Part shown: piece after piece, positions 1-64,000 of the stretch
Numbering within the stretch: the first letter of the stretch is position 1
Layout: each line of letters starts with the position of its first letter
From: an uncultured Acidobacteriota bacterium
Lineage (GTDB): Bacteria; Acidobacteriota; Thermoanaerobaculia; Multivoradales; SZUA-115
Direction: 5' to 3'
DNA length: 64,000 bases
Assembly: GCA_963805975.1 (NCBI GenBank)
Contig: CAWDVR010000004.1
Location: 528,977 to 592,976 of the forward strand
The notes under the pieces: generated by a model
What the model was told of the DNA's origin: nothing
Database searches by the model: none
The model's input: the letters and a program-made list of their open reading frames with translations, nothing else
Made by a program: the position numbers and the translations under genes

Positions 1-1
1 G

Positions 2-367
2 GGGAGCGGTCAGGGCGACCACTGGCTGCACTGGCCGGACCTCATGGGCACGCGCGGCCAGAGCGGCGGGCAGGTCTCCTCCGTGGCGAGGGCGCTGGCG
101 AGGAATGGGCTCGCCGAGACCAGCGGACGCGGCGTGCGGTTGACGGCGGAGGGCCTGGCCGCGGCCCAGGCCGTGGTGCGGAGACACCGGCTGTGGGAGG
201 TGTACCTGACGCGTCGCCTGGAGCTGCCGAGCGACCACGTGCACCGCGACGCCGAGGTAATGGAGCACGCGCTCACCGACGACGACGCGGCCGAGCTCGA
301 AGAGCTGCTGGGCTCGCCCACCGTCGACCCCCACGGCAGCCCGATCCCGCCGCGGAGGGTGGCATGA
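2..367 (+). CDS. C-terminal DtxR/MntR-type metal-binding/dimerisation domain, 5'-truncated by the window edge; probably fused to a metal ABC permease
   Basis: Frame open from base 2; VRRHRLWEVYL...HRDAEVMEH...DPHGSPIP is the DtxR-family signature; stop overlaps the ATG of the next permease. Confidence 0.8.
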   Translation, partial: GSGQGDHWLHWPDLMGTRGQSGGQVSSVARALARNGLAETSGRGVRLTAEGLAAAQAVVRRHRLWEVYLTRRLELPSDHVHRDAEVMEHALTDDDAAELEELLGSPTVDPHGSPIPPRRVA

Positions 368-1473
368 GCCCGACGCTGGTCATCCTCGTGGTGGGCGCCC
401 TGGTCGCCGCCTCCTGCGCTCTGGTCGGCGCGTTCCTGGTGCTGCGCCAGATGGCCCTCCTGGGCGACGCCATCAGCCACGCCGTGCTGCCCGGCATCGT
501 CCTCGCCTTTCTCCTGACCGGCGATCGGAGCACGCTTCCGATGGTGCTCGGGGCGGGAGCCTTCGGCGTGCTGACGGTGCTCCTGGTGGAGCTCTTCAAC
601 CGCACGCGCCGGCTGCGCGAGGACGCCTCGATCGGCGTCGTGTTCCCGGCCCTCTTCGCCTTCGGCGTGCTGCTGGTCAGCCGCTACGCGGCACAGGTCG
701 ACCTCGACCTCGACTGCGTGCTCTACGGCGAGATCGCCTACGCGCCCTGGGACCTGCTCTATGCCGGCGGCCGCTCGCTCGGGCCCAAGGCCCTGTGGAT
801 CAACGGCACGGTGCTGGCCGTGAACGTGGCCATCGTGCTCCTCTTCTACAAGGAGCTCAAGCTCGCCACCTTCGACCGCGAGCTGGCCGCCGCGCTCGGC
901 TTCCTGCCGGCCGCTCTCCACTACCTCCTGATGAGCATGGTGTCGATCACCGTGGTGGGCGCCTTCGAGAGCGTGGGGGCGATCCTGGTGGTGGCGATGC
1001 TGATCGTGCCGCCGGCCACCGCCTATCTCCTCACCGACCGGCTCTCGCGCATGCTGCTGCTCTCGGCGGCGCTCGGCGTGGCCTCGGCCGGCGGCGGCTA
1101 CGCCATGGCGCGCTGGCTCGACGCCTCGATCGCCGGCTCCATGGCCACGGTGGCGGGCGCCATGTTCCTCCTCACCTTCCTGCTCTCGCCGCGCTACGGC
1201 CTCGTGGCGCGGGCCGTCCGCCACCGGCGGCTGACGTTCGCCACCGCCGACCAGCTCGTGATGCTCCACCTCTCCCACGGCAGCGAGGGCCTGCCGAAGG
1301 CCGAGGTCGTCCGCCGCTTCGCCTGGCCGGCGCGGCGCCTCGAAGCGACGGTCCGCCGCCTCGCTGCCCGCGGCTGGATCGAGGCCAACGGCTCGGGCTT
1401 GAAGCTCACCACCACCGGCGCCACGGCTCTCGAAGCCAGCGGCCAGGCGGTGCTGCGGCACCAAGGGACGTAG
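364..1473 (+). CDS. Mn/Zn/Fe ABC transporter permease (ABC-3, MntD/TroD-like) with C-terminal winged-helix extension
   Basis: ALLGDAISHAVLPG motif, many hydrophobic segments, AFESVGAILVVAMLIVPPATA; ATG at 364. Confidence 0.9.
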   Translation: MSPTLVILVVGALVAASCALVGAFLVLRQMALLGDAISHAVLPGIVLAFLLTGDRSTLPMVLGAGAFGVLTVLLVELFNRTRRLREDASIGVVFPALFAFGVLLVSRYAAQVDLDLDCVLYGEIAYAPWDLLYAGGRSLGPKALWINGTVLAVNVAIVLLFYKELKLATFDRELAAALGFLPAALHYLLMSMVSITVVGAFESVGAILVVAMLIVPPATAYLLTDRLSRMLLLSAALGVASAGGGYAMARWLDASIAGSMATVAGAMFLLTFLLSPRYGLVARAVRHRRLTFATADQLVMLHLSHGSEGLPKAEVVRRFAWPARRLEATVRRLAARGWIEANGSGLKLTTTGATALEASGQAVLRHQGT

Positions 1474-1474
1474 G

Positions 1475-1657
1475 TCAGGCCGCTGTCTGCTTCTCGGGCT
1501 CGTATGGTGGTGAGACGAGAAATCGGTCGCGATACTGCTCCTGCATCTCCATGTAGTAGGCGACCAAGCGCTCTGGATCGTGATCGAACCGGGCCGAGAT
1601 GCGGTGGCGCACCTCACGCACCTCGTCGATCACCGGATCAGCCTTACTCGGGATCAT
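1475..1657 (-). CDS. Small 60-aa protein, putative antitoxin partner of the upstream PIN protein
   Basis: DPVIDEVREVRHRISARFDHD; overlaps the PIN gene stop. Confidence 0.6.
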   Translation of the reverse strand: MIPSKADPVIDEVREVRHRISARFDHDPERLVAYYMEMQEQYRDRFLVSPPYEPEKQTAA

Positions 1658-2132
1658 CGGCGCCTCCCAGTAGCTCGAGTGGTGTCACCATCGCGGGCAC
1701 GAACAGGCCAAGCATGGTGTTCACACGGCGAATGTGCCCGAACTTGTTGGCGTTGGCAAGATGCTGGCAGTTCCAGGTAACCAGAAAGTCGCATTTGTGG
1801 TACGAGGCGAGTGCCAGGTGGAGCACGTCTCCGCCAGGATTGGCGGGCATGATCTTGTGGCCGATATAGGCGGTAACGATCTCCGCGATCGCCGGCTCGA
1901 TCGGGAGCAGAGGAAGGTCGGCCAGTAGACCGAGCCGGAGTGCACTGCGTTCTTGTGGGGCCGCCGCCAACTCGTCCAGCACGGCAGGGCTCGTAACGAG
2001 GTCATACCGATCGATGGCGCCGCTCCACCACTCGCGAGTCCATTCCCGGCGAACTACGATGTCGGGTGCAGTCCGAGCGTCATGGTAAAAGCTCGGAATC
2101 GTGGTCTCGACGTAGACCCGCGGCTTGCTCAC
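1644..2132 (-). CDS. PIN-domain protein (VapC-like)
   Basis: VYVETTIPS...VLDEL...DVLHLALASYHKCDFLVTWNCQH acidic PIN motifs; GTG start inferred. Confidence 0.8.
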   Translation of the reverse strand: MSKPRVYVETTIPSFYHDARTAPDIVVRREWTREWWSGAIDRYDLVTSPAVLDELAAAPQERSALRLGLLADLPLLPIEPAIAEIVTAYIGHKIMPANPGGDVLHLALASYHKCDFLVTWNCQHLANANKFGHIRRVNTMLGLFVPAMVTPLELLGGADDPE

Positions 2133-2187
2133 GCGGCCAAGATAGCACCTGCCCCGCAGCTTTCTCCTGTGTTCAGCGGAGACGCAA

Positions 2188-2211
2188 ACGGCCGAGGTCA
2201 CCCCCGGCCGT
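2188..2211 (-). terminator. Probable intrinsic terminator of the tricorn protease gene
   Basis: ACGGCCG...CGGCCGT stem followed by a short T run on the minus strand, ~30 bp after the stop. Confidence 0.45.
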
Positions 2212-2242
2212 GAGCTGAGTAGGTCACCCTCCGTCTTTTACT

Positions 2243-5200
2243 TCACGGCACCGGCTTGGTGGGCACGGAGTCGTAGTGCTCCTGGGTACGCACCGGGTCG
2301 GCCGGGCGGACCGGGAGCTTCTTGGGGTTGGCGGCGATGGCCTTCATCACCTCCGCGATGCCGCGCTCGAGCTGCGGGTCGCGGCCGGCGATCACCGACT
2401 GCGGGTCGTTGGCCACCTCGATGTCCGGCGCCACGCCGTACCCTTCGATGATGTACTGGCCGGAGACCGAGGCCGAGGCGCTCTCCGGCACGAAGACCTG
2501 GCCGCCGTCGACCAGGGGCCCGCGGCCCGAGATGCCGACCACCCCGCCCCAGCTCCGCTTGCCGATCAGGGGACCCAGGCCCGCCTGGCGGAACATGTAG
2601 GGAAAGATGTCGCCGTCCGAGGCCGAGGTCTCGGAGATCAGGCAGGCCATGGGGCCGTAGAAGGTGGCGACCGGGTAGGTGCCGGCCAGCTCGTCCGTGC
2701 GGCCGAAGTCGGTGCCCAGGAGGCGCCGCGACAGCCGCTCGATGAGCATCGGCGAGACGTTGCCGCCGCCGTTGCCCCGCACGTCGACCACCAGCCCTTC
2801 CTTGCGGATCTGACCGTAGTACCACTTGATGAACTCGCGGATGCCGTCCTCGCCCATATCGGGGATGTGGAGGTAGCCCACCCGGCCGTTGGTGGCCTTG
2901 TCGACGCGCTCGTAGTTCCTGGTCACCCAGTCGAGATAGATGAGCGGCGTCTCGCTCGAAATCGGCCGGAAGGTCACCTTGCGGGAGCCTTCGAGACTGG
3001 GCTTGGAGTGGACCGTCAGCTCCACCGGCCGGTCCGCCTTGTTGCGCAGCAGCCGGTAGGGGTCGTCATTGCCTTTGAGCTCGACGCCGTCGATCTCCAG
3101 CACGTAGTCGCCTTCCTTCACCTCGACGCCGATCTCGGTGAGCGGCGAGCGGTAACGGTCCTCGCTGTTCTGGCCCGCGAAGATGTGGGCGATCTTGTAC
3201 CTGCCCGCGGCGCGGTCGAGCTCGAAGCGGGCGCCCGGCAGCGCCACGCGCGCCCGTTCCGGCAGGTCGAAGTCGCCGCCGGCGATGTAGGCGTGGGAGA
3301 TGTTGAGCTCGGCGATCATCTCGCCGATCACGTAGTTCAGGTCGGAGCGGTGGGCGACGTGCTGGAGGAGCGAGCGGTAGCGCTCGCCGATCGCCTGCCA
3401 GTCGTAGCCGTGCAGGTTGGCGACGTAGAACCAGTCACGGAAGCGCCGCCAGACCTCGTCGAAGATCTGCCGCCACTCCTCCTCGGGCACGCGGTCCACC
3501 ATCATCCCGGCGGTCGACACCGTCTTCTTGCTGTCGTCGCCGCCGGGCTTGGCCTCGTAGACGTTCCAGCGCTCACCCTGGTGCACGAGGACCTTGGAGC
3601 CGTCGGCGGAGAGTGAGTAGCCCGAGGTGTCCTTGGCGAGCACGTGGAACTCGCGGTCCTCGAGCGAGTAGACGTGGAGCGAAGGCTGGTCGTAGCTGTC
3701 GCGGCCGTAGAAGAACGCGCCGCCCTTGACCAGCAGGAGGTGTCCCTCCTTGGCGGCGAGGGCGAAGTAGTTGTCGGCCTCGACCGGCACTCGGGCGACG
3801 CGCTGCTCGATCCCGTCCCAGTCGATCTTCACCGGCTTCCTGGCGGGCTTGGCGTCGCCTTCCTTCTCGTCGTCGCCCTTGCCCTTCTCGTCCTTCTTGT
3901 CCTTGTCTTTCGGGTCCTTCTCGTCGCCGGGTTTCTCGGCGTCCTTCTCTTCTTTCTTGTCGACGGTCACTTCGTCGCTCTCCGGCGGGAAGGGGTGCGG
4001 CGTTCCCTTGGCCAGGGCCACGACGTAGACCTCGGTCGCACGATTGGTGACGAAGTTCCATTCGATGAACGAGATCTGCGGAGCGTTGGCGGCGTCGGCC
4101 AGGTAGTAGAGATACTGGCCCTTGGGATCCCAGACCGGGTTGTACTCGCTGCCGAGAGCGCCCGTCACCTGGCGCTTCTTGCCGTCGGCCAGGCTCCAGA
4201 TGTGCACCGAGCGGAAACCGGACGCTTCCGCCAGGCTGAACGCCAGGTAGGCGCTGTCCGGGGACCAGGTGTAGTCGCCCACCTGCCCGCGCAGGTCGTC
4301 GGCGACCTGCACCACTTTGCGGTCGGCGATGGTCAGCACGTAGACCTTGCCGTCCTTGTCGGCGAAGGCGAGGCGCTTGCCGTCCGGCGACCAGACCGGC
4401 TGGTAGCGCATCGCCTTGCCGCCGGTGGTTAGCTGTACCGGCTTGCCCTTGCCGCTCTGGTCGAGGAGATAGATCTCCTCTTCACCCGAGGCGTCGGAGA
4501 TGTAGGCGAGCTGCGAGCCGTCCGGCGACCAGTTGGCGGCCTTCTCGTGCGATTTCGGTGACTGCGTCAGGTTGCGGGTCGGGCCCTTCTCGATCGGCGC
4601 CGTGAACAGGTCGCCGCGCGAGGCGAAGGCGACGCGCTCGGCCTTGGGAGAGAGATCGAAGCTCTCGATGTCCTCGCCGGCCGGTACCCGGGACGGCCGC
4701 TTGTAGACGCCGTCGTCCGGCACGAAGATCGAGATCGCCTTGGCCTGTCGCGCCTTGGTGTCGTAGACCGAGAGCTCGCCGCCCAGCTCGTAGACGATCT
4801 TGCCGGTAGCCTCGTCGGCGCTCGCCCAGCGCACGTCCCAGGAGGTGCTCTTGGTGAGCTGCTCGGCCTCGCCGGGCTTCAGGTCCTGCGCGTAGAGGTT
4901 GAGCGTGCCGTCGCGGTCGGAGACGAAGTAGAACTTGTCGCCGATCCACATCGGGTCGCGGTCGGTGCGTGGAGTGTTGGTGAGGTTGGTGGCCTGACTG
5001 CTCGCCAGGTCGTAGAGGTAGAGATCCTGCGCCCAACCGCCCTGGTACCGCTTCCAGGTGCGGAAGTCGCGCGCCAGCGGCGAGTAGACCAGTTTCTTGC
5101 CGTCCGCCGAGAAGGCGCCGGCACCCGAGGTGGGCATCGGCAGGGGCTCGGCCAGGCCACCGGTCGCGGGCACGGTGTAGAGGCGGCTGTCCGAGATGTC

Positions 5201-5635
5201 CCAGGTGTCCGAGAAAGCGCGGAACAGCACGCTCTTGCCGTCCGGCGTCCAGCCGTAGACCTGGTGATCGTAGCCCCAGCGCGGGGGCAGGGGGCCCACG
5301 GCGGGGTAGAACGTGAGCTGCTTGGGCACGCCGCCGGCGGTCGGCACCACGTACACCTGCTCGTCGCCGTCGTACTGGCCGGTGAAGGCGATCCACTGGC
5401 CGTCGGGCGAGAACCTGGGGAAGATCTCGAGGCCGGGATGGGCGGTGAGACGCCGGGCCGCGCCGCCGCCGGCGGGAGCCAGCCAGAGGTCGCCCGCGTA
5501 GACGAAGGCCACGGTGTCGCCATGGATGTCGGGGAAGCGCAGCAACTTCGTCTGCGCGGCCGCCGGGGCGGTCAGGCCGAGGCTCAAGCCCAAGCCCAGG
5601 GCCGCGCTGATCGAGATCGATCGAAATCGGGACAT
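2243..5635 (-). CDS. Exported tricorn-type S41 protease (PD40 beta-propellers, C1, PDZ, S41 domain)
   Basis: Signal peptide; [10 protein letters not shown] start; repeated WSPDG; [29 protein letters not shown] motifs. Confidence 0.95.
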
Positions 5636-5836
5636 GCTTTATCTCCAGGTTAGGTCGTCGAGCTTACTACGATTGTCGGCGGAGAAGGTTGCCGGCGGGT
5701 TTGCGGCCCCCCGGCTTATACCCTATGCTTGCAGCCGCTTGCGGCTCCCCGAGCACCACGGAAGCTAGCGTCTAAGACTACACAGCTCCTAAGGCTATAA
5801 ATCCCGCCGCTCCACGCTGGGAGAAGGGCTCTCTCG

Positions 5837-6817
5837 ATGGAGATTCACGACCACATCCTGCAAACGCTCGGCAACACGCCGCTCGTCCGACTGTCGCGGT
5901 TCTCGCGCCACGGCGCGCCGCTCGCCGCCAAGATCGAGTCCTTCAACCCCGGCTCGAGCGTCAAGGACCGCATCGGTCTGGCGATGATCGAGGCGGCCGA
6001 AGAGGCCGGCCAGCTCCAGCCGGGCGGCCTGATCGTCGAGCCCACCTCCGGCAACACCGGCGTGGGGCTGGTCATGGCGGCGATCCTCAAAGGCTACCGG
6101 CTGATCTGCACCGCGGCCGAGAAGATCCCCAAGGAGAAGGTGGCGCTGCTCGAGGCCTACGGCGCCAAGGTCATCATCTGCCCCTTGGACGTCGAGCCCG
6201 ACGACCCGCGGTCCTACTACAAGGTCGCCGAGCGCATCCGCGACGAGGAAGGCGCCTTCCTGCCCTACCAGTACTACAACCAGGCCAACCCCGGGGCCCA
6301 CTACAAGACCACCGGCCCCGAGATCTGGCGCCAGACCGACGGCAAGATCACGCACTGGGTGGCCGGCATCGGCACCGGCGGCACCCTGACCGGCTCGGCC
6401 AAGTTCTTGAAGGAGCAGAACCCCGCGATCCGCGTCATCGGCGTCGATCCGGTGGGCAGCATCTACGCCTACTACCAGCACCACGGCGTGATGCCGCCGC
6501 CCGAGGAGCAGGGCACCTATCTGACCGACGGCATCGGCGGCTCGATCAAGGCCGAGTCCGCCTGGCTCGAGTACGTGGACGACATCATCTCGATGGACGA
6601 CAAGACCGCGTACCAGACGACGCTCGAGCTGGCGCGCACCGAGGCCATCTTCGGCGGCTCCTCGAGCGGCGCCGCCGCGGCGGGAGCGCGCCGCATCGCC
6701 GCGGAGCTGCCGCCGGAGGCCCTGGTGGTGACGCTCTTCCCGGACTCGGGCGAGCGCTATCTGTCTCGCCTCAACGAGGAATGGATGCGCGCCAAGGGAC
6801 TCCTCGACGAGCCCTAG
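5837..6817 (+). CDS. PLP-dependent cysteine synthase/cystathionine beta-synthase family protein
   Basis: KIESFNPGSSVKDR, EPTSGNTG, GIGTGGT, PDSGERYLS. Confidence 0.92.
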   Translation: MEIHDHILQTLGNTPLVRLSRFSRHGAPLAAKIESFNPGSSVKDRIGLAMIEAAEEAGQLQPGGLIVEPTSGNTGVGLVMAAILKGYRLICTAAEKIPKEKVALLEAYGAKVIICPLDVEPDDPRSYYKVAERIRDEEGAFLPYQYYNQANPGAHYKTTGPEIWRQTDGKITHWVAGIGTGGTLTGSAKFLKEQNPAIRVIGVDPVGSIYAYYQHHGVMPPPEEQGTYLTDGIGGSIKAESAWLEYVDDIISMDDKTAYQTTLELARTEAIFGGSSSGAAAAGARRIAAELPPEALVVTLFPDSGERYLSRLNEEWMRAKGLLDEP

Positions 6818-6835
6818 CTCACGAAGGACGAAGGA

Positions 6836-7318
6836 ATGGCGATCTCAGCCGAAGACTACCGGGACGCCTTGCGCCACTTTCCCGCCGGGGTCACCATCCT
6901 GACAGTGCGGGTCGGCGAGGAGATCCACGGCCTGACCGTCTCCGCCTTCGCCTCGGTGTCGCCCGCGCCGCCACTCGTCGCCGTGATCATCGACCTCCGC
7001 CACCACGCGCACGAGCTGCTCGAAACGGAAGGGGCGGCCTTCGCCGTCAACGTGCTCGCCCACGACCAGCAGGAGCTCTCCAACCGCTTCGCCTGGACGC
7101 CCAGCGAGGAGCGCTTCGGCGCCGGCCGCTGGACGACGGCCGTCACCGGCGCGCCGATCCTCGAAGATGCCCTCGCCTGGCTCGACTGCCGGATCTACGG
7201 CCGTCACCCGGCGGGCAGCCATTCCATCTACGTCGGCGAGGTGCTGGCGAGCGGCGTGCCGAGGAACGAAGTGCAGCCGCTCGTGTACTGGAACCGCGAC
7301 TACCGAAACCTGGCCTGA
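6836..7318 (+). CDS. Flavin reductase-like FMN-binding protein
   Basis: FPAGVTILT, GLTVSAFASVS, GSHSIYVGEV, PLVY. Confidence 0.9.
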   Translation: MAISAEDYRDALRHFPAGVTILTVRVGEEIHGLTVSAFASVSPAPPLVAVIIDLRHHAHELLETEGAAFAVNVLAHDQQELSNRFAWTPSEERFGAGRWTTAVTGAPILEDALAWLDCRIYGRHPAGSHSIYVGEVLASGVPRNEVQPLVYWNRDYRNLA

Positions 7319-7327
7319 GGAGGCCCC

Positions 7328-8605
7328 ATGCGGCGAGCGATCGGCACCTTGGCAACGTGGACGGCGCTCGCTTGCGCCGCGGGTGCCGCAGCCGGAGAGG
7401 ACCAGGGCTCGACCATGGAGCGATTCCGTTCGCTGTTGCGCGAAGCGCCGCTCACCGACGGCCACAACGACCTGCCCTGGGCCTTGCGCGACAAGTACGG
7501 CGGCAAGCTCGACACCGTCGACCTGCGCCAGGATCTCTCCTCCGGCGAGAAGGCCCTCCAGACCGACATCCCCCGCCTCGCTCGAGGCGGTGTCGGCGCG
7601 CAATTCTGGTCGGTCTACGTGCCGGTCGATCTCGCGGGTGCAGCGGCTGTCGCGGCGGTGTTCGAGCAGATCGACCTCGTCCACCGGCTGTGCGCCCGCT
7701 ACCCCGAAACCTTCGAGCTGGCGCTCACCGCCGCGGACGTCGAGCGGATCGCCAAGACCGGGAAAATCGCCTCGCTGATCGGTATGGAAGGCGGGCACTC
7801 GATCCACGAGTCTCTCGCCCTGCTGCGCCGCGCCTACGACGCCGGCGCCCGCTACATGACGCTCACTCACTGGGCGGCGACCGGCTGGGCCGACTCGGCC
7901 ACGGACGCGCCCAAGCACGGCGGCCTGACGCGCTTCGGCGAAGAGGTGGTGCGCGAGATGAACCGGCTCGGCATGCTGGTCGACCTCTCGCACGTCTCGG
8001 CCGAGACGATGCACGACGCGCTCGCCGTGGCGGCTGCGCCGGTCATCTTTTCGCACTCCTCGGCACGGGCTTTGACCGCACATCCCCGCAACGTGCCGGA
8101 TGACGTCCTGGCGAAGCTCCGGGACAACGGCGGCCTGGTGATGGTGACCTTCGTGCCGGCCTTCGTCAGCGAGGAGGTGCGCGCCTGGGAAGCGGACGAG
8201 GCGGCGGAGAAGGCGCGGCTCGACGTGCTGCATGTGGGCGACCCCGACGGAAACAAGCAAGCCCTCGCGGCCTGGACAGGATCGCACCCGGCGCCCCAGG
8301 CCACGCTCGCGCAGGTCGCGGACCACCTGGACCACGTGCGCAAAGTGGCGGGCAGCGATCACGTGGGCGTCGGCTCGGACTTCGACGGCATCGAGCGCGG
8401 ACCGGTCGGGCTGGAGGACGTCTCGACCTACCCGGCGCTCTTCGCCGAGCTCTCCCGGCGCGGCTGGTCCGACGAGGATCTGCGCAAGGCGGCCGGCGGC
8501 AACCTCCTGCGGGTCCTCCACGAGGCCGAGCGCACCGCGGCCCGCCTGCGCGCCGAGCGGCCGGCCTCGGAGGCGAAGATCGGGGATCTGGACAAGAGCG
8601 AGTAG
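7328..8605 (+). CDS. Exported membrane dipeptidase (M19 family)
   Basis: [36 protein letters not shown]; signal peptide. Confidence 0.93.
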
Positions 8606-8623
8606 GGGCCGAGGCGGGCTGCT

Positions 8624-10003
8624 TCAGCGCCGGCTGCCGGGCTCGATTCGTTGGCTGCCGGATTGGGCTGCCAGGTCGAGTGCCAGGATCTTTTCCTTGT
8701 CGCGTACGAAGAGAGTGGTCGAGACCAGGGTGGGGAGCGTCCAGGCGTGTGGCGCCGCGATCTTGGTGGCGGCCAGGAACTCGAACTCTTGCGGGGAGAC
8801 CCGGGCGAGTGCCAGCCTGCCGTCCTCGGTGAGGAAGAGGAGCTTGCCGTCGGCCCACAGGGCCTGCGCCTTGTGAAAGCCCGCCTCCTGCCAGGTGACC
8901 TCGCCGGTCTTCCAGCGGACGGCGGCGAGCCGCGAGGTGTCGTTGCCGCCGATCGAGCCGTAGAGGAAGTCGCCGCGACAGTGGAGTGTCCAGTGCGACG
9001 TCCTGAGCTTTGGGCTGAACCAGAGCTCCTTGACCCCGAGACCGCCCTTCCCCGGCTGGATCTCGAGGAGGCGCCCCCCTCCGGTGTCGAACTGGCTGCT
9101 GATCCAGAGGTGGTTTTCGTCACACCGGACCGCCGGCGTCAGGTGGTTGCCGTTGTTGAAGGGGATCGCGTGCTTCCAGAGCGTCTTGCCGGTGACGGGA
9201 TCGAGAGCGACGACGCCCTCGGGCTCGAAGTAGATGTAGTGCTCGCGACCCGCGATGCGAGTGAGGGTCGGCTGCGCGTAGCTGACGCCGCCGGGCCCGC
9301 TCTTCCACACCACCGAGCCGTCGGCCGGGTCGAAGGCGACGACGGCGGCCTCGTCTCCTCCGACCAGGGTGAGGATGGTGCCGTTGTAGGAGAGTGGGCT
9401 GCCCGAGTATCCGTACTCCTCGACTCGCTTGCGCCGGCCGAGCTCACGCGGCAGATCGTGTTTCCAGGCCACCGCACCCGTGCGCGCGTCGAGCGCCCGC
9501 ATCCTGCCCGAGATGCCGATGCCGACGACCTTGTTGGCGACGAACAGGGGAGTCGAGTTGGGGCCCAGGCCGAAGCTGTGCTCCATTTCCGGCCAGTAGC
9601 TCGGCGTGTCGCGTTGCTCCCATAGAGTCGAGCCGGTCCGGGCGTCGAGCGCCACGATCACGTCCTCGGTGCCGTCGCGAAACATGGTGAAGAGCCGTCC
9701 GCCCTCGTAGAGGATCGAGGAGTAGCCACCCCCCAAGGACCGTTGCCAGAGCCGCCGCGGGCCGTCCGCGGGCCACTCCTCGGCAAGCGCGCCCGCACCC
9801 GCGGTGAAGTCGCCTCCGGGGCCCGCCCAGCTCAGCCAGCCTTCGGGTCCGCCGCCCGGTGCCACGGGCTGGCCGGGAGCAGCGCCGCGCTCCCGGCCGC
9901 CGGCGATCAGGGACACGAGGAGAACGAGGGCCACCGCCACTGCCAGGCGGACTAAGCGAACACCCCGGGACACCTGCGCGCGAGCCGGAATCACAGCGTG
10001 CAT
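8624..10003 (-). CDS. PQQ-like beta-propeller repeat protein, exported or membrane-anchored
   Basis: Repeated ALDARTG..W motifs; GGGYSS; hydrophobic N-terminus after ATG 10003. Confidence 0.8.
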   Translation of the reverse strand: MHAVIPARAQVSRGVRLVRLAVAVALVLLVSLIAGGRERGAAPGQPVAPGGGPEGWLSWAGPGGDFTAGAGALAEEWPADGPRRLWQRSLGGGYSSILYEGGRLFTMFRDGTEDVIVALDARTGSTLWEQRDTPSYWPEMEHSFGLGPNSTPLFVANKVVGIGISGRMRALDARTGAVAWKHDLPRELGRRKRVEEYGYSGSPLSYNGTILTLVGGDEAAVVAFDPADGSVVWKSGPGGVSYAQPTLTRIAGREHYIYFEPEGVVALDPVTGKTLWKHAIPFNNGNHLTPAVRCDENHLWISSQFDTGGGRLLEIQPGKGGLGVKELWFSPKLRTSHWTLHCRGDFLYGSIGGNDTSRLAAVRWKTGEVTWQEAGFHKAQALWADGKLLFLTEDGRLALARVSPQEFEFLAATKIAAPHAWTLPTLVSTTLFVRDKEKILALDLAAQSGSQRIEPGSRR

Positions 10004-10020
10004 CTCCTGAGCCTCCAGCA

Positions 10021-11037
10021 CTATCCGTCGACCTGCAGCACGATCTTCCCGAAGTGCTTCCCCGCGGCCATGCGGTCGAGAGCGGCGCGCGCTTCGGTCC
10101 ACGGCAGCGCCGAGTCGACGACCGGCCGCAGGCCCTGGGCCGAGAGCGCGCGGTTCATGGCCTCGAAGGACTCCCGGTCGCCCACCAGGATGCCCTGGAG
10201 GCGCACCCGCTGCATGAAGATCGGCACGATCGACAGCTCTGCCGCGCCGCCGGCCAGCACGCCGATCAGCGCAATGGTGCCGCCGAACCGCACGGCGGCG
10301 AGCGACTGCGCGAGCGTGCCGGCACCGCCGACCTCGAGCACCAGGTCGGCTCCCCGGCCTTCGGTCAGCTCCTTGACCCGCACGCCCCATTTCGGGGTCG
10401 AGCGGTAGTTGATCGTCTCCCAGGCGCCCAGCGCTCGGGCCCGATCCAGCTTCTCGTCGCTTCCCGAGGTGACGATCACCCGCGCCCCGGCGAGCTGGGC
10501 GAGCTGCAACGCGAAGATCGAGACGCCGCCGGTGCCCTGCACCACCACGGTCTCTCCGGGCTGTACGCGGCCCTCGGTCGAGAGCGCGTTCCAGGCCGTG
10601 ACCGCGGCGCAGGGCAGGGTCGAAGCCTCCTCGTAGCTCAGGTGCTCCGGGATCGCCACGCAGCCCTGCTCGGAGAGCACGATCTCCTGGGCCAGCGTGC
10701 CGTCGAGCGGCCCGCCGAGCGTGGCGCGCACCTTCTCGCGGCTGGGCTCCCCGGCGATCCACGGCGGCGCGAAGATCGGCATCACCCGGTCTCCGAGCTC
10801 GAAGCGCTCCACGCCTGGCCCCACCGCCACCACCTCGCCGGCGCCGTCCGAGCAGGGGATGAACGGCAGCGGCTGGCGCGGGTTGTAGAGGCCCTGGATC
10901 ATCATCAAATCGCGGTAGTTGAGCGACACGGCGCGGATCGCCACCCGCACCTGCCCGGGCCCGGGCTCCACTTGCGGGCGCTCGGTGAGCACCAGGTGGT
11001 CGAGCCCGAAGGCTCCTTGAACCTCGAAGGCTCTCAT
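10021..11037 (-). CDS. Medium-chain NAD(P)-dependent dehydrogenase/quinone reductase (MDR family)
   Basis: SLNYRD, PCSDGAG, LPCAAVTAWNAL, GTGGVS, HFGKIVL. Confidence 0.92.
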   Translation of the reverse strand: MRAFEVQGAFGLDHLVLTERPQVEPGPGQVRVAIRAVSLNYRDLMMIQGLYNPRQPLPFIPCSDGAGEVVAVGPGVERFELGDRVMPIFAPPWIAGEPSREKVRATLGGPLDGTLAQEIVLSEQGCVAIPEHLSYEEASTLPCAAVTAWNALSTEGRVQPGETVVVQGTGGVSIFALQLAQLAGARVIVTSGSDEKLDRARALGAWETINYRSTPKWGVRVKELTEGRGADLVLEVGGAGTLAQSLAAVRFGGTIALIGVLAGGAAELSIVPIFMQRVRLQGILVGDRESFEAMNRALSAQGLRPVVDSALPWTEARAALDRMAAGKHFGKIVLQVDG

Positions 11038-11489
11038 TCGGGCTCGTGGACGAAGTGGGTGGGCGGGCCGCCGGTGGGGTAGAGGTCGGAAGCCAGGAGA
11101 GTGAAGCCCTCGTGGAGACTCAGCTTCCTGTCGAACGTCACGGTGTCGGAGCAACCGGCCAGCCTGCCGATCTCTCCCACGAGGTAGTCGGAGAACCCGG
11201 CTTTCCCGTCTCGGTACAAGACGAGAGCGTTTCTCACGGCATCATGGCTCTCGAGCAGGAAGACGCGGCTCTCGAGGATGCCTTCGATCAGCTCCGTGAT
11301 CGACGACCGCTCGAAAGCATAGCGCCCACGTTCGAGCGTCCAGACCAGCTCGCATAGCGCGACCGAAGTGATGAACCCACCTTCACGCTGGATCTCCAGG
11401 TCGTAGAAGAAGTCCCTGACCAGCGGGAACTGTGCCGGGTCGTCAGCCGTGAAGTACCGGACGAGTAGGTTGGTATCGATCCCGCGCAA
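11034..11489 (-). CDS. VapC-type PIN toxin
   Basis: GIDTNLLVR...ELVWTL...GFSDYL...TVTFDRK; TTG start just after the antitoxin stop. Confidence 0.87.
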   Translation of the reverse strand: MRGIDTNLLVRYFTADDPAQFPLVRDFFYDLEIQREGGFITSVALCELVWTLERGRYAFERSSITELIEGILESRVFLLESHDAVRNALVLYRDGKAGFSDYLVGEIGRLAGCSDTVTFDRKLSLHEGFTLLASDLYPTGGPPTHFVHEPE

Positions 11490-11490
11490 T

Positions 11491-11757
11491 TCAGTGGCCT
11501 CGCCGGATACGGTCATCCTCGGAGGTCACGTAGTCGATGATCACCTGGTCCAACTCCTCCTGCGTCATCGGCTTCATCCCCGGCCGGTGAAGCAGGCCGG
11601 CCAGTTCCCTGACCGAGCGACCCAGACGCCGCAGCCGGACCCGGCCGTCTTTCTCCATGGTGAACTCCAGCCGGTCGCCGTCCCTGGCACCGAGGAAGTC
11701 CCGGACCTCTTTGGGGATCGTGATCTGGCCCTTGCTACTAACAGTTGCGGTTGGCAT
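11491..11757 (-). CDS. AbrB/MazE/SpoVT-family antitoxin
   Basis: ATVSSKGQITIPKEVRDFLGARDGDRLEF. Confidence 0.9.
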   Translation of the reverse strand: MPTATVSSKGQITIPKEVRDFLGARDGDRLEFTMEKDGRVRLRRLGRSVRELAGLLHRPGMKPMTQEELDQVIIDYVTSEDDRIRRGH

Positions 11758-11789
11758 ACCCTCTCCTTACTCAGGGTAAGGAGAGGGTA
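11757..11789. promoter_or_regulatory. Perfect 14-bp inverted repeat over the antitoxin RBS; likely autoregulatory operator
   Basis: TACCCTCTCCTTAC-tcagg-GTAAGGAGAGGGTA. Confidence 0.65.
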
Positions 11790-11794
11790 CCACG

Positions 11795-13243
11795 CTATTG
11801 CCCGTCTTTGGGAGCCCGTGCCCGGCCGAAGCCGGGTTCCATTTCGGCTGCGGCGTAGGCGAAGACGGCGTGGGCGGCCACGTTCTGTTGGAGGCCGGCC
11901 TGGTCGACCTGCGCCAGCGTGTCGTTGACCGTGTGGTGGACGTCGAAATAGAGAGTGGTGTCCTGCCAGAGGCCGAAGAGCGGGACGCGGGCAGCCGTCA
12001 TGGGGGAGAGGTCGGCGCCGCCCTGGCCGTCGTTGTTGCCGCGGGCGATGCCCAGGGGCGCCAGCAGCCGCGCCACCGTCTCGACCGCCGGGAGGGCCGC
12101 TTCCTCGACCCCCGAGGTGAAGGACCACAAGGCCCCCGAGCCGAGGTCTGCCTCGACGGCCGCCACGTGCCGGGCGAGCTCCGCTTCGTGCGCCGCGGCG
12201 TAGGCTCGGGCGCCGGAGAGCCCGAACTCCTCGTTGGCGAAGAGCACCACGCGCACCGTGCGGCGCGGGCGGACGGGCAGCTCCGCGATCAGCTTGGCGG
12301 TGGCCATGACGATCGCACAGCCGGCGCCGTCGTCGAGGGCGCCTTGGCCCAGGTCCCAGGAGTCGAGATGGGCGCCGAGGAGCACGATCTCCTCCGGCTT
12401 CTCGCGGCCACGGATCTCGCCGATCACGTTGGCGGACTGGGCATCGGGGAGCACGCGGGTGGTGAGGCGCAGGCGGAAGCGCACGGTCTTGCCGCTCTTC
12501 GCCTGGGCGGCAACGAGGTCCGCGTCCGGGTTCGAGAGCGCTGCGGCCGGGATTCTCCGGACCCCCTCCTGCTCGCGGGTGGCGCCGGTGTGGGCGATGC
12601 GGTTGTCGGAGGTGCCGGCGGAGCGGATCAGCAGGGCCACGGCCCCCTTCTTCGAGGCCTCGGAAGGGCCGGCACCGCGCTTGGCGACCGCGCGTCCGTA
12701 GCCCGAGGCGTCGCGCGTCGGCTCCATCCTGCCGTCGATGAACACGATCTTGCCGGCGGCCCCGCCTTCCGGCAGAGCCCGGAGCGCGTCGAGCGAATCG
12801 ACGTACAGAACCTCGGCTTCGATTCCCGCCGGCGGGGTGGCGACGCTGCCGCCCAGCGCCGCGAGCACCACGGGCTGCGGGTAGGGCGCGACGATCTCGC
12901 CGCTCCCTTCGCCGCGCTCCCAGTGCGGCACGGTCACCGGCTCGGAGCGCACCTGCTCGAAGCCCAGCTCGCGGAGCTTGGCGAGCGCCCACTGAACGGC
13001 CCGTGCGTCGCCGGGCGAGCCGGCCAGCCGGGGGCCGACCTCGACCGAGAGCGAGCTCACGAGCTGGTAGGCGAGATCGCTCGTCCCGGCTCGTTCGCGC
13101 AGGGCTTCGGCTGTACGCGCCAGCTCGTCGGCAGTGGGCGGGGCCACCTCGGCGGCGCCGGAGAGCGACCAGGCCGCGGCGAGCGCCGACGCCACGGCGA
13201 GGACGGCACCGGTCCGCCACGGGCGATTGCGCAACGCTCTCAT
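11795..13243 (-). CDS. Exported M28 peptidase (carboxypeptidase Q-like, PA domain)
   Basis: GPRLAGS, GAHLDSWDLGQGALDDGAG, FANEEFG, YFDVHHT. Confidence 0.92.
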   Translation of the reverse strand: MRALRNRPWRTGAVLAVASALAAAWSLSGAAEVAPPTADELARTAEALRERAGTSDLAYQLVSSLSVEVGPRLAGSPGDARAVQWALAKLRELGFEQVRSEPVTVPHWERGEGSGEIVAPYPQPVVLAALGGSVATPPAGIEAEVLYVDSLDALRALPEGGAAGKIVFIDGRMEPTRDASGYGRAVAKRGAGPSEASKKGAVALLIRSAGTSDNRIAHTGATREQEGVRRIPAAALSNPDADLVAAQAKSGKTVRFRLRLTTRVLPDAQSANVIGEIRGREKPEEIVLLGAHLDSWDLGQGALDDGAGCAIVMATAKLIAELPVRPRRTVRVVLFANEEFGLSGARAYAAAHEAELARHVAAVEADLGSGALWSFTSGVEEAALPAVETVARLLAPLGIARGNNDGQGGADLSPMTAARVPLFGLWQDTTLYFDVHHTVNDTLAQVDQAGLQQNVAAHAVFAYAAAEMEPGFGRARAPKDGQ

Positions 13244-13674
13244 GTTCCCTCCTGGACGAGCGCGGAGACGAGCTTTGCCGCCAGCTCCTGGCCGGCCTCC
13301 GCCTCCAGCCGCCCGGCCCGCCAGTCGATGTCGAGGCCGCTGCCGGCGAACTTGGGGATCAGGTGGAAGTGGACGTGCATCACCACCTGGTGCGCGGCGC
13401 TGCCGTTGTTCTGCAGCACGTTGTAGGCCGTGGCACCGGTCACCCGCTTCACGGCCCGCGCGAGGCGCGGCAGCACGCGGCCGATGGCGGCCCCGGCCTC
13501 GTCGGAGAGCTCGTCGAGCTGCGCCCGGCGCTCTTTTGGGATCACCAGCAGGTGGCCCCGCGACAGCGGGTTGATGTCCAGGAAGGCGAGCACGTGCTCG
13601 TCCTCGTAGACGCGGTGGCAGGGGATCTCGCCGTCGAGGATGCGGTCGAAAATGGTGCGTTCGCGGTCGCTCAT
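13240..13674 (-). CDS. HIT family nucleotide hydrolase
   Basis: TIFDRILDGEIP; HVHFH triad. Confidence 0.93.
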   Translation of the reverse strand: MSDRERTIFDRILDGEIPCHRVYEDEHVLAFLDINPLSRGHLLVIPKERRAQLDELSDEAGAAIGRVLPRLARAVKRVTGATAYNVLQNNGSAAHQVVMHVHFHLIPKFAGSGLDIDWRAGRLEAEAGQELAAKLVSALVQEGT

Positions 13675-13796
13675 AGAGATTTCTGGCGGTGGTTTTGGTG
13701 TCCGCTCGTCCGTGCGCCTATGATAGTAGTAATTCGCGCCCGGCAGCCCCCGGACTGAATCACGCGGGCCGAATCAATGCGGGCCGGAAGCTCGGC

Positions 13797-14174
13797 ATGA
13801 CCTCAATCCCCCAGGATCGCAGCGCCCTGCCGCGAGCTCGCTCGCTGGTCGCTCTCCTCCTCGCGCTGCTCTGCCTGCTGAGCACGGCCGAGCTGCACCG
13901 CGACCACTCGCTGCTCGACGATCACTCGTCGGCCGATCTCGGGTCCGCCGGTTGCCACCCGACGCTCGCGACGCACCTCGAGCCACCTCACGAGCCCGGT
14001 TCCCGGGAGTGTCCGGCCTGTCTGCTCCGTCTCGTCACCCGGGGCGCGATGCTGCCCACCGAGATGGCGTTCGACGCCTCGCTCGCGCCTCTCGGGAGAG
14101 TGGCGGAGCAGGGTTTCGCCGCTCGCTTCGCGCCGCCTGTCGCGAGCCTCTCCCGCGGTCCTCCCTCCGCCTAG
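13797..14174 (+). CDS. DUF2946-like leader protein (signal/TM segment, His-rich region, CPAC, C-terminal RGPP)
   Basis: Hydrophobic N-terminus; HRDH..H; CPAC; ends SRGPPSA, 100 bp before a TonB receptor. Confidence 0.7.
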   Translation: MTSIPQDRSALPRARSLVALLLALLCLLSTAELHRDHSLLDDHSSADLGSAGCHPTLATHLEPPHEPGSRECPACLLRLVTRGAMLPTEMAFDASLAPLGRVAEQGFAARFAPPVASLSRGPPSA

Positions 14175-14273
14175 ATCCTTCCCTTGCAGTCGCAGCCCTG
14201 TCCGGTTCCGCCGGTCGGGGTCTCCTTCGACGTCGCAAGCTCGCTCCGTCCACCGGGGCCGGGAGAAGTGATC

Positions 14274-16568
14274 ATGGCGAAGAGCCTTCAACACGCGCGT
14301 GTTCCGCGAGGCGTCCTGCTCGTTCTGACATCGTGGCTTGGTTTGGCCGGCGTGCTGCCGGCAGCGGCCCAGACGGCCACCGCTTCCGAGGCCCCGTCTT
14401 TCGGCGCCCTCACCGGCGAGGTCACCACCGCCTCCGGCGAGCCGGTCGAGGGTGCCGAGGTGAGCCTGGTCGATCTCAGGCGCCGCACCCGCACCTCCGC
14501 GGACGGCAGCTTCCGCCTCGAAGGCCTGCCCGCCGGAAGCTATCTGCTCGAAGCCAGGAGCCTGGAGCACGGCGAAGGCTCGGCGCGGGTGGAGGTGCGT
14601 CCGGGAGCGGAGGCGAGCGTCCAGATCCTCGTCGACCTCGCCCGGCTGCACGACGAGGTGGTGGTGACCGCCGGCGCCTCGGCCCGGCAGCAGCTCGAGC
14701 TCGCGCAGGCGTCGACCGTGCTCTCCGGTGACGACCTCGACCAGCGCCGCGACTCGACCCTGGGCGAGACCCTGGCGCAACAGCCGGGAATCAGCTCGAC
14801 CTACTTCGGTCCTGGTGCCAGCCGGCCGGTGATCCGGGGCCTGGGAGGGGACCGCGTGCGCATGCTCTCGGACGGCCTGGGGAGCGCCGACGCCTCGAAC
14901 GTGAGCCCGGACCACGCGGTGTCGGTCGACCCGGCGTCGGCCGAGCGCATCGAGGTGCTGCGCGGACCTTCGACGCTGCTCTACGGCTCGACCGCCATCG
15001 GCGGCGTGGTCAACGTGCTCGACAACCGCATCCCCGGCTACGCGCCCGAGAAGCCGTTGACCGGCAGCGTGGAGCTCTCGGCCGGCACGGTGGCCGGCGA
15101 GCGGCAGGGCTCCCTGATGCTCGAAGGCGGCGCGGGCCGTTTCGCCTGGCATGCCGACTACCTGCAGCGCGAGACCGACGATTACGAGATCCCCGGCTTC
15201 GCCGAGGCGGACCCGCAAGAGGACGAGGAGATGACCGGCGAGCTCGACAACAGCGCGCTCGACAGCGAGGCCGGGAGCATCGGCTTCTCGCTGGTGGGCG
15301 ATACCGGGCTGATCGGCCTCTCGGTCAGCGGCTTCGACACTCTCTACGGCGTTCCCGGACACGAGCATGAGCACGAGGAAAAAGAGGAGGGCGGACCGGT
15401 GCGCATCGACCTCGAGCAGCGCCGGGTGGATCTCAAGGGCGAGCTCCGCCGCCCCTTCGGCCTCTGGAGCGGCGCCAGGCTGCGTCTCGGCTCGGCGGAC
15501 TACGAGCATCGCGAGCTCGAAGGCGCCGAGGTCGGCACCACCTTCCTGAACGAATCGCTCGAGGGCCGCTTCGAGCTGGTGCAGCAGCGCACCCGCGGCG
15601 GCCTCTCCGGTTCCGTGGGTGTGCAGTACTCGACGAGCGACTTCGCGGCGATCGGTGCGGAGGCTTTCGTGCCGCCCTCGACCACGGATCTCGCAGCCGT
15701 CTTCGCCTTCGAGGAGATCCAGCGCGGCAAGCTCCGCTATCAATTCGGTGGCCGTTTCGAGAACCAGCAGGTGGACGTCGACTCCGAGCTGCCGGACCGC
15801 GACCTCTCCGGCCTCTCCGGCTCGCTGGGCCTGGTCTGGGAGCCCGCGGACGACTACTCGCTCTCCGTGTCCGTGGCCCGCTCCGTGCGCCTGCCCACCG
15901 CGACCGAGCTCTACGCCAACGGCCCGCACATCGCGACCGACGCCTTCGAAGTGGGCGACCCGGACCTCGACCAGGAGACCAGCCTGGGGGTGGACGTGTC
16001 GCTGCGCAAACGCACGGGCCGCTTCACGGCGACGCTCAACCTGTTCGCCAACCGCTTCGACGACTACGTGTTCGAGCGCTTCAACGGCGAGGAGCAGGAC
16101 GGGCTCGCGGTGATCGTCTTCGACCAGCAGGACGCGGAGTTCGTGGGCGGCGAGATCGAGGGCCTGGTCAACCTCTATCAGGGCGACCACGCGCATTTCG
16201 ACCTGCTGTTGGGAACGGACTACGTGCGGGCCGAGCTGTCAGGCACCGGCGAGCCCCTGCCGCGCATCCCGCCGCGGCGCCACAAGCTGGGCGTGAGCTA
16301 CCGCTACGACCGCCTGCGGGCCTTCGCCGAGGCGATCCGCGCCGAGAGCCAGGACCGGGCGAGCGACGAGGAGACGACGACCGCCGGCTACACGCTGCTC
16401 AACGCCGGCATCTCGTACCGGCTCTTCCTGGGCCCCACGGTGCTCGACCTGATGCTGCGTGGCCGCAACCTGGGCGACGAGGAGGCGCGCAACCACGTCT
16501 CGTTCCTCAAAGATGTAGCGCCGCTGCCGGGCCGGGACGTCAACCTCGGCGTGCGGCTGGCGTTCTAG
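14274..16568 (+). CDS. TonB-dependent receptor, ZnuD-like, with N-terminal carboxypeptidase-regulatory-like domain
   Basis: STLGETL..PG, SRPVIRG, PDHAV, IEVLRGPSTLLYG, HEHEHEE loop, ELYANGPH, RNHVSFLKD, terminal Phe. Confidence 0.9.
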   Translation: MAKSLQHARVPRGVLLVLTSWLGLAGVLPAAAQTATASEAPSFGALTGEVTTASGEPVEGAEVSLVDLRRRTRTSADGSFRLEGLPAGSYLLEARSLEHGEGSARVEVRPGAEASVQILVDLARLHDEVVVTAGASARQQLELAQASTVLSGDDLDQRRDSTLGETLAQQPGISSTYFGPGASRPVIRGLGGDRVRMLSDGLGSADASNVSPDHAVSVDPASAERIEVLRGPSTLLYGSTAIGGVVNVLDNRIPGYAPEKPLTGSVELSAGTVAGERQGSLMLEGGAGRFAWHADYLQRETDDYEIPGFAEADPQEDEEMTGELDNSALDSEAGSIGFSLVGDTGLIGLSVSGFDTLYGVPGHEHEHEEKEEGGPVRIDLEQRRVDLKGELRRPFGLWSGARLRLGSADYEHRELEGAEVGTTFLNESLEGRFELVQQRTRGGLSGSVGVQYSTSDFAAIGAEAFVPPSTTDLAAVFAFEEIQRGKLRYQFGGRFENQQVDVDSELPDRDLSGLSGSLGLVWEPADDYSLSVSVARSVRLPTATELYANGPHIATDAFEVGDPDLDQETSLGVDVSLRKRTGRFTATLNLFANRFDDYVFERFNGEEQDGLAVIVFDQQDAEFVGGEIEGLVNLYQGDHAHFDLLLGTDYVRAELSGTGEPLPRIPPRRHKLGVSYRYDRLRAFAEAIRAESQDRASDEETTTAGYTLLNAGISYRLFLGPTVLDLMLRGRNLGDEEARNHVSFLKDVAPLPGRDVNLGVRLAF

Positions 16569-16572
16569 GGCA

Positions 16573-17169
16573 TCAACCCCTGCCCGGCTGCGGTTGGGGA
16601 AAGCCGTGCTCCAGTCGGAGGCGGTGGAAGGTGGTGAGAGCCACCACCGGGGCTCCCCGGTCGGGCACCACGTCCACGGCGCCGGCCGCGAGCGCGGCGG
16701 CGAACAGCGGCCGGAGGGCCCGTTCCATGGTGTTGACGCCGGGGCGGAGCGGGCTGATCTCGAGGCGCGTGGTGAGCCCCTCTCGCGCCAGGCTCGCCAG
16801 GGCAGAGAGAACGGACCTGGGGTCGGCGGCTCGCGGGTCCAGCCGGCGGGCGAGCTCGAGGTCAGCCGCCGGCAGGGAGAAGGTGAGGGTCACGGCATGG
16901 TGCTGGTCGAGCTCGCGGAGCAGGGCGAGGTCGGCAAGCACCCGGGGCGAGCCGGTCAGCAGAGAGATCTCGCGGCCCTCGAAGGCGAGCAGGCCTTCGA
17001 GACGCCTGTGGGTTGCCTCCGCGAGCTCGGCCGTGCCGTAGTCGTCGGGCCGCAGGGCGGCGGGCCGACGTGCACTGGCCGGCGCCCGGAGGACGGACCA
17101 GCGGGAGCTGAAGGGTGGAGCATCGAGGGGCAGCGCCGAAGAGTGAGACCAGAAGCCGACATCCGTCAT
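16573..17169 (-). CDS. Degenerate radical-SAM-like protein (SPL/Rv2578c-like barrel fragment) lacking CxxxCxxC
   Basis: ISLLTGSPRVLADLALL...TFSL...LARRLDPRA...PLRPGVN resembles ITTKSxLILRD...LEPRA...PxxPGIND; no cysteines. Confidence 0.55.
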   Translation of the reverse strand: MTDVGFWSHSSALPLDAPPFSSRWSVLRAPASARRPAALRPDDYGTAELAEATHRRLEGLLAFEGREISLLTGSPRVLADLALLRELDQHHAVTLTFSLPAADLELARRLDPRAADPRSVLSALASLAREGLTTRLEISPLRPGVNTMERALRPLFAAALAAGAVDVVPDRGAPVVALTTFHRLRLEHGFPQPQPGRG

Positions 17170-17257
17170 CTTACGCCTCGTTTCTATCTTTGTAGCGCTC
17201 TATTTACGCCCATCTCTCGAGCTTGTCAAGCTCCTCCCATGGATTAGGATCGTGCCC

Positions 17258-18082
17258 ATGCCCGAGCTGCCGGAGATCGAGGTTCTGAAGCGGAGCCTGG
17301 CGCCGCGCCTGACCGGGGAGGTGATCGAGCGCGTCGAGGTGCGCGACCGGCGGCTGCGGGAAGCGGTCCGCGGCGCCCACCTCGCCCGGACCACCGCCGG
17401 GCGTGAGGTCGTCGGCCTGCGCCGGCGGGCCAAGTACCTGTTGATCGACCTCGCGGGCGGCCAGACCCTCGTCATCCACCTCGGCATGAGCGGGCGGCTG
17501 ACACTGGTCGATGCCGGCGAGCCCCTCGAGCCCCACGAGCACCTGGCCTTCTTCCTCGCCTCCGGCCAGCGCCTGCGTTTCCGCGATCCGCGGCGCTTTG
17601 GGCTCGCCCTGGTAGTGCCCACGGAGAAGCTCACGAGCGACCGCAGGTTCCGGGGCCTGGGCATCGAGCCGCTCGAGGAAGGCTTCTCCGGGGAGACGCT
17701 GGCCGCGGCGGCCCGCCGCCGTCGCGGACCGGTCAAGAGCTTCCTGATGGACGGCAGGATCGTGGTAGGCGTCGGGAACATCTACGCCAGCGAGTCGCTC
17801 CACCTGGCGGGGATCCACCCGACGCGTTCCGTGGCCCGGATCTCGCTCCCGAGCTGGGGGCGTCTGGCCGAGGCGGTGAAGGCGATCCTGAACCGGGCGA
17901 TCGAGCAGGGCGGTACGACCTTGAACGACTTCGCGGACGGCGAGGGCAACTCCGGCTACTTCCAGGTCTCGCTCGGCGTCTACGACCGCGAGGGCGCGGC
18001 CTGCACGCGCTGTGGCCGGCTCGTGCGGCGCATCGTCCAGGCGGGCCGCAGCACGTACTACTGTCCCGGCTGCCAGCGCTAG
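17258..18082 (+). CDS. mutM: Formamidopyrimidine-DNA glycosylase
   Basis: MPELPE, RRAKYL, HLGMSG, DPRRFG, GVGNIY, C-terminal CxxC...CPGCQ zinc finger. Confidence 0.97.
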   Translation: MPELPEIEVLKRSLAPRLTGEVIERVEVRDRRLREAVRGAHLARTTAGREVVGLRRRAKYLLIDLAGGQTLVIHLGMSGRLTLVDAGEPLEPHEHLAFFLASGQRLRFRDPRRFGLALVVPTEKLTSDRRFRGLGIEPLEEGFSGETLAAAARRRRGPVKSFLMDGRIVVGVGNIYASESLHLAGIHPTRSVARISLPSWGRLAEAVKAILNRAIEQGGTTLNDFADGEGNSGYFQVSLGVYDREGAACTRCGRLVRRIVQAGRSTYYCPGCQR

Positions 18083-18092
18083 TCGCAATACC

Positions 18093-18185
18093 GTTCACTG
18101 AAGCCTCTTTGCTCGTCATTCCCGCGAAAGCGGGGATGACGGCAGGAAGCGAAGAGCTCGATTGGAGGACAGTCGCTCAGTGAAC
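18093..18185. repeat. Nested palindromic REP-like element (CGTCAT-type core)
   Basis: Core CGTCATTCCCGC-GAAA-GCGGGGATGACG (18114-18141) inside outer arms GTTCACTGA/TCAGTGAAC. Confidence 0.65.
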
Positions 18186-18259
18186 AGTGTTGGCGCTAGC
18201 CACGGGTACGGAAGGCCGGCGTACAATCCCTGGCCGTGAGCGCTTCCCCGGAAACCACC

Positions 18260-18883
18260 ATGCGCCCCGTCGTCCTCGGCGTCGCCGGCGGCACCGGCTC
18301 GGGCAAGACCACGGTGGTGCGGGAGATTCTCGCCGCGGTGGGCGCGGAGCGCATCGCCTTCCTCGAGCAGGACAGCTACTACCTCGACGTCGTGTGGGGG
18401 AGCGCCCAGGAGCTCAAGGCGCACAACTTCGATCACCCGGACTCGCTCGACAGCCCGCTGCTCACCGAGCACGTGCGTGCCTTGAAGGCGGGCCAGGCGG
18501 TCGAAGTGCCGATCTACGACTTCGTGATCCATCGCCGGCGGCAGGAAGCCCGCCGCGTGGAGCCGCGGCCGGTGGTGCTGCTCGAGGGCATTCTGCTCTT
18601 CGTGGAACGCGAGCTGCGCGACCTCCTGGACTTCAAGATCTACGTCGACACTGACTCGGACCTGCGGCTGATCCGGCGCCTGAAGCGCGACATGCAGGAG
18701 CGCGGGCGGACGTCGGACGACATCCTGCGCCAGTACCTGGAGACCGTGCGGCCCATGCACCTCGAGTTCGTCGAGCCCTCGAAGCGCTGGGCGGACGTCA
18801 TCATCCCCGAGGGCGGCGAGAACCAGGTCGCCCTCGACATGGTGGTGGCCCGGGTCGAGCAGCTGTTGGGCGCGGGGATGTAG
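18260..18883 (+). CDS. udk: Uridine kinase
   Basis: GVAGGTGSGKTT, QDSYY, NFDHP, LEGIL, RRLKRD..ERGR, EPSKRWADVIIP. Confidence 0.96.
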   Translation: MRPVVLGVAGGTGSGKTTVVREILAAVGAERIAFLEQDSYYLDVVWGSAQELKAHNFDHPDSLDSPLLTEHVRALKAGQAVEVPIYDFVIHRRRQEARRVEPRPVVLLEGILLFVERELRDLLDFKIYVDTDSDLRLIRRLKRDMQERGRTSDDILRQYLETVRPMHLEFVEPSKRWADVIIPEGGENQVALDMVVARVEQLLGAGM

Positions 18884-18888
18884 CTTCC

Positions 18889-18933
18889 GGCCCCCTCGCC
18901 CCGCTTGCGGGGAGAGGGTTGGGGTGAGGGGCC
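18889..18933. repeat. CCCTCNCCC...GGGAGAGGG..GGGGTGAGGG palindromic repeat between convergent genes
   Basis: GGCCCCCTCGCCCCGCTTGCGGGGAGAGGGTTGGGGTGAGGGGCC. Confidence 0.6.
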
Positions 18934-18938
18934 TTCAG

Positions 18939-19445
18939 CTACTTCTTGAGCGCCACTGTGAGGCTCTTCGCGAGCGGCAGGCCCGGCACGGCCTCGAGCG
19001 GCTCCCAGGTCTCGACCCCCGCGGCATCCGGCCCGACTTTCATCCACCGCGCCTCGGCGAGCGTCACCTCGACTGTCATCTTGCCGTCCGCCGGCGCCGG
19101 CCGGCCGGTCTCGCTCGCCCAGAAGTTGTACAGCTTGAGCTCCGTGACCTGGCCCGGTGCGAGGGCTTGCAGGAACATCTGGTTGCGGTAGACGGGGAGC
19201 TCGTGGCCGGCGGCCGTGACCTTGAAACGCAGCATCGAAGCCGGCTTGTCGCCCGCGTTCCGGAGCTTCAGGCGCAGGCGGCAGAGCGTCGTCGCGGTCG
19301 GCGCCGCGGGCTCGAGCACGATCTCCTCGATCGCCAGCGCCGAGACGGGCGGGGGCGGGGCCTGTGCCGCGCCCTGCGAGGTCCCGAAAAAGGCCAGCAG
19401 CACGGTGGCGAGCAGGACGGCGACGGCGGGTCGGTGGGCGTGCAT
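18939..19445 (-). CDS. Exported hypothetical protein, possible Ig-like/CARDB-like fold
   Basis: Signal peptide; beta-strand-rich LRLKLRNAG...LAPGQV. Confidence 0.65.
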   Translation of the reverse strand: MHAHRPAVAVLLATVLLAFFGTSQGAAQAPPPPVSALAIEEIVLEPAAPTATTLCRLRLKLRNAGDKPASMLRFKVTAAGHELPVYRNQMFLQALAPGQVTELKLYNFWASETGRPAPADGKMTVEVTLAEARWMKVGPDAAGVETWEPLEAVPGLPLAKSLTVALKK

Positions 19446-19496
19446 CGGTGGGATCTTACCCGCTTTGAGAGGCGCCGCGGCTGCTAGCATGGCGCG

Positions 19497-20177
19497 ATGA
19501 AGGAAGGCATCGGATCGATCCTCCGCCCCGCGCAGGAGCGCTACCTGGAGCGGCTGCTGCCGCCTCGCCAGGCGCTCCTGGCCGAGATGGAGGCGCACGC
19601 GGCCCGCGAGGAGGTGCCGATCTCCGACCCGGAGGTCGGGCGCCTCCTCGAGGTGCTGGCCCGCGGCCGCGGCGCGAGGCGCATCGTCGAGGTCGGCACG
19701 GCGATCGGCTACGGCACGCTCTGCCTGGCCCGGGGCGCGCCCGAGGCGAGAGTGCTGTCGATCGACAACGATCCGGCGCGCCTCGCCCTGGCGCGCGGCT
19801 ATCTGGAACGAGCCGGAGTGATGGAGCGGGTCGAGCTGGTCGAGGGCACGGCGCTCGAGGTACTGCCGAACCTGGCACCGGGGATCGACCTCGCCTACGT
19901 GGACGCGGTCAAGACCGAGTACCGGCGCTACCTCGACCTGCTCCTGCCGAACCTCGCGGTGGGCGGGCTGATCGTCTTCGACAACCTGCTGTGGAAGGGC
20001 TGGATCGCCGAGCCGCCGGACGAGGAGGAAGACGACTCGACCCGCGCGCTCCGCGCCTTCAACGGCTACTTGATGTCGCATCCGCAGCTCGCGGCGGTGC
20101 TGCTGCCTCTGGGCGATGGTGTGGGCCTCGCCACCAAGACCCGCCCGCTCATGACCGAGCTGGGCGGCCCCTGGTAG
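19497..20177 (+). CDS. O-methyltransferase (Methyltransf_3/YrrM-like)
   Basis: VEVGTAIGYG, YVDAVK, VFDNLLW, GDGV. Confidence 0.9.
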   Translation: MKEGIGSILRPAQERYLERLLPPRQALLAEMEAHAAREEVPISDPEVGRLLEVLARGRGARRIVEVGTAIGYGTLCLARGAPEARVLSIDNDPARLALARGYLERAGVMERVELVEGTALEVLPNLAPGIDLAYVDAVKTEYRRYLDLLLPNLAVGGLIVFDNLLWKGWIAEPPDEEEDDSTRALRAFNGYLMSHPQLAAVLLPLGDGVGLATKTRPLMTELGGPW

Positions 20178-20242
20178 CGCGCCTGAGATCTGCTGCGTGG
20201 TCGAACTGCTGCGCTGCTGGTTTCCTGCACTAGCTCGCTACG

Positions 20243-21619
20243 CTAGCGCGGCGAGTCGGCGCGGGCGCCGACGTCGCTCGCCCGCATGCGGTGCGTGACC
20301 TCGCGCATCAGCGCCACCGTGACCTGCTCGGCGACGGCGGCCTCGCGGAACAGCAGCACGGCGGCCAAGGCCTCGCGCTCGATGTCCAGCGCCTGGAAGA
20401 TCGGCAGCACCTCTTCGGCGATCTGCCGGATCTCGGCGCTCCTGCCCTGGCGGGCGTAGACCTCGGCAAGGTCGAGCGACACCGCGGCCGCCTGGGCGCT
20501 GAGGCCCTGCGCCACGAAGCCGCTGCGTGCGCGTTCCAGGCAAGCCTCGGCCTGCTGTTCCTGGCCCAGGCCGCCGGCGATGATCCCCTGCACCCAGAGG
20601 CGCTTCTGCCGGAGTAGAGGGTCGGCGTAGATCTCGTAGAGCTCGCGGCTCTTGCTGAACAAGGCCCGCGCTTCCATGAAGCGTCCGGCGTCGGCAAGGT
20701 ATTGGATGAGGTTGTGCGCGGTGCCGAGCGCCAGCCGGGGCTCGCGTTCCAAGTCCAGGAGCTTCATCGCCCCTTGCAGGGTGGAGATCGCGCGCTCGGG
20801 ATCGCAGCGCTCGCGGTGGAGGTTGGCGAGGACCACCATGGCCCGGCCTGCGAGGTGGGGGTCGCCTACCCTGCGAAACGAGGCGATGGCGCGCCGCAGC
20901 AGCGGCTCCACCTCGTCCAGGCGCCGCTGGTAGAGATGGAGAGTGGCACGGCGCTGGAGATAGAGCGCCCACTCCACCGGGTCCTCGGTGCCGGTTGCCA
21001 GCAGCTCGCCGGCGCGATCGAAGGCTTCCTCGGCCCCTTGGAGGTCGGTCGCGAGACGCCGGCAGTTGCCGATGTGGACCCAGCAGCGCCCCAGGAGATC
21101 GTTGAGGATCGGCGCCTGGTAGAGCGGCGGCTCGAACCGCTCGGCGATGGCGAGGGCCAAGGTGGCGAGATCCTCGGCATGGCGGGGGTCCGTGGACCAG
21201 GCCTGAGAGCAGCGCTCGATCAGGTGCTGGGCAAGTCCCCAGCTCTGGTAACGCCGGGTGTTGCGAACCAAGACCTGCTGCCGCGCCGGAGGGTGCCGCA
21301 CGAGGTCGGTGTAGAGGAAGGGAGCTTGCTCGCGCTCGCGCTCCAGGCTCTCTTGCCGCTCCGCCAGCATCTCGAGGCTCTTGGCGATCGCCGACTCGTA
21401 GATGTGGCTCTCGGCAACCGGATTTTCCGCCGGCGCCTCGTTGCCGAGCCGGGAGAGGAGGTCCGCGGTCACGGCGCGCCCCTGCGCCGTCGCCTCCACC
21501 TGCTCGCGGCACGTGGGGCAGTGGAACAGGTGCCAGCCCACCTGCACCTTCTCGCGGCGGCCGAGCCGGCCGGAGGCGAAGCGATCCAGGAAGTCCGGGT
21601 CAGGGTGTTCCCTGGGCAT
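20243..21619 (-). CDS. TPR-like repeat protein with N-terminal HxxCxxC zinc-finger-like (zf-HC2-like) domain
   Basis: HPDPDFLDRFASG...WHLFHCPTC, then helical TPR-like repeats; no signal peptide or HTH seen. Confidence 0.8.
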   Translation of the reverse strand: MPREHPDPDFLDRFASGRLGRREKVQVGWHLFHCPTCREQVEATAQGRAVTADLLSRLGNEAPAENPVAESHIYESAIAKSLEMLAERQESLEREREQAPFLYTDLVRHPPARQQVLVRNTRRYQSWGLAQHLIERCSQAWSTDPRHAEDLATLALAIAERFEPPLYQAPILNDLLGRCWVHIGNCRRLATDLQGAEEAFDRAGELLATGTEDPVEWALYLQRRATLHLYQRRLDEVEPLLRRAIASFRRVGDPHLAGRAMVVLANLHRERCDPERAISTLQGAMKLLDLEREPRLALGTAHNLIQYLADAGRFMEARALFSKSRELYEIYADPLLRQKRLWVQGIIAGGLGQEQQAEACLERARSGFVAQGLSAQAAAVSLDLAEVYARQGRSAEIRQIAEEVLPIFQALDIEREALAAVLLFREAAVAEQVTVALMREVTHRMRASDVGARADSPR

Positions 21620-21789
21620 TCAGGCTCCGTATCATCGCTTCAGGATACATCTTCTCCCTCGCGATTGAGAAGGCCGCGATGCAAAGGCATCACGCACCGA
21701 GATCCATCGTGTTCGACGGCGCATTATACGCGCCTTCCCATTTTAAGCCAGCCGCAACTGCTTGCTGGGCTGAAGCACTGCTCTTCTTC

Positions 21790-22077
21790 TTACGGTGCAA
21801 CCCCTCCGAAGTTGGGGCTGACAGTCTGCCTCTCGACGTCGTCGGGGTGCAGGGGCACCGAGTCGTCCGGGTTCCAGGTGCTCCCGATCTTCGAGCGGTC
21901 GTCCTGGAGCCAGCGTCCGACGGGCGACTCGAGCACCCAGGCCATCACGAGCTCCCAGAGGCCGGACTCGAAGGCCGGCCGGCGGGGGGCGGCCCAGGCC
22001 GGTGCGGCCACTGCGACGCAAAGCGCGATCACCAGCGAACCGGCGATCAGTTGACGAGTCGACGAATGCATGGACAT
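21790..22077 (-). CDS. Small secreted peptide precursor (95 aa)
   Basis: AGGAGAG RBS before ATG 22077; Sec signal ending AAPAWA; tail KIGSTWNPDD...HPDD...SPNFGGVAP. Confidence 0.65.
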   Translation of the reverse strand: MSMHSSTRQLIAGSLVIALCVAVAAPAWAAPRRPAFESGLWELVMAWVLESPVGRWLQDDRSKIGSTWNPDDSVPLHPDDVERQTVSPNFGGVAP

Positions 22078-22368
22078 CGGTGCTCTCCTCAGGTTCGGGC
22101 CCAGATTGGGCGAGTAGGTCTGTCCCACTGCCATTCTCCCCTTTTGAGCCGCTCCGAGCCCTCGGTGGGCCTGACGGCATTGCTGGGCGCAGACATTCTC
22201 GGGCGGCAACCACTCGGAGGAGTATAAATCTTTCAGTTACTGCAGAAAGAGCAGAAGCCAACTGAGACATGATGAGCCCTCAACTAGTGAGGAGACACCA
22301 AGGGGCCAATTAGTGACAAACCGGGATCGATTAGCGTGTTTCATCGCGATGATAGACTGCGCCGTCTA

Positions 22369-23016
22369 ATGCTCGTCACCGCTCCCGCCAAGACCCGGAT
22401 CTCCGAAAGCCTCGCCCGGGCGCCGGTCATCGGCGTCGTCCGCGCTGCCTCGTTCGAGGAAGGGCGGGCCCAGGCGGAGGCATTTCTCGATTCCGGCCTC
22501 GAGCTCGTGGAGATCACTTTCACGGTGCCGCGGGCGACCGCCTTGGTGGCCGAGCTCTTGGCCAGGCGGGTCGAAGGCCCCCCCTGGATCGGGATGGGGA
22601 CGGTGACCAACCCGAGCCGGGTCGCCGCGGCCGTGGCTGCGGGCGCGGAGTTCCTGGTGAGCCCCAACGCGGGCCGGGAGCTGCTCGCGGCGGCGCGGGA
22701 GAGCGAGCTGTTTCTGGTCGCCGGGGCGCTGACCCCCACCGAGATCGTGGCGGCGAGCGAGGGCGGCGCCGACCTGGTCAAGGTCTACCCACTGCCGCCG
22801 GTGGGCGGGGCCGGCTATCTGGCGACGATCCGCCAGCCGCTGGGAGATATCGCGATGCTGGCCGCCGGCGGCTTCGGAGTGGACGAGATCCCCGCCTACC
22901 GCCGGGCGGGTGCCGTTGCCTTCGGTCTGGGCTCGCCGCTCCTCGGGGCCGATCGGGAGGAGACGCGGCGGCGCGTCTCGCGCGCCCTCGAGCTGGCGCG
23001 CGGAGAGGAGGCTTGA
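22369..23016 (+). CDS. eda: KDPG/KHG aldolase family protein
   Basis: IGVVR, VEITF, GMGTV, FLVSP, GALTPTEI, VKVYP, AGG. Confidence 0.85.
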   Translation: MLVTAPAKTRISESLARAPVIGVVRAASFEEGRAQAEAFLDSGLELVEITFTVPRATALVAELLARRVEGPPWIGMGTVTNPSRVAAAVAAGAEFLVSPNAGRELLAAARESELFLVAGALTPTEIVAASEGGADLVKVYPLPPVGGAGYLATIRQPLGDIAMLAAGGFGVDEIPAYRRAGAVAFGLGSPLLGADREETRRRVSRALELARGEEA

Positions 23017-23435
23017 TGAGCACGACGACACCCCCTCGGCACGTGGTCTTCGACGCCACGCCCGAGATCTTTGCCAGCGACAGCAACGGCAGCTTCTCGT
23101 TTCCGCTGGTGGTGAGCGGCAACGCCGTGATCCCTTCCAGCGACTATGACGAGGCCCGCTTCGTGGTCTCGATCTGGCATCCTTCCGGCCAGCGCTCGAT
23201 CGATCTCGACCGCGCCTACGTCGAGCTGCGCGCCTGCTTCGATCAGGAAGACCAGCATTGGATCAAGCTCGCCGAGATCGAGCCGGTGGTCCCTCCCTAC
23301 TCCGGCGGCGAGAGCTTCGACGGCTGGGTGGTGCTGCCGGTGATGGCGGCCGAGAGTTCCTTCGCCGTGGTCGGCAGCGGCTTCGACTCGCGGGCGCGGG
23401 TCCAGGTGCGGGCGAGCGTCTACCTCGTGGCGTAA
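23016..23435 (+). CDS. Hypothetical protein
   Basis: Start overlaps the eda stop (TGATG); typical codon usage. Confidence 0.7.
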   Translation: MSTTTPPRHVVFDATPEIFASDSNGSFSFPLVVSGNAVIPSSDYDEARFVVSIWHPSGQRSIDLDRAYVELRACFDQEDQHWIKLAEIEPVVPPYSGGESFDGWVVLPVMAAESSFAVVGSGFDSRARVQVRASVYLVA

Positions 23436-23458
23436 GGCGCGGCGGGGACGAGCGGCGA

Positions 23459-24682
23459 ATGGACCACCTGCAGCTCCTCTCCCGCCTGGCGCAGCCGGCC
23501 GGGACCAAGCTCGTCCTGCTGATCCTGGACGGCGTCGGCGACATCCGTACCGAAGAGCAGCCAGAGACCGCGCTCGAGCAGGCGCACCTCCCCAACCTCG
23601 ACGCGCTCGCGGCGCGTTCCGCCTTGGGCCGCATCGTGCCCGTGGCCACCGGCATCACGCCGGGAAGCGGCCCCGGGCACCTGGCGCTCTTCGGCTACGA
23701 CCCTCTCTCCACCACAGCCGACATCGGCCGCGGGGTGCTCGAGGCCCTGGGCTCGGGCCTGTTCCTCGGACCGGGCGAGGTCGCGGTGCGCGGCAACTTC
23801 GCCACCGCGGACGCCGCCGGGAACCTCACCGACCGGCGCGCCGGTCGCATCCCCACCGCGGAGTGCGTTCGCCTGGTGGAGCGGATGCGGGAGGCGATCG
23901 CCGCCCGGCCGGTCCCCGGCCTCGATGTCCTGATCGAGCCCGGTGAAGGGCACCGCTTCGTGCTCGTGCTCCGCGGGACCGGGCTCTCGGCCGAGGTCTC
24001 CGATACCGATCCGCAGCAGCTCGGGGTGCCGCCGCTCCCGCCGGAGCCGCTGGTGCCCGAGGCCGCCTCCACGGTCGAGCGGCTGCGCCAGGCCCTGCCG
24101 GTGCTCGAGGCGGCGATCGCCGGCGAGCCCAGGGCCAACCGGTTGCTGCTGCGCGGCTTCTCGGTCCTCCCTCACCTGCCGCAGATGAACGAGCTCTACC
24201 AGATGCGGCTGGGGGCGTTTGCCGGCTACCCGCTCTACCGCGGAGTGGCCGGCGCCTGCGGCATGGCGGTGGTGCCCTGCGGCAAGCGTATCGGCGAGAT
24301 CCTGGACACGGTGGCCGAGCACTGGGACGGCTTCGATTTCTTCTTCCTGCACGTCAAGCAGACGGATCAGGCCGGCGAGGACGGTAACCTGGCGGCCAAG
24401 GTCGAGGTGCTGGAGGAGGTCGACGCCGCCTTGCCGCGCCTCCTCGCCCTGGGGCCGGACGTCCTCGCGGTGACCGGCGACCATTCGACGCCGGCGCCGC
24501 TCAAAGCGCATAGCTGGCACCCGGTGCCGCTCCTCCTTTTTTCGGCCGTCTGCTTTCGCGACGACGTGAGCGACTTTTCGGAGCGGACCTGTGCCGCAGG
24601 CCACCTGGGCACCTTCCCTTCGCGCGAGCTGGTGGGCCTGATGCTGGCCAACGGGGGACGGCTCAAGAAGTTCGGCGCCTGA
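23459..24682 (+). CDS. apgM: 2,3-bisphosphoglycerate-independent phosphoglycerate mutase, archaeal type
   Basis: LILDGVGD, TPGSGPGHLALFGYDP, RGNFAT, DRRAGRI, HVKQTD, TGDHSTP, HSWHPVP. Confidence 0.92.
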   Translation: MDHLQLLSRLAQPAGTKLVLLILDGVGDIRTEEQPETALEQAHLPNLDALAARSALGRIVPVATGITPGSGPGHLALFGYDPLSTTADIGRGVLEALGSGLFLGPGEVAVRGNFATADAAGNLTDRRAGRIPTAECVRLVERMREAIAARPVPGLDVLIEPGEGHRFVLVLRGTGLSAEVSDTDPQQLGVPPLPPEPLVPEAASTVERLRQALPVLEAAIAGEPRANRLLLRGFSVLPHLPQMNELYQMRLGAFAGYPLYRGVAGACGMAVVPCGKRIGEILDTVAEHWDGFDFFFLHVKQTDQAGEDGNLAAKVEVLEEVDAALPRLLALGPDVLAVTGDHSTPAPLKAHSWHPVPLLLFSAVCFRDDVSDFSERTCAAGHLGTFPSRELVGLMLANGGRLKKFGA

Positions 24683-24741
24683 GGCTTGGTATCATTGACT
24701 TCCTGGACCGTCTTGGCCCCCTGGAGGGCTTCTTGGCAGAA

Positions 24742-25293
24742 ATGAGTGAGGCTACGGAGAAGAAGCTGTCTCTCGATCTCGACGGCACCGTCCTGGAGCT
24801 GGTCGAGGGGGACATCAGCGACCTCGACATCGAGGCCGTGGTCAACCCTGCCAACGAGTCGCTGAAGCTCGGCACGGGGGTGGCCGGGGCGATCAAGAAG
24901 CGCGGCGGCCCCTCCATCCAGGAAGAGTGCGACCGCATCGGCGGCACGCCGGTCGGCACCGCGGTGATGACCGGCGCCGGCAAGCTCAAGGCCAAGCGGG
25001 TGATCCACGCCGTGGGCCCGCGCATAGGAGACGGCGACGAGGATCGGAAGCTCGCCGCGGCGGTGCGCGCCTCCCTGGCCCTCGCGGACCGCAACGGTCT
25101 GCGCTCGATCGCCCTGCCGGCGATCTCCGCGGGCAACTTCGGTTTCCCCATCGACCGCGCCGCCCGCATCATGCTGACCGAGATCCACCGTTACCTCCAG
25201 GGCGGCACCAAGCTCGAGCGGGTCGTGGTCTGCCTGTGGGGCGACGAGGCTTTCGACACCTTCCGCCGCGAGCTGCGGCGGGGGTTCCGTTGA
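24742..25293 (+). CDS. Macrodomain protein (ADP-ribose binding/hydrolase, YmdB-like)
   Basis: GDI, VVNPAN, GVAGAI, VIHAVGP, PAISAGNFGFP. Confidence 0.9.
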   Translation: MSEATEKKLSLDLDGTVLELVEGDISDLDIEAVVNPANESLKLGTGVAGAIKKRGGPSIQEECDRIGGTPVGTAVMTGAGKLKAKRVIHAVGPRIGDGDEDRKLAAAVRASLALADRNGLRSIALPAISAGNFGFPIDRAARIMLTEIHRYLQGGTKLERVVVCLWGDEAFDTFRRELRRGFR

Positions 25294-25312
25294 AGCTCTC
25301 CGGGCCCGGCTC

Positions 25313-27235
25313 ATGCTCCGCGAGCTGAAGGGCGATCTCGCCGGCCGCCTCGCGGCCCGCATCCGGGACCTCTACGGCCTGGAGCAGCAGGCGTCGCTCG
25401 AGGTGCCCCCGCGGCGTGACCTGGGCGACCTCTCTTTTCCCGGCGCCCTGCAGCTCGCCCGTGCGCTCAAGAAGAACCCGCGGGCCATCGCCACGGAGCT
25501 GGCCGCTGGGCTCGAGCTGCCGCCGGCGGTGGCCGAGCTCAAGGTCGAGGGCGCCGGCTACCTCAATTTCTACCTGCACCGTGGCCCGGCCATCGCGCGC
25601 CTGCTGACCGACGAGGTGGTCGCCCCGGCGCCGCGTGGCGGCAAGGTCGTGGTCGAGCACACCAACATCAACCCCAACAAGGCGGCGCACATCGGCCACC
25701 TGCGAAACGCCGTGCTCGGTGACGTGCTGGTGCGCTGCCTCTCCGCGCTCGGCTATCCCGTCGAGACCCAGAACTACGTCGACGACACCGGCGTGCAGCT
25801 CGCCGACGTGGTGGTGGGCTTCATGGATCTGCGGGGCCTGGGCGCCGCCGCGGTCGAGGTCCTGCCCGAGCCCTTCGACTTCTACTGCTGGGACCTCTAC
25901 GGCGAGGTCGGCCGCTGGTACGAGGAGGACCCCGGCCGTCGCGGTCTCCGGCAGGCCACCCTCCACGGCCTCGAGTCCGGCCAGGGCGAGCGGGCCGAGC
26001 TCGGCCGCCTGGTGGCACGCCGGGTGCTCTCCCGTCACCTCGCCACCATGCGCCGGTTGGGCATCGGCTACGACCTCTTGACGCGGGAGAGCGAGGTCCT
26101 GGCACGCCAGTTCTTCACCCGCGCCTTCGAGCTGCTGCAAGCCTCCGGCGCGGTGCGGCTCGAGGCAGAGGGCAAGAACCAGGGCTGCTGGGTGATGCCG
26201 CTCGCCGGCAGCGAGGAGTTCGCCGGCCTCGAGGACCCGGACAAGGTGATCGTGCGCTCGGACGGCACGGTGACCTACGTGGGCAAGGACATCGCCTACC
26301 AGCTCTGGAAGTTCGGCCTCCTGGGCCGCGACTTCAACTATCAGTTCTGGGACGAGGAGCAGGTCTGGGAGACCGCCGCGGACGGCGCCGCAGACCACCC
26401 GACCTTCGGCGGCGCCAGCCGGGTGATCAACGTCATCGACGCGCGGCAGAGCTATCTCCAGAAGATCGTCCGCGCCGGCCTCGAGTCCCTGGGCCACGAG
26501 ACGCAGGCGGCGGCCTCCGTGCACTTCGCCTACGAGATGGTGGCGCTCTCGCCGGCCACCGCCCGCCAGCTCGGCTTCGCGAGCGAGGAAGAAGGCGAGG
26601 CCGGCAAGACGCTCGAGATGTCCGGCAGGAAGGGCATCGGCGTCAAGGCCGACGACCTCCTCGACCAGTTGATCGCCAAGAGCCGTGAGGAGATTGCCCA
26701 GCGCAACCGCGAGCTCGGCGAGGAGGAGCTGGCGGACCTCGCGCGCCAGATCGCCACCGCCGCGATGCGCTTCTTCATGGTCAAGGCCACCACCACGCGC
26801 ATCATCGCCTTCGACTTCGACGAGGCCCTGGCTTTCGAGGGCGAGACCGGGCCGTACCTCCAGTACTCCTCGGTGCGGGTGCGCAACATCAAGCGCAAGC
26901 TCGGCGAGGCGGGCCTCGCCTCGCGGGTGACGGCAGCCGAGGCCGCGGTCTTGCCGGCCGCCTGCTGGCAAGACGACCTCTGGGACCTGGCGCTCGGCGT
27001 GGCGCAGTCGGCCGAGGTGGTGGAGCGGGCGGCCGACACGCTCGAGCTATCCGCCGTGGCCCGCCATGCCCTGGATCTCGCCCAGCGCTTCAACGCGGTC
27101 TACCACCGCCATCCGATCCTGCAAGAAGAAGACGCCGAGATCCGCACCGCCCGCCTGGCCGCGGTCGAGGTCTTCGCGCGCGGCTTGCAGGCGCTGACCG
27201 GCCTTCTCGGCGTGCCGCTCCCAGAGCGGATGTAG
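25313..27235 (+). CDS. argS: Arginine--tRNA ligase
   Basis: EHTNINPNKAAHIGHLRN (HIGH), RSDGT..Y..KD, MSGRKG, GETGPYLQY, terminal ERM. Confidence 0.96.
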   Translation: MLRELKGDLAGRLAARIRDLYGLEQQASLEVPPRRDLGDLSFPGALQLARALKKNPRAIATELAAGLELPPAVAELKVEGAGYLNFYLHRGPAIARLLTDEVVAPAPRGGKVVVEHTNINPNKAAHIGHLRNAVLGDVLVRCLSALGYPVETQNYVDDTGVQLADVVVGFMDLRGLGAAAVEVLPEPFDFYCWDLYGEVGRWYEEDPGRRGLRQATLHGLESGQGERAELGRLVARRVLSRHLATMRRLGIGYDLLTRESEVLARQFFTRAFELLQASGAVRLEAEGKNQGCWVMPLAGSEEFAGLEDPDKVIVRSDGTVTYVGKDIAYQLWKFGLLGRDFNYQFWDEEQVWETAADGAADHPTFGGASRVINVIDARQSYLQKIVRAGLESLGHETQAAASVHFAYEMVALSPATARQLGFASEEEGEAGKTLEMSGRKGIGVKADDLLDQLIAKSREEIAQRNRELGEEELADLARQIATAAMRFFMVKATTTRIIAFDFDEALAFEGETGPYLQYSSVRVRNIKRKLGEAGLASRVTAAEAAVLPAACWQDDLWDLALGVAQSAEVVERAADTLELSAVARHALDLAQRFNAVYHRHPILQEEDAEIRTARLAAVEVFARGLQALTGLLGVPLPERM

Positions 27236-27244
27236 AGTCCGCGC

Positions 27245-27775
27245 GTGGATGTTCCGCGCGTGACGAGCACCATCGCCCGCTTCTTCGAGCAGCGAGAGAT
27301 CCCTTTCGCCGTGATCGGCGGCCTGGCGCTCCATGCCTACGGTCTGCCGCGTGCCACCTTCGATGCGGACTTTGCTGCCGACGCAGCCAGCCAGGTTGCG
27401 TTGATCGCGTTCCTGGAAGCCCTGGGTTACAGGACCCTTCATCAGTCAGCCGGCTACTCCAACCATCTGCATGAAGATTCCGCCTGGGGCCGGGTCGACA
27501 TGGTCTATGTCCGAGACGCGACCAGCCGGCGGCTCTTCTCCGAGGTTCGCCACCTGGAGCTGCTTCCCGGATTGACCGCGCCGGTGCCTCGCCCCGAGCA
27601 CCTGATCGCGATGAAGGTCCAGGCCATGGCCAATGACCCGGAGCGGGCCTTGCAGGACCTCGCCGACATCCGGCACCTGGCCGCGGTGCCGGGCGTGGAC
27701 CAGGCCCAGGTGCGAGAGGCCTTCGCGAAACGGGGTCTCGAGGAGCGGTACGATGAGCTACGACCCAAAGGCTGA
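27245..27775 (+). CDS. Nucleotidyltransferase-fold protein (DUF6036/AbiEii-like)
   Basis: VIGGLAL..YG.PRAT.DAD, RVD, EHLIAMK, QDLADI. Confidence 0.75.
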   Translation: MDVPRVTSTIARFFEQREIPFAVIGGLALHAYGLPRATFDADFAADAASQVALIAFLEALGYRTLHQSAGYSNHLHEDSAWGRVDMVYVRDATSRRLFSEVRHLELLPGLTAPVPRPEHLIAMKVQAMANDPERALQDLADIRHLAAVPGVDQAQVREAFAKRGLEERYDELRPKG

Positions 27776-27956
27776 GGCGCTCGATCTCGAGCGCGACCTG
27801 CCAACGACCCCCGAGGACGTCGCTGCTCTCCGGGCGGTCCGCCGGCTTCCGGTCTCGGCCGCTGCGTACGAGCAGTTCCTGAGATCGCTGGGCGATCTTC
27901 CCTACGAGGTGCTGCTGGCGCGGCGCGGCCCGCACGGGGAGCCGTTCGACCTCTAA
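27753..27956 (+). CDS. Small 67-aa protein overlapping the nucleotidyltransferase; putative TA partner
   Basis: MSYDPKAEALDLERDLPTTPEDVAALR; ATG inside the 3' end of the upstream gene. Confidence 0.55.
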   Translation: MSYDPKAEALDLERDLPTTPEDVAALRAVRRLPVSAAAYEQFLRSLGDLPYEVLLARRGPHGEPFDL

Positions 27957-29227
27957 GCGCCGGGTTTCTTCTCGAACCTCGCCAGCCCGAAGAACGGGTC
28001 CACGGCACGGTCGCCGAGCACGGTGGCTGCCACCCTCTCGCCCCAGGCGGGGGCGAACTTGAAGCCGTGGCCGGAGCCGCCGCCCACCAGCCAGCAGTTT
28101 TCCGCCCGCGGGTGGCGGTCGAGGATGAAATGCGAGTCCGGCGAGCTCTCGTACTGGCAGACGCGGGTTTCGAGGAGCGGCGCCGCGGCGAGGGCGGGAA
28201 AGCGCCGGGCGAGGAGGTCGCGCGCCAGCCGGAGCGCCTCCGCCGAGGCCACGCGCTCGCCGGCGGTGGGGTCGAAGGCCTCGCCGCGGGTGTCGTCCGC
28301 TACCTTGAAGCCGCGGTGCTCGTTGCCGGGGATGCCGTAGAACAGCCGCTCGCCAACCTCGATCCAGATCGGGAACGACCCCTCCTCGAAGCGCCGGTCG
28401 CCGGCCGGCGAGCCGAAGTAGAAGACCTCCTGTCGCGTGGGACGCACCCGCTCGCCCACGACGTCGGGGAAGAGCCGGCCGAGCCAGGGACCGCAGCAGA
28501 AGACGTAGGCGTCGGCTCCGAGCCGTGAGCCGTCGCCCAGCTCGATCCCTTCCATGCCGCCGCCATTCGCACGGCCGGGCCTCACCTCGGCCTGGCGGTA
28601 CTCGCCACCCGCGGCTACCAGCGCCTCGACCGCGCCGGCGCAGGCGCGGCGGGCGAGCAAGTACCCGGCCTTGGGCTCGTAGAGCGCCCAGCCGATGCCC
28701 TCGAAGCGGATCTGCGGGAAGCGGCGCGCCGCTTCCGCCGTCGAAAGCTCCTCGAAGGGAAACCCCAGCTCCTGGAGGTGCGGCCGCGCGGCGCGTACGA
28801 ACTCGGCCGGGCCGCTCGCCATCCAGAGGGCGCCGGTCGGATGGTACAGGCGGCGCTGCCACCGCTCCTCGAGCTCCTGCCAGAGGGTCAGGGCCTGGGC
28901 GGCCAGCTCGACGTACACCCGGTCGCCGTAGACGCCGCGGATCACCCGCGTCTCGCCGCCGGAGCTCGACCGCGAGTTGCCCGGCCCCCAGGCGTCGACC
29001 AGGGTGACCCGCGCGCCCCGGCGCGCGAGCGCCAGCGCCGTGAAGCTGCCGAAGGCGCCGGCCCCCACCACGACCACGTGACGGCGCGGAGCGTGGGGCG
29101 TTTCGTCGTCGTCGGCCGTCTCCCTGGCAGCCGGCGAAGCCCCACTCCTGCTGGCCACCGCGGCAGGCACCGCTGCGAGCGTGGTCAGGAAGGCACGGCG
29201 CGAGAAGCCCAGCTTGTGTATTCCCAT
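27953..29227 (-). CDS. FAD-dependent oxidoreductase, monomeric sarcosine oxidase-like, with Tat signal
   Basis: SRRAFL Tat motif; VVGAGAFG; SSSGGETRVIR; CQY; GHGFKF. Confidence 0.88.
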   Translation of the reverse strand: MGIHKLGFSRRAFLTTLAAVPAAVASRSGASPAARETADDDETPHAPRRHVVVVGAGAFGSFTALALARRGARVTLVDAWGPGNSRSSSGGETRVIRGVYGDRVYVELAAQALTLWQELEERWQRRLYHPTGALWMASGPAEFVRAARPHLQELGFPFEELSTAEAARRFPQIRFEGIGWALYEPKAGYLLARRACAGAVEALVAAGGEYRQAEVRPGRANGGGMEGIELGDGSRLGADAYVFCCGPWLGRLFPDVVGERVRPTRQEVFYFGSPAGDRRFEEGSFPIWIEVGERLFYGIPGNEHRGFKVADDTRGEAFDPTAGERVASAEALRLARDLLARRFPALAAAPLLETRVCQYESSPDSHFILDRHPRAENCWLVGGGSGHGFKFAPAWGERVAATVLGDRAVDPFFGLARFEKKPGA

Positions 29228-29417
29228 CGTGCCCGCACCCAGGTTCTCGCTGCCCTCAGAACGACAGTCGTAGTCGTCGTTTGTCGTCCGTGTCCCCGCG
29301 AGGCCCGATAGAGTCTAGCTTCAACTCGACTGCCGGACGGAGCCCGCGCGGAACATCCACCGCCGGGCCGCGTAAGGAAATGCAAAAGTCTCGCGGACGC
29401 CCGAGAGGAGAGTCCCC

Positions 29418-30146
29418 ATGCCTCAGCCCACGAAATCCACCTCCCCTTGGGTCTGGGTCGCCGCCGGCTGCGGCTGCGCCGTGCTGGTCGCGGTGCTGGC
29501 CGTCGGCGGCATGGGCTTTTTCGGCTATCGCTGGGCCAAGCAGGTCGAGAGCGAGATCAAGGACCCCGAGCAGCGCCGGGCCAAGGTGCTGGAGGTGCTC
29601 GGCGTCGAGCAGGTGCCCGCGGGCTACTTCCCGGTGATGGGAATCTCCATCCCCTTCATCATGGAGATGGCGATCCTCTCCGACCGCGAGCCCTCACCTG
29701 GCGACGCGGACACGGATCGCAACTCCTTCGACGAGCGCGGGCTCTTCTACATCGCGACCATCCAGAGCGGGCGGGACCGCCAGCGGATCCAGGACTACTT
29801 CGACGGCAAGACCAACGACCTCGAGGGCTTGCAGCAGGCGGGCCTCTCCTTCGGCCGCGGCGAAGTCGTGCGCCGGGGATCGCTCGCGCTGCCCGGCGCC
29901 GAAACGCGTTACCTCGCCGAGCGCGGCGAGGTCTCGAACCGCCACTCCTCCGGCAAGCGCAGCATCACCGCCCTCGCGCTGATCGACTGCGCCAAGGACT
30001 CCAGGATGCGGCTGGCGATCTGGTTCGGACCGGACCCGGCTCCCGATGCACCCGTGGAGAGCCTGGACCTCGCCGGCACGCCGGCCGACGAGGCGGCCCT
30101 CACCGCCTTCCTCGGCCAGTTCCGGCTCTGCGGGGCGGCTTCGTAG
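29418..30146 (+). CDS. Membrane-anchored hypothetical protein
   Basis: GAGGAG RBS; N-terminal TM WVWVAAGCGCAVLVAV. Confidence 0.75.
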   Translation: MPQPTKSTSPWVWVAAGCGCAVLVAVLAVGGMGFFGYRWAKQVESEIKDPEQRRAKVLEVLGVEQVPAGYFPVMGISIPFIMEMAILSDREPSPGDADTDRNSFDERGLFYIATIQSGRDRQRIQDYFDGKTNDLEGLQQAGLSFGRGEVVRRGSLALPGAETRYLAERGEVSNRHSSGKRSITALALIDCAKDSRMRLAIWFGPDPAPDAPVESLDLAGTPADEAALTAFLGQFRLCGAAS

Positions 30147-30321
30147 ACTTGACCACGAAACCGTCGCGAGCGGTCCACATGCAAGGAGACGGAGGACCCG
30201 GCAACCGGAGCATTCTGGTGCGCCGCACTGAGAAGTTGAGAGCTTCTCCAGCCTCGCCCTTCCCGACGCGAGGCTGGAGCTCGACACCCCCGGTCGTCAT
30301 CCGGAGCTCTCCCGCCCCACC

Positions 30322-30448
30322 GTCATCCTGAGCGTAGCGAAGGATCTGGGGGGTGGGAGCTGAGGTTCCAGCACGGCGATCGTCTCTCGGGTCAGAGCAT
30401 CGGCGCGCCGCCCTTCCCCCCAGATCCCTCGCTCTCGCTCGGGATGAC
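30322..30448. repeat. REP-like inverted pair (GTCATCCTGAGCG...AGGATCT type)
   Basis: GTCATCCTGAGCGTAGCGAAGGATCTGGGG ... CCCCAGATCCCTCGCTCTCGCTCGGGATGAC; partial extra copy at 30296. Confidence 0.75.
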
Positions 30449-30621
30449 ATCGGGGGTGGGTGGTGAAATCGCCAACACTCGAGGCCTGGATACAGAATGG
30501 CACTAAATCAAGGCACGCTAAGGAGTTGATACCGCCAAGGCAGGAGTTCCCGGCACACAACGCGGCTTGCGCTTAACGAGCCCGCGGCACGATGTCGCGG
30601 CATGGAGAAGCAGTAGGTTCC

Positions 30622-31512
30622 TCAGTCGTCGCCGTAGTCGATCTCCATCCTCTGGATCCGCCAGCCGGAGAGCACCAGCGCCACGGCGGAGAGGAGGAGC
30701 AGGCCGAGGACGGCGAGCCACGCCGGGGTGGGGTCGGTGGGCAGCGCGAAGAGCCCCTCGGAGACCGGCACCGGTGACAGCGATTTCAGGTAGTGGGTCA
30801 CGGAGAGCTTCTTCAAGACGGGCGGCAGCAGGAAGTTGAACCACTCCCAGAAGTAGATCAGGGCCGCCGGCAGGATCGGGTTCTTGAGATAGAGGCCGAG
30901 CAGCAGGAAGATGGCGCCGTAGCCCAGGCAGCCGAGCGCCGTGACGGTCACGTAGGCCAGCAGGTGCCCGAACCCCGGCCCGTCGAAGAAGTGCTGGCGG
31001 ATCGCCTCGCCCCCGAAAGGCAGCCGGAACAGCAGGTAGGAGACCACCGTCGAGCCGCCGAAGAGCAGCACCGTGGCGAGCAGGCCGGAGAGGAACTTCC
31101 CGGCCACCAGCACGTGACGCCGCACGGGCGAGAGCAGGTAGTAGTGGAGGCTCCGGTCCAGCACCTCGCCGCGGAACAGGTTGGTGAACACCCACACGCA
31201 GCCGAAGTAGGTCACCGTGCGCAACAGCAGGCCCTGGTAGAAGCCGGCGTAGATCCCACCTGCCCATTGCACTGTCTCGAACGGCCGGCTGTGGTACAGC
31301 GTGGCGACGGCGAACACCGCGGCGCCGGCCAGCGGCAGCAGCGCCAGCAGATAGAGCAGCAGGGCGCGCCGGCCGAGGAAGCTCTTGCGCGCCTCGAGGC
31401 GCAGGATGCCTGCCACCTGGCGCCGCCACAGGGCCCAGGGCCTCGGCACGGAGGGGGGCCGCGGCGCGGCGGGGGGCTTGGCCGCGGCCGTGGTCGTGTC
31501 CGGGGTCGTCAT
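30622..31512 (-). CDS. ABC-2 type transporter permease
   Basis: [24 protein letters not shown]; multiple TM segments. Confidence 0.85.
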
Positions 31513-32453
31513 GCGCGCCCTCCGTCGCCGCCGATCAGATAGTCGTACACCGCCTGCACGTCCTCGTCCTCCGGCCCCACCGCCTCGACCGTCAGGCCCT
31601 CCTCGAGCACCACGCGGTTGAGCAGCAGGTGGAAGCGGTCGGCGTCACGCGTGCGTGCGGAGAGGCCCTGCCCGTCGTCGTGGATCTTCACCTCCACCAC
31701 CTCGGCCAGGCCGAACAGCCGCGCCGCCAGCACCTGCGGCCGGTCGCAGCGCACGAAGACCTGGACGGGGTGCTCGTGCATCTCGGTGCGCACGCCCTCG
31801 ATCACGCCCTCGGCCACCACGTAGCCGCTGTTCAGGAGGATCACGCGGTCCGAGATCAAATCCACCTCGTGCAGGATGTGGCTCGAGATGATGACGTGCT
31901 GGCCCTGGGCGGCGAAGCTCTGGAAGAGGGCGATCACCTCGGCGCGGGCCATGGGGTCGAGGCCGTTCAAAGGCTCGTCGAGTACCAGCACGGAGGGCTT
32001 GTGGGCGAGGGCCTGGGCGAGCCGGATGCGCTGCCGCATGCCCTTGCTGTAGGCCGCGACCTTGCGGTGCGCGGCATCGGCGAGGTTGACGCGCTCGATC
32101 GCTTCTTCGGTGAGCGCCCGCGCCTCGGCGCTGAGGTAGCCGTGGACCTTCAGGAACGAGTAGATGAGCTGGTAGCCGGTCATGCCGCGCGGGAAGGAGT
32201 CGACCTGGGTCGCGTAGCCCACGCGGCGGAACATCTCCTCGGGATCGTCGGGCGTCAGGCCCAGCACGCTCACGCGGCCGTCGGTGGGCCGCAGGAGGCC
32301 GGTCATCAGGTTCATCAGCGTGCTCTTGCCCGCGCCGTTCGGCCCCACCAGGCCGGTGATGCCCGGCGCGATGGTGAGGTGCACCCGGTTGACGCCGAGC
32401 ACGTCGCCGTAGAACTTGGAGACGTTGTCGAAGACGATGGCGCCCTCGTTCAT
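31509..32453 (-). CDS. ABC transporter ATP-binding protein
   Basis: [24 protein letters not shown]. Confidence 0.93.
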
Positions 32454-33325
32454 CGCTCCACCTCGTAGGCGCGGACCCGGCGCGTGAGCACCGCGACCGA
32501 GGCGAGCGAGACCAGGGCGAAGACCACCCAGGCCGTCACCGGCGAGGGATGCCCGTCGGGGAGCGGCAGGCCGAAGAGGCCCGCCCACACCGAGCGCAGC
32601 AGGGCCCCCACCTGGATCAGCGAGGCCCAGTCGGTCGAGAAGCTCAGGTTGAGCACCGCACCCATCGCCTGCAGCACGAAGGGCGCCGCGAAGAAGAAGA
32701 GCCGCGCCACCGGTTTCCACTTGACGGTCGCCGACACGGCGAGCGAGGTGAGCGACAGCACCAGGATCCACAGGACGGAGGACATGAAGATCGAGCCGGC
32801 GAGCCAGTAGTGCTCCCAGAACCAGTCGAAGCCGGCGAGGAAGCTCTGGAAGGAGAAGAGCAGCAGGCCCGGCACCCAGGTGACGGCGGAGAGCAGCACC
32901 GCGAGCACCACCAGCTTGCCCAGCACGTAGTCGCGGCGGGTGATGGGTCGCGCGAGATAGAGGGGCATGGCGTTGTTGCGCAGATCGGGCGAGATCAGGG
33001 CCGGGCCCACCACCATCGCCACGAAGAAGGCGAGGAAGCTCTGCGGCGCCATCACCCAGTTCCGGAAGAAGGCGGCGTCGATGCCCAGCAGAGCCTCGAT
33101 CAGGGCCGCGGGCAGCTTCAGGACGTTGATCGCCTCGGCGTTGTGGGCGAGGTAGATGCGGACGCTGCCGACCAGCGGCGCCACGAAGCTGAGCACGAAG
33201 AGGGCGAGGAAGAGCCGCGAGTTGAACAGGTCCCGGAGCGCGTAGCGGGGGATGACGAAGAGCCGCGAGCGCTCGGGCGTCAGCGCGCCGGCGTAGGAGC
33301 GGTAGGTACGTCCGTACACGGCCAC
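32450..33325 (-). CDS. ABC-2 type transporter permease
   Basis: [27 protein letters not shown]; GTG start inferred. Confidence 0.82.
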
Positions 33326-33327
33326 GA

Positions 33328-34251
33328 TCAGCTCTCCATGGCCTTCAGGAAAATGTCCTGCAGCGAGTCGCGCTTGTAGTCGAGGCGGCGGATCTGGATC
33401 TCCTTTTCGGCGGCGATCTGGAACAGCTCGCGGATCTCGAGGCCCTGGGGCAGCACCATCTTGAGCCGCCGCTGGCCGGAGAGCGCCACTTCCGCGCCGG
33501 CGGCCTCGGCCGCGGCGGCGAAGGCGTCGCGGTCGCCGCCGCGGGTCTCGACCAGCAGGAACTTGCGGTTGGTGCGCCGCTCCTCCTCGAGGTTCGCGTA
33601 GGTGGCGATGCGGCCCGCCTTGAGCACCAGCACCTCGTCGCAGCACTCCTCCACGTCGCGCAGCAGGTGCGAGGAGAGGATGACGTGGGCCGTGCCGCTG
33701 TCGCGCACCTCACGGATCAGCTTCAACATTCGATTGCGGTGCGGCGGGTCGAGGCCGTTGGTGGGCTCGTCGAGCAGCAGGAGCTTCGGCCCGTGGACGA
33801 TCGCCTGCGCGAACTTGGCGAGCTGCTTCATGCCGAAGGAGTAGGTCTCGAGCTTTCTGTAGCGGGCCTCGCCCAGGCCGACGTAGAAGAAGGCCTCGTG
33901 CGTGCGCTCCATGGCCTCGGCGGTGGGCAGGCCGGAGAGCTCGGCCATCATGCGCACGAAGCGCACGCCGGAGAGGCCGGCGATGAACGAGTCGCGCTCC
34001 GGCATGTAGCCGATCATCCGCCGCACCTCGCGGCCATCGTCGGTGATGCTCTTGCCGAACACCCGCGCCGCGCCCGCGGACGGCGGATGGAAACCGAGCA
34101 GGGTGTGGAGCAGCGTGGTCTTGCCGGCGCCATTCGGCCCCAGGAGGCCGATCGCCCGGCCGCCCACCTTGGCGGTGAGCTGATCCAGGATCTGGCGCGA
34201 GCCGAAGCGGACAGAAAGCCCCTCGAGCTCCAGGACGGATGGTTGGGTCAT
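33328..34251 (-). CDS. ABC transporter ATP-binding protein
   Basis: [23 protein letters not shown]. Confidence 0.93.
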
Positions 34252-34282
34252 GAGTGGAGAACGTCCCCCGCGCGGCCAGGTA

Positions 34283-34343
34283 GTGTTTCGGAGTGCCGTG
34301 TTTCGAAGTGCTGTGAAACGAAAGTGCTGTGTACCGAAGTGAG
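34283..34343. repeat. Four imperfect 15-16 bp tandem repeats upstream of the ABC operon; candidate operator
   Basis: GTGTTTCGGAGTGCC / GTGTTTCGAAGTGCT / GTGAAACGAAAGTGCT / GTGTACCGAAGTGAG. Confidence 0.6.
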
Positions 34344-34387
34344 GCCCCGGAGCTTACACGAGCTTGGCTCCGGGGCCTCGTGCGGTC

Positions 34388-37075
34388 TCAATGCTCTACG
34401 AGCTCGGCCGCCACCGGGTTTCGCGGGCCACCCAGGAGCGCCCCCAGGCCGAGGAAGCTTCCCAGGCGCGAGCCCAGGAGGCCGCCCTGGGCCGTCGACA
34501 CCAGCCGGATGCGGTTCGCCTCGCCGTAGGCGCAGGTGAGGAACGGCGCCCCGAGGTCGAGGTCGGACATCGCCTGCCGCTGCTCCGGGCTCATCCCCGG
34601 CTCGACCATCGACAGCACCTGGTTGCCGAGCGACCCCAGGTTGCCGTAGACCACGGCCGAGAAGTCCAGGTAGCCGTCCGCCGGCAGGAGCGCCTTGAAG
34701 CTCGGGGCGTCGGGCAGTGAGTACTGCGAATCGCGTACCGCGAGCGCCCGGTCGAGGAGCGCCCGGCTGGGGGCGGCGATGAAGTAGCCGCCGTCGAAGG
34801 TGTAGCTCACCTCCACCAGGGCGATCGGCGTCGAGACGCGGTAGTAGGTGCGCCCGCCGACGGTCTCCTCGCCGAGGGTCACCCCCGGCTTGCCGGCGGC
34901 GGTCGCCGCCCGGTTGGCCTCGGCCACGGCCCAGACGATCGCCTGCTGCATGCGGGCGGCGTCGTAGACCTCGGCCACCACCTTCCAGGCTGGCGTCGGC
35001 AGGGCCGGGCCGTCGAGCGCGAAGGCGATCTCGCCGCCCAGCGGCGCCGCCAGGTCGTCCACCACGCTCACCCCGTGCTCGCGCTCGAAGCTGGCCAGGT
35101 GCTCGCGGAAGCCGGGCTCGGCGGCCTCGACGAAGCGGAAGGTCTCGCCGAGGATGGTCGCCGGGTTCTCCACCACGAAGGCGGCGGCGAAGTTGGCGTC
35201 GGCCGAGATGAAGTCCAGGGTCCCCATCGCCGCCGGCGCCGCCAGCCAGGACAGCGCGCCGCTCCTCGGGCCGTCGAAGTCGAGCACGCCGCCGGTGTGG
35301 GCCACGTCCTCGTTGACCTTGCGCTCGACGATCAGGTGCTGGACGTGGTCGAGGCCGGTGAAGGCCAGGGCGCCGCGGTCGCCGTGCGTGCTTTCCGCGG
35401 CCTCGCGGTCGAGGATGCGGCCGAGGTCGATGCCCGCCAGCCATTGCGCGCCGTGCGAGTAGGACTCTTCCAGGCGCTCGCCCAGGCCGGAGCCGGCGAA
35501 GCCGCTGGCGCCGGGAGCGGCCAGCCGTGCCGCCAGGGCCTGGAGCGAGGCGAGATCCGGGGCCGCGGCGAAGAGGTCGCCCGCCGGCCACAGCAGCAGC
35601 TCGTGATGAGCGGCCGGGGCCGCAGTCGCCGGGTCGGTGACGACGCGCAGCGTGATGCCGGCCCCGCCCTCGCCGTTCAGCCGCTCGACCTCGCTCGCCA
35701 GCACGGCCGCGAACGACGCCGGGTTGGCCACCTCGGCGAGGAGCAGCGGCGCGCGCGGCTCGCGGTCCGCCGCCAGGTCCATCGCCACCACGATCTCCTC
35801 GCCCAAGTGCTGGCCCAGGCCGGCCAGCCGCCGGATCATCTCGGCCACCTGGCGGTCGGCGCCGGAGGCGCCCACCCGCTCCTGCCACCACTCGGCCAGC
35901 ACTTCGTTTCCGGCCAGGCGCTGTTCGAAGATCTGGTAGGCGTCGGCCAGCTCGGTGGTCACGTTCGGCAGTCCGAGATAGATCGCCGTCTCCGGCGGCG
36001 CCAGCGGCAGCAGGCGGCTGTCGTAGCGCAGGCCGGTCGCGGCGAGCACGCGGCTCACCTCGCGGTCCAGGGCCTTGAGCTCGGAGAGGAGAGCCAGGTA
36101 GCGCTCGCGGTTCCGGCTCCAGGAGACCTCCTGCTCGACCGAGGCCGCGGTGTTGCCCTCGCGGGTCGCCGCCTGGTCGCCGGAGTGGAGCACCCGCTCG
36201 TCGTCGCCCTGCTCGACCCGGACCTCGCCCTCGACCACTGCCACCCGCGAGCCCTTGGTGCCGTGGTTGACCGAGAAGATCGTGCCGGTGACCGAGACCA
36301 GGCAGTCGTCGGTGGCGACGAAGAGGTGCCCGTGCTGCTTGGCCGCCTCGACGATGATGCCGCCGCGCGCCACCCGGATCGTGGTCTCGCCGCCGCGCTC
36401 GGCCACCGAGAGGGCGGATCGCTCGCGCAGCTCCACCTTGGAGCCGTCGCCCAGGCGCACCACGGCGCCCGAGTCCTTGCCGGTGCGGATCTCCTGGCCC
36501 TCGGCGATCGACTCGCCCGGCGCCAGGGGCTTCGTCTCGTCGCCCACCAGGCGGAAGAGCTGGCCTTCGACGGCCGCCACCTGGGCGATCGAGGAGCTAC
36601 GGCCCAGGAAGTCGCCCCACTGCAGCACCGCAGTGGTGCCCACGGCCACCAGCACGGCGGCGGCGAGCGCCAGCCAGCCGCGGGAGATCAACGGCCGCGC
36701 GGCGGTCCGGCGAAAGCCCGGCTCCGCGGCGCCGCTCCGGGCCACCTTCAGAGCGCGGCGGCAGGCGATGCACTCACGGCCGTGGTCCTCGAGCAGCAGC
36801 GCCTTGGCCGGGGCGAGCGCACCCTGGAGGTAAGCGGGGACCAGCGCCTGGTAGTCGGCGCAGGCGGCGAGCTGTGCGCCGGCCTGGGCAGCGACGGCGG
36901 CCTGGGCGGGGGCGAAGGCAGGCGCCGCGACGGACTCGCGGGCCAGCCGCTCGCGCACGCGGTGGGCCGCGGCGCGCTCCAGCTCGGGGGCCAGCTCGGC
37001 GGAGGCCACGGCGGCGATGGCCGCGTCGAGCGCGGCGTCGGTCGTCTGGGGAAGATCGCGGTCACGGTCGTTCAT
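34388..37075 (-). CDS. Anti-sigma factor: zf-HC2, TM, FecR domain and large periplasmic C-terminal region
   Basis: HGRECIAC; TM WLALAAAVLVAV; IRTG..SGAVVRLGDGS...VSVTGTIFSV...VVEGEV FecR motifs. Confidence 0.85.
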   Translation of the reverse strand: MNDRDRDLPQTTDAALDAAIAAVASAELAPELERAAAHRVRERLARESVAAPAFAPAQAAVAAQAGAQLAACADYQALVPAYLQGALAPAKALLLEDHGRECIACRRALKVARSGAAEPGFRRTAARPLISRGWLALAAAVLVAVGTTAVLQWGDFLGRSSSIAQVAAVEGQLFRLVGDETKPLAPGESIAEGQEIRTGKDSGAVVRLGDGSKVELRERSALSVAERGGETTIRVARGGIIVEAAKQHGHLFVATDDCLVSVTGTIFSVNHGTKGSRVAVVEGEVRVEQGDDERVLHSGDQAATREGNTAASVEQEVSWSRNRERYLALLSELKALDREVSRVLAATGLRYDSRLLPLAPPETAIYLGLPNVTTELADAYQIFEQRLAGNEVLAEWWQERVGASGADRQVAEMIRRLAGLGQHLGEEIVVAMDLAADREPRAPLLLAEVANPASFAAVLASEVERLNGEGGAGITLRVVTDPATAAPAAHHELLLWPAGDLFAAAPDLASLQALAARLAAPGASGFAGSGLGERLEESYSHGAQWLAGIDLGRILDREAAESTHGDRGALAFTGLDHVQHLIVERKVNEDVAHTGGVLDFDGPRSGALSWLAAPAAMGTLDFISADANFAAAFVVENPATILGETFRFVEAAEPGFREHLASFEREHGVSVVDDLAAPLGGEIAFALDGPALPTPAWKVVAEVYDAARMQQAIVWAVAEANRAATAAGKPGVTLGEETVGGRTYYRVSTPIALVEVSYTFDGGYFIAAPSRALLDRALAVRDSQYSLPDAPSFKALLPADGYLDFSAVVYGNLGSLGNQVLSMVEPGMSPEQRQAMSDLDLGAPFLTCAYGEANRIRLVSTAQGGLLGSRLGSFLGLGALLGGPRNPVAAELVEH

Positions 37076-37677
37076 AGCGTGGTACCTCCGAGGAGCGGTT
37101 CGAGCTCACGGCCCAGCCGGTGCCGGGTGCGGTGTAGGATGACGGCGACCGCGGTCTGCGAGGTGCCGAGCATCTCGGCGATCTCGCGGTTGCCGTGGCC
37201 TTCGAAGTAACGGAGCGAAAAGATCTCGGCGGCGCGCGGGGAGAGGGCCGCCACCTTCGAGCGCAGCCAGCCGGCGAGCTCGCGGCGGCGGCGGTCTCCC
37301 TCGGGCCCGGCCTCCGGGGCCTCGGCCAGGTCCGCGGCCACCTCGTCCAGGTCCACCGCCCGGGCGCGTTTCCTGGCCCTAAGGAGGTCGAGGGCGGCGT
37401 TGACCGCTGCCCGGTAGAGATAGCTGGCGGCGCCGGAGGAGAGGTCGATCTCCTCCTCCCGCCGGATCAGCCGCGTGAACACGGTCTGCAGCACGTCCTC
37501 GGCGTCGGTCGCATTGCCCGTCACGCGGTAGGCGATGCGCAGGATGCGGGAGTGGTGCTGCTCGAAGAGCTCGCCCACCGCGGACTCTCCGGGAGCCTCG
37601 AAAGGCCCGGGAGGCGCGTGGGTGGGTTGGTGGACGGCGGCGATCAAGGGCTCCTCCTTCTTCGGGTCTCTAGCCAT
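37072..37677 (-). CDS. ECF RNA polymerase sigma factor
   Basis: DAEDVLQTVF, YLYRAAVNAALD, LSPR...FSLRYFEG...EIAEMLG. Confidence 0.93.
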   Translation of the reverse strand: MARDPKKEEPLIAAVHQPTHAPPGPFEAPGESAVGELFEQHHSRILRIAYRVTGNATDAEDVLQTVFTRLIRREEEIDLSSGAASYLYRAAVNAALDLLRARKRARAVDLDEVAADLAEAPEAGPEGDRRRRELAGWLRSKVAALSPRAAEIFSLRYFEGHGNREIAEMLGTSQTAVAVILHRTRHRLGRELEPLLGGTTL

Positions 37678-37726
37678 AGAACGCCTCCAGTCGCGGATTC
37701 TTACCAGGCATACGAAGATGGGGACT

Positions 37727-37753
37727 GGTTCGGTTCGAGCTCGCAATGCCCTG
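37727..37753. repeat. Left arm of the 27-bp inverted repeat flanking the integrated element
   Basis: GGTTCGGTTCGAGCTCGCAATGCCCTG matches the reverse complement of 52106-52132 at 26/27. Confidence 0.85.
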
Positions 37754-37947
37754 GGAGGCGCGCAGCGTTACACACGAGTAGGTACCTGGAACTCCCACGA
37801 AATCCCTTAAATCACTGCCACTGTTGACTTTGGAGTCGGACTGAGTATGTTCTTGTCCCATGAGCTACGCCCGAGTTGCGCGCCCACTGCATGCCCCTCG
37901 CATGCCGTGGAGCGTGCCCGAAGGCGGCCTCGAACAGGGAGGAGAGC

Positions 37948-39180
37948 ATGCGAGTCAAGTTCAGTAAAGCCACTCTTGCCAACGCGAAGCCGGGTCCGAC
38001 GCGATACCTTCTTCGAGATACCCGCACCGTGGGGCTCGCACTCAAGGTTGAGCCCTCGGGCACGCGGACCTTCGTCTTCGAGTACCGAGTCCCCGGCAAG
38101 CCGTCGCAGCGCTACAACATCGGCCGCTACGGCGAGCCCTGGACTCTGGAGCAGGCCCGGGCCGAAGCCGGACGATTGCGCTCACTCGTGGACCGTGGCC
38201 TCGATCCGCTGACCGAGCGGCGGAAAGAGGCCAGCGAGGGCCGCAGTCTGGCAGAGCTTGGCGAGATGTTCCTCGCTCACGTCGAGAAGTGTGGGCGCCG
38301 GCCTGCCACGCTCTACCGCTATCGCCGGCTCCTGAGGCAGTTCATCCTTCCGCGCCTGGGTCTGCTGCGAGTGGATCAGATCGGCGTCGAGCACGTCGAG
38401 CGCCTCCATGGGGCTCTTCAGAAGACTCCCGTCCAGGCCAACCTGGTCTTGGTGGTCCTGGGTTGCTGCTTGACGCTGGCGGAGCGTTGGGGGTGGATCC
38501 CTCGGGGCTCGAACCCGGTGCGGTGGGTGGAGCGCTATCCGAGGCGCAGGCGCGGGGAGAAGAAGGGCGTGATGCTCAAGCCCGAGCAGATGGCTCGGCT
38601 CTTGGCGGTACTGGACGAGGAGGAGCGAGCCGGGCGTGATCCGCTCGCGATCGGTGCGATGCGGCTTGCCTTCTGGACGGGGTGGCGAGCGAAGAGCGAG
38701 ATTCTGCCTCTCCAATGGGCGAACCTCGATCTCGAGGGCGGCGAGGCGAGGCTTCTCGGCACGAAACGGGCCGAGGAGGAGTACCGGATGCTCTGCGATG
38801 AAGCGGTCGCGGTGCTGCGGTCCCTGCCGCGCATCGACGGCAGCCCGTGGGTTTTCCCTGGGATCGATCCTGCGAGGCCGCGTCGAAACCTCCAGTGGTT
38901 CTGGGAGCGGGTGCGCAGGAAGGCCGGCCTGGTGGGCTTGGAGGAGCTAGGTAACTTCCGGCTCCATGACCTGCGTCACAACGTCGTCAGTTGGGACGTA
39001 TCGCGCGGGGTGAGCTTGAAGGTGGCGGGCGCCAACGTCGGCCACAAGTGCCAACAGTCCACCGAGGTCTACGCCCACTTCCTGCCGGCTCATCTAAGAG
39101 ACGCGGCCAACGCGCGCTCCCAGGCCATGCGGCAGGCCCTGGAGGCCGCGCAAGGCCGCAGCGAGCAGGAGGAGGTGTGA
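37948..39180 (+). CDS. Tyrosine integrase with N-terminal arm-binding domain
   Basis: RDTRTVGLALKV..SG.RTFVFEYR...IGRYG arm domain; TGWR, HDLRH, GH...TEVYAH catalytic motifs. Confidence 0.92.
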   Translation: MRVKFSKATLANAKPGPTRYLLRDTRTVGLALKVEPSGTRTFVFEYRVPGKPSQRYNIGRYGEPWTLEQARAEAGRLRSLVDRGLDPLTERRKEASEGRSLAELGEMFLAHVEKCGRRPATLYRYRRLLRQFILPRLGLLRVDQIGVEHVERLHGALQKTPVQANLVLVVLGCCLTLAERWGWIPRGSNPVRWVERYPRRRRGEKKGVMLKPEQMARLLAVLDEEERAGRDPLAIGAMRLAFWTGWRAKSEILPLQWANLDLEGGEARLLGTKRAEEEYRMLCDEAVAVLRSLPRIDGSPWVFPGIDPARPRRNLQWFWERVRRKAGLVGLEELGNFRLHDLRHNVVSWDVSRGVSLKVAGANVGHKCQQSTEVYAHFLPAHLRDAANARSQAMRQALEAAQGRSEQEEV

Positions 39181-39342
39181 GGATGCCCAGGTCCAACCAA
39201 CGCGCTCTAGCAGCCCGTGGGCCGCCTGGAAGCGATGTCTGCTTCGAAGACCGCGGCCCCCAAGCCGCACCCAGAAACCAAGCGGGCCGACCGAGTGCGT
39301 GAACACCCGGCCGACCCTAGCCGACCATGGAGCCGTAACCCC

Positions 39343-39780
39343 ATGACCGACCGAGAGCAGTCTACCGCTGCCGCAATACCTCTACCCGATCCCCCTCCAC
39401 CCCCCGAGGAGCCGCCCTCGCCGCCTTCGCCCTTGGATGCCTGGGAGGAGCTCCAGCCCATCCGAGAGACGTTCCTCCACCACGTGGGCAACGCCGAGAC
39501 TCAGCAGGCTCTCCGCGCGATTGGCGATTACTTCTACCAGGCCGTTCTCGAATGGCGGAACTTCCCCGACGCGGAAACACCGATCATCCTGCTGGAGCTC
39601 GAAGCCGTGGCCAAGGACGTGCGCTATCTCCAGGGCTTTCTGCACCACACGGTGGCCGACGACGGCCGGGGCACTCTGGCCGATGCCCGGTACGAGCGCT
39701 GGCTCAAGGTGAAGGCCGAGGAGTGGGCCGACACCCTCGGCGAGGTCGCCACCGAGATCGAGAAGGCGGTGGCGGAATGA
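39343..39780 (+). CDS. Hypothetical protein of the element (start uncertain, alternative 39235)
   Basis: Pro-rich N-terminus then helical domain; GC-type codon usage. Confidence 0.6.
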   Translation: MTDREQSTAAAIPLPDPPPPPEEPPSPPSPLDAWEELQPIRETFLHHVGNAETQQALRAIGDYFYQAVLEWRNFPDAETPIILLELEAVAKDVRYLQGFLHHTVADDGRGTLADARYERWLKVKAEEWADTLGEVATEIEKAVAE

Positions 39781-40498
39781 AGCCCGCCTGCCGGAGGTCC
39801 GAGCGCCTCCAGCGACCCACCTAGAAACACTCTCTACGCCGCCCGGGCCTCCAGGAAACAGGAGAGCCCGGCGGCTTCCCCCAGCTCTCCGAAACACGAC
39901 CTGTCGGACCACTGGAGGCCACCTGAGGACGCGCTGCCGGAGGGAGGGGACTCGCGAGGCCCGCCCCAAGCTGCGGCTGGAGTGGCCGTCCCTCGCAGAC
40001 TCGGGTACGCGCCAGGCGCTCCGCACGCCCCACGCCGGCGGCCCCCCTCACCTCGGCCCTGCCGCCGTCCTGGGGCGTGCTGTGGGTCGCTGTCCGGGAA
40101 TGGCCATTCCCGGACCTGTCGCTCGGCCAGCCTAGCCTTGGCCCTCGCTGTGCGAGGGCTTGGACATAACGCGTGGCGCTATGTCAACTTGGGCGGGGTG
40201 TCAGGGCCTGCGGCCGGCCCCGGCTTCGGCATCTCGCCGGACACTCTATGTCAGTGTTTGTTCGCGGATTCTGAGTCAGGATCAGCAGAGTCGCTCTAAG
40301 CTCAAAGGATCTATTTACGCCGGCTTGATCGAGTGGCCTATCGGGCCTAGATTGACGGCATACGCTTAGCATGCGGTCTGGCGGACGACAGAAGGCTAGT
40401 TAGCGGACTAGCCCGACAGGGCGATCCTGACTCGCGGCGGGGCGAAGATGTCAGGGGGCGAGAACTATCCTCGCCCGAACTCGGTCCGTGTCGCAGTC

Positions 40499-40569
40499 AC
40501 CCAACGGGTTAGCATCAGTAGCGGAACGCGCGTTCTGCGGTTCTGTCTGCTGCAGGCCCCGAGTTGGCC
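40499..40569 (-). other. attC-like integron cassette recombination site
   Basis: Minus strand GGCCAAC-TCGGGGCCTGCAGCAGAC...GCTACTGATGCTAACCC-GTTGGGT, 35 bp after the stop of 40604-40795. Confidence 0.55.
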
Positions 40570-40603
40570 GACCTTTGCGATTCGAGACGATCGAACGATT
40601 CCC

Positions 40604-40795
40604 CTACCGGTCCTTGTTGCCCTTGCGGTACTTGTCGCCAGCCGCCTTATCTGCCCCATCCTTACTGACGCCTTTTCCAGAGTAGGTTGCGCCCCCTTTG
40701 TGGATCGTAGTCTTGTGAGCTTCGCCGATTCCCGTCCCGAGGAACGACGCGCTCATACGGCTGACCTTGTCCGGGCGACTACCCTTTTTGCTCAT
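40604..40795 (-). CDS. Small basic hypothetical protein (63 aa), cassette-like
   Basis: AAGGAGG RBS before ATG; followed by an attC-like site. Confidence 0.6.
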   Translation of the reverse strand: MSKKGSRPDKVSRMSASFLGTGIGEAHKTTIHKGGATYSGKGVSKDGADKAAGDKYRKGNKDR

Positions 40796-40882
40796 GGAAT
40801 CCTCCTTTGATCACCGGCCGAGGGTATCACCCTCTCTGAGGCTGTGGCTTGCTGGCCACCGCTTTCTTAGACCGCTCACTTC

Positions 40883-41437
40883 TCATCGCAGTATGGCAAT
40901 TCGGGCTACAGACGCGACCAAGCTGCCGGCGCCAACCGCGATGGGTACCCACCGCTCAAGAACGGCACGCACTGAAAGAACTCGGAAGTGCTGATCGATC
41001 TCGGCACGAAAGAGCCGTGTGAACTCAGCGCGCTTCCCGCCCAGCCAGACCTCGAACTCTTCAGGATTCTCGTCTGGTTCCGGCGCGAGATTCGTGTACT
41101 GAGCGGCTAGCCTTGCGGCGGAACTTGAAAAGACACGCTCGCGGTCCATGGCCCAAGCCTTTAGATCGGCCGTGCTGTAGATCCAGAATGCCGTCAGTAA
41201 GTAGATCTGCACCGCGCAGAGAACTCCAAGCAGTCTGCCGGTATCACCGGCCGAGAGTTCGACGCCCAATGCATCGATCCTGGAGGGGATCACCCCTCCA
41301 ACCGCGACCACGAGTTGCGTAACGCTGACGGTTAGCAATGCCCGCCTCTCTTTGCGCGACTCCTCTGACAGAGGATCTACGAGGGCCCTCGCCTCAGTGA
41401 TTTCGGCCCGTTCTTCCTTTTCCCAGATCTTCGGCAT
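40883..41437 (-). CDS. Hypothetical membrane protein (about 3 TM), cassette-like
   Basis: Hydrophobic segments; ATG with AGGA RBS directly after GTTGGCC. Confidence 0.65.
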   Translation of the reverse strand: MPKIWEKEERAEITEARALVDPLSEESRKERRALLTVSVTQLVVAVGGVIPSRIDALGVELSAGDTGRLLGVLCAVQIYLLTAFWIYSTADLKAWAMDRERVFSSSAARLAAQYTNLAPEPDENPEEFEVWLGGKRAEFTRLFRAEIDQHFRVLSVRAVLERWVPIAVGAGSLVASVARIAILR

Positions 41438-41452
41438 CGGTTCCTCATTGCC

Positions 41453-41514
41453 GGCCAACGGCTACCCGTCTGATCGCGTGGCGTCAGCCGCTCGCTCCAG
41501 CCGGTTGATTGGGC
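41453..41514 (-). other. Degenerate attC-like site
   Basis: Minus strand GCCCAAT-CAACCGGCTGGAGCG...CGATCAGACGGGTAGCC-GTTGGCC, overlapping the upstream gene end. Confidence 0.45.
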
Positions 41515-42323
41515 ATCTTTAGGGCGCCCTTCTCTTCAGGCCAAGCTCGCTCAAACCAAGAATAGTGAGCTCCGTCCGGATCCTCGAAGTCTTCGCACGC
41601 CACCCAGATCTCCGCCTCGGGCCTCCTCGCTAGGCTCGCGACCAAGGCTCTCCACCAGGCTTCCCCGGCGTGTGCAACGGAGCCTTGCGGATCAAGCAGC
41701 ACGACTTGGCGATCGTTGCTGTACGCCGCAAACTTTTTCATGGCCGAGGCAAGGAGTCTCTCGAGCTCAGCTGTGAGCTCCGCGGGAATCGGCCTCGGCG
41801 CCTGCCACATCTCCAGCGGCAGCAGGAATCTCACGCTGGTCTCGTGGGCGTACTCATCAAGATCTGATTCGCGAAGGTGCCGCAGACTCCAGTTCGGCTG
41901 GCCCCTCTTCTCGATCCCCTGGCCAGCCTCCAGAACCGACCAGTGCTCTGCAACGATTCGTGCCATCTGCCCCACCGTCTCCTCAATCTCCGCTCTCCGA
42001 GTAGGCCGATCGCCGGATATTGCGAGCTCATAAGGGCCATCGAGCACGGCAGTTGGGAGAGCTGCACGAAGGGCACCAATCAGGGCATGATCTGACGAAT
42101 GTCGGACTACGTACTCGGCCGGCCACACAAGGCACTTCCGCTCGATAACCATCCGACCCCTGCATCGGTCGCAGTACAGTGCTTCAGGCTGGGGCGTATC
42201 CCGGATCCGTATGTCGAGACAAGTGACGTGCTCATACGCAGAGCCCTCGACATCGTTAAGCTGTTCGACTAAGGGCTGAACGCGCCAGAACTCGCAACCG
42301 CCACTCTCGGGTAAACAGCTCAT
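41484..42323 (-). CDS. Hypothetical protein, possible PD-(D/E)xK nuclease fold
   Basis: PQPEALY...MVIERK pattern; 279 aa. Confidence 0.55.
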   Translation of the reverse strand: MSCLPESGGCEFWRVQPLVEQLNDVEGSAYEHVTCLDIRIRDTPQPEALYCDRCRGRMVIERKCLVWPAEYVVRHSSDHALIGALRAALPTAVLDGPYELAISGDRPTRRAEIEETVGQMARIVAEHWSVLEAGQGIEKRGQPNWSLRHLRESDLDEYAHETSVRFLLPLEMWQAPRPIPAELTAELERLLASAMKKFAAYSNDRQVVLLDPQGSVAHAGEAWWRALVASLARRPEAEIWVACEDFEDPDGAHYSWFERAWPEEKGALKMPNQPAGASG

Positions 42324-42880
42324 TAGTCCCCCACGCACGTCGCGCCCAAATCAGTGCTCTGCATTGGACGGTCCAGGCCTCCAGGATCCTTGAGATCCTC
42401 ACTTGTTCGTCGAGGTCCTAGAGGGGTTAGGGCTATGTCCATGCGAATCGATTTCGGATGCCAGTACTTAGCAGCATTCTACGCCTACTTGAATAAGAGT
42501 CAACGAGGCCGAGAGCCCTGGCTTGGTGCCTCGCCCCAAGACCCCGCCTGAGCTCGCTATCGCTCGGCTCTTCCGGCTGCATGAAGAGCGACTGAAATAC
42601 GGTTCACATTTGAACCTTGGTCTCTCTGTCTCACCTCTGGTACCTCTTTGCCCCATGCGCGGAGCCTGGATACCCAACCTCTCGGAGCTTGTCCGTTCAG
42701 CCCTCTTGGAGCGTCCCTCTCAGCGACCGCGGGGGGCCGAGGACGAATCTCGCCCCCTACAGCAAGCTCCTGCGTCCAGCCTCCTCGCCGTCGGTCGGTC
42801 GCTGCGAGTCAACTTCTTGCCGCCGCCTGGGCTCCGAAGAGGAGCCACCGGCAGCAAAGCATTGCCTTGGAGGGTAAGCG

Positions 42881-43156
42881 ACGGATTTCTCCTCTGGCTC
42901 GGGCTCACCGTTCCTGACGACGAAGCAAGCCGCCGCGTACCTGCGCCTGGAGCCCAGCACGCTCGAGAGCTGGCGTTCCGTCGGAGGCGGCCCTGTGTTC
43001 CACAAGCTCGGCGGGCGCATCTACTACACCCGCGCCGACCTCTAGGCTTGGATTGAGTCCCGGCGTTGCCGATCGACTGCCGAGCACTGGGCGAGAAGGT
43101 CAAGGGATCGTCCTACCGAGCGCTCCGGCTTCCTCGGTCGAACCTCGAAACCGTAA
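42881..43156 (+). pseudogene. Excisionase-like HTH (HTH_17/AlpA-like) pseudogene
   Basis: FLTTKQAAAYLRLEPSTLESWRSVGGGPVFHKLGGRIYYTRADL*AWIESRR; in-frame TAG at 43043; ACG instead of ATG after GGAGG. Confidence 0.8.
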
Positions 43157-43208
43157 CGGTCGGGTGCTGCCGGCCGGTGCCGCTCCGAAGGACTCGGAGG
43201 AGTCGGCC

Positions 43209-46200
43209 TCACCGCCGCAGGCGTACGCGGGCCTCCTCGCCTTCTGCCAGCACGTCTCGAATCCAGTGACCTGCCCGCTGCGCGATGCTGCGCCCGAGAG
43301 ACAAGCTCCAGGTCACGGCGATGTCGAAGGCACGGGGAGCAGCTTCCGCCGAAGCGCGAGCCAGGTTGCCCAAGTGGGAGGCTGCCGCATCGGGTGGCAA
43401 TCCACGACTGGAGGCGACCTCGACCCAGGCCGCTCGCCAGGCCAGCTCTGAGACGTCCCGTGGCGGCCGGCCGGGCTCGGGAAGCTCTGCGAAGGCACGC
43501 TGTTGGCCGTCGAGGTGCCGGAGCCAGGTCACGGCCTCGGCCGAGTTGGCGAAGAGCCTGACGGCCTCCTCTGGCCGCAGAGCCTCGCCTCCGGCGAGCC
43601 GCTTCGCCCGTTCCAGGATCTCGGGGGTCAACCGCGCCAGCGCGTCGAGGCCGGCGCGCGGGTCCTCGGTCGGCCTGGCCATGGGCAGTGTGATTCGGTG
43701 AGCGGGGATCTCGATCAGGAGAGCCGCATTCAGCCGGCGCAGGGCCTCGGGGGAGAGGTCCCCGGCAGCAACCCGCGAGGTGATCTCCGCCAACCGCTCG
43801 CGGGCCGTGGCCGATTGGATGGCGAGGGCCTCTTCCACGGCTGCCCGCTCCGAAGACTCGACCCGCCACCAGCCGTAGCCGCGAAGCGCCTCGGCAGGCT
43901 CCTGGCGCGTGAGCTCACGGAGCTTCTGCTCCGCACTCGCCGGCCGGGCCTCTCGCGCTTCCGCGCGCTCCAGTAGGAGCTGGGCGACGGTTCGCTCCTG
44001 CAACGACTCCACGGCTTCCGGCCAGCGCTGGGCAAGCCCTCCTTCTGCGCGCAGCCTCGTCCAGTGCGCCTCCAGCTCGCCGAGGTGGGCGCGACACTCG
44101 GCGACGGAAGTCGAGGCGCCTGCCGGCGCCTGGGGCGAAAGCCCAAGCTGGATCAAGAGCCGCGCTTCCCGCCGAATCAATCGCTCGTAAGCGTTCCAGG
44201 TCTCGTCGGGCCGCTCGCGTTCCAGGAGTGCCCAGCCGAAGCGCTCTCGATGGAGGGAGAGCTGTACCAAGGCCAGCCGCGAGTACGCATGCTCGGCCTG
44301 CTCCATCTCTCCCCGAGCGAGACTGTAGGTGTGAGCGAGCGCCTGATAGGCGGAGATCCTCTCCAGTGACGGGGCCGCTTCGATGCTCGCCGCGGCCGTC
44401 TCCACCCGCTGCCAAGCCGAAAACATCTTCCCGCGCGCATCCTCGAAGGCTTGCCGAGCCTCGCGAAGCCTGCCGGCAAGCTCGCCCTCGACTACCAGCA
44501 ACCGGTCTCCAGCCTCCCGCGATCCTCCTGGCTCCCGGGCCAGTGCTTCGGCGATCACCTCCCGATTGACCCTCTGGGCTCGTGCGAGAAAGTCGTCCAC
44601 GGGCTCGTAGGTCCCAGCGGCGCCTGGGTCGTGAGGAGACCGCCGCTCTGGAAGTGACAAACGAGCTTCGATGCCGCCCAGACGGCCCGGAGATGGAAAG
44701 TCAACGCGGGAGTAGTGGAGCGGGATCTCCGCGCGAGCGAGAGGCGCTTCGAGGCGTGGAGTGTCCAAACGTCGTAGCCGCTCGTGTAGATCCTCGCGGC
44801 GTTCGCTGCGCAGCCCGTCGAGCCAGGGCCGCGACGCCGAGAACGGCTCCTCCCGTACCTCGGCAAGCCTCACTCGGACCCGCTCGCCAGCCGCTTCGAA
44901 CGAGGTTCCGGGGAGTCGGATGGCATCTCGGAATATGCCCCGCGGCTCTGCGATGCCGAAGCGGTCCGCGAGGCCCTGGCGCAACGCCTGCTCCTCGTCC
45001 TGCGAGAGGGCCTGATGGCTTCGTAGCCACAGGTCATAGCGCTCGCCCGCACGAACCAGGACGGCCGGCTCGAAGCCATGATGGCGCAGAGTGACCACCT
45101 GCTCGGCGGTCAAGTCGCGAAAGGCCACCCTGCGGGACCGGTCCTCGCCGATCCGCCGCGCCAGAATCGCAGCCGCTCCCGAGCGCTCTGCCCGGCGGGC
45201 CTCGGTGAGCGCCTGTTGGAGGGTCAGGCTGCCCCGCGATGGGTCGAGCAAGCGAGCCTCGACCCGCTGCAAACCCTCTGCGGCCTCCTTGGGGCTCAAG
45301 GGCAGCACGATGTAGCTTCCTCCCGGCATGGAGCGGTCCGTGCGAAGCCAGTCGAGCGAGACGAGCTGCCGGGCCGGCAGCTCCGGCCGTTGGTTGAGCT
45401 GCCGCAGATCCTCGGCGCCGTCCGGCTCGTGTTGCAGAGCCTTGCGAAGCCTCCGAGGGCGGGAGCCCTGCTCGGGTGAGCCTTGGGAGGGAGCACTACC
45501 TGCCAGACGAAGCACCTGCTCCCGGTCGCGACCGGGATCGTAGGCGAGCTGGAAGGTGGAGACGAGCTTGCCTGCGCGGAAGGCTCGACCGAGCTGCGAC
45601 CCCTTGAAGGCTATGCCATCGCGCGAGAAGGAGATCCCTCTTAGCTCACCATCCTTGTCCAAGAGTACGTGCGTCGAAAACCCTCGGGCTCGTAACGTCG
45701 CCAGAAACTCAGCAAGGGTCCGTGCGTCCCTCGCCACCTGGGCCACTTCCACCTGAAACACGGCCCGCATCGACTCCTCACCCTGCGCGGCGCGCTTCAT
45801 CTCGCCTTGGCTGGGACTCTTGAGGAACGCCGCCTCGGGCGGTTCGACTCGCACGAGGTTCCATCGGTTCTCGATCTCGCGGGCGATCCGTACACAGCGC
45901 AGCTTGTCGAAAGCCTCGGAGATTGGCTGGCCCTCCCAGGTCGTCGGTGTGGTCACGAGGTGCACGTGGTCGTTGTCGGTGTCCTTGTGGAGGAAGGCCA
46001 CGTAGGGCGCTTCGCCGTAGCCCATCCTTTGGAGGAAGAAACGCACCGCCTCTCGCATCTCGTCGTCCGGCCGATGCTCGCCGGTCGCGTACGAGAGGAC
46101 GAAATGCTTCACGAACTGCTTCTTCCTGGACCGATAGGTACTGTTGACATCCGTGATCCAGCTCGCCCACTCGCTGGGGGTGGAGCCTGGGATGTTGGCG

Positions 46201-46292
46201 TCCAAGAGAAAGGCGTTGGGTCGTGCCGTGCGCCCAAGGTAGTCGATCAGCCGCCGAGGCTGCGAGCCCACCTTGCACAGCTTCACGATCAC
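43209..46292 (-). CDS. MOBP-type relaxase with probable RepB-primase-like central domain and long helical tail
   Basis: N-terminal LIDYL, HFVLSY, HKDTDNDHVHLV (HUH), FKGSQLGRAF; DLTAEQV...GFEPAVLV...YDLWLR. Confidence 0.87.
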   Translation of the reverse strand: MIVKLCKVGSQPRRLIDYLGRTARPNAFLLDANIPGSTPSEWASWITDVNSTYRSRKKQFVKHFVLSYATGEHRPDDEMREAVRFFLQRMGYGEAPYVAFLHKDTDNDHVHLVTTPTTWEGQPISEAFDKLRCVRIAREIENRWNLVRVEPPEAAFLKSPSQGEMKRAAQGEESMRAVFQVEVAQVARDARTLAEFLATLRARGFSTHVLLDKDGELRGISFSRDGIAFKGSQLGRAFRAGKLVSTFQLAYDPGRDREQVLRLAGSAPSQGSPEQGSRPRRLRKALQHEPDGAEDLRQLNQRPELPARQLVSLDWLRTDRSMPGGSYIVLPLSPKEAAEGLQRVEARLLDPSRGSLTLQQALTEARRAERSGAAAILARRIGEDRSRRVAFRDLTAEQVVTLRHHGFEPAVLVRAGERYDLWLRSHQALSQDEEQALRQGLADRFGIAEPRGIFRDAIRLPGTSFEAAGERVRVRLAEVREEPFSASRPWLDGLRSERREDLHERLRRLDTPRLEAPLARAEIPLHYSRVDFPSPGRLGGIEARLSLPERRSPHDPGAAGTYEPVDDFLARAQRVNREVIAEALAREPGGSREAGDRLLVVEGELAGRLREARQAFEDARGKMFSAWQRVETAAASIEAAPSLERISAYQALAHTYSLARGEMEQAEHAYSRLALVQLSLHRERFGWALLERERPDETWNAYERLIRREARLLIQLGLSPQAPAGASTSVAECRAHLGELEAHWTRLRAEGGLAQRWPEAVESLQERTVAQLLLERAEAREARPASAEQKLRELTRQEPAEALRGYGWWRVESSERAAVEEALAIQSATARERLAEITSRVAAGDLSPEALRRLNAALLIEIPAHRITLPMARPTEDPRAGLDALARLTPEILERAKRLAGGEALRPEEAVRLFANSAEAVTWLRHLDGQQRAFAELPEPGRPPRDVSELAWRAAWVEVASSRGLPPDAAASHLGNLARASAEAAPRAFDIAVTWSLSLGRSIAQRAGHWIRDVLAEGEEARVRLRR

Positions 46293-46690
46293 GGCGACTC
46301 TCCAGCCGCCCTCTCGCCACCCAGCACGGCGAAGATTGTCTCCAGGAGCAGCCGAAGCCTCTCGAGGGTCGGAGCCAGGGCCTCCGGCGCCCGATGGGTG
46401 TAGGTGAGGACGAGAAGTTGGTTGAGATTGTTGCCCAGCCGGTTGAGCTCCCCGATCAGGCGCAGGTCGACCGCGGAGCGTGCGGGGCGCACTCGGTGTC
46501 GCAGTCCTAGCTCTCGGAGGTAGGAGGAGACCGCCAACCCTGCCGCAGTAGCCGACTCCTCAAGCGTAGCGAGCTCCGTGGGTGAGAGCCGAACTCGACA
46601 ACCGAGGTTGCGCCGCTCAGGCTCGGGCAACTGGGGCCGGCCTCGCTGGCGAGGTCGGACACCCGATCCTTGGCGCAGTGTGTCGCTCAA
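46289..46690 (-). CDS. mobC: Mobilisation accessory protein (ribbon-helix-helix)
   Basis: VRLSPTE...GLAVSSYLRE; ELNRLGNNLNQL; overlaps the relaxase start. Confidence 0.88.
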   Translation of the reverse strand: MSDTLRQGSGVRPRQRGRPQLPEPERRNLGCRVRLSPTELATLEESATAAGLAVSSYLRELGLRHRVRPARSAVDLRLIGELNRLGNNLNQLLVLTYTHRAPEALAPTLERLRLLLETIFAVLGGERAAGESP

Positions 46691-46974
46691 CTCGTCGCCA
46701 CTCCGGGACCGGGGCAGGAGCGCTCCTCACTTTGCGGCTGGTCAAATTTACGGCCGTAAACGCGGCCCGATAGTCGAGGGGTCCAGCCTGAAAAATTTTG
46801 GCCCCAAAATTCGCACAAGTACCTCAGCGAGAGCTGTTCGGTTAGGACTCGCCGGCGTGAAGTTGAAATCGGTCCGCTTCCGTTTACGGTTCGTAAATCT
46901 GCGCCATCGTCTCGGCGAGCGCGGTGGGTCAGAACTCGCCGCAGAAGCCTCTTCCCGAGCGGAGCGAGCGCTTC

Positions 46975-47057
46975 CGGGGGTCCAGGGGCTCGCCCCTGGC
47001 AAGCGGCCCGTGAGCTTGCGAGCGGGGGTTTTTCGTGCAACGAAAAAACAGCTTGCT
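46975..47057. other. Putative oriT
   Basis: CCAGGGG-ctcg-CCCCTGG hairpin and TTTTTCGT-gca-ACGAAAAA inverted repeat followed by CAGCTTGC (nic-like), upstream of mobC. Confidence 0.55.
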
Positions 47058-47347
47058 CGTCTGCTCCGGATGCGCTCACGAAGGCAGGCTACGGTGGCTT
47101 CGACAAACCGCGCAACTGTCGGACCGAGGAAGAAAGAAGAGGTTGTATCGAGCTCCTGGAAACCTGATGAATTTCACTCCGTCGAGGAAGCGGCAGGCAC
47201 CTCGCTCCAAGGATGCTTACGGGCGCTGAAGACCAATTGAGAGGAGACGGTGGCCCCCAGGCCCGACCCTTGGTGTGTAACTAATGGGCAGCAATGCAGC
47301 ACGCACGTGGAGGTGGGTTGGTTTGGATTTGCTAGCATGCGGCAATC

Positions 47348-50300
47348 GTGAACAACCTGGCGGCGGCAGAGAGGCGGGTCGAAGATGCGTTGCGCACCAG
47401 ACTGGAACATCTGGACCTCGGAGACCTAGCCCTAGAGCGCTTACCCACGCGCCTGCGAGAGCTCACTCATCTCCGAGTCTTGGCTCTGGGATGCCTCCGA
47501 CTGAGAGACGATGGGACTTTCGAGTGGGACAGCGATAGACAGCCTCCGTCCTTTTCCGACCTGTCAGCCTTGGCCGGGCTCCAAGGACTTCAGAGTCTGA
47601 ACCTCAGCTACTGCGGGGGCGTGACGGACCTGTCTGCCTTGGCCGGGCTCCAAGGCCTCCAGAGGGTGGACCTCAGCTACTGCGGGGGCGTGACGGACCT
47701 GTCTGTCTTGGCCGGGCTCCAGGGCCTCCAGAGCCTGAACCTCAGCTTCTGCAAGGGCGTGACGGACCTGTCTGTCTTGGCCGGGCTCCCAGGCCTCCAG
47801 AGCCTGTACCTCAGCGGCTGCGAGGGCGTGACGGACCTGTCTGTCTTGGCCGGGCTCCCAGGCCTCCAGAGCCTGTACCTCAGCGGCTGCGAGGGCGTGA
47901 CGGACCTGTCTGTCTTGGCCGGGCTCCCAGGCCTCCAGAGCCTGGACCTCAGCGGCTGCGAGGGCGTGACGGACCTGTCTGTCTTGGCCGGGCTCCAAGG
48001 CCTCCAGAGCCTGAACCTCAGCGGCTGCGAGGGCGTGACGGACCTGTCTGTCTTGGCCGGGCTCCAAGGCCTCCAGAGCCTGTACCTCAGCGGCTGCGCG
48101 GGCGTGACGGACCTGTCTGTCTTGGCCGGGCTCCAAGGACTCCAGAGCCTGAACCTCAGCTCCTGCGCGGGCGTGACGGACCTGTCTGTCTTGGCCGGGC
48201 TCCAAGGACTCCAGAGCCTGAACCTCAGCTTCTGCAAGGGCGTGACGGACCTGTCTGTCTTGGCCGGGCTCCCAGGCCTCCAGAGCCTGTACCTCAGCGG
48301 CTGCGAGGGCGTGACGGACCTGTCTGTCTTGGCCGGGCTCCCAGGCCTCCAGAGCCTGTACCTCAGCGGCTGCGAGGGCGTGACGGACCTGTCTGTCTTG
48401 GCCGGGCTCCCAGGCCTCCAGAGCCTGGACCTCAGCGGCTGCGAGGGCGTGACGGACCTGTCTGTCTTGGCCGGGCTCCAAGGCCTCCAGAGCCTGAACC
48501 TCAGCGGCTGCGAGGGCGTGACGGACCTGTCTGTCTTGGCCGGGCTCCAAGGCCTCCAGAGCCTGTACCTCAGCGGCTGCGCGGGCGTGACGGACCTGTC
48601 TGTCTTGGCCGGGCTCCAAGGACTCCAGAGCCTGAACCTCAGCTCCTGCGCGGGCGTGACGGACCTGTCTGTCTTGGCCGGGCTCCAAGGACTCCAGAGC
48701 CTGAACCTCAGCTTCTGCAAGGGCGTGACGGACCTGTCTGTCTTGGCCGGGCTCCAAGGCCTCCAGAGCCTGGACCTCAGCTACTGCCGGGGCGTGACGG
48801 ACCTGCCTGGCTTGGCCGGGCTCCAAGGCCTCCAGAACCTGGATCTCAGCTTCTGCCGGGGCGTGACGGACCTGTCTGTCTTGGCCGGGCTCCAAGGCCT
48901 CCAGAGCCTGGACCTCAGCTACTGCCGGGGCGTGACGGACCTGTCTGCCTTGGCCGGGCTCCAAGGCCTCCAGAGCCTGAACCTCAGCTCCTGCCCGGGC
49001 GTGGCGGACCTGTCTGCCTTGGCCGGGCTCCAAGGCGTCCAGAGCCTGAACCTCAGCGGCTGCGAGGGCGTGACGGACCTGTCTGCCTTGGCCGGGCTCC
49101 AAGGCGTCCAGAGCCTGAACCTCAGCGGCTGCGAGGGCGTGACGGACCTGTCTGCCTTGGCCGGGCTCCAAGGCCTCCAGAGCCTGAACCTCCGTAACTG
49201 TAAGGGCGTGACGGACCTGTCTGGCTTGGCCGGGCTCCAAGGCCTCCAGAACCTGAACCTCAGCTCCTGCCCGGGCCTGATGGACCTGTCTGCCTTGGCT
49301 GGGCTCCAAGGCCTCCAGAGCCTCGACTTCAGCGACCGCCAGGGTGTGACGGACCTGTCTGCCTTGGCCGGGCTCCAAGGCCTCCAGAGCCTGAACCTCA
49401 GCGACTGCCTGGCCGTGACGGACCTGTCTGCCTTGGCTGGGCTCCAAGGCCTCCGGAGCCTGAACCTCTACTCCTGTCGGCCGCCGATCGAAAACACCGT
49501 TCTTCGGAACCTGGTGGCAAGCCCTCGGCTAGCGAGCCTCATCTGCGACGAGGGGGAGAGCATGCCGCGAGAGGTTCTCTCGCATGAGTCCGATGAAGAC
49601 TGTCTCCCACGTCTCCGTAGCTTCTTCGCTGAGATCGACCGAGGCGCAGAGGCGGAGCGGGAAGTGAAAGTGATCCTGCTAGGCAACGGCTGTGTTGGGA
49701 AGACTCAGCTCTGTCGTCGGTTTCGCGATCAGCCTTTCGACGAAGCGATTGGATCGACTCACGGAGTCCAGATCTGGCGGGACGAGCTCCGACTCCCATC
49801 GCGTGGCGAGCCAGAGAATGCATTTCAGGTGAACTGGTGGGACTTCGGCGGACAGGACATCTACCACGGCACGCATGCGCTTTTCCTACGCAGTCGCGCC
49901 GTGTTCCTGCTTCTCTGGACCCCACAGCTCGAGAACCGCGACGAATACACGGAGCAGGGCATCCCGCTACGCAACCAACCCCTTGCCTACTGGCTGGACT
50001 ACGTCCGTACTCTGGCTGGCGACGGCAGCCCCGTGATTGTGGTGCAAAGCAAGTGCGACACCTTCAAGCACGAGCTCTCAGCTCCGAATAGGCCCGAGGG
50101 ACTCGAATTCTTCCGCTGTTGCGCCTACAGTGCCGTCACGGATTTTGGCAGAGAAGTTCTCGAAGTCCAGCTCCGCGAAGCGGTGCGCTTCCAGCTTGAG
50201 AAAACCGGCTCTCTAGCCATCGGACACGCTCGCGCTGAGGTTCGCCGCCGGCTCTATCAGATGCGCAGCGAGGACCAGGAACAAAGACCAGAGGATCGTC

Positions 50301-51835
50301 GGCACCGCACTCTAACTCTGGACGAGTTCCGCAGCCTCTGCGAGGAGGTGGGCGGCATTGCCTCGTGGGAGCATGCCCTCGACTACTTCCACCACACCGG
50401 CGTGGTCTTCTATCGCCCGGATCTCTTCTCCAATCGCATTCTCCTCGATCAGGACTGGGCGCTCGAAGCGATCTACACCGTATTTCATCGCGGCCGAGCC
50501 GCGCGCTGGCTGCGGGACTCTGGGCGCTTCAGCCGCGAGGATCTCTCGATGATGGCCTGGCAACAGCATTCGGTGGAGGAGCAGAAGCTCTTCCTCGGGC
50601 TGATGGAGAGCTGCGGCGTGTGCTTCGCATGCGGTACCGCTTCCCTGGGGGAGACGATCTATGCGGCGCCGGACCTGTTACCACTGTTTTCGGCTGTGCA
50701 AGGGCGGCTCTTCGGCTGGAAGGACGACCCCCAAGCACCGTCCTTGTGGCTCGAGTATCAGTTTTTTCACCCCGCAGTGATTCGCGGCCTGATGAGCGCG
50801 ATCGGCCGCCAGGCGGGAGAGGCCGCCGAGTATTGGAAGTATGGGTTCCGGCTCTGGGATCGCAAGCGAGATGCTCAGATCCTGATCCAGCAGCATGACA
50901 CGAGCACCAACGAGACACCGGGACAGGGAGCCCTGGAGCTGACGGCGCAGGGCCGTGATGCACTCGGCCTTCTCCGCGGGATCTGGAAGGAGATCCGGCA
51001 ACGTCAGATTGGCGAGCCGCCCGAGGAGTTCCTGAGCCTGGAGGGCGTGACCGTTTCGCGCAGCGCCATGGCCAACGCCATGGAGGGCCAGACGCACGCG
51101 ACGGATGGACGAGTGGTGCCTGTTGCGCCGTTCGCAGCCTTCTTCGAGGACCGCGAGCCCGAAGCCACCGGCGGGAGACGGCCCACCGAACTCCGGCTCG
51201 ACTTCGATCCCGGTATCCCTCCAGCGGGGGAGAAACTGCCGGAGGTGTTCATCTCCTACGCTTGGGGGGACGACAGCATGGAAGGACGTGTGCGGACCGA
51301 GGTGGTTGAGCGTCTGTGCGCGGCGTTGAAGATGGATGGCTTTGCACCGGTGCGGGACCGAGAGGCTCTGCGGCCGGGCGAGCTCATCTCTGCCTTCATG
51401 AAGCAAGCGGCAAGAGCCAACCACGTCGTGGCCGTGATCAGCGACAAGTACCTGCGCTCACCGTACTGCATGTTCGAGATCCACAGGATCTACCAGCAGT
51501 GCGAAGCCGAGGCGGAGAGGCTGGCAAGGCGCGTCCTGCCGATCGTCTTACCCGACGTTCGGCTGGCGACTTTCGAGGAGCGAGCCCCGTATCTGCGCCT
51601 GTGGTCTCGGCGTGAGAAGACGCTCGGGAAGCTCATCCGCGACCCGGAGCTGCATCCCAGTGAGGCCTCCTGGACCGAGTACCGCCTTGTTCATGACTTC
51701 GCCCACCACGTCGACTCAATCCTCGGCTTCATCCAAGATGTTCTGATGCCCCGGAGGCTTGAGGTTCAGCTCGAGAATGGCTTCGAAGCCGTGAGGGAGG
51801 CCCTACGAAGGCGGATCGCGAGGGATGGAGCGTAA
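47348..51835 (+). CDS. Roco protein: 28 LRRs, Roc GTPase, COR and C-terminal TIR domain
   Basis: VKVILLGNGCVGKT, STHGV, WDFGGQDIYHGTH, SKCD; COR YFHHTGVVFY...LDQDW; TIR VFISYAW...ISDKYLRSPYCMFE. Confidence 0.93.
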   Translation: MNNLAAAERRVEDALRTRLEHLDLGDLALERLPTRLRELTHLRVLALGCLRLRDDGTFEWDSDRQPPSFSDLSALAGLQGLQSLNLSYCGGVTDLSALAGLQGLQRVDLSYCGGVTDLSVLAGLQGLQSLNLSFCKGVTDLSVLAGLPGLQSLYLSGCEGVTDLSVLAGLPGLQSLYLSGCEGVTDLSVLAGLPGLQSLDLSGCEGVTDLSVLAGLQGLQSLNLSGCEGVTDLSVLAGLQGLQSLYLSGCAGVTDLSVLAGLQGLQSLNLSSCAGVTDLSVLAGLQGLQSLNLSFCKGVTDLSVLAGLPGLQSLYLSGCEGVTDLSVLAGLPGLQSLYLSGCEGVTDLSVLAGLPGLQSLDLSGCEGVTDLSVLAGLQGLQSLNLSGCEGVTDLSVLAGLQGLQSLYLSGCAGVTDLSVLAGLQGLQSLNLSSCAGVTDLSVLAGLQGLQSLNLSFCKGVTDLSVLAGLQGLQSLDLSYCRGVTDLPGLAGLQGLQNLDLSFCRGVTDLSVLAGLQGLQSLDLSYCRGVTDLSALAGLQGLQSLNLSSCPGVADLSALAGLQGVQSLNLSGCEGVTDLSALAGLQGVQSLNLSGCEGVTDLSALAGLQGLQSLNLRNCKGVTDLSGLAGLQGLQNLNLSSCPGLMDLSALAGLQGLQSLDFSDRQGVTDLSALAGLQGLQSLNLSDCLAVTDLSALAGLQGLRSLNLYSCRPPIENTVLRNLVASPRLASLICDEGESMPREVLSHESDEDCLPRLRSFFAEIDRGAEAEREVKVILLGNGCVGKTQLCRRFRDQPFDEAIGSTHGVQIWRDELRLPSRGEPENAFQVNWWDFGGQDIYHGTHALFLRSRAVFLLLWTPQLENRDEYTEQGIPLRNQPLAYWLDYVRTLAGDGSPVIVVQSKCDTFKHELSAPNRPEGLEFFRCCAYSAVTDFGREVLEVQLREAVRFQLEKTGSLAIGHARAEVRRRLYQMRSEDQEQRPEDRRHRTLTLDEFRSLCEEVGGIASWEHALDYFHHTGVVFYRPDLFSNRILLDQDWALEAIYTVFHRGRAARWLRDSGRFSREDLSMMAWQQHSVEEQKLFLGLMESCGVCFACGTASLGETIYAAPDLLPLFSAVQGRLFGWKDDPQAPSLWLEYQFFHPAVIRGLMSAIGRQAGEAAEYWKYGFRLWDRKRDAQILIQQHDTSTNETPGQGALELTAQGRDALGLLRGIWKEIRQRQIGEPPEEFLSLEGVTVSRSAMANAMEGQTHATDGRVVPVAPFAAFFEDREPEATGGRRPTELRLDFDPGIPPAGEKLPEVFISYAWGDDSMEGRVRTEVVERLCAALKMDGFAPVRDREALRPGELISAFMKQAARANHVVAVISDKYLRSPYCMFEIHRIYQQCEAEAERLARRVLPIVLPDVRLATFEERAPYLRLWSRREKTLGKLIRDPELHPSEASWTEYRLVHDFAHHVDSILGFIQDVLMPRRLEVQLENGFEAVREALRRRIARDGA
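47555..49486 (+). repeat. 28 x 69-bp coding tandem repeat (23-aa LRR) with a 483-bp block duplication
   Basis: Unit TDLSxLAGLQGLQSLxLSxCxGV; units 4-10 (47762-48244) repeated as units 11-17 (48245-48727). Confidence 0.95.
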
Positions 51836-52105
51836 GTTCACCTTCCGCCGGACGCGATGAGAACGGGCCTTGATGACACCCTGCTGCCCTACTGAAGGGT
51901 CGCCAGAGAAGTAGACATCGACCGCGACTTGAGAACCCTCAAGATCGCATGCTGAGCGCATGCCGATGTCGCGCGGCAAGAGAATGCCTTCGCCGCCATC
52001 TCAGGAAGTTATAGATTCGATGGGGGCTTAGCGTGGCCCTCATCCGAGCCGTTCATCTCATACTGAGATCGCAGCGTTACCCGAAGGGGGCGTCGAGCAC
52101 CGCAT

Positions 52106-52132
52106 CAGGGCCTTGCGAGCTCGAACCGAACC
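52106..52132. repeat. Right arm of the 27-bp inverted repeat
   Basis: CAGGGCCTTGCGAGCTCGAACCGAACC. Confidence 0.85.
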
Positions 52133-52249
52133 GCCAGACCGGGTGTGCTTGGTTCCCGCGCCGGCCCTCGTGTACGCTTTCCATGCATGGCCGTGCATGA
52201 ACGTTTTTCTTTCCCTCTTTGCCGTCTATCTACCCTGGAGGCCCTCACC

Positions 52250-53125
52250 TTGAGACGGACCCACACCGCTTGGCAAGTGCTCCGCCTGCTCGTCCCCGCT
52301 CTCGTCCTGGTCGCTGCCTCGGCCGCCCAGGCCCAGGAAGAAAAGAAGCTCGGCTGGTCCGACACCGCCGAGCTGGCGCTGGTGGCCACCGCCGGCAACT
52401 CGGAATCGTCCACCCTCGGCCTCAAGGACACCCTCTTCCACGGCTGGGAGAACGCCCGCTTCCAGCTCGACCTGGGAGCGCTGCGGGCCAAGACCAGCAC
52501 CTTCAGCCGGACGGCGATCGGCACCGGCGCCGGGGACTTCGTGCTGATCGAGGACGAGGAGAGCAAGCTCACGGCCGAGCACTACTTCCTGCGCGGCCGG
52601 TATGAGAGGGACCTCTCCGCGGCCTTCTACTGGTTCGGGGGCGCCGGCTGGGAGCGCAACGAGCTCGCCGGCTTCAGGAGCCGCACCTCGGCCGTCGGCG
52701 GCGTGGGCCGGGTGTGGCTCGCCGGCGAGACGGCGCGCTTCAAGACCGACGCCGGTCTCACCTTCACCGACCAGGACGATGTCACGGACAATCCCGCCGC
52801 CGACTCCCAGTTCCTGGGCGTTCGCCTCTCCTACGACTACTGGCGCAGGCTCACTGCCTCGACCGAGTACGCGAGCGTGCTGATCGTGGACCTGAACGCG
52901 GACGAGACCGACGACCTGCGCGCCGACTTCACCAATTCGGTGGCAGTGTCGATGTCCGAGCGCCTGGCTCTCAAGGCAGGCCTGCAGCTCCTGTTCGACC
53001 ACCAGCCGGCCCTGGCCGCGGTGCCGATCATCCGCCCCGACGGCACCCCGACCGGTGCCGTGGCCTTCGCCGAGCTCGACGACCTGGACTCGATCTTCAC
53101 CGTCTCCCTGGTCGCCAGCTTCTAG
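52250..53125 (+). CDS. DUF481-like outer-membrane beta-barrel protein
   Basis: GGAGG RBS then TTG; signal peptide; ATAGNSES; alternating beta pattern; terminal Phe. Confidence 0.75.
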   Translation: MRRTHTAWQVLRLLVPALVLVAASAAQAQEEKKLGWSDTAELALVATAGNSESSTLGLKDTLFHGWENARFQLDLGALRAKTSTFSRTAIGTGAGDFVLIEDEESKLTAEHYFLRGRYERDLSAAFYWFGGAGWERNELAGFRSRTSAVGGVGRVWLAGETARFKTDAGLTFTDQDDVTDNPAADSQFLGVRLSYDYWRRLTASTEYASVLIVDLNADETDDLRADFTNSVAVSMSERLALKAGLQLLFDHQPALAAVPIIRPDGTPTGAVAFAELDDLDSIFTVSLVASF

Positions 53126-53130
53126 ATCTC

Positions 53131-55587
53131 TTACTCGCGGCCCAAGGCGTCCACCGGCTCCACTGCCGCGGCGCGGCGCGCCGGCAGGTAGGTGGCGGCC
53201 ACGGAAACCGCCAGCAGCACCACGGCGACCGCGGCCAGGGTCGGCGGGTCGGTGGGCTGGACCTCGAAGAGCAGGCTCTTCATCCAGCGCATCAGGACGA
53301 AGGAGGCGGCGAGGCCCAGGGCCACGCCCGCCGCCGCCACGCCGAGACCCTGGGCGAGCACCATCCTCACCACCTGCTGCCGCGCGGCGCCGAGCGCCAT
53401 GCGCACGCCGATCTCCCGCGTGCGCTGCGAGACGAGATAGGAGATCACGCCGTAGATCCCCACCGCGCCCAGCAGCAGGGCGGCGCCGGCGGCGATCGAC
53501 AGCAGCAGCATCGTGAAGCGGGTGCGGGCCATGGAGGCCGCGGTGACTGCGTCCATGGTGCGCAGGTTGGCGATCGGCACCTTGGGATCGACTGCCCACA
53601 CCGCCTGGCGCGCGGCGGCGGCGAGGCTCTCGGGCGCTACACGGGCCTTGACGGCGATCGACATCACGCGCGGCAGCCAGCCGACCGCGCCGCCGTCCCG
53701 GCCGGTGACCGGGTAGTAGAGGAGGTCCACCGGCGCCTTGGTGAGCGCTTCGTGCCGCACGTCGGCCACCACTCCGACGATGGTCAGCCAGTTCTCGCCG
53801 TCGCCCAGGCCGGGCTGCATCCGCTTGCCCAGGGCGCTCTTGCCGGGAAAGAACTTCTTGGCGAAGGTCTCGCTCACCACCAGGGCGCCGCTCTTGTCCA
53901 CGGCGTCGGACGGTGCCAGCAAGCGGCCCTCGATCGCCTCGATGCCCATCGCCTCGAAGTAGCCGGGAGTGGCGCGCAGGTTGGGGACGATGGGCGGCAG
54001 GTCGTTCGGCGCCCGCGGATAGTCCTCGAACGCCATGCCGGACCAGGAGCTGCCGTTGGTGAGCGGCACCGAGGAGGCGGCGCCGGCGTGGGTGACGCCG
54101 GGGAGCGCGCGCAGGCCGTCCAGCACCTGGGTGTAGAAGCGCTCGACCGACGCCGCGTCCCGGTACTCCACGTCGTTGAGCGCCACGCGGAAGGTCAGCA
54201 CGCCGGCGGGGTCGAAGCCGGGATCGACCTGGGCGAGCCGGGTGAAGCTCTTGAGCATCAGGGCCGAGCCCGCGGCGAGCACCAGCGCCAGCGCGAGCTG
54301 CGAGGCGACCAGCACGTTCCTCGCGCGGTGCCGCTCGCGGCCCACGGTGGCGCCGCGCGAGCCGTCGCGCAGCGTCGAGTTGATGCGCGCGTCGCCCTGG
54401 CGGAGAGCGGGGAAGACGCCGAACACCAGGCCGCAGGCGAGCGACAGCGCCGCCGTGAAGGCGAGGGCCCGGCCGTCGATCCCGATCTCGTCCAGGCGCG
54501 GAATGCTGCCGGGGTCGAGGGCGACCAACGCTTCGAGGCCGAGGCGGGCCAGGAGGAGGCCGAGGAGGCCGGCCGCCACGGTCAGCACCAGGCTCTCGAG
54601 AAGGGAAGACAGCGCGATCTGCCGCCGGCCGGCGCCGAGCGCGGTGCGCACCGCCACTTCCTTGGCGCGGCCCTCGGCGCGCACCAGGAAGAGGTTGGCC
54701 ACGTTGGCGCAGGCGATAAGCAGGATGAGGCCGACGCTGCCCAGGAGGATCCACAGCAGCGTGCCCACGTCGCCCACCACGTCGTCGGCCAGCGGGCGCA
54801 CCAGGGTCTTCATCTGCGCCTTCTCGAGCAGCTCGCGCGAGAGGTCGCCGGGGAAGAGCTCGGGGAGCCGCAAGAGCAGCGGGTCGAGCTCGGCCTTCGC
54901 CGCCGCCACCGTCACGCCGGGCTTCAGCCGGGCGATGCCGGAATAGTTGAAGTCGTCGTCGTCGGCCTTGGCGGGGTCGATCTCGAGCGGCAGCCAGAGC
55001 TCGACGTCCTTGGCCGGAAAGCGGAAGTCGGCCGGCAGCACACCGATCACCCGCCGGGCAACGCCGTCCACCTGGAGGGTGCTCTCGAGCACGGCCGGGG
55101 CGCCGCCGAAGCGCTGCTTCCAGGCGCGTTCCGAGATCAGCACCACCGGCTCGGCCCCCGGCAGCTCCTCGTCCTCGCGGTAGAGGCGGCCGAGCATCGG
55201 CTGCACCCCGAGCACCGGGAAGAGCGATGCCGACGTGGCCGCGGAGGGGATGCGCGCCGGCTCGCCCTCGCCGGTGACGTTCGAGCTCTGCTCGGCGTAG
55301 ACGGCGAGATCGTCGAAGGAATGGTTGTTCTGGCGGTAGAGAAGGTAGGTGGCCTCGCTGTGCTCGAACTGCGGCATGTTGAGGCCGGGCGCCGTGTGCC
55401 AGACGCTCACCAGCCGCTCCGCGTCGCGGTAGGGCAAGGGCTCGAGCAGCACCGAGCTCACGACGCTGAAAATGGCGCTGTTGGCGCCCAGCCCCAAGGC
55501 CAGCGTCAGGATGGTGACGACGGTGAAGCCCGGGGTCTTCCACAGGCGGCGGAGGACGGGCTTGAGTGACGGCAGGGCGTGGTCCAT
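53131..55587 (-). CDS. ADOP-type duplicated MacB/FtsX ABC permease
   Basis: TLALGLGANSAIFS, LLIACANVANL, EVAVRTALGA, QRTREIGVRMALGA, PARRAA. Confidence 0.93.
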   Translation of the reverse strand: MDHALPSLKPVLRRLWKTPGFTVVTILTLALGLGANSAIFSVVSSVLLEPLPYRDAERLVSVWHTAPGLNMPQFEHSEATYLLYRQNNHSFDDLAVYAEQSSNVTGEGEPARIPSAATSASLFPVLGVQPMLGRLYREDEELPGAEPVVLISERAWKQRFGGAPAVLESTLQVDGVARRVIGVLPADFRFPAKDVELWLPLEIDPAKADDDDFNYSGIARLKPGVTVAAAKAELDPLLLRLPELFPGDLSRELLEKAQMKTLVRPLADDVVGDVGTLLWILLGSVGLILLIACANVANLFLVRAEGRAKEVAVRTALGAGRRQIALSSLLESLVLTVAAGLLGLLLARLGLEALVALDPGSIPRLDEIGIDGRALAFTAALSLACGLVFGVFPALRQGDARINSTLRDGSRGATVGRERHRARNVLVASQLALALVLAAGSALMLKSFTRLAQVDPGFDPAGVLTFRVALNDVEYRDAASVERFYTQVLDGLRALPGVTHAGAASSVPLTNGSSWSGMAFEDYPRAPNDLPPIVPNLRATPGYFEAMGIEAIEGRLLAPSDAVDKSGALVVSETFAKKFFPGKSALGKRMQPGLGDGENWLTIVGVVADVRHEALTKAPVDLLYYPVTGRDGGAVGWLPRVMSIAVKARVAPESLAAAARQAVWAVDPKVPIANLRTMDAVTAASMARTRFTMLLLSIAAGAALLLGAVGIYGVISYLVSQRTREIGVRMALGAARQQVVRMVLAQGLGVAAAGVALGLAASFVLMRWMKSLLFEVQPTDPPTLAAVAVVLLAVSVAATYLPARRAAAVEPVDALGRE

Positions 55588-55644
55588 GGTCGGGCTCCTC
55601 GAAGCGTCGCGCGGCGGCGCTGCGGACTAGAACGAGCGGTGGGA

Positions 55645-57636
55645 GTGCGCCGTGAAAAGGCGGCGGTTTTCAGTGGGTGCGAAACCCACCCGGCAACTGG
55701 TCGCTCCAGCCGGTAGCAATCGGAGCGGTGGTGGAGGCAACGAAGCCATCGAAGCCTTCGATGAAGAGGGTCGCCTTGGGCGATCCGGCGACCCTGCAGG
55801 CCGAAACGTGAGTGAACGCCGAGCAAGCCTCGAAACGTTCGATGTGGGAGCCGACCCGTTTTCCATTCGGGGAAGGCCGTGGTTCCTGGACGGGATGAGC
55901 GACAGCATCCAGGGGTCCCACCGGGGTACTGGCGTCGGCATGCAGGGAAGAGGGAACCGAGCGCAACACGGGAAGCCCCAGCGGTGCCGGAGCGTGTCCG
56001 GCAACCGACAGCCCGCGAGGGTCGGGTTGGGCCGTCTGGGGTGGCGGGGAGGCCCGTAGTAGCGAGGAAGCCGGGTAATGCCGGTGGAGCGAAGGGGCCT
56101 CAGGGCAGGGTCAACGCAGGACGTAGCGAGAGCCGGAGATTGGCGGTGAGCCTACAACCTCCACCCAAGGTTCGGAAGCTACAGGCGGCGTTGCACGCCA
56201 AAGCGAAGGGAGCGCCCGGCTACCGCTTCTACGCGTTGTACGACAAGGTGCACCGCGAGGACATCCTGGAGCTCGCCTACCGGAGTTGCGCCGCCTCGGG
56301 CGGCGCGCCGGGGGTGGACGGGGTGACCTTCGAGGCCATCGAGACGTACGGGGTGGCGAGGTGGCTGGGGGAATTGGCGCAGGAACTCAGGAAGAAGGAG
56401 TACCGACCGCAGGCCGTACGGCGGGTCTTGATCCCCAAGCCGGACGGCAGGCAGAGGCCGTTGGGCATCCCGACCGTCCGGGACCGCGTGGTGCAGACGG
56501 CTGTAGTGTTGGTCTTGGAGCCGATCTTCGAGGCCGACCTCCAGCCCGAGCAGTACGCCTACCGGGAGGGACGGAGCGCGCTGGATGCGGTCCGCCGAGT
56601 CCACTCGCTGCTCAACACCGGACATCGAGAGGTGGTCAACGCGGATCTGAGCGGCTACTTCGACAGCATCCCGCACGCCGAGCTGATGACCTCGGTGGCC
56701 CGCCGCATCAGCGACCGGTGGATGCTCCACCTGATCAAGATGTGGCTCCAGGCGCCGGTGGAAGAGGCCGACGGGCGGGGGCGCAAGTGTCGGACGACCC
56801 GCAACCAGGACGAGGGCCGGGGCATTCCGCAAGGGGCTCCCATCTCGCCGCTTTTGTCCAACCTCTACATGCGCCGGTTCGTCCTCGGCTGGAAGGTGCT
56901 CGGCCACGAGGGCCGGCTCGACGCGCACATCGTCAACTATGCCGACGACTTCGTGATCTGCTGCCGCGGCAACGCCCAGGAGGCGATGGCTGCGATGCGG
57001 GGCATGACGGAGCGGCTGAAGCTGGCGATCAACGAGTCGAAGACCCGGCTCGCACGGCTCCCCGAGGAATCGGTGGACTTCCTGGGCTACACCATCGGTC
57101 GCTGCTGGTCGCCGAAGACAGGCCGGGCCTACATCGGCACGCGCCCGTCGAAGGCGCGGGTCCAGCGGGTCTGCCGCGAGATCAGCGAATTGACCAGCAG
57201 CCGGTGGCAGCTGCTCGACGTCCAGGACCGGGTAGCGCGTCTGAACCACCTGATGGTGGGGTGGGCGAACTACTTCCGCCTGGGCCCGGTCAGCAGGGCC
57301 TACAACACCGTGGACACCCACGCCTGTCGTAGGCTGCGCCAATGGCTGCGGCGCAAGCACAAAGTGCGGGGTCCGGGCTACGCACGCTTCTCGGACAAGT
57401 ACCTGCACGAGGATCTCGGCCTCGAGCGCCTCACCGTGCGCACCCGCAGCTTCCCGTGGGCGACCGCGTGATGTCCTGTCCGAGAGCCGGATGCGGGAGA
57501 TCCGCACGTCCGGTTCGACGAGCGGGGAAGAGGAGACGGAGCTATGGCGGAGACTGAGGCACCGGCACTACGGCGAAAGCCGCCGGCAACAGCTACTCCC
57601 TCGGCCTGGAGCTACCGCGCCTCTCCTCGACTCTAC
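55645..57636 (+). mobile_element. Group II intron, apparently full length
   Basis: 5' GTGCG at 55645; domain V GAGCCGGATGCGGGAGATCCGCACGTCCGGTTC at ~57484; domain VI ending CGACTCTAC at 57636; TCCCACCG (55916) complementary to the 5' exon end. Confidence 0.92.
56146..57471 (+). CDS. ltrA: Group II intron reverse transcriptase/maturase without endonuclease domain
   Basis: APGVDG, RPLGIPTVRDRVVQ, GIPQGAPISPLLSN, YADD, FLG, GWANYF. Confidence 0.93.
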   Translation: MSLQPPPKVRKLQAALHAKAKGAPGYRFYALYDKVHREDILELAYRSCAASGGAPGVDGVTFEAIETYGVARWLGELAQELRKKEYRPQAVRRVLIPKPDGRQRPLGIPTVRDRVVQTAVVLVLEPIFEADLQPEQYAYREGRSALDAVRRVHSLLNTGHREVVNADLSGYFDSIPHAELMTSVARRISDRWMLHLIKMWLQAPVEEADGRGRKCRTTRNQDEGRGIPQGAPISPLLSNLYMRRFVLGWKVLGHEGRLDAHIVNYADDFVICCRGNAQEAMAAMRGMTERLKLAINESKTRLARLPEESVDFLGYTIGRCWSPKTGRAYIGTRPSKARVQRVCREISELTSSRWQLLDVQDRVARLNHLMVGWANYFRLGPVSRAYNTVDTHACRRLRQWLRRKHKVRGPGYARFSDKYLHEDLGLERLTVRTRSFPWATA

Positions 57637-57719
57637 GGCCTGGGTTTCGTCGCCGCCGGGCTTGACGCTTGCGCATTGCGTTGATAGAGGTCCGTCAAAT
57701 AGGCGGAGGTCTGACAGCC

Positions 57720-60065
57720 ATGGAAGCCATGCGGGCGCGAATCGCCCATATCTCGGACCTGCATTTCGGCGTCGGTGTCGAGGAAACCACTCTGGCGATG
57801 CTGCGCCAGATCCTCCTCGACCAGGCCCCGGACGTCCTGATCGTCTCCGGCGATCAGGCGCACCAGCCCTTTCCCTGGCAGATGCGCAAGGCGGCGAAGT
57901 TCCTGGAAGACCTGACCCGCGACCTGCCATGGCGGGTGCCGCGGGTGGTGGTGATCCCCGGCAACCACGACTACAAGCTCTGGGGCAACGTCGGCCTGCG
58001 GCGGCTGACCCGTGTTCCCTATGCCGTGTACTTCGAGCAGCAAGGCTTGGCCAAACGATGGTGGCAGCGGTTGGGGGACTACCTCTCCCTGTCGGCGAAC
58101 GCCTTGTGGCCGGGCGGCCGGCGGCTTCGGGATGGGCTCGAGGTGCAGGAGTACGCCGACCTCGGGGTGATCGTGACGGCCTTCAACTCCAACACCCTGG
58201 CGGAGATGATGGCGGCCGGGCGGGTGGAGCGCGAGATCCTGCGCCAGTTCGCCGAGTACGCGACCTGGCGGCAGTCCCGCCTCTCCTTCGACTTCCAGTT
58301 CAAGATCGCCGTTGTGCACCATCATCCGGCGCCCATCGCCTTCATGCCGGACGGCGCGCTCGGCCGGCTGCAAGAAAGCTTCATGGTCTTCTACAACGCC
58401 GGCACTTTCCTCTACCTGGTGGACTTGCACGGGTTCCACCTCGTCCTTCACGGGCACAAGCACTTGGCGGGGCTGAGCCGGGTCAGTCACCCGGCGAGCA
58501 GCGGGCCGGGCGAAGTGGCGGTGGCGGCGGCGGGGTCGGCGGCCCATCCTCACCCGGACGACAGCCGGGGCAATCACCTGAACCTCATCGACCTCTTCGA
58601 GGACGACACCGCCCGGCTGACCTCCTGGTTCTTTTCATCGGCGGTGCTGAAAAAGGTGCCGGAGACCCTCAACGTCTCACTGCACGACCTCACAGAAGTG
58701 CAGCGCCGGCGGCATGCGATCTACAGCAAGCGCCGCGGGTACTCCTTCTCCCGCCTCGAGAAACGGGTGGCGATCACGGTGGACGGCTATAGCCTGACCC
58801 AGGAGTCGTTCCACGGCCTGCGCGTCACGATCGAGACGGGGATCTCCGACCTTCCTCTCGACCGGCGCACCTCGAGCCCCTGCTACCTGCGCGGCGCAAG
58901 CCTGCTCTCCAGCTCGCTTCCCTTGCTGGAGATCTCCCTCCCGCCCGGCCAGAGCGGCTTGCGCAGTTTGGTGGGCCGCTTCGAGCTGGGACGGCGATGC
59001 CTGCCGAACCGGGAGCCGTTCGACTTTGCCTTTCAATATCTTCTAATGAACGGCCATGCCTTGAGCGCTCAGGAGTTCCAGCGGCGCTACGTCGACGCTC
59101 CCCTGTCGGCCGAGTACTCGACCATCACCTGCGAGCACGCCTGCGAGGAGCTGACGCTGTTCGTCGAATTTCCGAACGAGGGCCACCTCGAGGGCCTCCG
59201 GTATAGCGCTGCGGCCCTCTACCTCCCGGCTCCGCTGCGCGAGCTCGACGTCGACCCCGACGATGACCTCAAGCTGCACGCCACTGAATCCGAGCGGGCC
59301 GCGACCGGCTTGCGAAAGGAGGGCCGCTGCCTGGTGCTGCGGGTGGTCCGTCCGGTGCCTGGCTTTATGTACCGCCTCAGTTGGAAGTTCCGGGCCGAGC
59401 AGAACCCGAAGCGGCCGCCGCTCGAGATCGAGACCACGGCCTTTGCCGGCCAGAGGAAGCTCCTCGAAGCGGCCAGGGGCGCCGCTACTCGCGACCCCGT
59501 GGCCCAGGCTCACTACGCTCAGATCTGCGGGTTGGTCGACGTGCTGGCCAAAGAGCTCCAGCAGCAGCTCGGTGCGCGGGAGGAGCTCGAGGCGAGCGTC
59601 ATGGTCTTCGACGAAGCCGCGTTGAAGCTTCGCATCGTCGCCGCCAACTTTGGACACATCGACGAGCTGGCGCGGGTCGAGCTGATCTCGGGCGAGGGCT
59701 GCGGAGGTTTCTCTTTCGAGAAGGTGCGGACGCTCCTCTTCCACCCGAGCCGCGACTCGATCGGCTACTACATCCGAGCCGCCGAGTATGCCGCGGTCAA
59801 GCCAGGGGCCGGAGCGCTGGTGGACCAGGACTACCTGGTCACCATCCCGTGGCTCTATCCGGCCGAGTGGCCGGCGGACCCGTCGCTGCAGAAGCTCGTC
59901 GTTGGCGTCGTGAGCATCGGATCGCGCAAAGTGGACTCGCGCCTGGCCCGGCTTTTCGACCTGGGCAACGACGAATGGATGAAACTGAACCGAACGCTGC
60001 TGGATTTGACCGCCCGGTGGGGCGCTGCTATGTTGCGGTTCGTGAGAGAGGAACCAAACCCATGA
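57720..60065 (+). CDS. Calcineurin-like metallophosphoesterase fused to a beta-rich middle domain and a GAF-like C-terminus
   Basis: HISDLH, SGD, PGNHD, HHHP, HGHKH; C-terminal SVMVFD...LRIVA...GEGCGG...TIP...VVGVVSI. Confidence 0.8.
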   Translation: MEAMRARIAHISDLHFGVGVEETTLAMLRQILLDQAPDVLIVSGDQAHQPFPWQMRKAAKFLEDLTRDLPWRVPRVVVIPGNHDYKLWGNVGLRRLTRVPYAVYFEQQGLAKRWWQRLGDYLSLSANALWPGGRRLRDGLEVQEYADLGVIVTAFNSNTLAEMMAAGRVEREILRQFAEYATWRQSRLSFDFQFKIAVVHHHPAPIAFMPDGALGRLQESFMVFYNAGTFLYLVDLHGFHLVLHGHKHLAGLSRVSHPASSGPGEVAVAAAGSAAHPHPDDSRGNHLNLIDLFEDDTARLTSWFFSSAVLKKVPETLNVSLHDLTEVQRRRHAIYSKRRGYSFSRLEKRVAITVDGYSLTQESFHGLRVTIETGISDLPLDRRTSSPCYLRGASLLSSSLPLLEISLPPGQSGLRSLVGRFELGRRCLPNREPFDFAFQYLLMNGHALSAQEFQRRYVDAPLSAEYSTITCEHACEELTLFVEFPNEGHLEGLRYSAAALYLPAPLRELDVDPDDDLKLHATESERAATGLRKEGRCLVLRVVRPVPGFMYRLSWKFRAEQNPKRPPLEIETTAFAGQRKLLEAARGAATRDPVAQAHYAQICGLVDVLAKELQQQLGAREELEASVMVFDEAALKLRIVAANFGHIDELARVELISGEGCGGFSFEKVRTLLFHPSRDSIGYYIRAAEYAAVKPGAGALVDQDYLVTIPWLYPAEWPADPSLQKLVVGVVSIGSRKVDSRLARLFDLGNDEWMKLNRTLLDLTARWGAAMLRFVREEPNP

Positions 60066-60268
60066 ACCCCACCTGGGACCCAGCCGAAGCAGACTCTGAT
60101 CTCTATCAGAAGGTGCACCGGCACTCGGACGGCATGATCAGTCTCACCGTAACTCGCGACTCGACGGACCCGCAATCGAGACCGCTGACGGATGCCTTTC
60201 GCGAGTTCGTAGCCCCACAAGTGGATAGCGACGAGCGTGAGCGGTCCGGCAGCTCGAGCACGCCCTGA
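60062..60268 (+). CDS. Small acidic Ser/Thr-rich protein (68 aa), translationally coupled
   Basis: ATGA overlap with the phosphoesterase stop; GAGGA RBS. Confidence 0.55.
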   Translation: MNPTWDPAEADSDLYQKVHRHSDGMISLTVTRDSTDPQSRPLTDAFREFVAPQVDSDERERSGSSSTP

Positions 60269-60307
60269 GCGACAACGCTCAGGTTTTTCCTCCTCGCCCC
60301 CTCCGCC

Positions 60308-61693
60308 TCAAAACGGCGAGTCCGGCAGCTCGATGCCGGGGCTCTGGCCGCGGTCGAAGGCGTCCACCCGCAGGAAGAAGAGCCCGAGCCCGGCGGCGCC
60401 CTGCATCAAGCCGGTCTGCGCCACCAGGAGCTCGGGCCGCACCCGGTGCTCGGCCTGTACCCACTTGAGGCCGCCCCCGGCCGGCGTGGCCCGCGCCAGG
60501 ACGTCCTGGGCCAGCCGCTCGACGAACGGCCGGTGCTTCGCCTCGCCACGCCGGCGGTCCAGCGCGAGGAGAAAGTCTCCCACCCCGGCGTCGCCGCAGC
60601 AGCGGCTGACGTTCTGCCAGAAGCCCTCTGTCCGCTGCTCCGGGATGCCACTCGCGAGGATGCCCGCCACCGAGCGGTCCAGCCAGTCGAGCCAGCGGCG
60701 GTCGCCCGTCGCCTGGTAGAGCCGGTAGAAGAGCCGGCCGGTGCCGGCCGGGCCGTGGCACCACGAGAGGTAGAACAGCTTTTCGCCGCCGGGAAAGTGA
60801 TGGGGAACCAGGCAGGCGCCGTCCTCGAGGTGGGAGATGGCCTTCAGGTGCCTGCCGCCGGCGAGCGCCGCGTCGAGGAAACGGCGGTCGTGGGTCTCGA
60901 GGTAGAGCGAGGCCAGGAAGTACGCAATGCCTGCCGTGCCGTGGGAGAAGTTGGGCATCGCTCTCTCGAAGCCCGGCTGCATCTCCCAGGACAGGCCCAC
61001 GTTCTCGACCCGCCCCAGCTCCACGAGCCGCCGGCCCGCGGCGGCAGCGAGGGCAAGGGCGTACGGGTCCCGAAGCTCGCGGGCGGCATGGAGCAGGAAG
61101 AGGCCGGTGCCGGCCGAGCCGCCGATGACGTCGGTCACCGGCCCCCACGCGACGCCCTTCCCAGCGGGCTCCGCCTGCTTCGCGATCAGCGCCAGCGCAC
61201 GCCGCACGCCATCGAGGTAGCGCTCGTCGCCGGTGGCCTCGTAGGTTTCGAGCAGCGCGAAGCCCACACCGGCCATCCCCACGTAGAGGCTGGCACCCAT
61301 CTCGGGGTTGGCCTCGGGGTCCGGCTGGGGCGGCAGCCTGGCCAGCAGGCGGTCGGCACCGCGCCGGGCGTCGGCCTGCCACGAAGCGTCGCCCGTGGCA
61401 CGAGCCAGCTCGAGGAAGAACAGCACGGCACCGGAATTGCCGCTGTAGAGGGTGTCCCAGTCGTCCTTTCCCAAATCCGGGGCGGCCGGCCAGGCGAGGC
61501 CGCCCTCGGCCTCGATCGCCACCGAGCGCAGCCAGCGCCCGGCGCCGAGCGCGGCGTCGAGGTAGGGGCGGGCGTCACCGTCCGCCGCCTGGGCGCCTGC
61601 GACGGGCAGGGGTGCCAAGGCCGCGACCGCCAGCAGAACGATCGCCGCCAGATACCGGCTGCGGCTGGGGTCGAGCGCTGGGCGTCGGGCCAT
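60308..61693 (-). CDS. Exported LanC-like (alpha/alpha)6 barrel protein
   Basis: Signal peptide; repeated GxAG (YSGNSG, YVGMAG, SHGTAG, WCHGPAG, CCGDAG, MQGAAG). Confidence 0.85.
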   Translation of the reverse strand: MARRPALDPSRSRYLAAIVLLAVAALAPLPVAGAQAADGDARPYLDAALGAGRWLRSVAIEAEGGLAWPAAPDLGKDDWDTLYSGNSGAVLFFLELARATGDASWQADARRGADRLLARLPPQPDPEANPEMGASLYVGMAGVGFALLETYEATGDERYLDGVRRALALIAKQAEPAGKGVAWGPVTDVIGGSAGTGLFLLHAARELRDPYALALAAAAGRRLVELGRVENVGLSWEMQPGFERAMPNFSHGTAGIAYFLASLYLETHDRRFLDAALAGGRHLKAISHLEDGACLVPHHFPGGEKLFYLSWCHGPAGTGRLFYRLYQATGDRRWLDWLDRSVAGILASGIPEQRTEGFWQNVSRCCGDAGVGDFLLALDRRRGEAKHRPFVERLAQDVLARATPAGGGLKWVQAEHRVRPELLVAQTGLMQGAAGLGLFFLRVDAFDRGQSPGIELPDSPF

Positions 61694-61769
61694 GTCGTTC
61701 TCCGTGTTCCGGGATGGCTGGTTGCGGGGCCGCAGTCTATCCTTCGCGTCCTACCGTGGAGGTCGAGTC

Positions 61770-62183
61770 ATGGCTGGCTACTCGGGCACGCCGCTGGCGA
61801 AGAAGCTGGGAATCCGGGAGCTCTCGCGGGTGGCGCTGGTGGGCGCGCCCACGGGTTTCGCGGCGGAGCTCGAGCCGCTGCCGGCCGGGGTGCGCTTCCT
61901 CGGCGCGCGCGCCGACGACCTCGACGTGATCGTCTACTTCACTCGCCGCCGCGCCGAGCTCGAACGTCGCTTTCCCACGCTGGCCGGCAAGCTCGAACCG
62001 GCCGGGGGCCTCTGGGTCGCCTGGCCCAAGAAAGCTTCCGGCGTTCCCACCGACCTGACCGAGGACGTGCTGCGCGAGGTGGGCCTGCCGCACGGGCTGG
62101 TCGACAACAAGGTCTGCGCCGTCGACGAGGTGTGGAGCGGCCTGCGCTTCGTGATCCGCAAGGAGAACCGCGGGCAGCGCTGA
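61770..62183 (+). CDS. DUF3052-like protein
   Basis: MAGYSGTPLAKKLGI, LWVAWPK, GLVDNKVCAVDEVWSG. Confidence 0.8.
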   Translation: MAGYSGTPLAKKLGIRELSRVALVGAPTGFAAELEPLPAGVRFLGARADDLDVIVYFTRRRAELERRFPTLAGKLEPAGGLWVAWPKKASGVPTDLTEDVLREVGLPHGLVDNKVCAVDEVWSGLRFVIRKENRGQR

Positions 62184-62288
62184 TCTGCTGTACGCTACGT
62201 GGAGCCTACGAGCCCTTTCGGATGCCCTCGCGCTGCCTCCATACCCCACGCCGGTGGCGCCGGGCGTCGCGTCGGTGGTGACCCAGTT

Positions 62289-63008
62289 TCAGACGAGGTG
62301 CGGCTGCCCGAGCCGGCTCGCGATCCAGCCGGCGAGCGCATAGGTCGCGAAGGCCCAGGCGACGCCGAGCAGAGCAGCCAGAACCAGGCCAGCCCACGGT
62401 GGCGAAGCGAGCGCGGCCAGCTCCGGGACCTTCTTCAGCAGGTCGTCGCCGCGGAGCAGCGCCAGGGTGGCGGTGTCGCTCCAGGGAGACAGGCGGGTCG
62501 TGAGAATGGAGCCGATCTCGTAGGCATCGCCGGTCAGAGAGAGAAAAGGCGCCAGTGCGAAGGGCAGGCTGGCGCCGTAGAGCGCGGCCTGCCGCCGCCG
62601 CGCGGCGCGGCGCAGCAACCACACCCCCGGCCACAGGGTGAGCAGGAACGGCCCGAGGTCCGTCGCCAGGTAGACGAGGTCGCTGCCGCCGGTGTCGAAC
62701 CCGGAGAGCCGGCCGGCGTACTCACCGCCCGAAACCACCCACGGGAACACGCGAGCCAGCAGGCCGCCGCCGAAGAGCGGCGCGATCTCGAGCCTCGTGA
62801 CCGTGCCGCCCGTGGCCATGCAGGCGAAGGCGTGCAGCAGCTCGTGGAGCGGCACGTACAGCCAGTACCCGGCGGCCAGCCCGGCGCCCACCGCCACGAG
62901 AGCGCGCCCGCCGCGGTCCAGGCACGCCTCGAGACCGCGGAACGTGTCGAGCCAGGGCCGGGTGAAGAGAAGGAAGCCGCGCACGGCGGTGAGGATAGCA
63001 AGGGGCAC
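62289..63008 (-). CDS. Membrane protein with HExxH motif (putative zinc metalloprotease)
   Basis: PLHELLH next to TM segments; later LGP and TGD motifs. Confidence 0.7.
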   Translation of the reverse strand: MPLAILTAVRGFLLFTRPWLDTFRGLEACLDRGGRALVAVGAGLAAGYWLYVPLHELLHAFACMATGGTVTRLEIAPLFGGGLLARVFPWVVSGGEYAGRLSGFDTGGSDLVYLATDLGPFLLTLWPGVWLLRRAARRRQAALYGASLPFALAPFLSLTGDAYEIGSILTTRLSPWSDTATLALLRGDDLLKKVPELAALASPPWAGLVLAALLGVAWAFATYALAGWIASRLGQPHLV

Positions 63009-63064
63009 TGGCTTACTATCTCGTTCTCAGGCCGCAAGGACCGCAGTCGAGAATCGAGAGGCGC

Positions 63065-64000
63065 ATGCCGAGCCAGGCCAAGAGAGCCAAGAACCCGCCC
63101 GAGCGCTGGCAGCCACGCTTCACCGTGACGTCGTCCATGGCGAGCGGCTTGATGGAAATCGAAGCGGCCAGGACGTCGATCGCCGGCAGCTCGTTGCGCC
63201 CCGAGGTGGCGGCCGAACTGCGCCGCTCTGTCCAGGTGCGCTCTACTCACCACTCGACCCGCATCGAAGGCAACCGTCTTACCTTGAAGGAAGCAGAACA
63301 AGTCATCACAGGGCAGCGAGCCGATTTCCATGGGCGAAGCCGTGACGTGCTCGAGGTCCGAAACTATTGGCTGTCTCTGCTGCAGGTCGAGAAATGGGCC
63401 GAAGAGGGCGCTGCTGTCACCACGGCTCGAATCCGTCGTCTTCACGCCCTGGTCGAATCCGGCGCGCCTGGGCGGCCCACTCCCTATCGAGACGGCCAGA
63501 ACGTGATCCGCGACAGTGCGTCTGGAGCCCTCGTCTATCTTCCTCCCGAGGCGAAGGACGTTCGCGCTTTGATGGAGGCTTTCGTGCGTTGGCTGGCCGC
63601 TGCGCAGAGAGAGCGGACGCCGACCCCACTCGTCGCCGGTCTGGCGCACTACCAGTTGGTCACCATCCACCCGTCTTACGACGGCAATGGTCGTACCGCG
63701 AGGTTGCTCGAGATCCTGCTGCTCCGGCAGGGCGGATATGGTTTGAGCGGGTTTGCGTCGCTGGAGGAACGCTACGCCTTCGACCTGGCCGACTACTACC
63801 GTGCGCTGACCGTGCATCCCCACCACAACTACTACGAGGGCCGCGCCGAGGCCGACCTCACCGGGTGGCTGGAGTACGCGGTGGGAGTCACTGCCGATGT
63901 CTGCCGCCTCGCCAGCGAGGTAGTCAAGGGATACGTCTCAGCGCGGCCGGGGGCAGGCCATGGTGCACCGCCTCTCGAACCGCGCGCGCGCCGTGTGCTC
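63065..64000 (+). CDS. Fic-domain protein, 3'-truncated by the window edge
   Basis: Manually translated from ATG 63065: STRIEGN inhibitory motif and HPSYDGNGRTAR Fic motif. Confidence 0.88.
   Translation, partial: MPSQAKRAKNPPERWQPRFTVTSSMASGLMEIEAARTSIAGSSLRPEVAAELRRSVQVRSTHHSTRIEGNRLTLKEAEQVITGQRADFHGRSRDVLEVRNYWLSLLQVEKWAEEGAAVTTARIRRLHALVESGAPGRPTPYRDGQNVIRDSASGALVYLPPEAKDVRALMEAFVRWLAAAQRERTPTPLVAGLAHYQLVTIHPSYDGNGRTARLLEILLLRQGGYGLSGFASLEERYAFDLADYYRALTVHPHHNYYEGRAEADLTGWLEYAVGVTADVCRLASEVVKGYVSARPGAGHGAPPLEPRARRVL

Follow-up and report, generated by a model that had tools for sequence, protein, structure and literature searches.

An integrative mobilizable element within a dispersed palindromic repeat, from an integrase lineage that probably left tRNA-Thr for multicopy repeats

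Results

The island interrupts a palindromic repeat. A 14.3-kb island in the window (the 64,000-nucleotide stretch of DNA analyzed here) lies within one copy of a dispersed palindromic repeat, where it was likely inserted by its own lambda-type tyrosine integrase. We also consider it likely that this integrase lineage left the tRNA-Thr anticodon stem-loop for multicopy repeats. A sequence-only reading of this DNA had proposed a REP/MITE-like repeat as the target of an arm-type tyrosine integrase; the repeat family, the integrase domains, the junctions of related elements, and the integrase tree all support that proposal. Features are listed in Table 1.

The direct repeats at the two junctions do not extend past 11 bp. 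The flanking arms (37727 to 37753 and 52106 to 52132) match at 26 of 27 positions, and the left arm matches the 5.36-Mb genome twice (≤1 mismatch), in both cases at the window's own arms. Excising the 14,309 bp between the direct repeats yields a 97-bp empty site with folding energies of -70.4 kcal/mol (RNA) and -39.4 kcal/mol (DNA); sequence comparison and folding thus bear out the arms and the rebuilt palindrome of the earlier reading. Its placement of the att core in the palindrome loop holds in part: the core is within the structure but, at positions 35 to 45 of the 97, off-centre, and it falls on the 5' side of an inner, imperfectly paired stem rather than in a simple terminal loop. Neither half of the repeat is copied on the element beyond the 11 bp, and insertion leaves the repeat unrestored. 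ARAGORN found no tRNA in the window, as had been claimed. Neither an empty site in the same species nor a circular form or excision junction was seen. No RNA run containing the sequence was listed among sequencing runs, and four small-share DNA runs contained only diverged pieces, none of them crossing the junction, and are uninformative on excision and habitat.

Table 1. Features of the element and its surroundings (window coordinates), and insertions complete in having both ends on one contig
Feature	Location	Strand	Remarks
Host ECF sigma factor gene	37072..37677	-	Adjoins left junction; Pfam Sigma70_r2/r4_2
Left half of host repeat (family A)	37727..37760	+	27-bp arm and beginning of conserved centre
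Integrase-proximal junction	37761..37771	+	11-bp direct repeat; first 7 bp, putative strand-exchange overlap
Sigma-70-like promoter	37824..37851	+	Towards integrase; kept in related left ends; consensus match only
Paired GCATGC motif	37888..37906	+	Likely arm-type integrase binding site
Tyrosine integrase	37948..39180	+	410 aa; Arm-DNA-bind_3 and Phage_integrase
Conserved ORF	39343..39780	+	145 aa; downstream of integrase in related elements too
Weak internal right-end-like copy	40286..40379	-	Variant arm motif, inverted orientation; nhmmer E 0.056
Two cargo ORFs	40883..42338	-	191 and 284 aa; lowest-GC part; no family match
MOBP-type relaxase	43209..46292	-	1027 aa; PF03432
MobC/NikA-like accessory protein	46289..46690	-	PF21983
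Conserved non-coding segment	46946..47131	.	Upstream of mobC; candidate oriT, proposed from conservation
LRR-Roc-COR-TIR cargo protein	47348..51835	+	1495 aa
Paired GCATGC motif, far end	51946..51964	+	Likely arm-type site
Far junction	52070..52080	+	Second 11-bp direct repeat copy
Right half of host repeat	52081..52132	+	Remaining conserved centre and 27-bp arm (52106-52132)
Complete insertion	The window		14,309 bp between 11-bp repeats
Complete insertion	G001:C210		5,250 bp; repeat arms re-pair over 27 bp
Complete insertion	G000:C2 16.2-19.8 kb		3,607 bp; 7-bp repeat; arms re-pair over 18 bp
Complete insertion	G000:C6 6.9-9.4 kb		
Complete insertion	G000:C2 90-154 kb		

The sigma factor locus. 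The ATG of the ECF sigma factor gene lies 84 bp from the direct repeat, confirming the distance first reported, and this start is conserved in the sister species G001. The insertion does not separate the gene from the sequence above the ATG that is conserved with G001 (about 30 bp), and the sole sigma-70-like promoter at the left end points towards the integrase. These observations do not support the suggestion that the insertion alters sigma expression. A relative lacking the element had been expected to show the joined palindrome. The orthologous sigma locus of G001 has neither element nor palindrome, so that expectation did not hold there, but the palindrome is missing because the repeat subtype is specific to the host genome (G000). 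In the sigma interval of another genome, G004, we found only a chance loose match to the motif.

Target repeat families. The empty site is one member of host repeat family A, which has 22 cores (20 intact), or 37 when a variant is included. Family A copies are dispersed stem-loops of about 100 bp and are mostly intergenic; a rough gene caller placed 9 of the 37 within an ORF. Each combines a conserved centre with copy-specific complementary ends; the centre does not vary between copies, and paired arm positions change together, with double changes in 18 of 29 pairs. The arms are therefore not carried by the element and stay with the host, as the earlier reading required. The subtype found in the window is absent from 60 relatives. 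Comparison of three family A copies with orthologous G001 loci gave one clean gap of about 110 bp, with no evident target-site duplication, one different short spacer, and one 9-kb insert.

Families A to D, the targets of this integrase and its close relatives, together make up about 0.15% of the G000 genome. Family A has no conserved terminal inverted repeats, its arms differing among copies, and does not fit the definition of GTAG-type REPs (a 20- to 40-bp palindrome with terminal GTAG); family C, the target of a paralogue, does carry a terminal GTAG tag. The centre of family B presumably resembles those of ERIC and RPE repeats. We do not claim kinship between families A and B because their similarity is not significant (926 of 2,000 shuffles score equally well). 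A RAYT (Y1) transposase was rejected as the mobilizer of the repeats, since G000 (96% complete) has no PF01797 match.

Gene content. The element combines a tyrosine integrase, a MOBP relaxase, and an LRR-Roc-COR-TIR cargo protein. The integrase catalytic set (R247-K273-H340-R343-H366-Y375) is intact. The 145-aa ORF that follows it had no match in Pfam, NCBIfam, or PADLOC and no usable match in the Atlas; it is a candidate accessory or directionality factor. The relaxase assignment comes with scores below the cut-offs of the NCBIfam relaxase models, and the cargo protein matched PADLOC through its TIR domain only. Five further locations in the genome share the sequence of the candidate oriT. 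For a mating-pair system, a single family was searched, and the genome has no PF03135 match. With an intact recombinase, flanking attL/attR repeats, and a relaxase accompanied by MobC and a candidate oriT, the 14.3-kb stretch is, judged by its gene content, an integrative mobilizable element (IME).

Overlap, half-sites, and arm motifs. Matching yGCATGC-N4-CGCATGCC motifs stand inside both element ends, as the sequence-only reading stated, among seven matches genome-wide. Across the ends compared, the distance from arm motif to overlap is 120 to 121 bp at 10 of 11 left ends (one deviates) and 123 to 125 bp at 8 of 12 right ends (four deviate), a constancy that is partly fitted because the overlap heptamers were picked from the edges of direct repeats. 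Six different overlaps occur across the clade junctions. In each of the five insertions with both ends on one contig (Table 1), the overlaps are identical at the two ends, and the 7-bp repeat of a second family A insertion lies at the position equivalent to the window's integrase-proximal junction. The junctions fit a 7-bp overlap at a fixed distance from the arm motif, as in anticodon-loop integration, and their comparison points to inverted half-sites around the overlap and arm sites on the element.

A matrix built from element-side half-sites only, and ranked against all same-overlap sites in G000, placed four true sites 1st of 2,982, 1st of 879, 4th of 970, and 6th of 970. It explains the window's own site less well, with 77 of 2,694 sites, including 13 in repeats, scoring at least as high. 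It failed on family C (107 of 242) and on family D (677 of 2,061).

The integrase clade. Mapping the att sites of close homologues had been suggested, and all nine integrases at ≥69% identity adjoin half of a palindromic repeat (family A, one; B, six; C, one; D, one). Members with genomic context come from just two genomes, both in one genus, so these loci are not independent. None of the nine has a tRNA motif upstream. Of 37 more distant integrases, 32 are preceded by a tRNA T-arm motif at a distance of no more than 420 bp; the other 5 show none, and for 2 of these 5 the flank is truncated. Members of the clade are 70 to 85% identical, with several copies per genome. When the clade alignment was used to scan metagenomic (80 loci) and viral (3 loci) sequences, no further close member with an upstream flank came to light (the best, at 59% identity, was truncated), and a search of proteins clustered at 50% returned the clade as one top representative that has no genomic context.

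In a 24-row tree, built without a mixture model and omitting 10 proteins without context and 10 outgroup rows, the repeat-targeting integrases form a single branch (support, 99/98) nested within tRNA-targeting relatives; a larger, quick tree of 44 rows also supports the clade (99). The integrases nearest to it target tRNA-Thr and share its arm motif and spacing. This topology indicates that the clade descends from tRNA-targeting integrases.

Discussion

We propose that, on the circular form of the element, the integrase would use the GCATGC pairs as its arm sites, would also bind degenerate 8-bp inverted half-sites flanking the 7-bp overlap, and would exchange strands with a repeat copy carrying an identical overlap. 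In the repeats, dyad symmetry would provide the half-sites, much like an anticodon stem. An occasional mismatched insertion followed by excision could leave a new overlap on the element and so open a new repeat family to it. The relaxase and oriT would let the excised circle use the conjugation machine of another element.

Integron integrases recognize folded attC sites, and the integrases studied here might likewise recognize a cruciform or single-stranded hairpin, so that sequence would matter little and all long palindromes mismatched or looped at the centre would serve. Four families without demonstrated sequence kinship are hit, C and D are unexplained by half-site sequence, the two heptamers used in family B form the opposite strands of a 7x7 internal loop and were both used in one copy, and the family C direct repeat begins at a 7-nt hairpin loop. 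Nevertheless, we regard a folded target as unlikely: homology-dependent duplex exchange predicts that the two ends of an insertion share one overlap, as they do in all five single-contig cases, the overlap is partly paired in A and within a stem in D, and arm-type sites with a matching domain are typical of duplex-acting, lambda-like integrases. A broader version, to which we give somewhat more credence while still doubting it, is that these tRNA-derived integrases now act as generalists on palindromic DNA: they would read folded shape (a 7-nt loop or mismatch in a hairpin or cruciform) rather than sequence and would freely exchange one 7-bp overlap for another. If so, cargo islands would move among unrelated repeat families like transposons while keeping site-specific excision, and their many copies would reshuffle the chromosome.

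Six overlaps among integrases 70 to 85% identical, with several copies per genome, could also reflect low, Tn916-like specificity, the repeats being merely where insertions survive. Such an explanation is very improbable given that all nine left ends lie in repeats that occupy about 0.15% of the genome (the G000 figure) when other intergenic DNA would be equally harmless, that the same repeat position is reused across elements and genomes, and that overlaps match at both ends. We hold it just as hard to believe that these integrases use a functional, multicopy gene for a non-coding RNA in the way that others use a tRNA gene. The invariant centre and covarying arms would suit one, but DNA palindromes are also expected to show covarying arms, and the element neither rebuilds the repeat nor copies a half beyond 11 bp. 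No Rfam family reached its gathering score on eight loci with intact copies; the weak scores were to eukaryotic miRNA hairpin models only, often on both strands. Together with the dispersal of the repeat and the absence of its subtype from the 60 relatives and from orthologous loci of the sister species, this leaves the unannotated structured RNA raised in the earlier reading unsupported. Insertion into a dispersed DNA repeat by a duplex-acting integrase is the reading we prefer.

On that reading, a change of integrase target can be traced within one genus and among proteins 70 to 85% identical: the lineage would have started at a single tRNA-Thr anticodon loop and now uses four or more families of multicopy repeats. 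Such a compact natural series could be used to test how tyrosine recombinase specificity changes and what role target structure plays. By targeting repeats, a single lineage of site-specific integrases would gain many places in each genome to land without harm, and a native integrase with 10 to 70 such sites could suit multicopy integration.

Comparison with known systems

Integrase, relaxase, MobC, and cargo without mating-pair genes are shared with MOBP-relaxase IMEs (PMC5704250), but the type of target differs; a term search of that review gave no occurrence of "palindrom," "REP sequence," "repetitive," or "MITE." In the portions available, PMC10111431, PMC13626063, and PMC10969869 contain nothing on repeat-targeting integrases. 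One island-mapping pipeline, as described in the accessible part of PMC12884075, drops attB sites with several genomic copies, and repeat-targeting elements may be under-reported because of this.

Families A and B resemble the ERIC, RPE, and CIR MITE-like repeats, to judge from the sections of PMC2229807 at hand, in being dispersed stem-loops of 100 to 150 bp, and family A likewise is present or absent at orthologous loci. The GTAG tag of family C recalls GTAG REPs (PMC3733652, in part). Family A differs from palindromic MITE-like repeats in having copy-specific arms instead of conserved terminal repeats, in a genome where no Y1 transposase was found.

REP-targeting insertion sequences (IS1397, IS621, ISPpu9/10, and ISRm22) also use multicopy extragenic palindromes as safe sites; the excerpts available of PMC1525189 and PMC3184786 describe them as small, with IS3, IS110, IS4, IS256, and IS5 transposases. 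Here, in contrast, a tyrosine integrase acts on islands of 2.5 to 64 kb with arm sites, a relaxase, and cargo. In the literature searched, REP targeting is confined to IS transposases, although supplementary island tables, which lay outside the search, could contain cases; tyrosine-integrase islands would join these users of palindromic-repeat safe harbours.

The closest parallel is with tRNA anticodon-loop integrases, in which the anticodon loop serves as a 7-bp overlap flanked by dyad half-sites (PMC8371274, in the passages available, citing Williams 2002 and Campbell 2003); in GInts, the overlap changes on excision (PMC5385486, likewise in part). As far as those passages of PMC8371274 go, the domain layout, the 7-bp overlap with inverted half-sites, and the arm-motif distance are shared, and the tRNA-Thr members form the sister branch with a common GCATGC arm motif. 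Unlike them, the integrases described here use a dispersed multicopy palindrome and no tRNA attB, have several copies per genome and four target families, and, in the window's subgroup, split their target without restoring it.

Targets of the integrase lineage

Comparative sequence evidence from two genomes, the one containing the window (G000) and that of a sister species in the same genus (G001), gives good support to the view that the feature is real: an integrase lineage of integrative mobilizable elements (IMEs) appears to have exchanged tRNA-Thr for palindromic repeats of several families as its target. Homologues of the window integrase are present six times in G000 and at five loci in G001 (69 to 81% identity); of 300 genomes searched from the order, only 3 gave a match at E ≤ 1e-120. 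All nine integrases with at least 69% identity adjoin half of a palindromic repeat; the nine are not independent samples, being drawn from two genomes of a single genus. The repeat belongs to family A for the window integrase, to family B on contigs C5 and C6 of G000 and C210, C56, C8 and C57 of G001, to family C, a GTAG-tagged REP-like unit, on C2 of G000, and to family D on C21 of G001. Matches to family B number 71 in G001 and 5 in G000, where families C and D count 41 units and 11, respectively.

A 24-row tree placed the nine repeat-adjacent integrases on one branch (support 99/98), with two tRNA-Thr integrases as sister, and a quick tree of 44 rows agreed on the repeat-adjacent branch. 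A tRNA T-arm motif lies at most 420 bp upstream in 32 of the 37 rows that are more distant, which represent 36 distinct genes; the motif is missing from the other five, two of which are truncated. A 3.2-Mb genome, G030, encodes six integrases (L038-L043) that are 42 to 48% identical to that of the window, each adjoining a tRNA fragment (Ala, Arg, Lys, or Thr).

Ends and gene content of the element

The 11-bp direct repeats, complementary arms, and paired GCATGC motifs (likely arm-type integrase binding sites) of the sequence-only reading were all confirmed, as was the absence of a tRNA from the 64-kb window. With the 14,309 bp separating the direct repeats removed, the remaining sequence forms a 97-bp hairpin. 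The att core, previously assigned to its loop, in fact lies off-centre, along the 5' side of an inner stem that is imperfectly paired, rather than in a terminal loop.

Coordinates of the element, neighboring features, and related loci (window positions unless a contig is named)
Feature	Position	Strand	Details
Left arm	37727-37753		26/27 positions complementary to right arm
Left direct repeat	starts 37761		11 bp
Left arm motif	starts 37888		paired GCATGC
Tyrosine integrase	between direct repeats		410 aa; arm-binding domain, intact catalytic residues
Conserved ORF	between direct repeats		145 aa; no family match
Two further ORFs	between direct repeats		no family assignment
MOBP relaxase and MobC	between direct repeats
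Candidate oriT	upstream of mobC		conserved non-coding segment
Right-end-like segment	40286-40379	-	inverted, internal
LRR-Roc-COR-TIR cargo gene	47348-51835	+
Right arm motif	starts 51946		paired GCATGC
Right direct repeat	starts 52070		11 bp
Right arm	52106-52132
Group II intron	55627-57636		directly upstream of ABC permease gene
Intron reverse transcriptase/maturase ORF	55879-57471
Family A repeat	G000 C1:341872 and 36 other places		invariant asymmetric centre, GNA-loop mini-hairpins; near-perfect, copy-specific arms
Cargo ORF of sister element	G000 C2:3959-8344		1461 aa; internal repeats
64-kb same-clade element in family C REP	G000 C2:90264-154420		distal half with host-like GC, perhaps captured chromosomal DNA
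Orphan element ends and a half family B copy	G000 C1:1491199-1493090, C3:379341, C6:74276		apparent partner junction on another contig

The element has the anatomy of an IME, with a GC content of 64.8% versus ~70% for the genome; no VirB4-family gene was found in G000. The closest named records (L031 and L032) carry the title Thermoanaerobaculia bacterium. The cargo protein, whose LRR region contains near-exact tandem duplications and which PADLOC matched at the TIR domain only, is a possible NLR-like defence protein. The internal segment resembling the right end (E 0.056, with a variant arm motif) is possibly the relic of a nested element.

The ATG of the neighboring sigma factor gene lies 84 bp from the direct repeat. 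Conservation with G001 extends ~30 bp above this ATG, remaining on the host side of the junction, and the sole sigma-70-like site at the left end is directed into the integrase. The altered sigma expression suggested by the sequence-only reading thus found no support.

The host palindrome

When the rebuilt empty site was compared with its own genome, it matched many intact copies. The strict core pattern occurs at 22 places in G000 (two of them halves), or 37 when a variant centre is included. Each copy has a ~40-bp conserved centre and its own complementary arms of up to 36 bp, and double changes occur at 18 of 29 consensus pairs among 20 copies. The strict core was found in none of 60 relatives; the variant centre has six matches in G001, and one or two loose matches turned up in G002 and G006. 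Of three copies tested against G001, one proved to be a clean ~110-bp insertion. The repeat matched no Rfam family at threshold, and no Y1 transposase was found in G000. We conclude from the conserved centre with copy-specific arms, the distribution, the clean insertion, and these two negative searches that the target is a young, dispersed, MITE-like palindrome belonging to the host, its arms lying outside the element rather than traveling with it. Of the two targets first proposed, a REP/MITE-like repeat or a structured RNA, the former was borne out and the latter found no counterpart in Rfam. The joined palindrome expected in a relative lacking the element was not seen: the orthologous sigma-DUF481 interval of G001 holds another gene in place of both element and palindrome, so the support for the empty site comes from paralogous copies and not from an ortholog.

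Junction geometry and target recognition

We defined the overlap, the 7-bp stretch presumed to undergo strand exchange, as the first 7 bp of each direct repeat; with these heptamers, which we chose, and a partly fitted spacing, the end of the overlap lies 120 to 121 bp from the arm motif at 10 of 11 left ends, and its start lies 123 to 125 bp from the motif at 8 of 12 right ends. Several direct repeats are just 7 to 9 bp long, which fixes the spacing despite the choice of heptamers. A second split family A copy (G000 C2) has a 7-bp repeat, arms that re-pair over 18 bp, and a 3,607-bp remnant in which an ArsR-like ORF was recognized by eye. The family D pair, spread over two G001 contigs, has a 7-bp repeat, and a complete 5,250-bp element on G001 C210 has a 9-bp repeat and copy-specific arms that re-pair over 27 bp. 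One family B copy on G000 C6 was used at both symmetric positions; in family C, the 7-nt hairpin loop is the start of the direct repeat. In the tRNA-Thr sisters, the heptamer found at the same spacing is the anticodon loop. Like tRNA-type elements, three G001 elements bear a longer target copy (up to 31 bp).

Overlaps are identical at both ends in five of five single-contig insertions, which fits homology-dependent, lambda-type exchange and favors recognition of the target as duplex. A matrix built from 12 element-side half-sites and scored against all same-overlap sites in G000 ranked the true family B sites and the second family A site 1/879, 4/970, 6/970, and 1/2982. It ranked the window site lower (77/2694, 13 in repeats) and left the family C and D sites unexplained. 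That the integrase instead recognizes a folded target seems to us improbable; we keep it in view because four repeat families with no demonstrated kinship serve as targets. Duplex recognition is in our judgment very probable: the repeat's own symmetry would supply degenerate inverted half-sites, and new overlaps would bring the change of target. Where the integrase cleaves, its binding to the arm sites, and the excision and transfer of the element are predictions from sequence.

Most contig ends of the G000 assembly lie within these elements, and partner junctions appear on other contigs, which suggests that recombination between copies rearranged the genome.

Comparison with known systems

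Full-text literature searches of mostly freely accessible main texts showed, among the papers listed, no tyrosine-integrase island targeting such repeats, and term look-ups in PMC5704250, PMC10111431, PMC13626063, PMC10969869, PMC3733652, and PMC12884075 likewise gave none in the text covered. According to the portion of PMC8371274 consulted, tRNA anticodon loops serve as 7-bp overlaps with flanking dyad half-sites. REP targeting is known for IS3, IS110, IS4, IS256, and IS5 elements, as described in the sections consulted of PMC1525189 and PMC3184786; those are IS transposable elements, whereas the element described here is a tyrosine-integrase island.

Follow-up and report, generated by a model that had tools for sequence, protein, structure and literature searches.

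A homogenised, recombining LRR array diversified at predicted binding-face codons, the likely sensor of a bacterial Roco-TIR gene on a mobile element

Introduction

Prokaryotic proteins with an AP-GTPase (Roc)-COR architecture, those with a TIR domain included, have been predicted to form a counter-invader system with rapidly evolving leucine-rich repeats (LRRs), as set out by Kaur et al. in 2021 (PMC8195603). Their structural behaviour has been described for the Chlorobium protein CtRoco, which forms a closed dimer in the nucleotide-free state and an open monomer with GTP, in which the LRR is swung away; binding of a nanobody to the concave LRR face is incompatible with the closed dimer (PMC11052575). 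In the LRR-ROCO genes of brown algae, LRR units of 23-24 aa are reported to shuffle, and about four sites on the concave face are positively selected (PMC3341825, PMC11378527). The fungal HNWD NLRs (het-d, het-e) are described as carrying WD40 repeats that are 80-100% identical and undergo concerted evolution, with gain and loss of units and a few hypervariable codons (PMC12222747), and the same repeat regime has been suggested for bacterial WD/TPR NLRs (10.1101/2020.01.06.895854). In addition, a Runella gasdermin protease is labelled Roc-COR-CHAT in a figure legend (10.1101/2021.06.07.447441).

Our literature search, which covered few subscription papers and left supplements aside, revealed no paper that reports homogenised LRR arrays under positive selection in bacterial Roco genes and none testing a bacterial Roco LRR array gene against phage. 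The physiological input of prokaryotic Roco proteins, which serve as structural models for LRRK2, is likewise not established in the literature covered.

Results

A Roco-TIR gene carried by a mobile element

The window, that is, the whole stretch of 64,000 nucleotides analysed, holds a single gene at 47348..51835 (+) in which an LRR array is followed by a Roc GTPase, a COR and a TIR domain, together encoding 1495 aa; the open frame spans 47336-51835, and the gene has a putative GTG start. Pfam searches with the 1495-aa protein returned LRR_4, Roc (residues 774-904), COR-A (982-1110) and TIR_2 (1300-1429), and no match to the COR-B model, although some relatives match it. The Roc domain (49667..50059, +; PF08477, E 3e-20) is a predicted GTPase with the motifs G1 GNGCVGKT, G2 STHG, G3 WDFGGQ and a G4-like QSKCD, and its G1-G3 motifs are near-invariant across 64 aligned relatives. 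The G4 motif of the clade, QS[Q/R/K]CD, is atypical: the usual lysine is Q in 58 of the 64 and K in the window's protein. The closest solved relatives of the Roc domain are the prokaryotic Roc-COR entries 4wnr, 3dpu and 6hlu. The COR-A domain lies at 50291..50677 (+; PF16095, E 4e-15), and the TIR domain, the predicted effector, at 51245..51634 (+; PF13676, E 1e-14). The glutamate Glu1377 in its SPYCMFE motif, which we take to be the NADase catalytic residue, is invariant (64/64 aligned relatives). No transmembrane or signal-like stretch was found in the 1495-aa protein (maximum 19-aa hydropathy 1.43), a promoter scan 5' of the gene returned nothing, and PADLOC gave no system match beyond a weak hit to the TIR region (bSEFIR). 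The gene is single-copy in its own genome (96% complete).

With a Roc GTPase followed by a COR domain (PF08477, PF16095 and the PDB Roc-COR matches), the protein belongs to the Roco family. Its central domain is Roc-COR rather than a NACHT or NB-ARC ATPase, which places it outside the NLR (STAND) proteins, although it would act in the manner of an NLR. An earlier reading of this DNA, made from the sequence only, had set the array in the frame of fungal NLRs. That frame holds as an analogy only, for the gene is bacterial and encodes a Roco GTPase that ends in a TIR domain.

The Roco-TIR gene is the last gene of a 14.3-kb integrative mobilizable element of lower GC (37761..52080, no strand assigned), which is bounded by an 11-bp direct repeat (37761-37771 / 52070-52080) and encodes a tyrosine integrase (37948..39180, +; PF13356 and PF00589) and a relaxase (43209..46331, -; PF03432, E 1e-19). 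In a genome of the same genus, both flanking host genes lie about 1.1 kb apart, the element is absent and no match to the 1495-aa protein was found. Full-length protein matches occurred in 4 of the 61 genomes searched, a patchy distribution. Terminal inverted repeats were also considered as element ends and were rejected, because the insertion split a host palindrome and these repeats are its two arms. This target (window 37727-37771 and 52070-52132) is one member of a genome-wide palindromic repeat family with a conserved 31-33-bp core and variable complementary arms, of which the source genome has 22 copies and the 20 relatives searched have none.

Several other features of the window and of the source genome were observed. 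Two further cargo ORFs of the element (40883-41461 and 41484-42350, both -) are low in GC and lack Pfam and PADLOC matches, and a group II intron with an RT-maturase occupies window positions 55671-57636. Elsewhere in the genome (contigs C1, C2, C5 and C6; loci L002-L005 and L009) there are at least four related integrase genes and one related relaxase gene, several of them at contig ends. The sibling integrases have no such palindromic repeat in front, and the cargo near them includes AbiEi antitoxin, caspase/CHAT, KAP NTPase, patatin and stand-alone TIR genes. A second homogenised sensor, with a DUF4062-like region, a NACHT domain and about 16 HEAT repeats, is encoded on contig C2 (L001:3959-8341) and lies near an IS110 and remnants resembling the element. 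Its array (6512-8055) consists of 99-bp units sharing 92% identity; their differences cluster in codons 24-27 (Y/E/A, Q/Y/G/D, P/T/N), and a block of five units has been duplicated and has since diverged (units 4-8 vs 9-13).

Units of the array are near-identical apart from a few codons

The homogenised LRR array (47558..49468, +) is built of 69-bp units of 23 aa; Tandem Repeats Finder reported a period of 69, 27.7 copies, 93% matches and 0% indels. Codon alleles were counted over units 2-27. The hypervariable codons are 15, 18 and 20 of the unit, which correspond to x5, x8 and x10 of LxxLxLxxCx. Codon 15 is AAC/GAC/TAC, plus a single silent GAT, codon 18 is TAC/TTC/GGC/TCC/AAC/GAC, and codon 20 is GGG/AAG/GAG/GCG/CGG/CCG/CAG/CTG; the recount reproduced exactly the allele lists of the sequence-only reading, which had named the same three codons. 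Two more codons, absent from that reading, vary non-synonymously: codon 4 (GCC/GTC/GGC; A/V/G) and codon 9 (CAA/CCA; Q/P). The remaining codons are near-fixed at silent sites too, and the near-identity that had been claimed for synonymous sites is seen even at codons that are rare downstream: TTG is present in 26/26 units and TCT in 25/26, while the C-terminal part uses TTG for 2 of 82 Leu and TCT for 4 of 40 Ser. The second half of unit 28 is divergent. Among the first 27 units 17 are distinct, and the other 10 are exact copies.

Pairwise identity between units averages 91% (range 83-100%). The best match of any of them to 198 23-aa units from 59 related genes is 80%, which is under the within-array minimum, and the nearest Roc-COR-TIR DNA is 70% identical. 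In addition, a proline that most family units keep at one position has been lost in all units here. The higher identity within the array than between genes, together with this loss, indicates that the array was amplified or swept uniform after the gene had diverged. As in the HNWD genes, the units are more than 80% identical and closer to each other than to those of other genes. The units are also mosaic: of the 34 informative pairs of sites that lie in different codons, 21 are incompatible, the parsimony length across units is 52 against a minimum of 38, and adjacent units are more alike than in shuffled order (5.1 vs 6.8 differences, P 0.0002, second block removed). Part of the homoplasy could come from recurrent mutation at selected sites. 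Judged from the units themselves, these comparisons show an array whose members all descend from one recent unit of this gene, with sub-unit tracts swapped among them, and they bear out the concerted evolution through recombination between units that had been proposed at the outset.

What generates this variation was then considered. A diversity-generating retroelement that mutates adenines at the variable codons would account for the alleles, which fit AAC->NAC/NNC and AAG->NNG, and a reverse transcriptase is encoded 4 kb downstream. That reverse transcriptase, however, has a GIIM domain, lies inside Rfam group II intron matches and is a group II intron maturase. Moreover, 16 of the 17 distinct units retain the silent adenine of codon 9 and all 17 retain four further adenines, and neither a template copy of the unit nor a paralogous LRR reservoir was found elsewhere in the 96% complete assembly (best E 0.006 over 38-50 nt). 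We therefore rejected the array as a retroelement target, an explanation with virtually no chance of being right. A search for a dedicated recombinase for the array also found none. Because there is no template, spare LRR copy or retroelement-type reverse transcriptase, ordinary slippage or unequal recombination between the 69-bp direct repeats would be the process that amplifies and homogenises the array.

A probable recent duplication of seven units

The duplicated seven-unit block of the sequence-only reading was recovered: units 4-10 (47765..48247, +) are identical to units 11-17 (48248..48730, +) within an exact repeat of 547 bp (47726-48272) at an offset of 483. Since there is not one difference over these 547 bp, the second block, though not the array, might be an artefact of assembly or polishing, and the true array would then have about 21 units. 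Short-read assemblies are described as adding or dropping such repeats (PMC12222747). Among the relatives, 22 clusters group several records whose C-termini are identical, and in 4 of them the number of units is not constant, possibly because one and the same DNA was assembled with errors. Breaks 5' of the Roc domain affect 38 of 160 loci, and 12 are broken at the 3' end. One read run (X1, share 0.10) yielded scattered exact pieces of 151 nt, none of which spans the duplication; the one piece in the array, however, matches units 18-20 exactly. Against an artefact, the assembly consists of 6 contigs and resolves repeats of 1.0-1.6 kb at 98-99.9% identity within them, as long reads do, and higher-order duplications that have since diverged exist in the NACHT-HEAT array and in two relatives (L065, L138). 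We consider an artefact improbable: the resolution of kilobase repeats inside six contigs favours a real and very recent duplication.

Affiliation and array length of the relatives

Among the best 120 of 513 matches, 85 are 51-67% identical over Roc-COR-TIR, and those that are named are labelled Thermoanaerobaculia or Acidobacteriota. The array is among the two longest of 86 close relatives, with an N-terminal length of 778 aa vs a median of 360 aa. For comparisons of length, 162 of 270 records were complete enough; the 108 dropped, which lacked a recognised N-cap or had short C-termini, included the colinear pair P0048/P0139 and the unequal pair L065/L066. Of 11 pairs with 85-99% C-terminal identity, 9 have LRR regions that are unequal in length by 15 aa or more, and among syntenic orthologs one site has arrays of 8, 13 and 14 units and a second site arrays of 6 and 17. 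Two pairs of orthologs are nevertheless colinear. In P0017/P0126 (14 units, 89% C-terminal identity), 3 of 49 variable-class sites and 12 of 266 other sites differ, so that both classes are equally conserved; in P0048/P0139 the counts are 6 of 20 and 13 of 114, with the variable class changing more. These pairs suggest that shuffling is episodic rather than constant, and amplification looks episodic as well.

Other arrangements were seen among the relatives. In three loci (L049, L019, L098), 22-aa and 23-aa unit types are interleaved in one homogenised array, which suggests that unit length itself is shuffled. In L077 a long region resembling conflict systems is fused to or abuts the LRRs on the upstream side, and in L034 a second, LRR-only ORF lies just downstream (13402-14277), possibly a spare or broken copy.

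Amino-acid change is in excess at x5, x8 and x10

To measure selection, the minimum number of changes needed to connect the alleles was counted codon by codon, which makes the measure insensitive to recombination. At x5, x8 and x10 there are at least 14 non-synonymous changes over 7.3 sites vs 10 silent changes over 18.2 sites, a ratio of 3.5. This is the excess of amino-acid change that the per-codon dN/dS check suggested with the original reading was meant to look for. For the set defined from the family (x3, x5, x7, x8 and x10) the ratio is 2.5 (P 0.017), and at the other positions it is 0.57. Because the three codons were picked post hoc, a neutral simulation was scored on its own top three codons. 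The simulation included tract conversion, GC bias of up to 0.9, six fully neutral exposed codons and a uniform starting array, and runs with 8-12 silent changes were kept (190-1221 of 2500 per setting). Across eight settings, the observed top-three value was matched in 0-0.35% of the kept runs (P<=0.004) and the value for all six codons in 0-2.1%. As this null starts from uniformity, the retention of old alleles lies outside it.

These values bear on whether a single LRR has recently undergone run-away amplification, with relaxed exposed positions whose variation is neutral and creates no specificity. The exposed x positions are variable in all LRRs, and the exceptional length of the array and its ten exact copies would be expected from such a process. 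Relaxation, however, predicts a ratio of about 1, and the ratios observed are 2.5-3.5 here and 2.0-3.1 when pooled at x5, x7 and x8 in the relatives. Neutral simulations almost never match the data, and the equally exposed Q12, S13 and S17 are near-fixed. Neutral amplification is thus disfavoured, and we give it little chance.

The same excess was sought in the family, using 138 non-redundant genes (23 redundant loci were dropped) and a filter of at least 6 equal-length units with a mean identity of at least 0.82. This filter was passed by 30 arrays in 29 of the other 137 genes; overall, no more than 30 of the 138 genes carry a strongly homogenised array. The ratio exceeds 1 at x5, x7, x8 and x10 in 29 of these 30 arrays, which are kin and not independent, and at the a-priori xxLxLxx set in 27; elsewhere it is below 1 in all 30. 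Pooled ratios at x5, x7, x8 and x10 are 1.96, 2.57, 3.05 and 1.35. The excess holds for the 22-, 23- and 24-aa LRR types and is also seen in L065, whose 19 units lie in a single-contig chromosome record of 8.3 Mb. Codons 7 and 8 of the relatives also show raised silent change, suggesting that some of the diversity arose when old alleles were exchanged as whole codons and not by new mutation. These ratios, here and in the relatives, and the differences in array length agree with the rapidly evolving LRRs expected of counter-invader systems. Selection would thus keep x5, x8 and x10 diverse while the scaffold is swept uniform.

The variable residues are predicted to lie on the binding face

A single-sequence structural model (pLDDT 77.5, pTM 0.65) has a beta-strand over S-L-N-L-S of every unit. 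Because x5 is mid-strand between two core leucines, it would point outward on the concave sheet, and in this model x8 and x10 lie on either side of the cysteine, within the loop that follows the strand. All three are thus predicted to be exposed on or just after the concave-face strand, in agreement with the placement originally proposed, with exposure deduced from secondary structure. The few diversifying codons therefore fall on the putative binding face, as located by the secondary structure of the predicted model. The top Foldseek match of the LRR model is the LRR of the Chlorobium Roco (5il7), followed by internalin A complexes and TLR ectodomains.

Discussion

TIR domains can cleave NAD+ through a conserved glutamate. 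By analogy with the Chlorobium Roco, the LRR curvature would bind a ligand, most probably a protein of a phage or another invader. Binding would open the closed Roc-COR dimer, favour the GTP state and rearrange the TIR domains, whose cleavage of NAD+ would then lead to arrest or death of the cell. The diversifying selection on the LRR face throughout the family and the conserved TIR effector argue for ligand-gated immune receptors. Taken together, the array is a homogenised, recombining LRR domain with excess change at three predicted binding-face codons, and it is probably the fast-evolving sensor of a single-gene counter-invader receptor. Shuffling of its repeats may, as first proposed, give rise to new specificities.

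The same sensor might diversify in response to something other than an invader, namely a protein of the host or of sister cells (in self/non-self recognition, guarding or addiction to the element) or a non-immune signal. The fungal HNWD proteins, which evolve in the same mode, are described as reading the self protein HET-C (PMC12222747), and variable-class residues are kept in the colinear orthologs. In addition, most relatives sit among housekeeping genes and outside defence islands, the element-borne state being the exception: integrase and relaxase queries at 160 relative loci (48 with at least 5 kb on both sides) gave one weak integrase match and no relaxase match. When 25 loci were scanned (101 of 161 called ORFs), about 5 had neighbours resembling defence or toxin-antitoxin genes, a count given with no background rate. 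On the other hand, the non-synonymous excess in 29 of 30 arrays, the patchy presence and a TIR domain with an invariant Glu fit an arms race, and the gene is alone as element cargo, with no partner gene seen. We regard a non-invader ligand as unlikely. The selection is most likely driven by a ligand from an invader, although the genomic context, including the PADLOC outcome, speaks for this weakly.

If the array is such a sensor, an element-borne allele of 28 units, caught just after a seven-unit duplication, would provide a ready test of prokaryotic Roco sensing; the selection signature points to the residues worth testing, and a single self-contained gene on a mobile element is easily transferred to a laboratory host. 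The mode of receptor evolution by repeat homogenisation would also be extended from fungi and algae to bacterial LRRs. More tentatively, bacterial Roco-TIR genes may be mobile single-gene analogues of NLRs that recombine a few unit variants fast enough to track phages within populations, an intron-less counterpart and possibly the ancestral form of the exon shuffling in brown-algal ROCO genes; we find this conceivable rather than likely.

Compared with the AP-GTPase-COR systems (PMC8195603), the protein has the same order of N-terminal LRRs, AP-GTPase, COR and C-terminal effector, and TIR is among the effectors listed there, where the system is known as a prediction. Section 15 of that account contains no DNA-level homogenisation, site-specific amino-acid excess or unit recombination. 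It also describes several paralogs with different effectors per genome in some hosts, as possible and not required, whereas the present gene is one copy on an integrative element. The LRR-Roc-COR core is shared with CtRoco (PDB 5il7, 6hlu, 8r4b), which provides both the top structural match of the LRR and sequence matches of Roc-COR; the sequence is distant (E 1e-13), however, and the solved constructs described in PMC11052575 comprise LRR-Roc-COR only, while the protein analysed here adds a homogenised array of 28 units and a TIR domain. The brown-algal ROCO genes likewise encode a Roco protein with shuffling LRR units that are positively selected on the concave face. In the algae, as described in PMC3341825 and PMC11378527, each LRR is an exon, subject to shuffling and alternative splicing, with spare intronic copies and no TIR domain, whereas the units here are contiguous DNA repeats without a reservoir. 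The HNWD proteins differ in combining a NACHT ATPase with WD40 repeats instead of a Roc GTPase with LRRs, and their ligand and cell death have been proven according to PMC12222747. The architecture and the evolutionary mode are each already in print, and what this locus presents is a case with an unusually long array.
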